Shown here in pieces: positions 1-64,000 of a DNA stretch of 64,000 bases. A program made the position numbers and the translations under genes. The notes beneath the pieces are model-generated. The model was not told where the DNA came from. It was given only the letters and a program-made list of their open reading frames with translations, and made no database searches. The stretch comes from Anthoceros angustus (taxonomy: Eukaryota; Plantae; Anthocerotophyta): positions 1,860,001 to 1,924,000 of the forward strand of contig MU008161.1 in the NCBI GenBank assembly GCA_010909165.1, in the 5' to 3' direction. How positions within the stretch are numbered: position 1 is the first letter of the stretch; every line of letters begins with the position of its first letter.

Positions 1-23
1 TTGCTCACACACTCTGTATCCAG

Positions 24-2962
24 GTGCACGAATTTGTTAAATTAGGAGGTGAGCAGCTTGTTCGATACTACTCAGATATTCTAGGAGCCATCCTACCCTG
101 TATTTCAGACAAGGAGGAAAAGATACGAGCGGTAAGCTATTATAGCAAGCAAGATCATTGGAAAGCAGGGAATTATTCGTGTATACGGCAAAATCAATTC
201 ATGCATATTGCCACTACACGTCATGTCGACCAATACGCCCCAGTTCTAAGGCTTTCAGGGGATTGCAGGTTGCAAAAGAAACAAATGATGAACTTCGGGC
301 AATTAATGCTAATCCAGGGGATGGCTTTGACATGGCCTCCGTGCTGGCTGTTGCAAGGAGGTAACATGGTTCGTTTTGAAAGGCCAGTCCTTCAGTTTGT
401 TTTCTCTGTTTATGGCGTTTGTCATACCCATGTTCCCAGTCCAGATTCGTAGTCGCATATTATCAAAACATGTAGGTAAGTTTTGAGTCCCACAGAGACC
501 TTGGAAATTTACGTTTAACATGTACAGGGAGCTTGAAAGTGACTGGGAGTCAACAAGGCTTGAAGCACTGCGGTGGATTCATGTCCTGCTACAGAGAGAC
601 AGGACTGAGGTGAGAAAGCTTGGTGTGATACCCCTTATCTTCACTCAAATTTTGTAGCTGCCTCTGGTTGTGCAGCTGCCTCAAGTTTGGAAGCTTTTCT
701 CTTGTACATTCAGGTTCTATCCTTTCTTGATGATATATTTCCAGCACTATTCCGGTCACTGTCAGACACCTCAGATGAAGTAAGGCCACTATCATGTGCT
801 TGCAAATATCCTTGCGGCGTGTTGTTGCCATCTGCTAACATTTGAGGTCATGCAACACAGGTTGTTCTACTAGTGCTGGAGGTACAGGCCGGCATAGCAC
901 AGGACCCCCAGCACTTCCGCCATCTGATGGTCTTCTTGCTTCATAAATTCAACAATGAGCCAGCCTTGCTTGAAAAGTAGGTTTCTGTGCCTGCGCAGAT
1001 ATACTGGTCAGACAAGATCACATGACAAGTCGTTGCTGTGGGTTAAAGTTGCCTAGTTGTGTGACTCCCATATGGTGTGTGTAGACGAGGGATTCTGGCC
1101 ATCCGACGACTTTGTGTCCTTCTAGATGCAGAGAGAGTGTACAGAGAGGTTGCAACCATTCTAGAAGGAGAAGCAGATCTGGAATTCGCATCTGTGATGG
1201 TTCAGGTGCGAAAGTTATGCTTTTCTGCTGCTAATTTCATCAGAGGGTGAAGTTTTCGCCTTTGAGTTAGCATCTGTGCCCGCTGGTTGTGTTTGCTTGA
1301 AAAATTTCCGTCCTCTTTGGTGCATCAGGACACACTCATGTCAAAAGCAAGTCTGAGCCTGATTATGAAGTTCATTTTGGATTGGAGATGTGCTTGGAGT
1401 GTCCTAGTGACACACCACTCTGTCTTGTGAGTTGTTACTGGTGTGGTGGAACATCAGACTTGTAAAAATCTGGGGAGGATGGGGTATCGCTGGTGACGGG
1501 TTTGAGCCACGCGGCTAACTGGATATGTTATCCCACAGATTTGGTATCTGACATGGTAATAGGGAGCATGTCACATGTAAAAGAAATTGTAAAGGACCAC
1601 TCTGATGTTCATTGTGTGTCAGTCAAATGTGGGGAGAGTGTATGGGACTTTGGTAGTTTCTGGTTGGGTTATGTTTGGGTCATCTCAATTCTAAGATCCT
1701 TGGTGCCTTTCTGGGTTGTTTGCAGGCATTGAACTTGATCCTACTCACTGCCGTCGAGCTGGCAGATCTGCGCTCGTTGTTGAAACAGTCTCTCACAAAC
1801 TCAGATGGAAGGGATCTATTTGTTGCGCTGTATTCATCCTGGTGTCACTCTCCGATGGCTACTGTTAGTCTCTGCTTGCTTGCCCAGGTATTTATGACAC
1901 GTCACTGATATTGAAATTTTTGAAGGCTGTGCTTGGGGTTTCTGGATCTGACCTGTTTGTTTCTTGCAGGCTTATCAGCATGCCACGTCAGTTATCCAGT
2001 CTTTGGGTGAATCTGATATCAATGTCAATTTGCTGGTCCAAGTTGACAAGTTGGTTCGGCTTCTGGAAACTCCAATTTTTGCGTATCTGCGGTTGCAGGT
2101 ACGTTGTCGGTGTGTGTCCAAGTCTGTACTTGTACTCACTTCAGTTCTAGCTCTTCATAATCCCAGTTGGACCTGCTGTGGACGTGTTTGTGGTGAAGCT
2201 CTTAGAGCCTGCCCGGTATCCTGCGCTTCTGAAGACTTTATATGGACTTCTCATGCTGCTACCGCAGGTATTTGTAGATTCTCGTTTTGGAACTAATATT
2301 GTGTCTCTAGGCTAGGGTTATTTGATGTCGAAGTTCAGAACTGATCACTGACGTTATTTGAACCTGTGTCTTTTTGACGGAAACAGCAAAGTGCGGCTTT
2401 CAAGATTTTACGGACAAGGTTGAAAACGATTCCCCCTTATACTTTCACTCAAGCACCAGGGGCGTCCTCAAGTTCTGATTTCTCTGGACTGAATGCCATA
2501 AGGAGAACTGCTTCCGGGGGACCCTATGCTCAGATCCTATCGCAATTCCCTAGTGGTTCACAACCCAGTGACGATGGAGATAAAAATGCTGATTTGGGTA
2601 ATGGATCTAGTGGCATCAACTTTGTGCAGCGGTTGAAGCAATTCGAGCATATGCAGCACCAGCATCGGTTGCATCGGGATTCACAATCACAGACCAAGAA
2701 ACAGGCAAAGAAGCCTCCTCTGGCTCCAGTCCAGGTAAGCTCACACGCCTGTGACTGCACTTAGGGCTTGCTCTTGTTGCAAGGCCAGAGTCCTGTGGAT
2801 GTGCTATGGTCATTTCACATGCACAACTAGAGGCTTAACATTGGGTGTTGGATGCAGAATGGGCCAAAACCAGAGCAGTCAGAAGAGCACAAGCGAGGGA
2901 AAGGCAGCGCCGCTTCGGAAGCAAGTGTACGCTCTGCTTCAAGGTCTACCTGGCGGGGTTAA
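24..2962 (+). CDS. VAC14: VAC14 homolog (PIKfyve/FAB1 scaffold), multi-exon, 5' part outside window
   Basis: Spliced exons read VHEFVKLGGEQLVRYYSDILGAILPCISDKEEKIRA / VAKETNDELRAI / STRLEALRWI / ALNLILLTAVELADLR...SWCHSPMATVSLCLLAQ / AYQHA...VDKLVRLLETPIFAYLRLQ / LLEPARYP.LLKTLYGLLMLLPQ / QSAAFKILRTRL. Introns are GT-AG; stop is TAA at 2960-2962. Confidence 0.93.
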
Positions 2963-3356
2963 TCCAGGCTGTGCTCCTCACTTATCACCTGTAAACTATC
3001 ATTTCGGCAGTGACCTCTTCAGGAGATTCTTCTGGTCGGAACCGGAAGTATTTCACTTAAGCACTTACATGACAGGTTCTTCATTGAAGTGGTCAAGGAG
3101 TCGACCAGTGCATAGGCAACAGTACATGGTGTGTGCTATTGCGTTCTCCTAGTTCTGCAGAAATTCAGCAGTAAGAAGAGAAACAGCTCTACGTGAGGTT
3201 TGGTTTATGGGTAACCTGGCGAGGAGTGTCTCGATTTCTAAAATGTACTTTGCTTTGGACCGTCGTTTTCTATCACCGGCGGGCATATATATGGTTACGT
3301 TACACTTGTATTCCGTTTGTGTCTCATTTGCTCTTGCCGCGATCGCTCCCTTCGGA

Positions 3357-5836
3357 ATGGCCAATTCGGCTCATCCTGGCTGGGCCGAAAGTGGCGAACT
3401 TTGGAGGATAGCGTGCACTCTGTTGGTGTCCTTGCCTCTGCTGGTGTCGGTCTCAACCGAGCCACTCATCACTTCCGCTCCCGAAGAAGTGGCCTACCCC
3501 GATGCTTTCTCCACTCGGTGTGAGCCTGAAGAGGTTTCATCCAAGGGAGCCCCCTTTGATGTGGATGTCCACCGGCTACAGCGCCAGGTCGTACTTGCCC
3601 TCTCCCGATTCTTGAGTTTGCGCCAGAATGTGCAGAGAACGGGAGCTCATGGTGCTCCCAATTGCACATGCTGGCAGATAGACGAACTGGCTTTGCTCTC
3701 CGAATCGCCCCACCCCTCTGTAACTCGTGTTCTCTACACAGACCAGGATGTGGCCGCTCGCAGGTAGCAAAAGCTCCCAATCAGCTGTAGCAGATGGAGC
3801 TGCAAATCGCTAGAATCAAGGAACTACAATATCTGTGCTTCTGGGATTGTTTTCAGCTACGTGAAGGAGTTGATGTTGTCCGTTGGACTGTCAGTGCGAG
3901 AGGATGCAATTGGCAACATTTTCGGGCGCTGGTAGGCTTCTCATCGTTGTCTGTGTTAGTCGAATTTAAGCATGGATTCTCTATCCGCTTTTGACAGCGT
4001 TGTTGCAGGCATGGAACGGAGGCAAATTTGAAGCCAGTGGCAACTGGCTCACATATAGACGCGATTCCGTACGCGGGAAAGTATGACGGCGTTGTTGGTG
4101 TGTTGGGTGGTATTGAAGCAATTCGCACACTCAAAAGGTTTGCGCCTTGGTTTGGAGCTCTGTGCTCTTTCAGCGCCCGAGGGATGTTAACTGGCCTTTT
4201 GTGGTGTCTCTTGCAGAGCGGGATTTCAACCCAAAAGATCGGTGGAGGTGATCATGTTTACTTCTGAAGAGCCTACACGGTTTGGCTTAGGTTGCATCGG
4301 AAGGTACCGTACGACGTACTGAAGAATCATACACATTGTCTGGCGTTTGCAGTGAAAGGAGTAGCTTTTAAACTTGTCTTGCGTTTGGATCAATATCCGC
4401 AGTCGGGCACTTGCAGGAAGTGAAGGCATTGTAGAGATTCTCAAAGGGGCAGTTGATGCAAAAAATATTTCTTTCGCCGATGCTGCAAGGCACGCAGGCT
4501 ACTTGAAAACGGACGCAGATCTTGAGCGTGTTACTCTTTCCACTAGTCACTATCAGGCTTTTGTGGAGCTTCACATCGAGCAGGGACCCATCCTGGAACA
4601 GGAAGGCAAGAATCATAGTGTCACCTTTACCCCAGTAAAAGCTATCTCGAAAGCAATTAGCACTGAAGATAGGCAGTGGGAATTTAGCAAATCGGTGTTT
4701 CCTACATGATAATCTCTTCTTTGATTTGTGGCAGGCCGATCCATTGGGATAGTAACAGCGATCGCAGCCCCAGCAACTCTGAAAGTGAGCTTCAAAGGAG
4801 GAGGTGGCCATGCAGGGGCTGTCCTGATGCCATTGAGGTCAGATATGCGGTGCAAGATTGTGCAGGGCAAGCTTCCTTCGTTTTTCTGTTGTACATCGTT
4901 TGCAGAATCAGGTTCACCTTGCTGCTACCTCCATCAGGAATGATGCGGGCCTTGCAGCTGCTGAGCTAATGTTGGCAGTGGAAAAACACGTTCTGGCTTC
5001 GGGATCCATTGACACTGTCGGCACCACAGGTCATTTTGATAGCATGTGGTGCAGGAAGGCTGAGCTTGGCTGAAGCTCTACCCTGCTTGATATCTTGCTG
5101 GTGTGACAGGGGTGCTGGAGATTCATCCAGGAGCAGTGAACAGTATTCCTAGGGAAGCCCACCTGATGATAGGTCAGAAAGAAGTTGGGACAATGTTGGC
5201 CAACCACTGCTTGTAAAGCATGTCAAATGCCTTGGCAGTGCTGACAGGAGCTGAGATTGGTTTGCAGACGTTCGAGATATTGACTTGGAGAGGCGAGATA
5301 AACTTGTGGAAAAGATTCTGTCATCAGCACAGCACATAGCATCTCAACGGCATGTGGAGCTCTCAAACTTTGAGAGTGTCAATCAGGATCCACCGGCTGT
5401 GAGTTCCGACAAAGTAATCCAAGCAGCGCTCATGGGAGTGGAGCAACTTTCTCTAACGCACAAGTTGATGATTAGCAGGGCTTATCACGACGCTCTTTTC
5501 ATGGCCAGGTTTTTTCCTTACTGTTTTAAGCAGCTGAGAGGAGCTGTTGCATGCTGTATAGCTGCCTGGCAGCACAATCCTCAAACTCACTCCTCGTCGG
5601 TGCACCTGCAGGATAGCACCAATGGGTATGATCTTCATTCCGTGTCACAAAGGTTCGTTGGCACATGAAATGCTCCCATGCTCCTTCAATATGTTTCAGT
5701 CACGTTGACCAGGTTCTCGCCTGTTGCCAATGCAGGTTACAGTCACAGACCAGATGAGTACGCTTCTAAAGAGGACATCGGTAAAGGGGTGCAGGTTCTC
5801 TCTTTCGTCCTTGCGAGGCTCTCTGTAGTTGACTAG
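3357..5836 (+). CDS. UAH: Ureidoglycolate amidohydrolase (peptidase M20/allantoate amidohydrolase family), multi-exon
   Basis: Exons give IDEL..LSESPHPSVTRVLYTDQDVAARR, VATGSHIDAIPYAGKYDGVVGVLG, FTSEEPTRFG, VELHIEQGPILE, GGHAGAVLMP, ISRAYHDALFMAR, IFIPCHKGYSHRPDEY. These are colinear with plant UAH as I recall it; stop is TAG at 5834-5836. Confidence 0.93.
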
Positions 5837-6372
5837 CGAGCTGCAGTTTGCACCTAGCGCTGCGGAAGTTTCTGGACCCTTCCAGGATTAGAGTTGCGCA
5901 TTTGACTCGTTTAGAGTAGTCTGTCTTACGTCAACCGGGCAACATGGATTGTAGTTCTCGACTTGAAACAGCCCTTCCATCCTGCTTTGTTGAGATGTTC
6001 CCAGACGAAACAAGACTGTGAAAGAGAAGGTGACGAGCCGACCAATTCAGTTCATATTTTTCAAAATAATCCATTACATTGCATATCCTTATATTTGTGA
6101 TGCAATAAGCGGGGCGCGACCCAGGAAAAACTCGAAACCGCTTCCAAAATACTATGGGACGCTGGCTACCGTTGGCGGACTGCCAGAGCTGGCTATGTAG
6201 CGGGGGCATGCCACTCGCCGTGACCGCATGGCCGTAGCTGCCCATGCCCTCCCCTATTTCCATGCACATCAAATGTACATCATGTAACCATGCCCTAAGA
6301 TGTACCGGCCGCGGGACTAAGAAGTCCCGTGGGACGGTGCCATAATGCTTTCTATGTGCTGTAATTTGACAG

Positions 6373-6751
6373 GGCTTCTCAAGATGAGAGTTATGAAGAA
6401 TCCCCAAGTACAAACAAATGCAGACAATCCAATGATGCTGTTCAAGGTAAACGAGTGAAGCCAAGACGGTCTTCCACTGGTCTTGGCAAAGACCTTTTGT
6501 CTGGACTTGCCTCTTTTGCTCAATGTCTTCAAGCTATAGAGGTTGCCAAGATGACTCATGAGTTGGAGATTCATAAGGTCATGTTAGAGCACGAAATGCA
6601 TAGAGAGCAGCTCCAAATGGAAAACAATTTGAAGATTGTAGAAGCTCTTGCTGGACGGTCTCCTAAGAAGGCAAATGCTGGCTGTAGCCACATAGAGCCT
6701 TCATATGGAATATGTTTTTGGTGTTTTCCCAAACCGGACTTGGCATGCTGA
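6373..6751 (+). pseudogene. C-terminal coiled-coil remnant of a Harbinger-associated Myb/SANT (trihelix-like) protein
   Basis: After a ttgacag acceptor the frame reads ...LASFAQCLQAIEVAKMTHELEIHKVMLEHEMHREQLQMENNLKIVEAL. It converges on a Harbinger transposase. No DNA-binding domain was recognised, so the call rests on context. Confidence 0.45.
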
Positions 6752-6871
6752 TCTTTGCTTGCATGATTTTGGGCAATTGCATGCTTACATTATTATTTCA
6801 ATATGGAGAGTCTGATCTGTAGGTCGGAGTTGCATCCGTGCTTGAAAACATCACTACTACCGGACAACACA

Positions 6872-7010
6872 AGCACCGGACTTGCCACCGGATGGAGTCT
6901 AGTATTTGTGAGCACCGAACTCGGAGTGCACCGGATGTCCGTGCCCATGGAGTCATGTGCTTGTGAGCACCGGACTCAGAATTCACCAGATGTCGGTGCT
7001 CATGGAGTCT
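6872..7010. repeat. Three degenerate units of about 30-48 bp, GAGCACCGGA...ATGGAGTC, with an internal inverted repeat
   Basis: aagcaccgga...atggagtct, gagcaccgaa...atggagtca, gagcaccgga...tcggtgctcatggagtct. Confidence 0.75.
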
Positions 7011-7164
7011 GTATGATAATGAGTAAAATCTTGATAAGTATAATAAGTGAAAAATAATAATTTTATTCATAATTTAAGGTAATAAAAAATATACTTATGC
7101 TATCATATTCATGTAAACATAATAGGCAATCTAAAGTTTCTATTCTCCGATTTGTGAACTCCTC

Positions 7165-8050
7165 CTACTCCGCGACCATTTGAGAACTCCTCTTCCAAGC
7201 TTCAAATAATGCTTCTCGTCTAGCCTTTGCCTCGTTGTACAATATTCTTTTAGACACTTCATGCCACATATTGATATGCCCCTCATTGTGTAATGGGTAC
7301 ATGTCTACATCTATGTCCATAGGTTGGGGCTCATTTACCATAATGCAATAATTATGCAAAGCACAACAAGCCATGACCACCTGGGATGCATATTTCAACT
7401 TGACATTCAAGTTCTTCAAAATTCTCCATTTGTTCTTCAACAAGGCGAACGCATTTTCTATCTTCGACCCCTACGATGCTCTTGCTGAATCTTGCTTTCT
7501 CATCTTGCCCACTTGTTGCAGCATATGGCTTCAACAAAAAAGGCATAAGAGGATGTGCACTATCTCCAACAATGTATGGAGTAATAGCATGGCCTTGTAC
7601 TTGCATTGTAGGCTCACTCAAAATGTGGCCTTCCATCATTCTCTTCCAAAGACTGCTCTCCTTCAAAATGGTTGCATCATGAACTCCCCTTGGATGGGTG
7701 TTGTCGCACGAGGTAAGCACTTGAATTCATATAAGCATTTCCTCGACAAACAACCAAGCAAAACAAATCTAATACGCAGATATATAGGTGCAAACCAATA
7801 ACAAGGGAGTGGAGTGGTGGACACAAACACACTCTCCCCACGAACAACGCAAATTTCACACACATCACTCGAGTCATAGCTTGGCCTACAACACCCTTGC
7901 ATTGCATATCAAGAGAACAAGCTATGATCCGAGCTTGTCCTCAATGGAAGGGTCTATACTATCTGTATGGCATTGGCATATTCCTAAGATATCATATTGG
8001 CGATCAGAAGATACGTCCTGAATCCCTATAATGCACGAGGAATATGCAAA
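7165..8050 (-). mobile_element. PIF/Harbinger transposase pseudogene (DDE_Tnp_4 type)
   Basis: PRGVHDATILKESSL, IVGDSAHPLMPFLLKPY, LKNKWRILKNL, VVMACCALHNYCI; frameshifted. Confidence 0.88.
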
Positions 8051-8300
8051 ACATGTTATTCTGAGCTTATCCACTTAGCTAATGCTAACCATGTTTAATT
8101 TATACTAATCAATACTCAATTAATATAAGCACCTTAGATTAATTAGCACTAATTACTTACTTCAAGATAAGTAATCAGATTAATTAATGCTAATCAAACA
8201 CTAAACCCAAGTGCGTAGATTAGTATCACACGGCATGACAGTAAGCGGCTTGAATTCATATAAGCACTTATACAAACAACGCAAAACAAATCTAATACAT
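7716..8300 (+). repeat. Direct repeat of about 85 bp (7716-7800 and about 8222-8300)
   Basis: cttgaattcatataagca...gcaaaacaaatctaatac...atatataggtgcaaaccaat occurs twice. Confidence 0.8.
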
Positions 8301-8367
8301 ATATAGGTGCAAACCAATCCCCTCGATAATGTGAGACTCCAAGTCTCAAACATTATCATTAGTAGGA

Positions 8368-8919
8368 CTACATACATACTCGCACAAAACCAGTCATCTT
8401 CATGTCGCCAAGAGGTGGTTGAACACAAAACATGTGGTATCCCGTATTGCAACTGATCACAAGAAGCATCACATCATCATTCACCGACGTCCACAAACAC
8501 ATTCCAAGTCTTTGGGTGGGCCATGTAGGCCGAAAATGAGGGTCCAAATTGGATAAGTGGCGTGGTGCACCTTGAGGTGATCCTTCCATCTTCGGCCATC
8601 AATCCTTCAATTCAAGCACTCCATCTTTGCCTACTTGACCCGCAAGATGACTACCTGTGGATACCTCCAAGGTGTTGCCTCCCGGCGTAGACATAATCTC
8701 CAACTTGAACTTGCAGCGCTTTGGGTTTCCATGTCCTCCTCTTGTGTAAGCATAGCGCAGCTTGATCCCTGTGCGCTTATGGCAAGATTCTCCATTGCCA
8801 TGGGTATGATCCGCTTGAAAAGCTATGCCCGCTTTCCGAGTCTCGTAGGTCGTCCAATTGCGCCAATCCACCTGTGTTCTAGTGCTTGCCTCGCTTTGCA
8901 GTTGTCGCCCATACAACAA
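8368..8919 (-). pseudogene. Possible MULE/FAR1-like transposase N-terminal remnant
   Basis: LRYAYTRGGHGNPKRCKFKLEI...TGSH loosely resembles a WRKY/GCM1-type zinc finger of Mutator transposases; no catalytic core seen. Confidence 0.3.
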
Positions 8920-9260
8920 GTAGTATGGTGAAAAATTGCCAAGGCTGATTCTTTGTGGACTACGGACGCCTGGGGTTAGAAATTAGGTAGGGGTTTGTTT
9001 TTTAGGGTAAAGGATAAAATGAGGCGGAAAAGGAAATAAGCATGGGTAGCACTCGGACGGCACTGGAGTATACTCGGACTCGGGTGAGGGCGTGCAGGAC
9101 CTACTATGGTAGGCACGGTAGCAGGATAAGTCGGTCCAAATAAAAAATTAAATATATCTATGAAGTTAAAACTAATAGCCCTAAAAATATCGGTCAAAAT
9201 GGGCATAATTTCAATTGTTAAGAAATCAACGTAATGCAAAACACCACTTAGAGACGGCCG

Positions 9261-9261
9261 N
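9261..9261. other. Ambiguous base N (possible scaffold join)
   Basis: Single n in the sequence. Confidence 0.9.
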
Positions 9262-10199
9262 TCATCCTCGGTTCATCGCTAGTGGTCTTCTCGAAAGCTT
9301 TGGAAGAGAATCCATCATTGCTTATCCACCCTCTTGTCCATAGGTCCAATGTTAAAACCTGGGGCACATCCATGACGAGAAGTGTTGGCCAAGCTCCACG
9401 TGGGGAGGGGCGTGCCGGAAAAGAGGTAGGAATGGCCGCGAAGGCCGAGGCGGAACCGGAAGGCGAATCGCCCAAGCACGACCGGGTTTTCCCGATCCTC
9501 TTTCCAACCGCCGCCACTGTGTGTTCATTCCATGAGAGGGGTCCGTGTGGCCCAAGGAGGGGTCTGTGGCCCGTGAGGCGAGGGAGAGTTCATTGGAAGG
9601 GGAAAGGTTCCGGGGTAGATGAGTGCTACCGGGAGGAGAGAGTGTGAGGGAAAATCGAATGTAAGAGGAGTGGAAGCGTGGTGGATCGCAGAAATTCCTG
9701 TAAGTGAGGCGATATAGGTCCGTGTGCCCATAGCCCCTAGGTCCGTGTTAGAGAAGACGATAGACTCGCGAAAAGGCGGTGGGGGACTCACATTGAACCA
9801 CCGCGGTGGCCGAGTCTACCACTTGGTGGGTTTGGGCAGGTAGTGGAGAAGGTGGGGTAGTGAGCGACGGTAGGTCTAGAATCCATAGATTTAGCACACC
9901 TTGACACAACACCATTCCCTTGGGATCGAATCCTAGGACTATAACGACATAGAGGGTAAATGTGGCCTCTGCCTTCGGATGCAAAACCCATTCCACAATA
10001 TACCAAGTAGCTTAGCCCACATCCGAACCGAATAGATTCACCGCCTCGACCACTTAATACGATAAACACGGCCATCCGTATTGAAGCAAATTGGCGCCTT
10101 GTAGCCGGTGAAGCCATGGCTCGGCCGCAGCTAGGCCACAACGCAAGAATGTGCCACCGGCCGCAGCCTTCGTCCGTAATGCGAGCATACCAAATTAGG

Positions 10200-10360
10200 T
10201 GTGTGAAAGTGGTTTCGCTTACATGATCCAACAGTTACGCACACCGATCCCATGCAGAACACTCATGTTGAGGCATTCTTAATGCCTCCTCACACTCAAT
10301 CAAATCACTCAAAAAGTCTTCTCAATTTTTCATCTCCAGGCCCTCCATGTTTTAATCACA
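10200..10360 (+). repeat. 5' LTR of Copia A
   Basis: tgtgtgaaagtggtttc...catgttttaatcaca, repeated at 14759-14942 and followed by the PBS. Confidence 0.9.
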
Positions 10361-13300
10361 TGGTATCGAGCATGAAAATCAAACATACTTAGACTCATGA
10401 TGGAGAGCAAACTCTCTCGATTGAGACTATCCAACATGGATAGATTTCTCGATGCATGCATTGTCATGAAAATATCGTAGAAGAAAATTCCTTCTAACTT
10501 TAATAAAACCAGAAACGATCCTTGTAGACATGTCACACCTCCAGCCTGTACAGATAAAAGAGATACAGAAATTAGTCTTATGCACCAAAAGACTACACAC
10601 AGATTAATCGGTGCACTCAATAAGCTATGCCCAAACTAGAAATCACGAACATAAAACCCAACTTACTTCACTTTCCACTTATATGGATTGCATTTGCAGA
10701 ATGCAGGGTGACATCTACAGAATCCTAGACAAGATACAATCACAACTAGAAGTGATGAGTAAAAATCATTAATTTCACATATTAGTAAGCACAAGAAAAG
10801 CACAATGGCAAACTCCTCTACTAACCGGGCCTATCAGATTGATAAATTGACTAGCGTTAATTATCACTCTTGGGCTCCCCGTATTGAGATGCTTACGCTA
10901 AGAAGTTCTAGACGATGGTTGATGGCAAGTTAAACCTCCCGACCGACTTACACCTTGGTTGGTCAAGGATGCTCCGGATCGACATCTTGTCGCATGTTTC
11001 GATAGGTTAATACCTATCATCAAGAGACTACCTAGAAAAGCTATGTGGGACAAACTCAAACCACATATCATGAGGGGAGCAAGGCTTTTAGACTCTATGC
11101 TCAAGAACAATTGCAATCAAACAAGCTCATAGAAGGCAATTCTGTCCTAGATTTCCTGGAAAGTTGGCAAGCTACTCTAGATGCAGTTATCTCATCTGGA
11201 TTAACCTTGGATGATGAGACACAGGTTATGCATCTCCTGAGAGCATTACCACAGTCATGGAGTCCTTTTATAACAAAGACAATCAAACAGTAACAAAGCA
11301 ATCCTTTAACCCTTGAGATTCTTATTCCTAGAATTATGCATGAAGCTAGGTTACGCCAATCCCACCAACCCGCAAGTACTCCAATGAGTACGCCCGCCTA
11401 TTTGTTGGTGGCAGTTGGAATAACAAAGAAATCTTCTTCCTTGGAGGATCCCAACGGATCTCTCCTCCCAACAATCCTGCACATAGGAATAAGATATGTC
11501 ATTACTGTCAAAAACCAGGGCACATAGCACCTGATTGCAGGAAGAAGAAACGAGATAGAGCAGCAGGGTTTAAAAACCCTACTCCTTCTACTGCCTCTGT
11601 TAATACTGTACAAGCTACAGGTCAAGGCCCTTCTTAGGTATTCTCAACTCAGTCACAAATGCTGAACTACCAGTCTACCCAAGATTCATGGCTCCTAGAC
11701 AGCGGAGCCACGGAGCACATGACACCGAGGAGAGCCTGGTTCTTTACATATGAGGCCTTCTGCTCCACAAAGCTATATGGGAGATAGCTCTCCCACAAGG
11801 TAAGGAGTGGAGTAAATTATGCACTAACCATTGTCTTCATCAAAGACGTCCTGCATGTGCCTGCCTTGACTCACAATCTACTGTCAGTCACACAAGCCAC
11901 AAGACAACCCACTACCACAATACAGTTCACTCATAAAGGTTGTCTGATTACGTTCAGACATGCTACAGAGACAGCTTGTCAAGCTTTTCTATCCTCATAG
12001 TGGTAAATTATTTTATGTGGCTACAGGCATCTTGCCTCAAACCCTGAGCACAGCCACAACCACACACAGTTTAGTAGCTTCTAATACAGACACCACAACC
12101 ACACTTTGGCACTTGCGTTTAGCACACTTACACCTTCAGGGCATGCAACGAATGAACGCCAAAAATCTCGTTTTAGGGTTACCTGCTAAGCTGGGCACTT
12201 TATCACTCTGCCATGGCTGTGCAATTGGCAAACACACCAGCCAGCCTTATCCTCGATCTCTTACTAAGACAACCAGAGTACTTGAAGTAGTCCATGCAGA
12301 TTTATGCGGCCCCATGCAGACAGCCACCTTGACAGGAAAATTATACATGTTTGTGTTGCTGGATGACTTGACCAGGACACACCTATACTTCGAAAGTCGA
12401 GCGTTTCCAAGCTTTCAAGCCTTTCAAGCCTATGCCGAAAATCACACAGGGCAGAAGATTAAGATCTTCCGCACTGACAACGCAGGGGAACTCACCGCGC
12501 CACAATATGAGGGCCATCTCTTGTTACACGAAATTCAACACCAGAAGATTGTTCCGTATTCACATCCCCAACTTGGCAAGGCCGAACGCCGAAATCGATC
12601 CCTCATGGACGGGGTGCGGAGTTCTCTCATACTGCTTCACTCCCAAATTACTTAGGCGAGCCGCGGTGCTATGTTCAATCGTGGGACTTCTACAATTGAA
12701 GACAAAACGCCTTTTGAGATCTGGACAGGGAAGAAACCGGATGTAAGCCACTTACGTATCTTTGGATGTACCGCTTATAAGTATGTCCCACCAGAAATTT
12801 GTAAGAAGCTGGATCCCCGCTCCATCAAACTCACCTTTGTGGGCTATGGCGAAGATTCAGGAGTGAAGGGTTATCGCCTCTTCGATCGCCATACTCGTAC
12901 TTTCACCCTAGCCCGTAATGTCATCTTTGATGAAGCTCCACTTCTTGGGCTTCTTTCTTCCGCTTTTCCACCAACCGACACCGAGGTTTCTAATCCCTTC
13001 CCACTGTCACCACCTTTGAGGACGATGAGATCCCACCTCCATCCATCCATCACGCTTCCCCACCCGTCATCCCACCCGCCTCCTCCGGCTGGGGACCCTC
13101 GCCTCCTCTCCCGGCTCGCCTCCGCCACGTAAATATGTCTAGTCCAGACAACATGTGGTGAGCAAGATCAACTAACAACCGCAGCAGTTGAGAATTCAGC
13201 GATCAACAAGATCCACCAAAGGCGCACTGTAAAGTTTCATGACCTTGATTTTAATAAGTCTCACGCTCTTTATAGTGCGATATTGTTCCAATCGAGAGGC

Positions 13301-14758
13301 CCTTGAAGAACAGTAGTCCTCCTCTTGGAAACAAGCTATGGATGGAGTTTAACTCCTTGGTCTCTAATGATACATGGATCCTTGTTGATCCACCACAAGG
13401 ACAGAACATCGTGGGGACCAAGTGGGTACTCAGGAAGAAGCATAACGCTGATGGCTCCTTGGCTAGATTTAAAGCCAGACTGGTTGCAAGAGGATTCACC
13501 CAAGAAAGGCGCTTGACTACGTGAGTCTAACATCTTGATCCGTAGTAAAACTTACATCTCTTCGTGTGATGCTGGCCTTAGGCTGCTTTGCATGGTCTCT
13601 TTATCCATCAACTAGATGTGGAGGCCGCCTTTCTACATGGCATCTTAAAGGAAGAGATTTACGTTCAACAACCTCTCGGATATGAGGTATCGTGTCAAGA
13701 GAACAAGGTTTGCCTTAAGAAAACACTTTATGGATTGAAGCAATCTCAGAGGCGGTATGAGCGTCTTCTACGGTATTTACTTAGCCTGGGCTATGCTAAA
13801 TGCTCTGTTGATTCCGTGTTTCACGAGAACAGAGGAAATCATATGCTGATGATGGGCCTTTACGTTGACGATCTGATCATGGTATCTAATGATGAGAAGT
13901 ATTTATCTGAATGCAAGTCTGACCTTCGTAAGGAATTCAAAATGACAGATAATGGGAGTATGACTTATTGTCTCGGCATTCAGGTGATTCAAGATCTGTC
14001 TGATCAGAGTGTCACTTTACATCAGAGTACATACATCTCTAATTTGCTATCCAAGTATCAAATGTCAAATTGTGCCTCTCAAACCGTGCTTAGTAAAACA
14101 ATGTCACCTCGTCAACTTGCAGATGCAATTAATTCCTTATGCAGCGTGGTAGTGTCGATCTAGCCCAATACACTGTAGATGTAGCTTTGTCCGAATGGAC
14201 ATCTCTCTGCCTATCTAATCGTAAGTTTATCGCCAAAAGAGTTTGAGATATCTCCAACGTCAAAACCCGTGGAATACGACAAAGGAGGTTGAATGCCCAA
14301 AACAAGCTTATTGGGTGGTTGGCGGGCTGGAGATCGACACCGAAATCCACCGGTGGTTATGTGTTTATCCTTGCGGGGCGTAGCTGGAAATCAAGAAAGA
14401 CATCAATAGCTTTGAGTTCATTTGAGTCCGAATATTGCGTATTACGCGCCAAGGAGGGACCGTGGCTTGCGGCTCACTTAAAGACCTTGGGTATCCACAT
14501 GATGGACTGTGGAGCTCATGTGTGATAACCGCAACCATCGCTCTCCCGAGACATGAGGTTTCATGAGCGTTCTAAGCACATCACGATATCACTTTCTCCG
14601 TGCTAAGGTGGAATCGAGAATTGCTACTCACGTATGTTCCACGAAGACCAACTTCGACATTCTAACGAAGCCCCTCGGCAAGATCAAGCCGCGAAGCTTT
14701 TGTTCATTGTTAGGCCTTGTAGATTTGTGAAGTGTTCAGATCATTTAGCTTCAAGGGG

Positions 14759-14942
14759 TGTGTGAAAGTGGTTTCCTTTTATGAAGCCATACGATGACGA
14801 GCAGGCGCTGGAACACCGATCCGAACAGACACACCGTTTCATGTTGAGGCATTCTTAATGCCTCCTCACACTCAATCAAATCACTCTCAAAAAAGTCTTC
14901 TCACAATTTTTCATCTCCAGAGCCCTCCATGTTTTAATCACA
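14759..14942 (+). repeat. 3' LTR of Copia A
   Basis: Preceded by the PPT; matches 10200-10360. Confidence 0.9.
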
Positions 14943-15694
14943 GTAGGCCACACCGAAACAACAAACCGAACACTACCAATACCAAAGCCGGCAGTTAGGC
15001 TAGAATAGCTTGAATGTGCCAGCCCGTGACCGTCGCAGCCTTCGCCTGTAATGTAGATACTGCTAGCCCGTTTTCCCAGTGACGGTCGCCACAATGCATA
15101 TACCAAGAAATTCGGAGCACATCCAAAGAGGAATCCCAGTGACTATGTGCAGGATCCCGTGGTGATGGCAACCCGTGGCCAGATGGTGCCGGTGGTAGCC
15201 TGTAAGGGCGGATGCGGCCGATGGCGGCGTGGGCACATCACGCGATGGCCGCCGGTCGCGATGGCGGCCCGTGGCGAGTCGATGGCGGCGTGGCGAGGGG
15301 CGCGGTGGCGCCCACGATCTGGCCACAAATGTGGCCGGCGAGCCCCGCCCAATGGATAAGATCGCGGTACCTGTCATAAAACTTCGCCACCAATGCCAAT
15401 AGATAGTAGCAGCACCCTGTCACTAAATACACGCCCATCCGATGCTAGAAGTTGGACCGGCAGAATGTAGGCATCACAGTTTGATGAGGAATTCGGGATG
15501 CAGACATCGCACGCAAGCAGGAGGCATTCTATGAATTCTGAAGGAGATTTGAACAAGAGCCCCGCCTTGCAATCGGATTACGCACATTCGCAGCCTCTTG
15601 GAGGAGAAGTGCGAGCCACCCGTCCGTCTTCCTGATATCGCAGTGCCGCGACGTGCAAAGCCTTCGTTGGGAGGCCGCTTAGGTTCCCTGCACC

Positions 15695-15766
15695 GCCAGA
15701 GCTACGTAAACCACCTTTGCCAGAGCTTCGTAATCCACCTCTGCCCGAGCTTCGTAATCCACCTCC
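15695..15766 (+). repeat. 24-bp tandem repeat x3
   Basis: gcc(a/c)gagct(a/t)cgtaa(a/t)ccacct.. at 15695, 15719, 15743. Confidence 0.9.
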
Positions 15767-15918
15767 CTAAGCAGCTTAGGCTCCCAATTGTTCCTCATAA
15801 TATGAGGTTGCCCTCCGAAACCCCCGCGGGGCTGGGTAATGGGGACAGGAAGCCCTCAGGGGCCCTGACCACTGCATGACCTCGCCATGGGCATCGTCCA
15901 GTCTTCCGTCATCACCAT

Positions 15919-16001
15919 GGCCGCCATGGCCAACTCCAAGGCCGCCATGGCCAACTCCAAGGCCGCCATGGCCAACTCCAAGGCCGCCATGGCCAACTCC
16001 A
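15919..16001 (+). repeat. 21-bp tandem repeat x4
   Basis: ggccgccatggccaactccaa at 15919, 15940, 15961, 15982. Confidence 0.95.
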
Positions 16002-17512
16002 TTTAAATAACTCTCTATAAATTTCTTCATCGAGATCACCATTCAAAAAGCAATCTTCACATCCATATGACACATTTCAATATTGAAGAAAGCAACCAAA
16101 GTAAATAAAACACAATCAAAAAGAAATTTCACAATGGGCGAGAAAGTCTGCTTATAACCAACATCTTCAACTTGTGAATATCTCTCAAAAACCAGTCGAG
16201 CTTTATGACATTCCATGCACCCATCAGCATTGTATTTTATTTTAAGTACCCACTTGCAACCAACCGTTTTCCGACCTTAAGGAAGTGGAGCAAGCTTTCA
16301 TGTTCCATTTTGCAATGGTGAGTTTTACTCGCCAAAAGAAGAGCAACGACATCCTCAGTTTCATAAAATTCTAGTTGTCGACGAGCAGGAATATGTAACT
16401 GCGAAGAACGACGAACTACATGTTGTGGCCAACCCAAATTATACTAGAAGAGCCCTAGCAGAACCCTGTGAAATATTGGGAGACGCACAAGGAATTTTAT
16501 CTGCAAATATATTATGAGAATTTGAAAGATATGGTGTGACTACTTCATCAACAACGTATGCGTCCACACCATGATCATTATGAAGATCATCTTGAACATC
16601 ATTCATAGTATCATGAAATAAGTAATCGATTTGAGGGTAACAAAGAAGGAAATTGTTCAAAAATAAGATTATGATCACTGAGAAGAGGCAACCGAATCTT
16701 TTCAAGACAAATCTTCACTTAAAAAATCATCTCAACTTGAAATTATTTGTCGAGTACTATGATCAAACAAACGACAACCCATAGAATTCTCACAATATCC
16801 ACCAAAAATACACTTAATAGTTAGCTGATCTTTTCTCTTTTGGAATATGAGCAAAAGCTACACATCCGAAAGCACGCAAAAGTGTGAATAAGGAGGAACC
16901 TCACTAGTCCACAATACCTTGGGAGTTAGCTACATAAGAACATCAGAAACAACCCTATTCATGAGATAAGCAGCTATGCGAACCACTTCAACCCAAAAAT
17001 TTGATTGGAGCCAAACTCATATGAAACAACATACAACGACCAACACCAACAAGAAATTTATTTTGTATTTCTACATGACCATTTTATTGTGGTGAGTAAG
17101 ATATACCAGATATTGTTGAATACCAAAAGAAGATAAATAATTCCGAAATTCCTTTAAAGTATATTCACCACCATTATCTTTTAAGCAATTGACTAGTAAG
17201 ATGCTTAAAAAAATATTTAAAAAGTTTGAAAACTTCAAACACATGAGATCAATCATGTAAGAAATATATTTGAACCCGTAGGGGGAAATCATCTAGAAAA
17301 GAAACAAAATAACGAAAACCAGAAAGCCCAGAATACTTAAAAGGTCTACGAGCATCAGAGCAAACAAGACCAAGTGGAATAGAAACTCGAGACTTAGGAT
17401 GAACTGGTCAACCTTTCCAACGATGTTTAGCATATATACAATCAAAACAAACAGAAGCAACTATCGAGGGAGGTATGTGAAGACCATAGTAATGAGCTGT
17501 TTGAAGAATCTT
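16002..17512 (-). mobile_element. Decayed internal Copia fragment B (integrase to partial RT)
   Basis: Minus-strand remnants DNGGEYTLKEF, FGC..FAHIPK, GKRLV..KWVLKIKY, AFLNGDLDEE; homologous to 43390-46284. Confidence 0.85.
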
Positions 17513-17659
17513 CCGTGAGCGCACAGACCCTAACGATAATTACTTCCTTCGCGAAGAGACTTAATATAATTTTATGTTTCACACTTGTTAATGCTGTTCT
17601 CAATTTGTCTAGCGGTTTCGGCTCTCGTGAGTGTGAGGTTTATGACCCCAAGCTTTCCT

Positions 17660-17925
17660 ATTTTTCGGCTGTTGCAAGCTTTTAGGGTGCACAGAAATGT
17701 AGCCTATGTGGGCATGATTCCCTCTGCCTTCATCTGAGAAAAAGGCTGCATAGCTCTCACCTTGCCTTTTGCACGGCCTCCACCCCCGCACCGGTTTTTC
17801 TTTGGGCTGATGCAAACTTTTAGGATGCACAGAAACGTAGCCTTCGTGGGCATCATGCCAGGCTCTGCCTTCATCTGAGAGTAAAATAGCATAGCCCTTT
17901 GTAATGCCTCCTCCTCGTGAAACAA
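17660..17925 (-). pseudogene. Two tandem PLS-type PPR motif fragments
   Basis: EEAL....FYSQMKAEPGMMPTKATFLCILKVC and FSQMKAEGIMPT*ATFLCTLKAC, period about 125 nt. Confidence 0.7.
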
Positions 17926-17962
17926 GTCCCAGGAATCTTGCAGCTAGAGCTAATTCTCACAA

Positions 17963-18083
17963 ATCATGCTCAATGAATCAGTCTTGGGGGTTCAAGGCAG
18001 CCTCTCCTCTCCTCACCTTAAGTTTCCAGCCCCTAGTTCTAACTAATCATGCTCAATGAATCAGTCTTGGGGGTTCAAGGCAA
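17963..18083 (+). repeat. 38-bp direct repeat x2
   Basis: aatcatgctcaatgaatcagtcttgggggttcaaggca occurs twice. Confidence 0.9.
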
Positions 18084-18173
18084 TCTCCTTACCTTAAATT
18101 TCCAACCCAAGTCACAATCGATGTTGCAAATTTCATGCTGGTGATGAGAGGCCCACAATGTTTCGAAAAGAGT

Positions 18174-18589
18174 TGAGCCTTTATAGAGAGGGAACACAAC
18201 ATTCCCATACAATATGGGTTATATGCACTAGGCACACTAGATACTAGCACACAAGCACACAAGAACACTTGCATATACCACACCCCACATGTAGGTGGGC
18301 TTGGCCTTATATAGTCCTAGCCTTGAATCCTACTGGTCACTTGACCTTGAATCCTACTGGTCACTTGACCTTGAATCCTATTGGTTACTTGACCTTGAGT
18401 CTTATTGGTCACTTGACCTTGAATCCTTCTTGTCACTTGACTTGCCCTTTACTTTTGGGCTTTCTAGAAGATACTTTCTAGAAGATGCATGACTTTCAAG
18501 TTTGTTATTTTTAGGGCACTCTTTATAACCTGCTTTTAGAGCACTCTTCATAACATATTTTGATATGTTGTAATAAATCACTTCTAACA
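18174..18589 (-). repeat. 3' LTR of Copia C, with a 24-bp repeat x5 (18321-18440)
   Basis: Matches 31011-31404; unit ccttgaatcctactggtcacttga. Confidence 0.9.
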
Positions 18590-21500
18590 CTCCCACTCAA
18601 CATATCAAAATTATTCTCTTAGGCCTAGCATCTTGCTAAATCTAGCATGTTTGTCTAAAGTTAAGGCTTGGTCAAAATATCTGCCGGCATGTCTCATGTT
18701 AGACAATACTATAGCTTTACCTCTTTTGACTTTACCTTCTCTCTTATAAAGTGATGTTTCACTTTGATGTTCTTGGCTAAGAAGATGCAACCTTGATTGT
18801 CGTTGAAGATTGTTGTTGCTTCCTTTTGCTTGAATCCCATCTCCTCTAGCAAGTTACGCAACCATATCGCCTCCATGATCAGAGCATGTTGCCATATATT
18901 CGCTCAGAGAGGATAGAGCCAGAGGTTGTCTCCTACTATTCCAAGAAATGGCTCCCCATTCGCATAACGCATATCCAATGAGACAGCGACTATCAACATC
19001 TCCCCGCCTCCGAATCACAATATCCTACCACTCGGACTTCACGATGCTCTGTTGATACACCAAATTCCAATGCTTTGTACCACTCAAGTACCTCATTATC
19101 CTCTTCACGGCTTGAAACTGTTGTCCGTGGTTAGCCATAAATTGACTTGCAACTCCCTCTCGCAATGTCGCCTTGTCCTGTAGATAAATAGGTGAGGCAT
19201 CCAACAACGATAGAGAGTTTTATCTACCTTCTCCTTCTCTTCTTGATTGTAGGACTCATCTCCTTTGAGAGCTTCTCATTAAGCACCATTGGTGTCTTCT
19301 GTGCTTGCACTTGCATTCCAAAGCGCTTTAAGACATTCTCAACATATGTCCTTTGGCTCAAAGAGATCTTCTTGTTAGCCCTATCTCTCATTACTTCTAT
19401 CCCTAGAAAGTAATGAAGTTCACCTAGATCCCTCATATCAAAACTATCATTAAGACTCTTCTTCATACTGTCTAAGAGTTCCAAATCATTGCAAACAAGG
19501 AGTTCTTCCAAGCTAGAGGTTTCAAGAAAACCAATGGAGATTAGAACATCTATGTGAAGAGAGTGCGAGAGTCCATAATGAATAACATACCAAGTAAGTG
19601 CAAATTGCTTAAGACCATGTATATCCCTTCCCCACCAGCCTTGCCTTGTATCGCTCTATGCTCCCATCAGCCTTGTGCTTGATCTTGAACACCCATTTGG
19701 ATCCTATGCACTTCCTTCCTTGGGGTAGAGGAGTGATTTCCCAAGTCTTGTTCTTAATAAGTGAGTTATACTCACTATCCAGGGCTTCTTTCCACTCCTT
19801 CGCCGCCCTTCCAAGGCTTCCTTCTGCTTATGCCTCAAAGATATGCCAACATAGCCTCTTCAGACTTGCATGCATTCATGGACTCCCAAATTTTTATGGT
19901 TTCCATCATTGTTTATCTCGATCCGGGTCAGCCTCCTCTTGACTCTTTGATCTCGCCTTCATCATCCTCGATATCCGGGCTTCCACCTTCTATCACCTTG
20001 TGGTAGAGGTTGCATGCTCAGAAGTTGAGCATGCTCAAGAGTAGGTTGCTCAAGAACCAAGTCTTGTGCTTCTTCACGCCCTTCAACTCCTTGATGACAA
20101 CTTGCGTTGCTCCCACTCCTTTGTTAGGTTCACTTCATGAAAAACAACATCCCTACTGAAAATGATTTTCTTGGTTGTAGGGTTGTATAATCTATACCCC
20201 TTTACCTCATTGAAGTATCCAAGCATGATGCACTGGATGCCTTTAGGATCCCACTTGATTCGGTTTTGCTTTGGTACATGAGCATAAACCTCAAAACAAA
20301 AGATCCTAAAATGACTCACGTTAGGTTTGACACCAGACCATGCTTCCTCCGAAGTCATTCCAGGTACAACCTTGGTTGGAACTCTATTCAAAACATAAGT
20401 TGCTATAGCAACAGCCTCTCCCCAAAAACGTACCTCCAACCCACTTTGATGGAGCATGCACTTCGCCGCCTCCACTAGACTCCTTAGCTTGCGCTCCGCC
20501 ACTCCATTTTGCTCCCAGATGAGGAATTGTTAGTTGCCTCCGAATGCCATGCTCCTTGCAAAAGCTTTTGAATTGAGAAGAGATGTATTCTCCTCCATTG
20601 TCACTCCTAAGTGTCTTGAGGCATTCTGGGTGCAAGCACGGTTAGGTAGACCTCATTATGTGGGGACGGACGCAACGTGGAAATATGTCCACATGTGGAC
20701 ATATTTACCTTCCAAAAACTCTCCTCGCTAGAATAATGATCGAAGTGATTCAAGTTTTTTTCCCAAAACTAAGAGCATGGCAACAAGTCCACAAAGAAAT
20801 GCTCGATCTTAAGGATATGATTTTGCATTTGGTATTTAATTATTTGATCATGGATGGACAAGTGAGCTTTGGATACAAAAGTGAGCACAAGACACACAAC
20901 CCAAGCTCATTTGAATTTCAAACGCAAACCGTCAACTGAACACAGAACACTAAAAGTGAGTCTTTGTCACACTGAAGTTGGAACTTGTTCAAATTTCAAA
21001 GTTTGGAATAAGCGGAATTTCAAAGTTGTACCGCAATTTCAAGAGCGTCAAGTGAACATGGAACACCGAAAGTGAAGCATGGTCACAAACAAGAGTAAAC
21101 TTGTTTGTATTTCAAAGTTTTGTCTAAGCGGATTTTCAAAAGATGGTAAGTACCCATGTTGGTGCGGCACTTGTCACCAATGAGAGCATAACGCCATCTT
21201 CACGCTGCGAGACCTTTCACCACTGCTTTGCGCTTGAGGCGCTCGGTGCCTGTGTGAACCATGTGCCCGATCTTGTGAGCTGCGAGAGGAGGAGGCGGGA
21301 AGGGAGCCCGTCGGCGGCAAGGGAATTGAATGGCTCCAGCAGCCTCCCTCTCGGGTGCACTTAGGAAAAGCAAAACACGCACTGGAAGCGCCGGTGGAGG
21401 GAAAAGCAAATTCGAGTTGCATCTTTGCGTGTGGAAGATGGAGCATCTTTGTGCGTAGCGGATGTTAGGCAAGAGGCGGGGAGCCCTTCGCATGGAGGAG

Positions 21501-22259
21501 GATTGTCACGGTGATAATCATACGGCGGAGGGTGGGTGTGAGGCTTCTCCGGATCGAAGAACCCTCAATGAGTGAGGAGGGAACTAGTCTACGAGGGCAA
21601 CAAAGACCAGTCCTCTTTCATCCACAGGCGGTCAAGGCGATTGGTACGGCAAAGGGGCGGATCTCACCCAGTCGTGATGGGGCCTGTGATGCACAATGTG
21701 GGCGTATTGCTCGAGAACTTGGCCACGTTTTCGGTTGTAGAACTGCCCACTTCAATTCGATAGCAAGGCTAAGGTGTTAGATGCTTTTTCCGGGCTTCGT
21801 GGCCTCAAGGAATTCTTCCGCTTCGTAGGGGTGAAGGCTCGAAGCCACATCCTCGCTCAAACATCGGCCATGAAAAGCTGGAGTGTACAAGCGTCGATCA
21901 CTTGAAGGCAAGACAAACCTTTATGAATATTGTGCTAACTAACGACGTGAGGCAAGCAATGGAGCCCGCCTTGGGCCGAGTCCTTGGGGTCAAGAGCGAG
22001 TTGTGGCACGCCATCTTCAAACCCGCGATTTTGCAAAGTGCACGAGGAGGCGGGTGTGGTGGGGACGGAAGGCTCGTTCGATTGTTTGCCCCAAGGGGTT
22101 AAGGCTTTTGCAATTTTGGGAGTCGGCCAAGGCCTTCCTCCAACTCCAAGGATGCGAGGCGGCTGGTGGCTCCTCTTGTCTTCCGCACGCACATCATCCA
22201 TTTCCTAGATACCTCTCGTGATCTGGGCCCACGCACTTTCTTTGCTTCCATCGGCGCGC

Positions 22260-23960
22260 ACACCGCCACCGGTGGTGAGCGCTCTCTGCCCAAAGGTGCT
22301 AGTCTATTCTTGCAATTGAACACCGCCACTAACCCTTTAACTTGTTTCACAAGCCTGGGATCATCACTATATGTGATGTAGTAGCTGTCACGCCACCGCA
22401 TGTTCGAGTTTCCTCCGTGGGCCGCTTGACCGCTTCATCTCTTTGCTTGCGCCATGCTTGCCCTGCTCTTGTTTAGTTGTTTTGCTCGGTCATTTGCCTG
22501 TGCTCGATCATTTGCTCGCTCCATGGTCATTTGCCTGCTATTGCTCATTTTCTCGCTCCGTGTCATTTGTACTGCACGCTCATTTGCTCGCCTTGTCATT
22601 TGCTCGCTCCTTGTCATTTGCTGCTCATTTGCCTGCTATTGCTCATTTGCCTGCTATTGCTCATTTGCTCGCTCCTTCTCTCGCTCGCTCCTCGGTCATT
22701 TGCTCGCTCATTTGCCTGTGCTCGATCATTGGCCCGGCTCCCGCCTTTGCCATGGCTATCGATCATTTGCTCGCAATGTTCATTTGAGCTCAGTTCACGC
22801 AATTTCTCTTTGCTTCCATGCGCTGCGCCATTGGTGGTGAGCGTCTCCTTGCCAGTGCAAGCTAGTCTATTCTTGCAATTGAACACCGCCACTAACCCTT
22901 TAACTTGTTTCACAAGCCCGTCGGGATCATCACTATATGTTGACAGTAGCTTGCCGTGCTACTGTCCTCTGCATGTTCGAGTTTCCTCCGTGGGCCGCTT
23001 GACCGCTTCATCTCTTTGCTTGCGCCATGCTTGCCCACAGCTCTTGTTTAGTTGCTCTTGCTCGGTCATTTGCCGGGCTCGATCATTGCTCGCTCCATGG
23101 TCATTTGCCGCTATTGCTCATTTTCTCGGCTCCGGTCATTTGTGCTCATTTTCTCGCTCCTTCTCTCGCTCCTTGTCATTTGCTCGCTCCTTGTCATTTG
23201 CTCGGCTCCGGTCATTTGCAGCTGTGCTCATTTGCTCGCTCCTTCTCATTCGCTCGGCTCTGGTCGGGTTCCAGCTCTGCTCATTTGCCCCGGCTCCCGA
23301 TCATTTGGCACGGCTCCGCTCATTTGCTGGCTCCCGATCATTTGCTCTCGTGCAATGTTCATTTCTTGTAGCTCAGTTCACGCAATTTCTTTCTTTGCTT
23401 CCATGCGCTGCGCCATTGGTGGTGAGCGTCTCCTTGCCAGTGCAAGCTAGTCTATTCTTGCAATTGAACACCGCCACTAACCCTTTAACTTGTTTCACAA
23501 GCCCGTCGGGATCATCACTATATGTTGACAGTAGCTTGCCGTGCTACTGTCCTCTGCATGTTCGAGTTTCCTCCGTGGGCCGCTTGACCGCTTCATCTCT
23601 TTGCTTGCGCCATGCTTGCCACAGCTCTTGTTTAGTTGCTCTTGCTCTCGGTCATTTGCCGGGCTCGATCATTGCTCGCTCCATGGTCATTTGCCTGCTA
23701 TTGCTCATTTTCTCGCTCCGGTCATTTGTGCTCGATCATTTGCTCGCCTTGTCATTTGCTCGCTCCTTGTCATTTGCTGCTCCTTGTCATTTGCTCCTTG
23801 TCATTTGCCTGCTATTGCTCATTTGCTGGCTCCTTCTCATTCGCCTGGCTCGGTCGGGTTCCCTGCTCGCTCATTTGCCACAGCTCGATCATTTGCTCGC
23901 TCATTTGCCTGTGCTCGATCATTTGCTCTCGTGCAATGTTCATTTGTAGCTCAGTTCACT
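22260..23960 (+). repeat. Three blocks of about 560-590 bp, each an anchor plus an A-poor TCATTTGCTCGC-type minisatellite
   Basis: Anchor ggtggtgagcg...gctagtctattcttgcaattgaacaccgccactaaccctttaac at about 22270, 22834, 23419. Confidence 0.92.
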
Positions 23961-23999
23961 CGAGGATATACAAGGCTCACACTTTGTGAGTGGGGCACT

Positions 24000-26320
24000 T
24001 CATGTGGCTCTGTGTCCTTTGTGCACGCCCACTCTATCTACTTTGTTTGGTCACATCTTGGTGTCCTTTTAGAGGAGATGTTACGAGCATACATTGTCGT
24101 GAGTGATGTGCGGAGTTTTTGCGCTTTTCAAAAGGAGAATCCGGATATCAAGATTGGCCAACGAGCATTCGGCTGAAGCCCTTCTTCATCAAATCCGCAA
24201 GAGAGAAATGTCATTGTTGCGGTACCATGTCGAGATGGCATTTTGAAAGAGGCCTGCACGCTCTGCGTGCCCATCAAAGGTGCACCTCGTGTGCACGTGT
24301 ACACTGGGGTGTGTGGAGAGGAACCCGAGGAGGGGACAAGTGCCACGCGATCGGAGATGTTTTCATCCGTCCGAGAGATGGTGCACTGCTTTATGCCCTA
24401 GAGCACCGGATGAGGATGCATAGGCGAAAATGTTTGCTTGGTAAATCACGCTGGAGTTTCCAAGTGGCCCTCTGTCCTAAGGAGGTTTCACAAGCATTTT
24501 GCCGGAGATGAAGTCAAGTGGCGGTGCTTGAATATCGGAAGGTGGGAGTGAATGAGGACGGAACCTCCAAGTCGAGAATAAAGCTAGTTCTGAAACCCAT
24601 CCGTCGATGATTGAATTTCTTAAGGATAAATTGATCGCTTTCATTTCACATGACTACGTCCAAGATGGCAAGCCACAGGTTTGAAGTGCATTGATTGGTT
24701 TCGAGGATGTGATAGTTTATTATGGACTTTTCGCGAACTATGCTTTTCAAGTTCGAATGAGATACAATCAATGCAATCGCATAGTGATCAAGTTACTATT
24801 CTAGTTCATGTTACATATATGCGGATGGGGCGGTGGTGGAGGAGGACCCTGTAATGTTCAAGTTTTACCACTTTTACATTAGTGATGACATGCAGCATGA
24901 CACTCTCTTTGTCCGGCATGCCCTTATGCTACATTGGGACTGGCTACTGTCAAATGGATACAAGAGTCCACGAGAGCATTGGATGTGGTGGATGGTGCGG
25001 CTTGATTTAAGGCTTGCAGGCCAAGCTATTTTGTGGCGAGGTACCCAAGTCTAACCGGAGGATGCGAGAATCTTTGTGGAGCTATTTTGGGTCGAGCCAC
25101 GGAAAGGGGAGCACGAGGCGGTGCCATATTAAAGAGGGCACTACGTCAAGAGTCACCTTCATCGACGAGGTCGCAGAGCCGCGGATGTTGTCGACTTCTG
25201 CGGTCCAAGATATCCAATGGGGCTGCATCCTCCTATGCAAGTGGAGAAAGGCAAAAGGGTTTTTGGTTGGTGGGAAAGAATGAAGTCAACCGCGGCAGGT
25301 GGGGTGCACCAATCCCGGGTTCTAAAGGCATGCATATATGGTGACTCGGATGCAACTAACCCTCGGCTCAAGATGCGGCATCTTGCGTTTTTTGCCGTGT
25401 GCATGGACAGGACCATGGAGCATGTGAGACAGTGCCCTATACAGCATATGGCATTGATTCGAGGCCGACAAGAGAGAGGACGTTGGTCCCACGCCAAGCA
25501 TCGCACCATTGTCGCTACATGGTCCAGATGGGCCACCCGATCCTGCTAATGGTGTTGCTAGTGAAGATGTCTCAAATTGCACCTCTTGGAGCTTGGAGAC
25601 AACTTTGTGGTGCGTGCATCCTCCTATGCAAGTGGAGAAAGGCAGTGCAAAGGGTTTTTGGTTGGTGGGAAAGAATGAAGTCAACCGCTGGGGTGTGCAC
25701 CAATCCGGGTTCTAAAGGCATGCACATATATGGTGACTCTGGATGCAACCAACCCTCGGCTCAAGATGCGGCATCTTGCGTGTTTTATCTTTATGTGCAT
25801 GGGGCGGTGACCATGGAGCATGTGAGATGCCCTATACAGCATATGGCATCTGGCCATTCGAGGCCGACAAGAGAGAGGACGTTCAATTCGACCAGACCGC
25901 ACCATTGTCGCTACATGCGGTTGGTCCAGATGGGCCACCGATCCCGCCGCTAATGGTGTTGCTAGTGAAGATGTCTCAAATTGCACCTCTTGGAGCTTGG
26001 AGACAACTTTGGTGCGTGCAAGATCCTGTGGACGAAGGTTCAACTTTTATTTGGCAAAGTGCACTGGTGTGCATGTGACCACGGAGCATTACTCCCCTCG
26101 AGGACAAAATTTCCTCCTGTGGGATAAGGTGGTTGTGGGCCAAGATTACCCGGGTTGAGCCGGATGGTTGTGTGTACACTTTGGATCATGAGGTCATGGA
26201 GGTCACCCTTCTTTCATCCCACGTGGAGACCGCAAGTTCCCACTTTTGGAACGCGTGGAAGGAGGCCGATTAGTGTATGTGCTTGACTCGGACACGGCCG
26301 AGTCCTTTAAGGAGCTTGTG
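24000..26320 (+). pseudogene. Sola2-like transposase, frameshifted
   Basis: Cross-frame motifs MDF(A)ENYAFQV.NEIQSM..HSDQVTILVH, HFYISDDMQHDTLFV, WMW(S)DGAA..FK, WSYFGSSHGKGEH(D)GAGAILKR. This is the DF(A/S)ENY / SDG / HGKGxxDG pattern I associate with Sola2. Confidence 0.72.
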
Positions 26321-27160
26321 AGGGAGGGAAACCAGAACCCATTTGTGTTTTCGTGAGTCGACTCTAAGGCCTCAATTGTACATATGCCGAACGAAATTGA
26401 AATGACCTTGACAACTTGTAAATACCATGGTCCGGTTGCTCAAGATGTGGCCATATTCACACTGTGATGACCCGCTCCACTCCGCTTGGGATCCGGAGCA
26501 CTTTGCTTGACTTGCGACCTTGCGGGTGACAATGCCCAACTTAAGCGCCTTTTAAAACCCCATCTCGTGGAAGACCTTGAAGAGCCAAAGATTGATGCAA
26601 GTGAGTCATGGCCATCGACGCGGGTGTCGTTGGGCAGGTGTGTCGTCAGACTGCCTCCACCAAGGCTTTCCACTCCTTGAATGTTTTGAACACTTTGAGC
26701 TTCTCCTTCAAAAGATATGTCCAACTCCTCCTTGTGAAGTTATCCACAAACTCTAGCATGTAGTGGGCTCCTCCATGGGTAGGGTTCTTCATATATTGGT
26801 CCACATACATCGGTGTGTACAAGCTCCAACGCCTTGGCTGCTCGACGCGCTCCAATCCTTAGAAGCTTGGCTTGGTGAAGCTTTCCCATTATGCACCCTT
26901 GGCACAATTGCGGCTCACCAATCTCTTTTAAATCCAAGTCGGTCACCATTTGTTGATTCTTCATCATCTTGATGTTGTCCACTCCAATGTGCCCCAAGCG
27001 TTGATGCCACAAATCTACTGACCCAGTGCTCTTAGGCGAGCTTGACACAAATGTGCAAGCTTGTTGATCACCTACTAAGCACACAACTTGTAGAGATTGC
27101 CTTCCCGAACACCTCGAGCTATCACCTTGACATTAGGTGATTCCGGTTGCTCGGGTTGGA

Positions 27161-29440
27161 TGCGACATGACACTCTCTTTGTCCGGCATGCCCTTATGCT
27201 ACATTGGGGACTCTTGTCAAATGGATACAAGAGTCCACGAGAGCATTGGATGTGGTGGATGGTGCGGCTTGATTTAAGGCTTGCACCAAGCTATTTTGTG
27301 GCGAGGTACCCAAGTCTAACCGGAGGATGCGAGAATCTTTGTGGAGCTATTTTGGGTCGAGCCACGGAAAGGGGAGCACGAGGCGGTGCCATATTAAAGA
27401 GGGCACTACGTCAAGAGTCACCTTCATCGACGAGGTCGCAGAGCCGCGGATGTTGTCGACTTCTGCGGTCCAAGATATCCAATGGGGCTGCATCCTCCTA
27501 TGCAAGTGGAGAAAGGCAAAAGGGTTTTTGGTTGGTGGGAAAGAATGAAGTCAACCGCGGCAGGTGGGGTGCACCAATCCCGGGTTCTAAAGGCATGCAT
27601 ATATGGTGACTCGGATGCAACTAACCCTCGGCTCAAGATGCGGCATCTTGCGTTTTTGCCGTGTGCATGGACAGGACCATGGAGCATGTGAGACAGTGCC
27701 CTATACAGCATATGGCATTGATTCGAGGCCGACAAGAGAGAGGACGTTGGTCCCACGCCAAGCATCGCACCATTGTCGCTACATGGTCCAGATGGGCCAC
27801 CCGATCCTGCTAATGGTGTTGCTAGTGAAGATGTCTCAAATTGCACCTCTTGGAGCTTGGAGACAACTTTGTGGTGCGTGCATCCTCCTATGCAAGTGGA
27901 GAAAGGCAGTGCAAAGGGTTTTTGGTTGGTGGGAAAGAATGAAGTCAACCGCTGGGGTGTGCACCAATCCGGGTTCTAAAGGCATGCACATATATGGTGA
28001 CTCTGGATGCAACCAACCCTCGGCTCAAGATGCGGCATCTTGCGTGTTTTATCTTTATGTGCATGGGGCGGTGACCATGGAGCATGTGAGGAGTGCCCTA
28101 TACAGCATATGGCATTGATTACTCGAGGCGGACGGTAGGGGGCGTTGGTGGTCGGATGGTGCAACAGAATTTAAGGCTTGCACCATTGTCGCTACATGCG
28201 GTTGGTCCAGATGGGCCGCCTGATCCTGCTGCTAATGGTGTTGCTAGTGAAGATGTCTCTGAAATTGCAGACCTCTTGGAGCTTGGAGACAACTTTGTGG
28301 TGCGTGCAGATCCCAGGGACGAAGGTTCAACTTTTTATTTGGCAAAGTGCACTGTTGCAGTGCATGTGACCACGGAGCACATTACCTGTCCCTGGAGCGG
28401 ACAAAATTTCCTCCCAGGGGATAAGGTGGTTGTGGGCCAGTACTACTCCGGGGTTGAGCCGGATGGTTGTGTGTACACTTTGGATCATGAGGCTGCGGAG
28501 GTCACCCTTCTTTCATCCTACGTGGAGACCTGCAAGTTCCCACTTTTGGAACGCGTGGAAGGAGGCCGATTAGTGTATGTGACTCGGACACGGTCGAGTC
28601 CTTTAAGGAGCTTGTGAGGGAGGGAAACCAGAACCCATTTGTGTTTTCGTAGTCTGACTCTAAGGCCTCAATTGTACATATGCCAAACCTGAAATTGAAA
28701 TGACCTTGACGAACTTGTAAATACCATGGTCCGTTGCTCAAGATGTGGCCATATTCACACTGTGATGACCCGCTCCACTCGCTTGGGATCCGGAGCACTT
28801 TGCTTGACTTGCGACCTTGCGGGTGACAATGCCCAACTTAAGCGCCTTTTAAAACCCCATCTCGTGGAAGACCTTGGAAGAGCCAAAGATTGATGCAAGT
28901 GAGTCATGGCCACGACGTCGGTCTGCCGGTGTCATTGTCTTGTGTACCGGTGTCATTGCTTCCTCCACCAAGGCTTTCCTCCTTGAATGTTTTGAACACT
29001 TTGAGCTTCTCCTTCAAAGATATGTCCAACTCCTCCTTGTGAAGTCATCCACAAACTCTAGAATGTAGTGGGCTCCTCCATGGGTAGGGTTCTTCATTGG
29101 TCCACACATCGGTGTGTACAAGCTCCAACGCCTTTGCTCGGACGCGCTCCAATCCTTGGGAACTTGGTTGGTGAAGCTTTCCCATGCACCCTTGGCACAA
29201 TCGCTCACCAATCTCTTTCAAATCCAAGCGGTCACCATTTGTTGATTCTTCATCATCTTGATGTTGTCCACTCCAATGTGCCCCAAGCGTTGATGCCACA
29301 AATCTACTGACCCAGTGCTCTTAGGCGAGCTTGACACAAATGTGCAAGCTTGTTGATCACCTGGAAGCACACAACTTGTAGAGATTGCCTTCCGAACACC
29401 TCGAGCTATCACCTTGACATTAGGTGATTCCGGTTGCTCG
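27161..29440. repeat. Tandem duplicate (about 2.27 kb) of 24890-27160: transposase 3' half plus Copia integrase segment
   Basis: At about 27160, Copia ccggttgctcgggttggat runs into transposase gcgacatgacactctc; both units also contain an internal duplication of about 395 bp. Confidence 0.88.
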
Positions 29441-30659
29441 GGTTGGATCGACATCCTCGAGTTGAACACAATCTCATTCGGTCGTGATTCTTGCTCGAAA
29501 GAAGATTCTTCAAGACCGGGCACATGGTGCACATCCTTGATTGTACCTTTGGATGGTCCTCCAGGGAGTTGAACTTTAATCACACCTCTTCATTTGATCT
29601 CGTGTGACCTAGTGTCTCCAAGCGCCACTTTATGCCCCGCCGGCATTTCTTCATAGCTTGAGAACCAAGGCCAGTTGTAGGTGACGTGTTGAGATGCTCC
29701 AGAGCCGAGGTACAAACTCTCATCCTTCTTTGATGGGAGTTGTCGTACTCTTTCTACCGTTGAGATAGCGAAAAGATGTTCTTCCTTCTCACTCACTTGA
29801 TTAGCTTGTGACTCCTTTCCCTTCTTCTTCAGGTCAGTCAACCTTGTCCTACAATCCTTGGCATAGTGATTAGGCTTTTTGCAATAATGGCAAATACCCC
29901 ACACCTTTTTCTTCGCACCTTTCTCCTTCGATCCTTCTTCAGAGTTGGCTTCTGAAGTCTTCCCACGTGTTGTTCCCTTCTTTGAGAAGAGCACCGAGTC
30001 TCCATTCTCTTCTTTCTTGAAGGAATTCTCTAGCTCCTCTTGTAGGAGCAACCCAACCACCTCATCCAACGTTGGTGGTTTGTCGCTTAGATGCATCGCT
30101 ACCGCCGTTCTGAAGGCCAACACAAATTGCTGGTATGCGGATGGTAGGCTACTCAGCAACACCACGATAACCTTTCTTTCAGAAGGTTTGATGTTCGCCG
30201 CCTTCATTTGATCTACCAAGTTCTTCAACTTGTTGACGTGTTGTTAAATGGTGTCACCCTTGATCATCTTGAAGTTGACAAATTGTTGCTCCAACAGCAT
30301 CTCATTCACCAAGCTCTTCTTCTCATACGTGTTGCAAAGGGTCGTCCACGCCGCTTTAGATGTTGCACACTCACTCAATTGAGAGAGTATGTCATCGGAC
30401 ACATCGAGGAGAATCGTTGCCAACGCTCGTCCATCTTTCTCGGTGTCCGCTTTGATGGGTGTTTGCTGAGGCCATTGTCGACAAACTTCCATAGTCCTCA
30501 GTCAATAGCATCTTCAGATTCAACTTCCACAATATGAAGTTCGTGGCTCCAAACTTCTCCACTATACATGTCTCCATGCTTGTTGACGCCATGCCTAGTT
30601 TCCCTACAATTGATCTTGAAGACCAAAGCACCTCACTCTCATGCACTACAAGGATTATT

Positions 30660-30920
30660 GCACACAAGTTCTCACAAGCACAAGGCGAAGAACTATGCAA
30701 TTGGACTTGACTCAAGCATCTAGATTGCACACAAGTTCTCACAAGCATAAGGCTAAGAACTATGCAATTGGACTTGACTCAAGCATCTAGATTGCACACA
30801 AGTTCTCACAAGCACAAGTCTAAGAACTATGCAATTGGACTTGGCTCGAGGATCTAGATAATAGTGCAATAAGAATTCTGTTAGGCTCTGCAAAACACAC
30901 AAGTTCTCACAAGCACAAGA
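30660..30920. repeat. 67-bp tandem repeat x3 plus a partial copy, in the Copia C leader
   Basis: gcacacaagttctcacaagca...gaactatgcaattggacttgactcaagcatctagatt at 30660, 30727, 30794. Confidence 0.92.
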
Positions 30921-31010
30921 CTAAATTTCGTCCTATGGGAATGACTCAAGATGGTAGATAATAGTACAATGGGACTCTATGAGGCTCCCCACCATAGATC
31001 TGATAAGCGC

Positions 31011-31404
31011 TGAGCCTTTATACAAACTAAACCCTAAACATTCGCATTCAATATGGGTTATATGCACTAGGCACCCTGGATACTAGCACACAAGCACGCA
31101 AGAACACTTGCACACACCACACCCCACATGTAGGTGGGCTTGGCTTTATTTAGTCCTAGCCTTGAATCCTACTGGTCACTTGACCTTGAATCCTATTGGT
31201 TACTTGACCTTGAGTCCTATTGGTCACTTGACCTTGAATCCTTCTTGTCACTTGACTTGCCATTTACTTTTGGGCTTTCTAGAAGATACTTTCTCGAAGA
31301 TGCATGACTTTCAAGTTTATTATTTTTAGGGCACTCTCCATAACATGCTTTTAGAGCACTCTTCATAACATATTTTGATATGTTGTAATAAATCACTTCT
31401 AACA
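31011..31404 (-). repeat. 5' LTR of Copia C, with a 24-bp repeat x4 (31160-31255)
   Basis: Matches 18174-18589. Confidence 0.9.
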
Positions 31405-31590
31405 CGGGAAGCCAGCACCATGACCTCACACCGTTTGCTCATTCCAGCCTCGACCCTACCTGGCCGGTGCATCCCCTAGCTGCTACTTATCATCTTGCCC
31501 ACATTTGGAAGCATGAAATAGCCACTGGCTTGCTCACCATCTGCCTGTCCACCCTTAACCCAGTCATCCGCCGGCTGTTAAATGCTCACA

Positions 31591-32095
31591 CCCGGCAGCG
31601 TTGCTCAAGGTTGGGTTGGAAGCAGTGTCAGCGGCACTTGATGGGTGGGAGATGCAGCGTCTCAATGAGCTAGCTGACGAGCTCATCGCCTGTGGAGACG
31701 AGGAGGAGCCCATGGTGGATGTGTGCCAGGAGATGCGTGAGCTTACACAACAAGTGTCACCGGCCGTGGTCATCGCCAATGAGCTTCAAAGCTCGGAGTC
31801 ATTCACAGAGGGGCAGGATTGCACTCTGTTGATACTTATCTGGGCCTTCACTTGGGTTGAAATCTTGCTTTTGGAGCATACCATGCTTGGGGATCGTCGC
31901 CCAGAGGAGATGCACACCATCAGTTCCAAGTGGGAAACCTACACTTGGAGCATTGAAACGGACGAAAAAGACACTCGACGGTTTCCGACGAGTAGCACTG
32001 TTCGCCTGCGGCCAAGAAAGCGAGGCTGTCGAAGATTTTGTAGCGCCAGACTGCTGGGAAGGGTTTGAAGCTTGTTTTCTGTGTGTTGTCACCTC
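31591..32095 (+). pseudogene. Inverted, diverged copy of the N-terminal part of the TPR-CHAT gene (source about 37440-37952)
   Basis: Translation LK.GLEAVSAALDGW.MQRLNELADELIACGDEEEPMVDVCQEMREL matches ORF 36422-38188. Confidence 0.9.
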
Positions 32096-32245
32096 CTATG
32101 TGTGCTGAGAAGCTAATGAACGTCGTGCATTTGGCAGTAGTCCTGTCGATGCAGGAGGTGCGCAACTGTTGCTCGATCTTCATATTGGTGTACTAAGGCC
32201 AATTCCCCAACGGAAAGCGGTGAAATGTGATCGCTTAACAAAAAA
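32096..32245 (+). repeat. Inverted copy of about 46680-46825
   Basis: catttggcagtagtcctgtcgatgcag...gcggtgaaatgtgatcgcttaacaaaaaa is the reverse complement of sequence at 46680-46825. Confidence 0.85.
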
Positions 32246-32447
32246 TCACCAAGTCCGACGTACTCTTGCAATTCTGAGAACTCTTTGAACATGATCAACA
32301 TCAAGCTGTGCACTGCTGATCGACAGAGGTGTACAGAGATGGAAATGTATAGGAGCAACAAAGTGAGTCACTCACGTTGTTGGAGATACTTCCTATTGGA
32401 GACTATCTTCCCGTTGGAGACTACTAGCTTTCTCACAGCCTTGAGCT

Positions 32448-33976
32448 TCAGGTATGCAGTTTGGAGATGGACGAAGCGAGCTCAGCCTGGCCTCTCCGCA
32501 TCTGTGCTGGTAAGCAGACTGTGGGCAAGCCAGTTACTACAAACGGAGCTAATTCGTGGAGGGTGTACTTCCCAGTCTGGTGCATCTTGATCATGGCGGA
32601 CTGCAAGGCCGAGCACGCGTCCTCACCTTGGCTTAGTGCCTCGTAAAACAGGGGCATGAGATGCCCAGTGGCCCTATCATCTACACGCCATTGAGCCAGA
32701 ACAGAGCAGGGAACTCCCCTATTCATGAATGCCCGACCGAAGTTGAGGACATCGAGGACGTTTAGATTAAGGGTTACTCCTACAGCCGTGCTGCAGGCGC
32801 TGAGGACGACCATGTAAGCAAACCACGTCGGACCTGAGAACATGACATCATCGCAGTGCAAGCTACTCCCGACATCTGAGCTGCGTAATGGAAGTCCAGA
32901 AAGAAACTCCAAGCCTTCCACTGCCCTATCCGCCTCTCGCTGCAACATGTGGTGCTCAGAAAGCCCAGAAGGTAGGGCATCCATATCTGAGGAGACCGAA
33001 GCCTCAGGTTCTTCATAGCTCTCGTCATCTGAAGACGCAGCTTCGTCCCTCGTTACCTTAAGCTTGCCCTGTGCTGCTCGGCGTCTCCTTCTGGTTTCGG
33101 TAGCTTGGGCCAAACTGAGAGTCCCGTGATCGGCTTCCTTGCCACCAGAGCCGTGAGCTGCGATATGTATGAAGGCTTGGCTGCATTGGGTGCCACTTCC
33201 CACACCTGAGGGCTTCTTCACCCACTCCCACAGCCTTTCTACCGTGGCATCACTACCCAACAGCTTCACAATCTCATGCTCAGGTTGACAAAAATCAAAT
33301 AGATCGCATATGGCCTCCACCTCCTTCCGACTTCCCGGCAACGGACGATCTCGATAAGGCAAGTATTGAGGATCTCCCAAGGCCACTGCAGCCCCTGCAC
33401 CCGCAAGCAATGTCCTCTCCTGGAGTGACTCGTACCAGAACTGACACAAGTCGAGCATTAGGAAAGACGGTGTGACGGCCAGTTTCACCTCTTGGAAAAG
33501 ATAGCAGCCAGAGACCCTGTTCCTAAGGATGCTGAAAGGCACGTCCTGGACACGACCAACCGCGGAGATAACCAACTTGCGATGCGGGGTCCAATTCTGG
33601 TCCCGGATGAAGTTGTGGAAGAGCGGCCTGATGAGCAGGTCGTACAACGTCTCCAGAGCAATCTGACAGCCATCATTCTCAAGCTTCCTCTCAAGACCAG
33701 CATCATAAATTTCCTGGACATTTTCTAGTATACTGTCCGAGTGAATCCAATCCAACCTGTGGCACGAGGCCACACCTTCATCCTGCACCACAATGCACAC
33801 GTACGGCACCCCTGCAGACGCTGACAACGCCGAGTCTAGACATGCGAACAGCACAAACACTGTACCAGGACCGCAGGCCCGGTGGGCTCGTTTGATTCCT
33901 TCCCAGTCGATGTGGGGCAGTTTGTAATTCCTAGCACCCTCGAGAGAGAGCAAAGCTTGGCGAGCAATCTCACCAT
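32448..33976 (-). CDS. CHAT (caspase HetF associated with TPRs) protease exon
   Basis: LYDLLIRP, LVISAVGRVQDVPFSIL, ALGDP, LPGSRKEVEAI, LLGSDAT, FIHIAAHG (His codon 33153-33155), VVLSAC (Cys codon 32793-32795), FGRAF..RGV.CSVLAQWRVDDRAT..LM..FY..L..G.D...ALQSAM. Confidence 0.9.
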
Positions 33977-36271
33977 CTGCCGCTCCTACGTTTCGCCCCA
34001 AAAGCTTAGAGACGGTGTCCGCCAGGAGATGGACGTGAAATAGACAGAAGTAGGGAGCCACGAATCGGCAAAGACTTGCACCTTCTTACCATCTCCCAAG
34101 TCCTTCACTTGGTAGCGGCGCGCTGTAGCACTGCAAAGTGACAATGCGTCACAAGAATCCTTGTAGGATTCCCAGAATGTGTCCAGTACAGCAGCTGGGT
34201 GTCGGTGCAGGCACAGGAAAGGGCATGAACGTAGCAGGTCCCGAGAATCCACAAACAGCCCACGCATTCCGAAAGAACGAATGGGCAAGAGCTGTAGCTT
34301 GCAAGGACTCCCCGTGCGCAACAATAAATGCCTGAAGCCTCTACCCTGCCCTGGTGAACCACTTCTACCACATCCGAATTGATTGTTCTATGACAAATTT
34401 CGAAAATCTCCCCTCTAACCACGGTTGGCGAATTGTGCTGTCAACAGAATCGGCACCGAACTTGGCAAGACATGTGTCAAATACCTCCAGTCCCTCCTCG
34501 ACCTGTCCCCAATGGGTGATCAATTGCTCTCCTCGCAGCCGAAGCCAGTAACATGCATACCGGGCTTGGAAATAGCTCTGCACGCCGTCTAACTGGTCCA
34601 TGACCTCTTGCCCAACCTCAGGTACTAATCCAATGAGTTGACAACCTGTGCGGTGACTGTGCCGGGCCAAGAATTCCAGCAGCTGCAACTTCAGAAATTC
34701 AATACTGGGGTGCGGCACTGGGAACTCGAATCTGGGTTGAAGATCTATCTGTTGAATGTGTTTAAGTGCGTTGTCAGAAGCCTGATAACTCAGCTCAATC
34801 CGACCGAACTGTCTCAAGGACGACGCCTGAAGCAGGAGGACCCAGGCTCTGACAAGAGGCCAGTGCTCGTGGTTGCGCGGGACAGCTCTTTCAGCACGCT
34901 CAATCCAACCTGTGGCACGAGGCCACACCTTCATCCTGCACCACAATGCACACGTCCGGCACCCCTGCAGACGCTGACAACCTCGAGTCCAGACATGCGA
35001 ACAGCACAAACACTGCACCAGGACCGCAGGCCCGGTGGGCTCGTTTGATTCCTTCCCAGTCGATGTGGGGCAGTTTGTAATTCCTAGCACCCTCGAGAGA
35101 GAGCAAAGCTTGGCGAGCAATATCACCATCTGCCGCTCCTACGTTTCGCCCCAAAAGCTTAGAGACGGTGTCCGCCAGGAGATGGACGTGAAATAGACAG
35201 AAGTAGGGAGCCACGAATCGGCAAAGACTTGCACCTTCTTACCATCTCCCAAGTCCTTCACTTGGTAGCGGCGCGCTGTAGCACTGCAAAGTGACAATGC
35301 GTCACAAGAATCCTTGTAGGATTCCCAGAATGTGTCCAGTACAGCAGCTGGGTGTCGGTGCAGGCACAGGAAAGGGCATGAACGTAGCAGGTCCCGAGAA
35401 TCCACAAACAGCCCACGCATTCCGAAAGAACGAATGGGCAAGAGCTGTAGCTTGCAAGGACTCCCCGTGCGCAACAATAAATGCCTGAAGCCTCTACCCT
35501 GCCCTGGTGAACCACTTCTACCACATCCGAATTGATTGTTCTATGACAAATTTTCGAAAATCTCCCCTCTAACCACGGTTGGCGAATTGTGCTGTCAACA
35601 GAATCGGCACCGAACTTGGCAAGACATGTGTCAAATACCTCCAGTCCCTCCTCGACCTGTCCCCAATGGGTGATCAATTGCTCTCCTCGCAGCCGAAGCC
35701 AGTAACATGCATACCGGGCTTGGAAATAGCTCTGCACGCCGTCTAACTGGTCCATGACCTCTTGCCCAACCTCAGGTACTAATCCAATGAGTTGACAACC
35801 TGTGCGGTGACTGTGCCGGGCCAAGAATTCCAGCAGCTGCAACTTCAGAAATTCAATACTGGGGTGCGGCACTGGGAACTCGAATCTGGGTTGAAGATCT
35901 ATCTGTTGAATGTGTTTAAGTGCGTTGTCAGAAGCCTGATAACTCAGCTCAATCCGACCGAACTGTCTCAAGGACGACGCCTGAAGCAGGAGGACCCAGG
36001 CTCTGACAAGAGGCCAGTGCTCGTGGTTGCGCGGGACAGCTCTTTCAGCACGCTCAATCCAATTCAGACACCTGTTTCCTATCTGGCTCAAGTTAGCGTA
36101 CCCGGCACTAAGCCTTCCTGGCTTCCTACGACCGGGGTCCCACATCTCGGAGATGGCAACACACAGAAAACAAGCTTCAAACCCTTCCAGTAGTCTGGCG
36201 CTACATAATTTTCGAGAGCCTCCCTTTCTTGGCCGCAGGAGAACAGTGCTACTCGTCGGAGACCGTCGAGT
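33748..36271 (-). repeat. Two extra staggered copies (about 1154 and 1288 bp) of the central TPR-CHAT segment
   Basis: Same sequence at about 33845-34900, 34985-36060 and 36270-37345; junction microhomologies CAATCCAA (34901-34908) and CGAGT (36267-36271). Confidence 0.92.
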
Positions 36272-36525
36272 CCAGACATGCGAACAGCACAAACACTGCA
36301 CCAGGACCGCAGGCCCGGTGGGCTCGTTCGATTCCTTCCCAGTCGATGTGGGGCAGTTTGTAATTCCTAGCACCCTCGAGAGAGAGCAAAGCTTGGCGAG
36401 CAATATCACCATCTGCCGCTCCTACGTTTCGCCCCAAAAGCTTAGAGACGGTGTCCGCCAGGAGATGGACGTGAAATAGACAGAAGTAGGGAGCCACGAA
36501 TCGGCAAAGACTTGCACCTTCTTAC

Positions 36526-38176
36526 CATCTCCCAAGTTCTTCACTTGGTAGTGGCGCTCTGTAGCACTGCAAAGTGACAATGCGGCACAAGTATCCCTGT
36601 AGGATTCCCAGAATGTGTCCAGTACAGCAGCGCTGGGTGTCGGTGCAGGCACAGGAAAGGGCATGAACGTAGCAGGTCCCGAGAATCCACAAACAGCCCA
36701 CGCATTCCGAAAGAACGAATGGGCAAGAGCTGTAGCTTGCAAGGACTCCCCGTGCGCAACAATAAATGCCTGAAGCCTCTCTACCCTGCCCTGGTGAACC
36801 ACTTCTACCACATCCGAATTGATTGTTCTATGACAAATTTCGAAAATCTCCCCCTCTAACCACGGTTGGCGAATTGTGCTGTCAACAGAATCGGCACCGA
36901 ACTTGGCAAGACATGTGTCAAATACCTCCAGTCCCTCCTCGACCTGTCCCCAATGGGTGATCAATTGCTCTCCTCGCAGCCGAAGCCAGTAACATGCATA
37001 CCGGGCTTGGAAATAGCTCTGCACGCCGTCTAACTGGTCCATGACCTCTTGCCCAACCTCAGGTACTAATCCAATGAGTTGACAACCTGTGCGGTGACTG
37101 TGCCGGGCCAAGAATTCCAGCAGCTGCAACTTCAGAAATTCAATACTGGGGTGCGGCACTGGGAACTCGAATCTGGGTTGAAGATCTATCTGTTGAATGT
37201 GTTTAAGTGCGTTGTCAGAAGCCTGATAACTCAGCTCAATCCGACCGAACTGTCTCAAGGACGACGCCTGAAGCAGGAGGACCCAGGCTCTGACAAGAGG
37301 CCAGTGCTCGTGGTTGCGCGGGACAGCTCTTTCAGCACGCTCAATCCAATTCAGACACCTGTTTCCTATCTGGCTCAAGTTAGCGTACCCGGCACTAAGC
37401 CTTCCTGGCTTCCTACGACCGGGGTCCCACATCTCGGAGATGGCAACACACAGAAAACAAGCTTCAAACCCTTTCCAGTAGTCTGGCGCTACATAATTTT
37501 CGAGAGCCTCCCTTTCTTGGCCGCAGGAGAACAGTGCTACTCGTCGGAGACCGTCGAGTGCCCCCTTCGTCCGGTGCAATGCTCTAGGGCAGGACAAGTG
37601 CAGGGTTTCCCACCTGGAGCTGATAGCGTGCATCTCCTCTGGGCTACAATCCCCAAGCATGGCATCCTCCAGAAGCAAGGTTTCAACCCAAGTGAAGGCC
37701 CAAATGAGTATCAACAGAGTGCAATCCTGCGCCTCTGTGAATGACTCCGAACTTTGAAGCTCATTGGCGGTGACCACGGCCTCCATCACTCGTTGTATAA
37801 GCTCACGCATCTCCTGGCACACATCCACCATGGGCTCCTCCTCGTCTCCACAGGCGATGAGCTCGTCAGCTAGCTCATTGAGACGCTGCATCGCCCACCC
37901 ATCAAGTGCCGCTGACACTGCTTCCAACCCAAGCTTGAGCAACGCTGCCGGGGGCCGCACAATCCACCTGTCCCGACTCAGTTCGCCAAACTTGTCCCAA
38001 CCATTCGAGAAATTCCTCCAAAGATTGGAGGCTGCATGGTAGTCCTGTTCGCGGAAAGAGACAGCGACGGATCGACGGAAGCGTTCGGCATTTCCTGCCG
38101 CGTCCGCCGATGCAGCTTCTCCGCCGGATGAAGAAGCAGGTGATTCCACATCGGCAGACATCCCGGTGGCGGCCAT
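36526..38176 (-). CDS. Predicted first exon of the TPR-CHAT gene: alpha-helical region with TPR-like segments
   Basis: Open for 550 codons from ATG 38176; TPR-like LLLQASSLRQFGRIELSYQASDNALKHI and LRGEQLITHWGQVEEGLEVFDTCLAKF; ends at donor G|GTAAG (36525). Confidence 0.7.
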
Positions 38177-38599
38177 CCTGCAGTGCAATTCAGGTCTGCC
38201 TTGCGCTATCGCTGCGGGATATGTAGAGCTCTGTCATAGCTCCGTGATCGAAGAAGAGAAAGATTTCCATAGTGAGATGGTGTTCCAAGTCAGACACGCG
38301 TTCCCGGCTGACCCAGTCCCGGCCCGAGCGCGGACAAGGGATGAGGCAAGGTTTCACCTTGTGAAGCAAAGACATAAGGCGCTTTCCACCTTTGTGAGAG
38401 CTTGAATATCTTGGCATCAAGCACCGTAGCGTCGGGGAGTACGGAAAAACATATTTAATACAAGAAGTGGCTTTAGTTTAGAGGTAGGAATTCCGAAGTG
38501 GAGCTGTGAAGACTTGAGGTCGGGTTCAACTAGGTGGTCATGACCGCCTTGTCAGGGATTGGAGAGCTGAATTTTATGGGTGTGCGAGCTTGAATTGTA

Positions 38600-39100
38600 G
38601 CAAAAGTTAAGATACCTTGTTTTGGTGTTAGACTCTTCTCTATCCCTACATGAATTGATATTCGGAGCAAGGTGGCTGCAACAATAGCTGCAACTTGCCA
38701 TGATTTTGACAAGAATTCAGAAGCATGTAGGCAGAAGTGGAAATTGATTTATAAGAACTACAAGGTGGACAAGGCTCACAATGCCATATCAGGCAACGAC
38801 AGGTTTGAAAAATGTGCATGGTTTGACATTGTTGACCTCTACATGCATAACCGTGCTCACGTTGTGTGTGAGGCTCATGCCTCCTCACACAAGAGGTCGA
38901 GTGTGGACAATTCTTCGATGAGCGGAGTCAGCAATGAAGACATGGCAATAAAGAGGAGGATTGGTCAAGATAATGCATCTGATGCTATCAATCTCTTGAG
39001 TTCCATGTCCCAGAAATTGGAAGCCCTAGAGAAAAAGAAAGTGGCATTGTTAGAGAGTTTAGTGGCCACTCTGTCCACAGGATTGAAAAATCAGCCTTAG
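38600..39100 (+). CDS. Myb/SANT (trihelix-type) DNA-binding protein of a Harbinger element, 5' end degraded
   Basis: KVAATI.....DKNSEACRQKWKLIYKNYK.DK.HN.ISGNDR..KCAWFDIVD, followed by a coiled coil; converges on a transposase. Confidence 0.8.
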
Positions 39101-40115
39101 TTTTACTTCTGCCTTACAGGATTGAAAAATCAGCCTATATAGAATAGGTTCTCTTGAGGTACACAAGCGGACTAAATGCTGATCACAATTCTTCATCACA
39201 AGACTCTAAATCTGTATCTTCCAAAAAAACTAGCCTGATATTCTTTTGGGTTCTGGTTTCATACAGAGCTCTAGCTATGTTCCGGATTCGCTGCACTCCT
39301 ACTTCATATCCACGCATCTCAACTTCGTCTTCCTGTTCCTCTCCGTGTGCAGATTGAACCCTGTAGACATTCCCCCTACTATGATGCACCTCATTCAATT
39401 CATATAGAGTTTCTCGAGTTGCTCTTGTGGCCTCCTCCTCATCATCCATATCATGAACACATGAATATGCTGCCTCTTCTAGCCAAGCTTGATCGAATGC
39501 GTACTTATGGATGATGCACATGTTGTGTAGAATTAAACATGCCTAAACGACAATAGGGATGTTCTGCAACTCCCTGTCCAATCTTTTTAGTAGACACCTT
39601 CACCTCGCTTTCAAGATTCCAAATGCTCTTTCTACAACCATCCTGGTGGAACTTTGAACAAAGTTCCAATGTTCCTGCTTTGGTGTCAGTCCGTCCTTAG
39701 ACCCTCTTTAAGGAGTCAAAATGTACAGCCTGGGCCAGTAGCCTACGTCTCCGACTAGACAATAATGTGCCGGCTTGCAACAGCGTCTCTCAGCATAGGG
39801 GTTATTCTCCATTAAAGGGGTTTGGGTCCCTAAAGACCAAAAAATGACCCCCGAAAACGGACCAAAATGCATCATCTTTAGCAAAACCACTCTTTAGACA
39901 TGTCTTGAAAGACATTGACCATGTTATTTTCTCGTGAATACTTACGCTACAGGTTGAAGCCGAAGAAGGTTCATGGATTTCACCTTCACAAGGAAGGGAT
40001 TTCAAGGATTTTTAACGGTGCTAGGAATCCTAAACACCTCTTTCGCAGCGATAGTACTTCCTAGCGGGGTGAGCAGTAGGCAAAACCAAACAAAATTAGT
40101 CCAGCAAGCCAAGCT

Positions 40116-40453
40116 GCGGACGTCCGCGAACCAACACGAAAAGTAGCAATTGCAAGCCGAAAAGAGAATCACACGGACGTCCGCGCAATTGTGAGAGAAC
40201 ATTAACCGATAGCTTGATCATGGCCATCTCGAGAGGACCAAACTACGACTCTAAAAGTAGCGCTGACGTCTGCACGTGAGTACACAACCGGATCTCCATT
40301 GTTAGAGTGAAAACATAGAAGGAATTGGAACAATCGCGGACGTTCGGCACATTGGCGCGAGTCTGCTAAAGCTGCGGACGTCCGGCGCATTTCTGAGACC
40401 CCAATCTTGTGGGCGTCCGAGATGGAAATGGTGGAGTGGATGCGGACGTCGGC
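40116..40453. repeat. Cluster of six GCGGACGTCCGC-type palindromes
   Basis: Copies at 40116 (perfect), 40173, 40262, 40336, 40374, 40442. Confidence 0.85.
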
Positions 40454-40509
40454 GCACATCTATATTTATTGTTTGTCTTTAATATCGCTCGGGATAGGTG
40501 CATAGACTA

Positions 40510-40702
40510 AGAACTCCAAGGTTAAGCACCCGGTCGGATCGATTACCAGGATGGGGTGCTTGACTTTGGTGCTTTTAGAACTTCCGGTTATGCACTCTTG
40601 GGTCAGATTAGTACTAGGATGGCTTGCTTGTTTTTGGCGCTTTGAAAACTTTGTAACAACTCCACTCTTAAGCAACCTAGAGGCGTATCAATACTAGGAT
40701 GG
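40510..40702 (+). promoter_or_regulatory. Three tandem 5S rRNA-derived fragments covering the Pol III internal control region (Box A to Box C); not a 5S gene
   Basis: agaactcc..ggttaagc...taccaggatggg, agaacttccggttatgcactcttgggtcagattagtactaggatgg, aactccactcttaagc...atactaggatgg, compared with recalled plant 5S AGAACTCCGCAGTTAAGCGTGCTTGGGCGAGAGTAGTACTAGGATGG. Confidence 0.72.
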
Positions 40703-43171
40703 AGTGTTGATTTTTAGTGGTTTGAAAAAATTTGTAAATCATCCCGGTATCTAGGCGTAAAGTCATGAATATTATTTTTGAAAATCATTTGTTGGTTGAT
40801 GTTATATTCCCACATTCGCTTTGTATACAACATGTAAAACCTTTTGGCCTTACTCTATGTGCCCCTTCCGATGACTTGCGGTGGATCTCTTTGATTGGTG
40901 CGCCAAATGTCCGCTCATTCGAGTTTGATGCATGCGTATAGATGCATAGGCCTTGGTTTCTAGATGAGCTACATTTTCCAAAATTCGACATGTATGATGG
41001 TGGTTTCTAATGGCCAACCTTTTGAAGGCGACAATGTTTCACAATGTTTTGTAGAGAAGCAAGAAAATAAATAGAATAGATGATTTTTCCTTGAGTAATG
41101 AAAGCACATCGGATGCGATCGAACACAAGCATAAGAGAGCATCACGCCTGCGAGCCCTAGTGAGAGCCAGTGAGTATCGAAGAAAGAGGGTTGTCGGTGG
41201 GGTTTTGACCAAATGGCTGAGTATTTCAGTGAGGCTCTGAAGGAGGACCTGTCTATACCCACTGTGACGCCCACTACAGCTGTGGCGCAGCTAGGTGTTC
41301 AGAGACGAACTATAGCCAAGCTTCGCCAGAGATTTTGAATTTAAGATCGACTTGCTCCATGTGCCACCCATGGATAGATTAAGGTTGAAAGCGGTACGGA
41401 CTTGACAAGAAGAAATGTAAGCTATGAAGAGTTTGATCAAGAGCGGTTGAGGAGGCCTCACCATCCTTTACCTTGTCCAATTCTGCAGGCCTTTCTGCGA
41501 GATCTAAGTGCGGCTTATCTCGACACGGAGGGGCAGGTCGGTATGCACCGTGCAGGATTGCTCGAATCACGGGGTTTGAAAAGAGAATTGATGTGAGTGT
41601 TGGTGCGGTGGCAAGTGTGCACAAGCAACTTGAACGAAAGTGCTTGCCTACACAAGTATTGACGCAACCCTCTCCAAACCCGGTGTATTGCACCTCTTTG
41701 GAGTATAAGTCGCGGACGTTGTGCACTCCGACTCTTTGGAGCATAAGTCGCGATCATCCGGCCACTTGGTTCAAAGGTGTGTCCGTCATTTGTGCGGACG
41801 GTGGGCACATTAGGTCTTCCTTGGGCTCGGATGCATGGGCATGGGTTCGCAAATCAAAGCGTGAAATGAGACATGTGCATTTCTGGATGGTTGGGGCCAA
41901 ATGGGGTTCGGAGACAAACCCCTATGCTGAGAAACACTGTTTTGCCTGCATCACATTTTTGTCCAAGCACACATCTGGTGAACAGGTTCCAATCATTAAG
42001 ACTGCCTGCCCATCCATAGTCGTAATCCCACACAAGACAATTTGCAGTCACGGTTAATTGAAGAAGTTGAGAGTAGAACCCTTTTCTATTATAGTAATCC
42101 CCCTTGTTTCTCCGAGGAGCAATACTGGGGATGTGACTCCCATCGACGACTCCAACCACATACGGGATACCTTGCAATTCAAGGAACTTTGCTGCATATG
42201 CAACCATTTTGCTCTTTCCAGGCCACATGATGTGGGTATCGTGCAATTTGGAAACCAGGGCTCTGCAGAATTCCAAAGTAGCATTACAAACTGCAGTTGT
42301 GTTGTATCCATAGCAGTTGCTAAGAGTTTGAAGAGTGTCTCCAGTGGCCAGCCTCCTAAGGGCCATCGCAACTCTTGCATCCACAGGAATGGCTTTCCGG
42401 AATGTGGTGTCTTGCCTGAACACCAAAGGGCCAATTTCAGCGCACAGATACTGGAAGGTGGCTTTGCTTACTTGACAACGCTCCCTGAACATCTCGTCTG
42501 TGTAAGACCCAAGAAGTGATTGATGTGCAAACCCTTGGTTTTGTTTCACACACCATGTTGATCGTCGTTTCTTTTTTCTCCCACTAGACTTCAACACTTC
42601 GTGAGGCAAAGCCACTGCTACAGCAGTTATGAATGTGCAGAGAGTCAAAGAGCAAATTTCAAGAGCACACAATACACCCAAAGCAAGTAAAATTTTCTCC
42701 CGACGGCTGTCATTTGACATTGCTAGATTTATGTCCTCATAGCTGTCCCTGGCTATCATTGGAGGTACCTGCAGCATTGCTGGATTTGTGTCCTCACGGT
42801 TATCCAAGGCCATCACTTCAGGTACTTGTGAAGCCATCTCACTCTCATGCCCCTCCATGGTGTGGCGAGCTCAATTGCCTTGTGAAGACCTTATGCAAAG
42901 GCAACGTGTGCAGAGGACAGGCGTGAACGGGTGTGGAGTGATAAGCTTGCGGCCATGCCCCTCTAAATGCAGGGATTATGAAGAGTTTACCATTGTGAAG
43001 CACCGTAACCTCATGATGTAAATAGTTTATCTTATACCATGAAGAGAGGAACAGGATGTCAGAAAATCAAGTTAACCGGTCAAGTGTACAAGAAAATGAC
43101 AATCACATCCTTGTCACCATGTGTATACTGCAGCCGGCCGTGATCGGTGCCGTGGCGGCGGCCCGGTCATA

Positions 43172-43185
43172 GTGTAAACCCGCCT
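43172..43185 (-). repeat. Candidate Harbinger terminal sequence (AGGCGGGTTTACAC)
   Basis: Lies upstream of the transposase ATG and resembles Harbinger GGC..GTTTACAC termini; no partner end found. Confidence 0.35.
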
Positions 43186-44412
43186 TGAGCTCAAATCCTT
43201 GCGGAAACATAAGCAAGAATCTAGATCCGCACGTCTGATGAGGCATCCCGTTTGAATATCTTGAGGGGGTTCTACAACAATTTGATCTGAAAATTTCTCA
43301 TCCTTTCAACTTGCAAACCAAACCAGGTCCAAGTAAATGTTTTATATCATCACTAAACCGTCGAGTTGCTCAATATAAATCTCTTCATCCAAACTACCAT
43401 TTAAATAGCTCTCTATAAATCTCTTCATCGAGATCACCATTCAAAAAGCAATCTTCACATCCATTTGACACATTTCAAGATTGAAGAAAGCAACCAAAGT
43501 AAATAAAACACAACCAAAAGGATATTTCACAACGGGCGAGAAAGTCTGCTTATAAGCAACATCTTCAACTTGTGAATATCTCTCAAAAACCAGTCGAGCA
43601 TTATGACATTCCATGCACCCATTAGCATTGTATTTGATTTTAAGTACCCACTTTCAATCAACCGGTTTCCGATCTAGAGGAAGTGAAGTAAGCTTTCATG
43701 TTCCATTTTGCAATGGTGAGTTTCACTCATCTTGCAAAGCATGCTCCGACAAAGACCACTTTGGTGAAGCCTGTGCTTCAACAATTGATTGAGGCTTAGC
43801 GAGAACAGCCGGAAGAAGAGCAACGACATCCTCAATTTCATAAAATTCTAGTTGTTGACGAGCAAGAATATGTAACCACGAAGAACAACGAACTACTTGT
43901 TGTGGCAATCCCATATTATACTAGAAGAGCCCTAGCAGAACCCTGTGAAATATTGGGAGACGTACGAGGAATTTCATCTACAAATATATTATGAGAATTT
44001 GAAAGATATGGTGTGACTACTTCATCAACAACATATGCGTCCACACCATGATCATCGTGGGCCCCTCATATAACTAGTATGAAATTTGCAGCGCAGCGAT
44101 CGTGACTTGGGTTGGAAACTTAAGGTGAGGAGAGGCTGCCTTCGGATTCCAACATCAAACTTCATCATGATGGGTCACAATATCCACCAAGACAACTGTG
44201 AAGTTTTAGATCATGATACTATGAAGTTCATGAAGATCATCTTGAACTTCACAGTATCATGATCTAAAACTTCATCAAATAAGTAATCATCATGATTTGA
44301 GGGTAACAAAGAAGGAAATTGTTCAAAAATAAGATTGTGATCGTTGAAAAGAGGCAACAAAATATTTCCAAGACAAATCTTCACAAAAAACATCATCTCA
44401 AATTGAAATTAT

Positions 44413-45000
44413 TTGTCGAGCTCAATCAGGGCTGACTTGTACTTTATCCGCGGTGACCAGGTTTCGGTGACGGACGTGGTGGTTACTGACCCTGCTCGAG
44501 ACACCATCTCCGCTCAGGTTATCACTAACCGTCCTGGTTGGGCTGCCGCCGGTGCTGCGGCTCTCAAGGTCAGAAAGTATAGCGGGATGCAAGCGGGCCA
44601 CTTCTTTATTCCATTTGCACTCGAAACATATTGGGCTATGGCTACGGACTTCAATCAATTTCTCAAGTCATGTGCCAAGATATCCTACCACGCCTGTAGG
44701 CATGGCGCGGGGTTGTCCCTTTCTTATTTCACAACTTACTTCACACAGCGAGTCTCCATTCCTCTTCAAAGGGCCCTCTCGACGGCAATCCTTCGCAAGG
44801 CGGCGACGGCAAGTGACACTTCTTCCTCTTCCTCCGTCATTTGCAGGCCATTTGTTCTTCCTGCATATGATGTTCTAGTAGCAGTAGGTAACTTTAGGTA
44901 AGGAGCTTAGTCGCTCTTTTTCACCGAGACCCCGAGGTCCACCTTCATTGTCCCGTGTTGGATGGGTTTTTCCCCATCATCTTTTCCCTCAATAAAACAA
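44413..45000 (+). mobile_element. 3' end of an RLE-type (CRE-like) non-LTR retrotransposon: endonuclease plus A-rich tail
   Basis: RADL...VTDVVVTDP...GWAAAGAAALKVRKY...FIPFALETY...FLKSCA...FTQRVSIPLQRA, a PD-(D/E)xK-like RLE pattern; tail aataaaacaaaa at about 44990. Confidence 0.72.
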
Positions 45001-45156
45001 AATACATCTTATCTTATGTACAAGGTTATTTATGATGTTCCTATGTAGCTAACTCCTATTAAAGGTGTTGTGGACTGGTGAGGTTCCTCCTTGTTCACAC
45101 TTTGGGGTGTTTTCGGATGTGCAGTTTTTGCTCATATTCCAAAAGAGAAAAGATCA

Positions 45157-45700
45157 AAATATGTACTCTCGCTTCCTCCAGGCCATGTAGCCGTTTTCAC
45201 GAGCTATGGCAACCATGACATCGCGGATAGCGTCGTGGGTGGCGATGCGGTGACCCCCATGGGGACAACGAGCAAAGTGTACCTCAGAGTCATCGAGGTC
45301 AAAGCCGCACTCGCCGGTAAGAAGGGAAGATGCCACAGGCTGAAGCAGGCCAAGACGGAATCCCATCGCAGTGGTGAAGGTGGCTGGTGCGATGACAAAA
45401 CCCCATACACATGGACGACCCAGAAGCCAAGCGCCTGCACCCTTACTAGAACAAGAGCGAAGCTGAGCTCTGGTGAACCTAGGGATGGAGGAGCCCAAGA
45501 GGACGGACTGGAAAGCCTAGTTGAGCTGCTTCTCAAGTAACAATGCCTGCAACCCCCTGAAACCATCGGAGATGAACATCGAGAAAGGAGGAAAATCCAG
45601 CCGAGCATCCACAGAAAGCATTTCCTTGGCCTGCCTCAAGGAAATTAGGAGAGGGAAGGTTCCCTCCTCCACACTAGACACAAAATCCTCCAGAAAGAGC
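45157..45700 (-). mobile_element. Upstream part of the same RLE element (post-RT region and zinc finger), in the opposite orientation
   Basis: AQLRSCSSKGAGAWL...FTTAMGFRLG...ECGFDLD...HFARCPHGGHRIATHDAIRD...ARENG. Confidence 0.72.
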
Positions 45701-47053
45701 CTTCATAAGACAAACAGTTGTTTGAACTGCTTCAACCCAAAAAATTGGAGCCAAACTCAAATGAAGCACCATACAACGACTAGCACCAACAAGAAATTTA
45801 TTTTGTATTTCTACATGACCATTTTGTTGTAGTGAGTAAGGAGTAACAGTCTAAAGTTGAATACCAAAAGAAGATAAATAATTCAGAAATTCCTTTAAAG
45901 TATATTCACCACCATTATATGTTCCCAAACTTTTAAGCAATTGACTAGTAAGATGCTTAAAAAAATGTTAAAAACGTTTGAAATCTTCAAACACATGAGA
46001 TCGATCATGTAAGAAATATATTTGAACCCGTAGGAAGAAATCATCGAGAAAAGAAACAAAATAACGAAAACTAGAAAGCCCATAATACTTAAAAGGTATA
46101 CGAGCATCAGAGCGAACAAGACCAAGTGGAACAGAAACCCGGGGCTTAGGATGAACTGGTCAACCTTTCCAACGATGTTTAGCATATATACAATCAAAAC
46201 AAACAGAACCAGCTATCGAGAGAGGTACATGAAGCCCGTAGTATTGAACTGTTTGAACAATCTTCGTGCGCGCATAGAGCCTAACGGAAATGCCATAATT
46301 GTTATAAAGGACGCCCTGAATAATAGCAAGCTTCCTATTCTCGAACGCCAGGGTAATTTGATTTATAGAGCTGGCCAGAACGTTCTCCCGAAGCAACAAC
46401 ATGAGTAAGAACCCTTTTAATAACACAATCAGCATGGAACTCACATTTGAAAAGTTTCCTACGGCCATTGGGACAAGTAGCAGACCGCAGTCCACAATAT
46501 GAAGCATGAATAACGCTTGTTAGCCAAGGAAAGTAGCAGCCAATTCCGTGCACGACTGCGGCAGAAAATTAGTTGAGAGACATGCCTGCCATTCTGATTC
46601 CCCTAGCAAAGAGGATTCAAGGTCATTGAAGGATTCAGCAGCCCTTATCGAAAGGGTAACACAATTGCACGTATCGCAGGGTTTTTTTGTTAAGCGATCA
46701 CATTTCACCGCCTTCCGTTAGGGAATCGGCCTTAGAACACTAATATGGAGATAGAGCAACTGCTGCATCGACAGGACTACTGCCAAATGACGGTTCATCA
46801 GCGTCTCACAACGACTACCTGGTCCCAGGTGCAAACGGAGCTACCGTTCAAGGCAAGACGTTCATCTGCTTCTCAAGCTAAAAGTCTCAGGTGCCACCGG
46901 GACATATCATAACTTCGCCCCGAAAGTTGCGCACCACGTGCCAGTCAAGTAAGCCGCCATGCAGAGGAACCGTCTTCCCAGGAGAGCCAAAGGCAAGGCC
47001 AAAACGGTAAAGATTGACAAGAGCATGGGAACCAGATTTCGTGGTGAAAATGC

Positions 47054-50000
47054 CTATCTCTTCCTCCGCTTGTGCTTCTTCTTGCCTGAGTGATTTGATT
47101 TCCCTGCCGGAGTCCCTTTCCTGCCCACTTTCCTTTTCACACCCAAGATGCCCGTAGCACCCCCGGCACCCCCGATTTCCCCTCGCCTTTTCTTTGCCTG
47201 TAAACACGGAGCAACAGTTCGTCACCAATCCATGCTTGTGAAGTCTTTCAGAGCAAACGCGCGGACTGTAAGCAGTCAGCTCAAACTGCACTTACATGAT
47301 CCACTTGGAATGTTTGCAAAGGGTCCACCTTCCTCCGTTTTCTTTTCCTGACTGTGTAGTTCTGTTTTGCTTGTCCGATAGCTTCATCTGCCAGCTTCAG
47401 AGATCTGCTGGCAGCCTCAACCGCCGGGTCTTGCAGATACTCCGGCACAGTTGAAAGATGCTGGGCGGGTGTTCTCTTACTCAGCACCTTGTCGTGCTGT
47501 AACAGTTCTGCAAGAAGTCGCAAGCAATCTTGTTAGCCCATGCCTTCCCACTTCAACACAAGCTTAGCTTCCGACCCAGGCTTACCTAGATCCTTGGGAT
47601 TGTCCTCAAAATGAGCCTTCAACCTGCACACGACACATCAATTCTACTGCACTGACTGATTCGAGAAGGCACAATGGCAGTATAGCAGAACTATCAACCT
47701 ACCTCTCTGAATTCAAGATCTCCATGCGTAATTCCTTGACTCGTGCTTCTTTCACAGCAAACATAGTTATCTTTCGAGCTACATCCTGAGAACACGAGAG
47801 CTATATCAGAATGATCTCTGAAACTCCGTGAAGAGGGCCAAAAATGTCACTAGCCACGACAAAAACGGTGATGAACTTCACCTCAGCCCTGTATCTCAAA
47901 GATTCAACAGCAGCTTTTGTCAGCAGGGGGTACTCCAATATCTGCTTCCTTTTATCATCGACCTCATCCCCATCATCCAATGCTGATTCGATCTCATTCA
48001 ACATTTCTTCATCTTTGGGTCCAACCTACAAAACTCACCATATCACGTAAGGAAGTTCTGCATGACGTGCATTCAGAGCAACATGGAAGTTCCACCGCAA
48101 GCACTCACCAGCGTGATAGCAACACCACTTTGTCCTGCTCTCCCTGTCCGACCTACGCGATGAATATACCCGGCTGTATCAGCCGCCATATCATAGTTGA
48201 TGACCTACACAATGATGCAGATGGCAGGCATGGGTGGACCTTCAGAGCAATAAAACTAAACCAACTGACATTCCACAATCCCACAAAATGTCCGTGTCAA
48301 CAATAAACTGCATGGCTAAAACTCCAGTCATGCGCCTGATATGCTACGTTTCACTTTGGCATCTCCGACTGTGACCTCTGGAGAAGTACTCATCACCCGA
48401 GGAGTATCTGTCAGATGCGCTGCAGCTCGATTTCACTTGCCTAATTGAGCTCAGGTCAACATGTCTCTGGAGGTTATTACCGTGCGGACATTCCTGAAGT
48501 CTATTCCACGCACAACTCCAAACTCCGCATCTGCTGCAACCCTTTTCCGCCCCTTGCTAGATCCATCGGAGGAGCGTACAAGATCTTCCTCGACCTTCTC
48601 ATCCTGCTTGTCTTGAACCGCAGTACAAGTCCCATCATCTGTTGCGATCAGGTAGTCGAACACCCCTGCATTGAACTCCTGCAGGCACATGAACTCTGTG
48701 AGATCAGCGCACAGATACAAGGACCAATCAGGTGTGATTGTAAGGCACCTTGCCTGGAATATCACTTATTGGCAATCCACACCTGCAGAATGTGGAACCG
48801 TGAGTTCTGAGGCAGCTCAGCATTAAGAACTGCTGTTCTTATCCCAAACTACACAAGGAGCACACAAATTGATCAATATCCTGCAAAGACAAACATGAGC
48901 CCATGCATAGATTCAAAGTTTCACTCAAACTTCCAGAAAGCTACCTGTTCAAGCACAAGCTTTAGTCGAAAGCCTGTGTTGATAGCATTAACAAAGAAAA
49001 GGGCCTTCTTGCGGACCAGCTCAAACCGCAGGAGCGCCAGAAGATGTAGAATCTTGTCGTTTTCCTTGCACTTGATCTAAGATGAGCAGCAAGCAAGAGA
49101 ATAGGATTACTACTGAACCGTTAACACTTTTGGAGATCACATCATAAGTTCACAACATGAATCCCATACCTGAAACTGCTGAACTGTTTTCGGAACCAAA
49201 GGTCCATCCATAGATCCTGGGGCTTCCATCAGGGTGAGAGTGACAGGATTGTGAAGCACAAGTTTCTTCAACTTGTCCACCTCAGCACTGTCAATACGTT
49301 GGAGTCTTGTCAGTACACTGCACCCTCACGCTCATACACCGCCATCAGGAATAGCAACAACCAAGGGCCACACCTTGAAGTAGCAGACATGAGGAGGCAC
49401 TGACACTGACGAGGTATGTGGGGGGCGAGCCTCCTTAAATCATCCTCATATCCAAATGAAAGCAAGCGATCCGCCTGCAAGAGGGAAAACACGACAGTTC
49501 TTGACCCACTTTCCACAAAATCCCAATTCTGAAAGCCCACACACTACGATGACTTGCCTCATCCAGAACCAACGTGCGCAATGATTTCGCTAAAACGCTG
49601 GGCAAGAGTAGTTTTGCTTCCATGCAGGCAGCAATCCGCCCTGGAGTCGCAATAACAATGTCCGGTGGTCCACTCAAAGCTGCTCTCTGCATGCATATCC
49701 CGCAATACATCAGGACCCAGATGCGTTAAGAAGACCTAGGGCCCATACAAGCAATGCCAAGGAGGCACACCAGAGCAGCGGTGGACATCGTGCTTGTAAG
49801 CTGAACAGCATTGATAGGTGTACCACAGTGCTCCAACAGGGACGATAGAACGCCATAAACCTGCCATGTCCCATTCACAGGTTCACAAGTCAATCCTCCC
49901 CATCGTGGCCAACGGAAAACAGTCACAGAAACAGTGCTATGGCACCGATTCCACCCACCTGTGGACAAAGGTCGTAAGTGGGCACAAGCACAAATGCAGC

Positions 50001-50363
50001 CGGCCCTTCATGAAACCCCATACCCGCTTCTCCGAGGATCTTCTGAACAAGGGGTAGCAGATAAGCCAGAGTCTTCCCTGACCCCGTCACTGCCCGTGCA
50101 ACCACATCCCTGCCCTCCTGCGAGTCAACAAGCTGTGCTATTTGTAGTGTACCTCGTGTGAGCGTCGCACAGATGCAAACAGTGCAAGCAAGAAATCTCA
50201 CAAGTATTAGAGGAATCGCTTTGAGCTGAATTGGCGTAGGAGTCGCCAATCCCTGCTTTGCCAAAGCTCGAAGAAGGCGAGGATCCAGCCCCATGTCCTC
50301 AAACCCTAGCTCCTCATCCTCCTCGTCATCCTCGACATCCCGCATCCTCTCACGTGACTCCAT
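47054..50363 (-). CDS. RH16: DEAD-box RNA helicase, DDX56/DBP9 (plant RH16) orthologue, multi-exon
   Basis: [52 protein letters not shown]|[45 protein letters not shown]; lysine-rich last exon ends KKKHKRRKR*. Confidence 0.92.
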
Positions 50364-50445
50364 AGCAGACGTTCCCTGCGTCCCCCGTCCACGCTCCAAT
50401 CGTGCTCTCAACCGGAAGATATGTACGCTCTCTAGTCCCCGTCTT

Positions 50446-50606
50446 AAACCCTAAAACCATGATTCGTTATAGCGTTCAATTGCCTCAATTAGCGAATGCC
50501 TTGCAAGGGTTTCATATATAGGCTGCCTCAATTGCCTCAATTAGTGAATGCGTTGGTAGGGTCTAATATATAGGCTGCCTCAATTAGTGAATGCCTTGCT
50601 AGGGTT
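50446..50606. promoter_or_regulatory. Short divergent promoter with a telo-box and three repeats of about 45-55 bp
   Basis: AAACCCTAA at 50446-50454; gcctcaattag.gaatgc.ttg..agggt.t.atatataggct x3 (last copy partial). Confidence 0.6.
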
Positions 50607-50636
50607 TTGTATCCTGCATCTGTAGCTTGCTTGAAG

Positions 50637-52004
50637 ATGCCCTCTGTTGCAACGATGGAGCTGCGGCAATGTGTGGGATTCACAGCGTCTCCTCGGCAGG
50701 ATTGTTGCGTGTGCGCCTGTAGCTCGTCAATCAAGAATGTGGCCTGGAGGATTGCGTATAGGAATGGATTCCTCGGATGCAGCGTGGAGCCGCTCAGAGG
50801 AGGAAGGGAGGGAGGAAGAGGCGGGAACAAGGCGAGGGATGAGGCGGGGCTGTTGCCGGTGCCGCTGGCGAGAATCCAGTGGGGAGTGGATCGGAACCTG
50901 GACTCCGTGATAGAGAACGAGAAGAAGGTGAAGACGGCGATGCGGATCAGGACGCTGTTGATGCGGCAGCCGGAGGGAGTGATGTCGCTGCAGCAGCTCG
51001 GGGAGCAGCGGAGGTACCTCGGCCTGGCGCGGAAGAAGCGGTGCATCGATCTGCTGAAGAAGTATCCCGGAGTGTTCGAGCTTTTCCACTACGGCGGCCC
51101 GCTGCTGGTGCGGCTGACGCCGGAGGCGGAGCGGCATCTGCGGCTCGAGATGAAGGTCCGGGCGGACCTGGAGGCGTCGTTGGTGGAGAAGCTCCGCCGG
51201 CTGCTCATGATGTCGTTCGACAGGCGAATCTTAGTGGACAAGCTTTCGCAGCTGAAGCCCGATCTCGGCCTCCCGGACGACTTCCGGGACGGGCTCCTGC
51301 ACCAGCACCCGGAGTTCTTCAAGTGCGTCAAGACGGACGCGGGGACGGCTCTGGAGCTGGTGCTATGGGATCCGGCTCTGGCCGTGTCAGCCATGGAAAG
51401 GAAGCAACAGGAGCAGGAGCAGCAGGGAAGCAAGAAGCTGGATTTCCCGCAGGGCTACCGGGTGAAGGGACTGGACAAGAGGAAGATCGCGCGCTTCCAG
51501 GACATGCCGTACTTTTCTCCCTACGCGGACAGCACCGGGCTGGACCCGAACTCGTTTGAGGCGGAGAAGCATGCCGTAGGTGTGGTGCACGAGTTCCTCA
51601 GCCTGACGCTCGAGAAGCGTACTCGGATCGACTTCTTGACGCACTTCAGGAACGAGTACAAGTTCTCCCAGCGCCTTTACGCCATGCTTCTCCGGCACCC
51701 CGAGCTCTTCTACATCTCCAGGAAGGGGTACCGCGACTCCGTCTTCCTCCGCGACGCGTATAGGGGCGCGGACCTGATCGAGCGCGACCCCTTGCTGGTG
51801 GCTAAGGAGTTTCTGGCGGATCTGGCTTCCTCCAAAGCCATCTTCAAGGTGACGGACGAGAGGGAGACCGAAGAAGCAGACGAGGACGATTCCGGCAGTG
51901 AGCGGGAGTGGTCGGACGATGAGCAAGACGAACATTCTCCCACCAAACAGCTGGCCACTGCTACCCCTCCTTCCCCAAGGACAGAAAGACGAGATGCTTG
52001 GTGA
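50637..52004 (+). CDS. WTF1: PORR-domain organellar intron-splicing factor, WTF1-like, intronless (start codon uncertain)
   Basis: VEKLRRLLMMSFDRRIL, DLGLPDDF, LELVLWDPALAVS, YFSPY, EKHAVGVVHEFLSLTLEKRT, THFRNEYKFSQ, RHPELFYISRKG.RDSVFLRDAY. Confidence 0.88.
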   Translation: MPSVATMELRQCVGFTASPRQDCCVCACSSSIKNVAWRIAYRNGFLGCSVEPLRGGREGGRGGNKARDEAGLLPVPLARIQWGVDRNLDSVIENEKKVKTAMRIRTLLMRQPEGVMSLQQLGEQRRYLGLARKKRCIDLLKKYPGVFELFHYGGPLLVRLTPEAERHLRLEMKVRADLEASLVEKLRRLLMMSFDRRILVDKLSQLKPDLGLPDDFRDGLLHQHPEFFKCVKTDAGTALELVLWDPALAVSAMERKQQEQEQQGSKKLDFPQGYRVKGLDKRKIARFQDMPYFSPYADSTGLDPNSFEAEKHAVGVVHEFLSLTLEKRTRIDFLTHFRNEYKFSQRLYAMLLRHPELFYISRKGYRDSVFLRDAYRGADLIERDPLLVAKEFLADLASSKAIFKVTDERETEEADEDDSGSEREWSDDEQDEHSPTKQLATATPPSPRTERRDAW

Positions 52005-52280
52005 GACTTGCTTGCCGTTGTACAATAACCAGAACCGACCCATCCTACATTAAAAGCTAATTTATTTTCCCGCTCAGAATACATTTCCATGTCGCAGACC
52101 CGCATCTTTTGCGAGCCAACGAGCGGGACATTTCTAGCATAACCAGCTCAATCGGCTTACATGAACCATAACCACAACAGTTCCTTGCTAACACTCGAAG
52201 ATGATATAAAACTCTTACTCAACCTTTTATGCTCATATGGTAGTCTCACACGAACCTTAGGAGCAAAAAAGAGCAAAATT

Positions 52281-55200
52281 TCAGCGACTCCAGCGGTCGG
52301 CGTCCACGTTCCGCGGGGGAGGGGGCGCCGCATCGTACGAACCGTATCTTCTGGGGGGCACGCCGCGGCCGGGAGGCAGGTCCGAGCTCGTATTCCTGGG
52401 GGGCTCGTATCGCCTGGATGAGCCAGGGGGCTGGTACCTATCCCCGCCGGAGGACTTGGCACTGGGAGGCAGGTACCGGTCCCCGGCAGGAGCGGGCGCA
52501 GCAGGCCGGTCGACCCGGTCGGCCGGGGGAGCGTACCTGGAGTCCCTGTCCCTGTCTCGCTCACGCTCCCGGTCGGCCGGAGGAGCGTACCTGGTGTCCC
52601 TGTCCCTGTCCCGCTCACGCTCCCGGTCGGCCTGGTACCTCTCAAAGGAGGGCTGGAACCTCGGTGGACCTCCCGGGGGCTTGTCGGCGGGAGCCTTCCA
52701 GCTGTCCACCTCCCGCTCCCTGGAGTCCCGGTCTCCATCCTCAGGCTTGGGACGGCCAAATGACGGCACGAACCGGCCGGGCTTCGGATCGTCGACTCTG
52801 GAGGAAGAGAACGCCGCCTCCCGTTCGCGCTTGGCCCTCTCCTCTGCTTCCAGCTCTCTCTGCCGCTGCTTAGCAGCTATCTCATCCAGCTTGGCGCGGC
52901 GGTCAGCTTCGTCCTTCCTTTTGCGCTCTTCTTCTGCGGAGAAGGACGGGCATGGGAATGTGAGACCCAGTTGGTTCGGCGGGAGAGAATGTCGGTTTGA
53001 AAGCGAGGACAGGGTTGAAAAATACCTTCTCGCTTCCTGGCTTCCTCCTCTTCTCGGATGCGCAGGAGACGGGCCTCTTCTTGCTGGCGATAATATTCCA
53101 TCTTGCGGCGCTGCTCTCGCTCATGGCTGCGGAGACGTCTGGCCTCTTCCAGCTTCTCTTCCCTCTCCTTCTTGAGCCTTTCGAACTCACCGTGCCGTCG
53201 ACTCACCACGCGCTGCTGAAATTCTTCCTGATGAACACAAAGGGAAGATAGTGTCAGAGGGCAACTACTAGAGGGTCTACCTGGACAGAACTAAGTGAAG
53301 GAAGTAGCAAATGCATTGACCTTGTCCTCAGCCATCCGGATGAGCCTGTTTTTCTCCAAAAGATCCTCGGCGTGTTGCACCCTGCTTTGCTCCACAGTTT
53401 GCTGCCACATACATAAGGTTTCTTAGATTGCAGTCTAGAGGAAGGGTAAGGAGATAGTGTACTACACGACTAAGAAGGGAGCCCGTACCTGTTGCTGTTG
53501 TTTGTAGAAGACCTCATCATCGTCCAAGCGCTTCAAGTAGGCTTCCTCAATCAATGGCCTCTCCTCTTCACGCTTTGCTCTTTCAAAGTGGTCCATGGTC
53601 TTGGAAAGCTTTTGCAACTTGCGCTCCATCTCCTGTCTTTCCTTCATTTGCTCACTAAGAGCTTCCTCCATTAAGTGCTGCTTCGTCAGCTTCGTCACGT
53701 CCTGAAAAACAATATTCCATCGGCGTCAGAGGCCTGCCTGCATCAACATCCAGCAAGACGCATTGGTCTGCCAGACAGATACCCAAACTGCTACTTACCC
53801 CATCACCAATGGCTGCCTTCTTCCCTTTCCCTCGCTTCCTCTTTTCAGACTCCTGCAGAAGCAGACGAGCCTCTTCCAGTTCCTTCTCTTGAATCTCTTG
53901 CCTTATGCGAGCTTCCTCCCTCCTTGCAGACTCATTTGCTAGCCTCTTAGCTTCTGCCTCCTCTGTCAACCTCTGCTGCTTCAGCCTCTTCGACTCCTCC
54001 TCCCGTTCCTACACAAACCACAATTCTTCAGCATGAGGATACACTCCACAGTCTTGCACTGACTCTCTGATGAGAACAAGAGTGTTGCTCCACAACTAGC
54101 TCACCATTTCCAGCATGTGCCTTTCTTGTTCTTCCTTCCGCCTCTCAATGAGAACTTTTCGGGCCAACAATTTCTTGTGATCCTTCTCTACGATTGCAAG
54201 CAACTCGGAGAAGGGCTGAGTGAGCCTGGAGGGCCTCTCAACAGGCGGGGGGTGAATCAGGCTGATCGCCTTATTCAGTCTCTTTGCAAGGAGTGTCAGG
54301 TGATTCTTAACTTTCTCTGACTCAAGGTCCTAAGCACGCAGACACCAGCCATTAGAACGAGAAAGTAAAGCATAGCAAAACTATTCTCGCATACAGAGGA
54401 AAATGCACACGAAATACCTGACTTCCAAAGTGAAGAGTGCCCTTCCGATGGTCAAACTTGATTTGCAGGAAGTTGTACTTCACAGCATCCACGGCAAGCT
54501 TTTCAACAGTGGCAAAATCAAAAAAGGGTATCATCTTTGAAAGGCTTGTGATGTTGACCGTTTCATAAACTTGCGAAACCTGCAAACAAACCCACGTGTC
54601 ACAAGGACCATCTAACCACCCATAGCAACACTTGGCACAAAAATGCTGCACGGCAGGGAGACCTGCTGCAGCACTCGTAAAGTCGTCAGATTTTCCAAAG
54701 CTGGCACATATTGCTCCAGCTGAGCTTCCGGAACAGGAGATGCAGCTGAGAACTTGTCACTAAGCTTGGAGAGCCGAAGCATCAGTGGCTCAGCCTTTGC
54801 AGCAAGGTCCAACGGATGAAACTCGTTCTCCAATAGATTGTACAGGTCCTTTACTTCTTGTGCCACATAGGTCATGACACCCTTGGCTACCTGCAAAGCA
54901 GAGAGTTTTTTGTAAGATTCAAACTTGCAAACTTTGTGTACCATATGCTACCACCATAGACTCCCTATGTAGCAAGGATATGCTCCGAAACTCACCAGCT
55001 CCGACAGTAGTGCTCCTCGAGAAAGCTGCCAAAGAAGAACAATGGTGAGAAGCACATTCATGAGGTTTTAACTCTTGACACAATGACAGCATACCACAAC
55101 CCACTGAGACAACTTACAACTTCGCGAGTATCTCTCTTTGGATCCAGAGTAAAACCCAAAAGGTTTGCCATTCGGACATTGCGATCTTTCTCCATCTCCA

Positions 55201-56510
55201 GCTCAAAGTGATGTGCACCATGTCTCCTGTCATAAGGTGTAACAGCAAGAGTAGCTAACAACACAGACGAGGCCATTAACTGCAAATCCTTCTGGGTGAG
55301 GTTCTTGTTGTAGCTCTTCTGTAAGTTATATAATTTATACCACGCATATGCATGATACAGATTACTGTCGGACACCCAGAAAATTTTTGTAAGCTTGGCG
55401 TAATAGATAGCCATCATCTGGGGTTTTGGTGATTTCTTCACCATCGACATGAGTCCATGAATATCCTCAATAGAACGAAAAGCTTCCTGCACAACGCACC
55501 ACGGGTATTCAGCAAGCATGTCTTTCACAATGTTCCTAAGTGTTGAGGCATTACTGCCACGAGTCACCAAGCCAATACAATGACTCACCTGCCACAGCTC
55601 AAGCTCGGTGGCCACCTTCAGCTGCTCAAACCTGGTGTCCAGGTACAGCTGCAAACTTTCCGGCTGGGAGAGATCGGGTCGATCACGCTGGTCTCTGTAC
55701 TTGTTCAGGTTAGTGAGATGATTCCTCAGGATCTCACAGAGCCGACGAAACTCGGTAGTCCTCTTGTACTGCAAGCAAAACTGGAATGCCCTATGCGCTG
55801 TCATCTGCTCCAACCACCCAACAATGTAAGCCATAAACACCACCATCTCACAACCCCACATCCACAAATTCCCATCTTTGCAAGCCACTCGTACCGCATA
55901 GAGCGTCTCCAACTTGGAATTATTACGCAGAATCTCCAACACAGTCCGATACGTCTCCCATAAAAACTTAAACCAGGGAGTGACCAACTCCCTGTCCGAC
56001 CGCTCCTTCCCCTTCTCGCCACTAACATAGCTGAGCATCAGATCCTCCGGCCTCTTCTCAGCTTCCAAATCCTCCACGTCCAGCGCAACCTCGGCAGCCT
56101 GCGCCTGCGACTGCGCATGCTCCGCGCGGTCGCTGGACAGCTGCAGAAAGTGCTTGATCACCTCTTCCAGCGAGCTCACGTTCACTTGCTGGCACACTAT
56201 GCGGTACTGGATGAGCCCGTCCTTGGCAAACCTGCCCTTCCTCATCTCCACGCACAGCTCCACGTACTTGAACATGATTCTCTCTAACGTCTTCTGCCAT
56301 GCTCTATAGCGCTTGGAAGTGATCAGATCATGCAAAGCCTGCAAAGCTGCCTGCTTTTGGCCGACATTCATCAACTCTGCAGCCAAGCGATGCCGATTAG
56401 GTCGCCCACCACAAACCCCACGCTGCACCAGGCAATGCAATCGGAAGCAGCCGCAATCTCTTACCTTCAGCACGCTTCAGCGCGTTCTCGGGCTTCGCAA
56501 AGGTCGCCAT
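52281..56510 (-). CDS. EIF3A: Eukaryotic translation initiation factor 3 subunit A, multi-exon
   Basis: [15 protein letters not shown]|[71 protein letters not shown]-domain exons, coiled coil and R/D-rich tail ending DRWSR*. Confidence 0.96.
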
Positions 56511-56885
56511 GGCGACAGACTCGCAGAAGCTCGCAGGGCAAGCGAGGCGAGCTGTATAACACCGAGCCCCTGAAACCCTACTTTGGCCTTGGCCCTAAAG
56601 AGCAGACTTGCGAGCGGTCCGATTCACGGCCGCTACTCAAGGGGTCTCACACAACGCCGTGTTGTAATGGCTTAGGCCAAATAGAGAGATATTTATAAGA
56701 ACGCTGTTATTAAGCATCATGCACTTACATTGGTACTGAGATGGGGTCTTAAAGGGAGTGGATGCCTTTGGTGCAAGTAGTTCGGGCACACCATGGTACA
56801 AGTCCTTAAGTACCAAGTCCCATGACAAATTTCCATCCCAGTAGACTATAATATACTCTTCTTCTTCTAAAACAAATACTATAAA

Positions 56886-57490
56886 CAACTATGAAAATTA
56901 AATACCATAAACAGTTATGAAAAATAAATACCATAAATAGCTATGAAAAATAAATATCATGAAATGAGAGTTTTACATTTTTACGCAGTAACAGGGCAAG
57001 ATATCATAATAGGTATATTCAAGCTTGTTGTTGGAGATTATAACATTGTGTTACAATTTTTAGATGGTTACTTAGTGCTAGGACTTCATAACCTTGGGCA
57101 ACTTTTAGCTCTGGTTTCATGCTTCTTAGGTTATCTTAAAATAGAATTTTCTTCCAAACGTCATGAAAGATATCTTCATCTTAAAGTAGAATTTTCTTCC
57201 AAACCTCACGGGTCCTGCAATATGGCGCGGTACCTAATGAGACAAACTTGTCGTGCCGGTGTTCCCGTGCAAGTAAAACCGAGGTGTTCCCCTAGGCCAT
57301 CCCGAGTGAAAAGTGCAAGTAAAATCGAACTGGTGTTCCCCTAGGCCGTCCCGAGTGCAAAGTCCCAAAACTTGTAGGCTTCCCGAAATTCGGAGGCTCC
57401 CCCAAACTTGCAAGCTTCCCGAAACTTGATGGCATGCCGAAACTTGCTTGGAGGCATCCCGAAACTTGCAGTGTCCTGAAACTTGTAGCC
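56886..57490. repeat. Series of short tandem repeats upstream of the third Harbinger relic
   Basis: About 26 bp x3 (ctatgaaaaataaataccataa), about 47 bp x2 (gtgcaagtaaaa.cga..gtgttcccctaggcc.tcccgagtg), and several ccgaaacttg units. Confidence 0.8.
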
Positions 57491-57699
57491 TTGGAGGCTT
57501 TCGGCCACTCTACCTTTAAATTGTGTGGTTGGTATTCATTATGATGAGTGCAGAGGAATGCGTTGTTTCTTATCATCAATTTAATTGTTGGTTTCAGCCC
57601 GCCAGCAATTAGATTGGGGCAATGGTGAATACTTGACATGTCTTGGTGGTACAAGCCTATGCTTCTTTTTCTACTCACATGGTTTTCAATCATGAATCT

Positions 57700-58975
57700 T
57701 AAGTGGCAATCATGCCAGCTCTCCGGCAGAGTGTGATGGAAGTTCCCCGGGCAATACGTGTTGTGGTAGAACATACAAATGGCGCATGGCATCATGACGA
57801 TTTAATTAGCTTGGATGAGCAATGGCACAAGAAGTGCAGGATGTCATGGAGCTCTTTCTATGGGTTGGTAGCAAGTTGGACCCTTACCTCACCAAGAATT
57901 CTCTACGTGAACCACTAGATATATACCTTTATCGTGGCTTTTGTTTTACATAGGCTTGCAAAAGGACAATCCCCAGAAGATGTGGCAGGGAGCTTTTTCT
58001 GCGGGTTGGTAGATATGTTGAACCCTTCCCTCACCAAGAATTCTCCACGGAACCACTAGAAATATACCTTATTGTGGCTTTTGTTTTACGTAGCCTTCCA
58101 AAAGGACAATCCCCAGAAGATGTGGCAGAACATATACAGAGTAGGAGTGTCCATCGTTGTTCATTATATGCAATTGGTTACTAGAATTTTGGCCCATCCT
58201 CGTGCCCTTTGTGCTAGATTCATCAAGTGGCCATCATTAAAAAGACAAGCCGCAGTCCCCGGAGACTTCGGGGCAATCACTGGATTTCCAAACGTAGATG
58301 GGTCGATACACAATTGCCACATAAATAGTGGCAAAAGCTAGCGAGACAACACATCACTGCAGCTTACTAGTGCAGACATGAGCATTACACTGCAGGGAGT
58401 TGTAGATGAGTTTTTCAATCATGTGTCTTATACCACGCCAAGAGGTCAACATCATTCTATAGTGTTACGAGACAGTAGCATTTGGAAGAAGTTACTCCAC
58501 AAGACTATCATCTATGGCACCTTGCACGAAATGTTTCTTCAAGATCCTCCAGGCCTTAGACTTCAATGAAGAGGTCCATCTAGGGTACACATACCTCTGT
58601 ACCTACTCGGAGATATTACCTAGCCCTTACTCCCCCTTTCTTATGAAACCATTCAATCCTGGAAGTGGGCTCGAGAAAAAAATGTGGAACAAGAGCTTGA
58701 GCAAGGGCCACGTTAAAGTGAAGAACACATTTGCCATGCTGAAAAACAATTGGAGAATCCTTGAGAACATGAACAAGAAGCTAAAACATTGTAACCAAAC
58801 GAGTTGTTGCATGTTGTGCTCGCGAACTATTGTCAAATGTGCGGCGATCCACCTCCAAACAACATGCAAGGAGAAAGATACTCATGGCAGCCCAGAGGTA
58901 TGATTGTCGCTCTTTATGTCTAAGAAGGTAGACGCTTGGATTTGCAGCTAGAGGTAAGAAGTGAAACCTGAGCGG
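57700..58975 (+). mobile_element. PIF/Harbinger transposase pseudogene
   Basis: FIKWPS, GFPNVDGSI, SITLQGVVD, LYLLGD, FLMKPF, VKNTFAMLKNNWRILEN, VVACCALANYCQ; internal duplication of about 140 bp at 57889-58130. Confidence 0.85.
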
Positions 58976-61900
58976 ACTGTTTGAGTCCGTAGAGAGATTT
59001 CATGAGCTTACAAACCTTCTTCTTGTCCTTGATGTAACCAGGGGGCTGGAGCATATAAATGTCTTCATTGAGTGTACCATATAGAAAAGCAGTCTTTACG
59101 TCGACTTGGTGGATGTCCAGGCGGTGTTGAGCTGCAAGGGCCAAGAGTATCCTGATGGATGTGGATTTGACGACAGGGCTGTAGAGTCGATTCTCCTCAT
59201 AATCGAAGCCAGGAACTTGGTTGAAGCCTCTGGCGACTAGCCTTGCCTTGTACCTTGATACAATACCGTCTGGATTCAGTTTTCTCCTGAATGTCCACTT
59301 GCAGGATATTGGCTTGCGGCCTAGTGGTAATTCGGTAAGTATCCATGTCTTGTTGGCAATAAGTGAGTCATACTCCGACTTAGCTGCAGCAGTCCACTCA
59401 GGGAACTTGAAATCTTCTTCAATTGACTGAGGCACGTCTTGCATTTCAATAGCTCACATAGCTTGGTGTAGAGCCACGTTGATCTGATGAGTGTGCTGTG
59501 GTTGCATGCCCTCGGGAGCTGGAGCTGGATCAGTGTTGCTCTTGGAAGTCAGGGAGTCTTCAGGCTGATATGGTGGATCCTTCCATTGGGATCGTGGAGG
59601 ACGGTGACGGGTGGATCTACGAAGGACGGGCTCAGCGGGTATAGGTGGTTCAGGTATGTCATTCTGGTCAGGTACTGGCATAGGAAGCAGGTGAAGTTCT
59701 GATTCTGGTTCAGGTAGCTGACCTATTTCTGGTGGTTGGAATGGTGCGGGTTGGACAGGTGCTTGAACTGGGGCTGGAAGTGCAGCTTGTGGTTGTGGTG
59801 GAACCGGATTACCTGTCTGACCTTGCACATCATCAACAAACTCATAGCTGTGGGGTTGTATGTCTCCCCCTCAAGGTCAGAAAGGGAAGAAGGTGAATGG
59901 TCAGAAATGCTGGGAGCAGGAAGAGGTGTGGAAGTGGACACCGACTGCAGATAATTATTGAGCAGAGTTGCTTCATGGAAATGTACACTACGTGATAAGG
60001 TTACCTGACGGGTAGAGGGGTCAAGTAATCTGTATGCCTTAGATTGGTCAGAATAGCAGATAAACAACAGCTTCTTACTCTTATCGTCCCATTTCGTTCG
60101 CAGGTCATCTGGAATATGGGCGAATGTTGGGCAACCGAAGATACGGAGATGAGATATGCGGGGCTTCTGTCCTGTCCAGCGCTCATATGGCGTAATATTT
60201 GGAAGCTCCTTGGTCGGCAGTCGATTTTTGATGCAGTTGGCTGTCGAAACGGCTTCGGCCCAATATCCTTGTGTGAGGCCTGCCAGCTTGAGCACTGACC
60301 GAGATATCTCCAGCAGTGATCTGTTAAGTCTTTCTGCAAAAGGATTTTGTGCTAGCGTGTATGGGACTGTGAGCTGCCGGTTTATCCCTTTGGATGTGCA
60401 GTACTCCTGGAAGGAGTGACTGATGTACTCTCCAGCATTGTCTGTGCGAAGAGTGCTGACTTGAAGTCCTGTGTGCCGTTGTGTTAGTGCCACAAACTCT
60501 TGAAAGCATTGAAGGGCATGGTCCTTGTGCTTGAGAAAGTATATGTGGCAATACCGGCTCCATTCATCCAGAAAAGTTAGAAAATAGGAATGGCCACCAA
60601 AGGAGAATGTGCTCATGGGGCCACAGATATCTGAGTGGACGACTTCAAGCAGGCGTTTTGCCCTTGTAGGTAAGGGAGCATTGAAAGGCAATTGGTTTAG
60701 CTTGGTATACTGGCAAATTTCACAGTAGAGATCTGAGGATATCTTGGCTGAGATTGGGTCTCGATACGTGGCTGGGTTGGACAGGGAATTGAGATAGCGG
60801 GCACTCATATGACCAGCTCGGCAACGCCAAAGGAGAGAATCAGACTTGGATAAAGACTTAGGACCTGATCTTTGAGCATCGACCAGCAGGGAAGTAGGCT
60901 GGATATTTAAGAGGTATAAGTCGTTGTATGGAAGGCCATGTGCAAGAGTTGTTTTAGAGGGATCGTTAAGCTTGTGAATGAGACAACACTTGATTACCCT
61001 GGAATGTGATCACCAGGTTGTGCTCAGTTGCCAATTTGCATACTGATAGCAGGTTCTTTGTCATGCTGGGAACGTGCAGGACTCCAGTAATGAGAAGATC
61101 TTCACCATTTGATAACTGCAGCGAGACGTTGCCAGTGCCTGCGATTGCCAGGGCACTATCATCTCCTAGAAGGACGTGCTGATGTGCTGGTGAATCATGA
61201 TAAGACTCAAAAGCTTCCTTGCTGCTGCAGATATGAGTGGTTGTGCTAGAGTCTAGGAACCATCTATTCTGGTCTGTCCTGGTAAGCGTCAGACATACAG
61301 CTAGCACAATTGTAGGTGAAGTTGACTTAACGCTGGTGAAATGTGACTCATTGCGAGGTGCGTCACGGCGTGGCTCGCCGGCAAGCTTCTTTCTGCACTC
61401 GTTCTCGTAGTGCCCGGGGATTCGGCACCAATTGCATGGGCCCTTGGTCCTCTTGTGGTACTGTTACGCCGGAGAATGATTGAGATGAGGGCCTTGTGCT
61501 TGGGAGTATCCGCGGCCGCCTCACGGAGAATGATTGAGATGAGGGCCTTCGTGCTTGGGAGTATCCGCCGCCTCCTCTCGGCGCCTGAATTTTGCGCTGG
61601 TGCTTGGCCACGCCTTGTGATTGAGATCTCACCGGACTCCTCTTCGAGAAGGGGTGCAACCACTTCGGTGAAGGTATAAGCCGTCCCGGCTGCCCGGATT
61701 GCTGATCGGCATGGCAAGTCCCGATAAAGGTTCTATATGCAGGCGGCAAGGAGGTTAGTAGTGCAACTGCGGCTTGTAGTTCTGAAATAACGGTGCCTCC
61801 TGAAGCTAGTTTTGCTCTGAGCGATCTGAAGACGTTCACGTGATGTTCCACGGTATCGGAATCCTATTCTCAAGGAATAGAACTGCCTTGTGGCGTTGAT

Positions 61901-63094
61901 TAAAGACATGCTGCTTTGTGCTTGGAACATGTCTTTAAATGTTGTCCAAATGGCATTAGAAGTGGCTTGGCCACTGGTATGTTGCATCATACTTTTGTCG
62001 ATGGCAGAGATGAGGATGCTGCGAGCGCGCTTGTCCTTCCTGGTCCAAGCTGCGATCTGGTCAGAAGTTGCTGGGGGGTTTGATGTGGTGACCGGCTGGG
62101 CGATAGTGCCGTCGACTATCCCCATGAGGTCATGCTCCTCCAGCAGCGCAGTGATGCGCATCTGCCAGATGTCATAGTCGCTTCCTGTGAAGCGATCTCG
62201 ATCTCTAAACTCTACCTTAGTGGTGTTTACAATTTGAGCCATAGCTGGACGTTGTGCAAGACGGGTAAGTCTCATGGCAAGCAATTTTGTAGTATGCTGA
62301 CCTAGGGGGTCGAAATTAGGCATTTGCCTACTCACAATGCATTTGATTCAGTGTTCGTGTGTACAGGCAGGTTGGAGATGGCGACGAGGAGTGCCTCCAT
62401 CTACGATTTGATTAGTACTAATTGACTCTTAAGATAATCCTCGGAAGAGGTTGTGGGATTACGGAACACTGGAGAGGTTGCACTGCTGCGGTGAGCAGGT
62501 AGGGTCTCTACTCTGTGGATTCTTGATGAAATTCTCACTTCGGGTGAAGGATTGGGTCGGCTGACAAAAGTGTCTCCGCGGCAGGCACAGATACACTCTG
62601 GTGGAGTTACGTGTCAGGGCAGGCGGTGTGTGCGTCGGTTGGGGGCGTTCTGTTGGGCGACTCGCGGGTGCGCCGAGGCATGGTAGCCTACTCAGGATCG
62701 ATGAAGTCCGCTGCCGTTGCTCCGGGCGCGCTCCATGCCGGTGGCTATTGGAAGCCAAGCGCGGGGCGCGTTCGAGAGGCCAAACGGGGCGCGACTTGCT
62801 TGCTCTGATACCATAAAGTGAGATGCAATAAAGCAGAAAAGGATATTTTATTGATGAGCACTTGGGCTATTTATGCAATGCACTCATGGCGGTTATAACT
62901 ACTAGGAACGATGTGCGCAATAACTGTTTCCACATAACCGTTGAGGTTAATGCAGTAAATGCTATCTACTACATTTAATAATTATTTATTGCTCACGCAT
63001 GTGAAGTGTGCCCTAATGTGCCGCTACCAGCGCAGCCAGCGCATAAGGTCACAACAAAACATGTCCATCTTTGTGGCTACTATCTCTTAAAACA
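58975..63094 (-). mobile_element. Ty1/Copia element D, 3'-truncated within RT
   Basis: PBS tggtatcagagc at 62802-62813; probable 5' LTR about 62819-63094; gag; WFLDSSTTTHI; open integrase ORF 59723-60808; RT stops after SLYGLKQSA. Confidence 0.9.
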
Positions 63095-63103
63095 TCAGTG
63101 GAG

Positions 63104-63183
63104 ACTTTATAAAAAAGGAAGAGATAGGAAAACCCATTTACCCACTTTATAAAAAAGGAAGAGATAGGAAAACCCATTTACCC
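63104..63183 (+). repeat. 40-bp perfect tandem repeat x2
   Basis: actttataaaaaaggaagagataggaaaacccatttaccc occurs twice. Confidence 0.95.
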
Positions 63184-63539
63184 CGAGCCGATGGGGAACA
63201 ACTCATTAAAGGGCCAAGGGCCAAGGGCCAAGGGCTAGGCCCCTTCCCCTCTCCCCTCCCCGAATATCGATCTTGAAACTACCAACCGTCCTAAGTATGT
63301 CGTGGTCAAAGATAAGAAAAGGTGTACCTACGACCGGTGCTACTAATGCTGCGTTTCCCGCGCTCGTTGCTGACCTGTAAACAATGTTGGCCAACGCTCT
63401 CTGCAGAGAAGGCATGGGCGTCTTGCATAGGCCTGTACTTGTGTACCTTGAATGTCACGCCCCAAGCGAGCAGGTCAATAGGCGCGGCAGGGTTTAAATG
63501 ATGCATGATGAGGGGGTTGATACAGATTCTACAGGCATT

Positions 63540-63660
63540 CAGACATGGAGCGGCTAGTCACCACATCTCTTGTGGCTGACTCGTCAAACACCTTGCGGGC
63601 ATCCTCCAGGCCCCCACAATTTGCAGACATGTCCACCGGGCAGCTCGCAATGAGCACATC
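63540..63660 (-). pseudogene. PLS-class PPR fragment
   Basis: VDMSANCGGLEDARKVFDESATRDVV. Confidence 0.8.
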
Positions 63661-63724
63661 GACTTGCAGCCCCATTTCCTGACCCGGTCGTGTAGCTGCC
63701 TTCCCTGCTCCAATGCCCCGATTC

Positions 63725-63990
63725 TTTTACTTGGTGAGCAAGGGATGGGTCAGGAGGCTCTCCTGTGTCACGATCAAATGCTGATGGCAGGCATCCAGCC
63801 GACTGAAATCACCTTACTTTCACTTGGCAACGTGTCTGTGTGCAGTCATGCTGGCCTGGGGTGGGAAGGTGTAATCTAGAAGTGCTTGGAGTTCATGCAC
63901 ACAGATATCATGGGATAGCTCCCAGAGAAGCACTATGGCTGTATGATAGATCTGCCCGCGTGCTGGAGGCTTCACAATGTAGGAGAGCTC
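63725..63990 (+). pseudogene. PLS-class PPR fragment with stops
   Basis: QGMGQEALLCHDQMLMAGIQPTEITLLS..VCSHAGL..EG...EKHYGCMIDL. Confidence 0.8.
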
Positions 63991-64000
63991 TTGCCAAGTA

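Follow-up and report, generated by a model that had tools for sequence, protein, structure and literature searches.

CHAT-fold proteases act as switchable cutters: Craspase and SAVED-CHAT serve bacterial defence, and separase serves chromosome segregation. Both DdvA and SAVED-CHAT (PDB 8tl0) are signal-regulated CHAT proteases. Separase is the one seed-plant relative of this fold named in the earlier note. A full-text search of ~8.4 million papers and preprints found no paper on plant CHAT proteins, whose sequences are known from database annotation. In the window analyzed here, a 64,000-nucleotide stretch of the Anthoceros angustus genome, the earlier note had pointed out a CHAT protease gene with an intron. 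Our analysis upholds that description: the gene belongs to clan CD, lies in nuclear DNA of a plant, and has kept its catalytic dyad.

The gene is built from two long open reading frames on the minus strand, which lie in differing frames (36422–38188, 588 aa; 32448–34061, 537 aa). The coordinates and length arithmetic previously given for exon 1 and the CHAT exon (Table 1) were correct, the two exons adding up to 1651 + 1529 = 3180 nt, an open reading frame of 1059 aa. Chance would hardly leave frames of 550 and 508 codons open; we estimate the probability of a stop-free run of 550 codons at ~1e-10. The 113-nt phase-1 GT-AG intron was rightly described as being present three times, and the context of the donor (GGAGATG/GTAAG) and of the acceptor (...GCGGCAG/ATGG; slashes mark the splice sites) is identical in all three copies. 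The codon formed at the junction is GAT (Asp), giving ...NLGD-D-GEIARQ, and an AG located 9 nt upstream of the acceptor does offer an in-frame alternative. The first intron copy, however, does not link the two long open reading frames as had been claimed, given that it leads into no more than 51 codons of the CHAT exon, followed by a stop. The long frames join solely via the donor at 36526 and the acceptor at 33976, that is, through a 2549-nt intron over two partial gene copies. Just beyond the 3′ end of the gene lies an inverted copy of part of exon 1, which is ~90% identical and carries 1-nt and 10-nt gaps.

Table 1. Features of the CHAT protease locus, in positions of the window.
Feature	Position	Strand	Remarks
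Exon 1	36526..38176	-	ATG at 38176; 550 codons + 1 nt; ends at donor G/GTAAG; from ORF and sequence
Intron copy A, 113 nt, GT-AG, phase 1	36413..36525	-	
Fragment A′, CHAT-exon start, first ~50 codons	36262..36412	-	Self-BLAST, tblastn, ORF models
Copy B of the 3′ part of exon 1 (= 37559-36526)	35243..36271	-	
Intron copy B, 113 nt, splice sites same as in A and C	35130..35242	-	
Fragment B′, CHAT-exon start, first ~75 codons	34901..35129	-	Sequence, self-BLAST, tblastn
Copy C of the 3′ part of exon 1 (= 37349-36526)	34090..34908	-	
Intron copy C, 113 nt	33977..34089	-	Sole acceptor leading into the complete CHAT exon
CHAT exon	32448..33976	-	2 nt + 508 codons + stop; pseudo-protease and protease domain
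Older inverted partial copy of exon 1 (= 37428-37952)	31591..32104	+	

The neighbouring genes and elements (PORR, eIF3a, copia, and Harbinger) place the locus in a plant context, and the CHAT gene is flanked by transposons. Open reading frames of at least 120–150 aa in the flanks match copia, Harbinger, Myb-like, DEAD, PORR, or eIF3a sequences, or nothing, and none of that size encodes a gasdermin-like, RPW8-like, or other executioner protein, a size range that small or multi-exon genes could escape. No PADLOC defence model and no NCBIfam model matched.

The CHAT call, made earlier from the sequence alone, was borne out by Pfam (PF12770, 126.3 bits against a cut-off of 24, E 2.2e-36). The HIAAHG and LSAC motifs are present as reported, and the catalytic motifs H-x3-H-G and L-S-A-C (His codon 33153–33155, Cys codon 32793–32795) fall in conserved columns of a 68-sequence alignment, in which Cys394 is invariant and His270 and His274 are at least 90% conserved. 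Between the catalytic His and Cys lies a disordered, charged insert of 115 aa. An AF2 model of the CHAT exon (pLDDT 82.6, pTM 0.84) matched the structures of Csx29 (Z 29.0), separase (Z 26.1), gingipain (Z 21), and DdvA (Z 20), and predicts a caspase-hemoglobinase fold made up of a pseudo-protease and an active lobe. Using the CHAT alignment as a profile, the best match in the PDB was the CHAT domain of DdvA (E 1.8e-20), with Craspase CHAT, SAVED-CHAT, and separase also found. Judging from the intact dyad and the modelled fold, the product of the locus is a putative cysteine protease. Membership in the separase family (C50) was considered and rejected, as a Pfam scan at E <= 0.1 gave CHAT only and DdvA CHAT outscores separase.

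The window protein falls inside a 17-tip clade (UFBoot 99/SH-aLRT 95; eight tips are without an organism name), which holds all of the named land-plant CHAT sequences sampled, from liverworts, mosses, one lycophyte, and one fern (Riccia, Calypogeia, Ceratodon, Physcomitrium, Selaginella, and Adiantum), and, within it, in a subclade of eight tips (99/94). Its nearest relatives, at 35–40% identity, are from Riccia sorocarpa, Ceratodon purpureus, and Adiantum capillus-veneris, with Physcomitrium, Calypogeia, and Selaginella further out. The locus is thus a genuine member of a land-plant CHAT protease family common to mosses, liverworts, lycophytes, and ferns, and we regard this clade as an old, functionally unstudied protease family. 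The possible horizontal origin raised in the earlier note, in the form of a recent acquisition from a bacterium with the intron gained since, is extremely unlikely. Bacteria are the richest source of CHAT domains, and the named sequences outside of the plant clade include three bacterial ones (a cyanobacterium, a myxobacterium, and a Thermoanaerobaculia MAG) besides a sea anemone, but no sequence outside of the clade reaches 30% identity. Given the nesting of the gene among liverwort, moss, lycophyte, and fern sequences and the absence of any close prokaryotic relative in 185,579 prokaryotic species genomes, any transfer would predate land-plant diversification.

Between the two long open reading frames, we noted two staggered tandem duplications with 6–8 nt of microhomology at each junction, which have left the end of exon 1, the 113-nt intron, and the start of the CHAT exon in triplicate. 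The first junction, at the end of fragment A′, has the microhomology ACTCGA and is out of frame, with a stop following at 36249–36251; by frame arithmetic on the coordinates, this holds regardless of small indels. The second, at the end of fragment B′, has the microhomology TTGGATTG. The copies are 98.8% (A vs. B), 99.4% (B vs. C), and 98.6% (A vs. C) identical. Relative to copy A, copy B carries slip-type indels of 1–2 nt, and copies B and C have three indels and six clustered substitutions in common, while also differing from each other. Two successive microhomology-mediated tandem duplications probably produced this arrangement, and the locus would then be an example of a family member caught just after an internal duplication of this kind. 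The triplication could instead be an artefact of assembly, with the true gene an intact, ordinary two-exon gene with one 113-nt intron, an explanation suggested by a stretch of ~750 nt in which the copies are free of substitutions and differ by slip-type indels in short runs only. We consider it quite improbable, as the two junctions are different and staggered, each on microhomology, a pattern typical of real replication-based duplication, and the changes common to B and C form a nested pattern of descent rather than one of random error.

Among the splice models, the 1059-aa product arises from the A-to-C splice only, while the remaining models end at 584–626 aa, the nearest-site ones at 604–626 aa and without a CHAT domain. 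The two decoy acceptors at 36412 and 35129 are the same as the productive acceptor and nearer to the first donor. With the three donors alike and the three acceptors alike, ordinary nearest-site splicing would therefore give a frame-shifted mRNA and a protease-less product of 604 aa rather than the full-length frame, and, on sequence grounds, the 1059-aa protein is conditional on an unusually long splice that skips two identical decoy acceptors. Given that only the 2549-nt splice would restore the protease, we put at roughly 55% the probability that this genuine CHAT-clade gene is a recently disabled or at best low-output copy within a multi-copy family. The locus also serves as a warning that intact open reading frames can mask a gene that is inexpressible by ordinary splicing.

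The long splice could nonetheless give the predominant isoform; long introns are not foreign to the CHAT family, given one of ~10 kb in the Adiantum relative. The gene might be fully functional, with the 2549 nt removed as a single intron, constitutively or in a regulated manner, to yield a ligand-gated sensor-protease of immunity or cell death. In keeping with this, the A-to-C splice gives an uninterrupted frame with an intact dyad, both long frames have stayed open although the intervening copies bear frameshifts, and the CHAT family has variable N-terminal modules and many paralogues, like immune-type families. Weighed against the decoy acceptors, flanks without a partner or substrate gene, and the lack of a PADLOC match, we find full function doubtful. 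Nor was a close transcript-derived protein found among 15 billion sequences, a collection seemingly without this genome. As the copies have diverged by only ~1%, the open frames themselves say little; they fit continued function and recent breakage equally. That exon 1 is still open while its ~10%-diverged inverted copy has gaps counts as a sign of past function. Substitutions between the two are distributed 17/14/10 over the codon positions, with no third-position excess, so that purifying selection on the N-terminal sequence is not apparent from this comparison.

The "TPR-like" label applied to the N-terminal region is unproven, there being no TPR or other N-terminal Pfam match at E <= 0.1. 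For these 550 aa, we detected neither a homologue nor a profile match to the N-terminal regions of the relatives, and a single-sequence AF2 model is all-alpha with ~23 helices at low confidence (pLDDT 46). The region thus appears to be fast-evolving and is predicted to be all-alpha, without detectable relatives. N-terminal regions are unrelated between CHAT family members, and their modules vary, with a PP2 lectin in P0011 and a UIM or weak TPR in others.

By analogy with Csx29, SAVED-CHAT, and separase, we infer a gated-protease mechanism for the family, in which the N-terminal helical region would restrain or regulate the protease, and binding of a ligand or partner would allow the enzyme to cut a substrate in trans. 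A broader proposal is that non-seed land plants retain an ancient, diversifying CHAT family of ligand-gated immune or cell-death proteases that seed plants have lost, with the unrelated, fast-evolving N-termini as sensors and the present locus live, either via the long splice or as a CHAT-only protein of 568 aa (starting at the internal ATG 34267 and using intron copy C); taken as a whole, we hold this to be unlikely. Still less probable, to the point of being very unlikely, is that the family members are components of the sperm flagellum, structural or regulatory, rather than immune proteases, which would explain their presence in plants with swimming sperm and their absence in seed plants. 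All named plant relatives do come from lineages with flagellate sperm, and structural matches of the CHAT model include ciliary central-apparatus chains from Chlamydomonas and mouse (7n6g_1N, Z 17.6; 9ijj_B, Z 16.4). However, the profile search of PDB sequences found no ciliary chains alongside DdvA, Craspase CHAT, SAVED-CHAT, and separase, and this is a multi-copy family whose members are only 35–40% identical to the window protein and, unlike conserved axonemal proteins, have N-terminal regions unrelated to each other. As an unstudied family, the plant CHAT proteins could bear on the early control of cell death or immunity in land plants; the window locus itself is of interest more as an example than for its function.

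The best structural match among described systems is Csx29, the TPR-CHAT protein of the type III-E CRISPR Craspase, which superposes with an rmsd of 3.1 Å over 336 residues covering both protease halves. In both proteins, CHAT is preceded by an N-terminal helical region, predicted in the case of the window protein, though sequence identity is ~13% and TPR is undetectable in the window protein. Unlike Csx29, the window gene has a eukaryotic host and no Cas7-11/gRAMP or Csx30 context. Separase shares the two-lobed fold of pseudo-protease and protease, with a large helical region ahead of it, but the profile match to separase chains is weak (E ~5e-4, against the far stronger DdvA match), and the window protein is much shorter and branches with the plant CHAT clade. 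By sequence profile, the closest of the solved structures is the CHAT domain of the Myxococcus anti-sigma factor DdvA (PDB 8rot). Whereas the bacterial protein DdvA spans the membrane and SAVED-CHAT senses nucleotides, the window protein has neither a transmembrane nor a SAVED module.

Closest overall are the uncharacterised land-plant CHAT proteins of Riccia sorocarpa (KAL3683022.1, KAL3689802.1), Ceratodon purpureus (KAG0608914.1), Adiantum capillus-veneris (KAI5077259.1), Physcomitrium patens (PNR44035.1), Selaginella (XP_002992467.1), and Calypogeia (CAM6104038.1). Like the window protein, they have a C-terminal CHAT domain with the His/Cys dyad, with a long insert between the two residues in some, and they carry long N-terminal regions in which TPR matches are at most weak and sub-threshold. 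Identity between the window protein and these named relatives is only 23–35% and concerns the CHAT part alone, the N-terminal 550 aa being unrelated. Multiple introns are present in these relatives, and no intron position shared with the window gene could be demonstrated. The window locus also differs from these land-plant relatives in its internal triplication.

The last exon of the gene encodes a 508-aa product with a Pfam CHAT match (E 2.2e-36). When this product is aligned with 67 relatives, Cys394 never varies and conservation is 90% or more at His270/His274 (His821/His825 and Cys945 in the numbering of the full-length protein). This is a bona fide CHAT protease gene with an intact dyad, and a member of a land-plant clade of such sequences. 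Its gene model, as laid out in the earlier note (ATG, donor, acceptor, phase-1 intron and a second in-frame AG 9 nt upstream of the acceptor), agrees with the DNA and the splice contexts. Joining 38176-36526 to 33976-32448 gives a 3180-nt ORF of 1059 aa, with the codon GAT formed across the splice junction; the intron is real and restores the frame. That this intron is present three times had also been seen correctly, though the cause was glossed over, namely an internal triplication of the gene into copies A, B and C (see table).

Features of the CHAT locus and its surroundings
Feature	Position	Strand	Remarks
ORF, 588 aa	36422-38188	minus	Frame differs from that of the 537-aa ORF
ORF, 537 aa	32448-34061	minus	Frame differs from that of the 588-aa ORF
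Start codon ATG	38176	minus	DNA reading
Donor GGAGATG/GTAAG	Final exon base 36526	minus	DNA reading and splice contexts
Acceptor ...GCGGCAG/ATGG		minus	Closes the 113-nt phase-1 intron
Copy A	Down to ~36262		Full exon 1, intron and first ~50 CHAT-exon codons
Copy B	36271 to ~34901		Restart mid exon 1 (= 37559), intron and first ~75 CHAT-exon codons
Copy C	From 34908		Restart at equivalent of 37349, intron and complete CHAT exon
Copia-type LTR retrotransposon	18198-31405		~13 kb; LTRs 18198-18590 and 31037-31405; its end lies just below the CHAT gene
Harbinger/PIF-like remnants	38672-39100; 41854-42858		Weak Myb/SANT-like ORF and DDE_Tnp_4 ORF, respectively; directly upstream of the CHAT gene start
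PORR gene	50607-52004		Apparently intronless; Pfam E 1e-102
eIF3a exon	55058-56473		

A triplication of this kind might also be produced by an assembly artefact, a reading to be weighed against the structure of the copies themselves, which are 98.8% (A/B), 99.4% (B/C) and 98.6% (A/C) identical. The two duplication junctions are unlike, each with 6-8 nt of microhomology (ACTCGA and TTGGATTG). Relative to copy A, three slip-type indels and a cluster of six substitutions are common to B and C, which are also unlike each other. This arrangement fits two tandem duplications in succession, the first giving A and an ancestral B0, and the second giving B and C inside B0. We infer that the duplications are real and recent (~1% divergence). 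The six substitutions separating A from B and C all lie within the final 60 nt of exon 1 (36538-36597 versus 35255-35314 and 34102-34161) and all six are amino-acid changing, with zero substitutions in the ~750 nt before; the pattern resembles a short tract of gene conversion or a cluster of mutations.

By frame arithmetic on the coordinates, junction 1 (A/B) is out of frame whatever the small indels. The donors of the three copies are identical to each other, as are the acceptors, and every nearest-site splicing model meets a stop at 604-626 aa, ahead of the CHAT domain, while reading without splicing ends at 584 aa. The assembled gene cannot, then, yield the protease via nearest-site splicing; the 1059-aa product is obtained only from donor A to acceptor C, across an intron of 2549 nt. 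One rival to a disabled gene is that this long A-to-C splicing is a constitutive event. In the Adiantum capillus-veneris relative (L006, CM043948.1), the gene spans ~15 kb with one intron of ~10 kb, so long introns do exist in the CHAT family. Given that the duplications appear real and recent, this member of a multi-copy family has probably been disabled not long ago or is only weakly productive. Copy C also contains an ATG at 34267 in frame with donor C (34090-34267 + 32448-33976, minus strand), and from this codon a transcript with an internal start could give a 568-aa protein comprising the CHAT-exon product (pseudo-protease and protease), with almost no N-terminal region.

The N-terminal half is encoded by exon 1, whose ORF is real coding sequence of 550 codons; its product returned no Pfam match at E <= 0.1, no homologue at E <= 1e-3 in a search of 5.8 billion clusters (proteins of 302-962 aa), and no PDB sequence below E 0.2 via phmmer. 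BLASTP against the corresponding regions of the three closest relatives gave chance-level matches only, and profile-profile alignment (hhalign) with those of seven relatives gave a probability of 0.05%. AF2, run on the single sequence, predicts an all-alpha structure of ~23 helices at a pLDDT of just 46. Since neither domain, homologue nor solved structure matched and the model is of such low confidence, the earlier description of this region as TPR-like was a guess; what the data allow is a putative helical region of unknown fold.

An older, inverted partial copy of exon 1 lies just past the 3′ end of the gene (31591-32104, plus strand), ~90% identical to the corresponding part of exon 1, with gaps of 1 and 10 nt, while the gene copy has stayed open. 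Substitutions between the two fall 17/14/10 at codon positions 1/2/3, a spread in which no purifying selection on the exon-1 region is visible, and which is compatible with rapid diversification of the domain as well as with decay. Together with 37428-37952, the inverted copy makes up an inverted repeat (matching over 349 nt at 93% and over 157 nt at 88%) whose arms lie on either side of the CHAT exon and the duplicated segments, and a read-through transcript across it could fold back to double-stranded RNA.

The surrounding sequence is plant nuclear DNA, containing the PORR gene and eIF3a exon as well as a DEAD-box fragment, and transposons flank the CHAT gene on both sides. No candidate substrate or executioner gene was found adjoining the CHAT gene, and Rfam gave zero matches across the window at gathering thresholds. 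The LTRs of the copia-type element are 92-97% identical, with gag, integrase and SH3-like fragments between them and a 24-nt tandem repeat at 31160-31279 in the LTR. Within the retrotransposon region, 25021-25953 and 27286-28118 carry two copies, spaced 2264-2265 nt apart, of a segment that is 670 nt or longer; over the two 300-nt blocks that were compared, the copies are identical. At 22454-24176, in sequence with a strong T skew, a 585-nt direct repeat underlies long low-complexity ORFs (the largest 490 aa) rich in Cys, Ser and Leu; they have no Pfam match and are probably repeat DNA, not a gene.

The best database relative of the PORR gene is only 59% identical (best named matches: a lycophyte at 51% and ferns at 48-49%), which suggests that the protein collections lack both this species and its near relatives. 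For this reason, the lack of a near-identical match to the CHAT protein says nothing on its expression. When 1.84 billion representatives were searched exhaustively with phmmer, 11,082 matches came back; identity never exceeded 50%, and just three had an E-value below 1e-30. The best named matches, annotated as hypothetical or CHAT domain-containing proteins, come from Riccia sorocarpa, Ceratodon purpureus and Adiantum capillus-veneris, with further ones from Physcomitrium patens, Calypogeia fissa and Selaginella moellendorffii. The top match (P0011, L001:527-4171), a transcript-like contig from an environmental or transcriptome assembly, encodes a 1214-aa fusion of a phloem-protein-2 (PP2) lectin domain, a helical region and a CHAT domain, a layout that looks like a possible sugar-sensing protease. 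Full-text literature searches turned up no publication dealing with plant CHAT proteins.

A maximum-likelihood tree built from 68 sequences (390 columns) unites every named plant sequence and eight unnamed ones in a single clade (UFBoot 99/SH-aLRT 95), with the present protein in an eight-tip subclade (99/94) alongside moss and fern sequences; the named tips outside are from a cyanobacterium, a myxobacterium, a Thermoanaerobaculia MAG and a sea anemone. A search of a prokaryotic species collection with the single protein found no close relative. The suggested horizontal origin can therefore be dismissed as far as recent transfer is concerned, and the family predates the divergence of bryophytes and vascular plants. 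No intron position could be demonstrated as shared with the Riccia, Ceratodon or Adiantum genes.

Among solved structures, the DdvA CHAT domain is the closest in sequence profile (E 1.8e-20), followed by Craspase CHAT, SAVED-CHAT and separase; together with the Pfam result, this search led us to reject separase orthology. PADLOC and NCBIfam models had zero matches to either the N-terminal or the CHAT piece. An AlphaFold2 model built on the relatives' alignment (pLDDT 82.6, pTM 0.84; low confidence in a charged 115-residue insert between His and Cys) was compared with solved structures via Foldseek and VIA-align. Large ciliary central apparatus proteins of Chlamydomonas and mouse (PDB 7n6g_1N, 7sqc_R0, 9ijj_A/B) share the CHAT-like two-lobed fold at Z 16-18, ahead of SAVED-CHAT, and the plant family seems restricted to lineages whose sperm swim, so a flagellum-linked role is a rival, though an unlikely one, to a regulated protease. 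Ranked above these chains are Csx29/TPR-CHAT (Z 29.0, rmsd 3.1 Å, 336 residues), separase protease domains (Z ~26), gingipains (Z ~21) and DdvA (Z ~20). By analogy, members of the plant CHAT family may be regulated proteases, in which the N-terminal region would gate cleavage of a partner.
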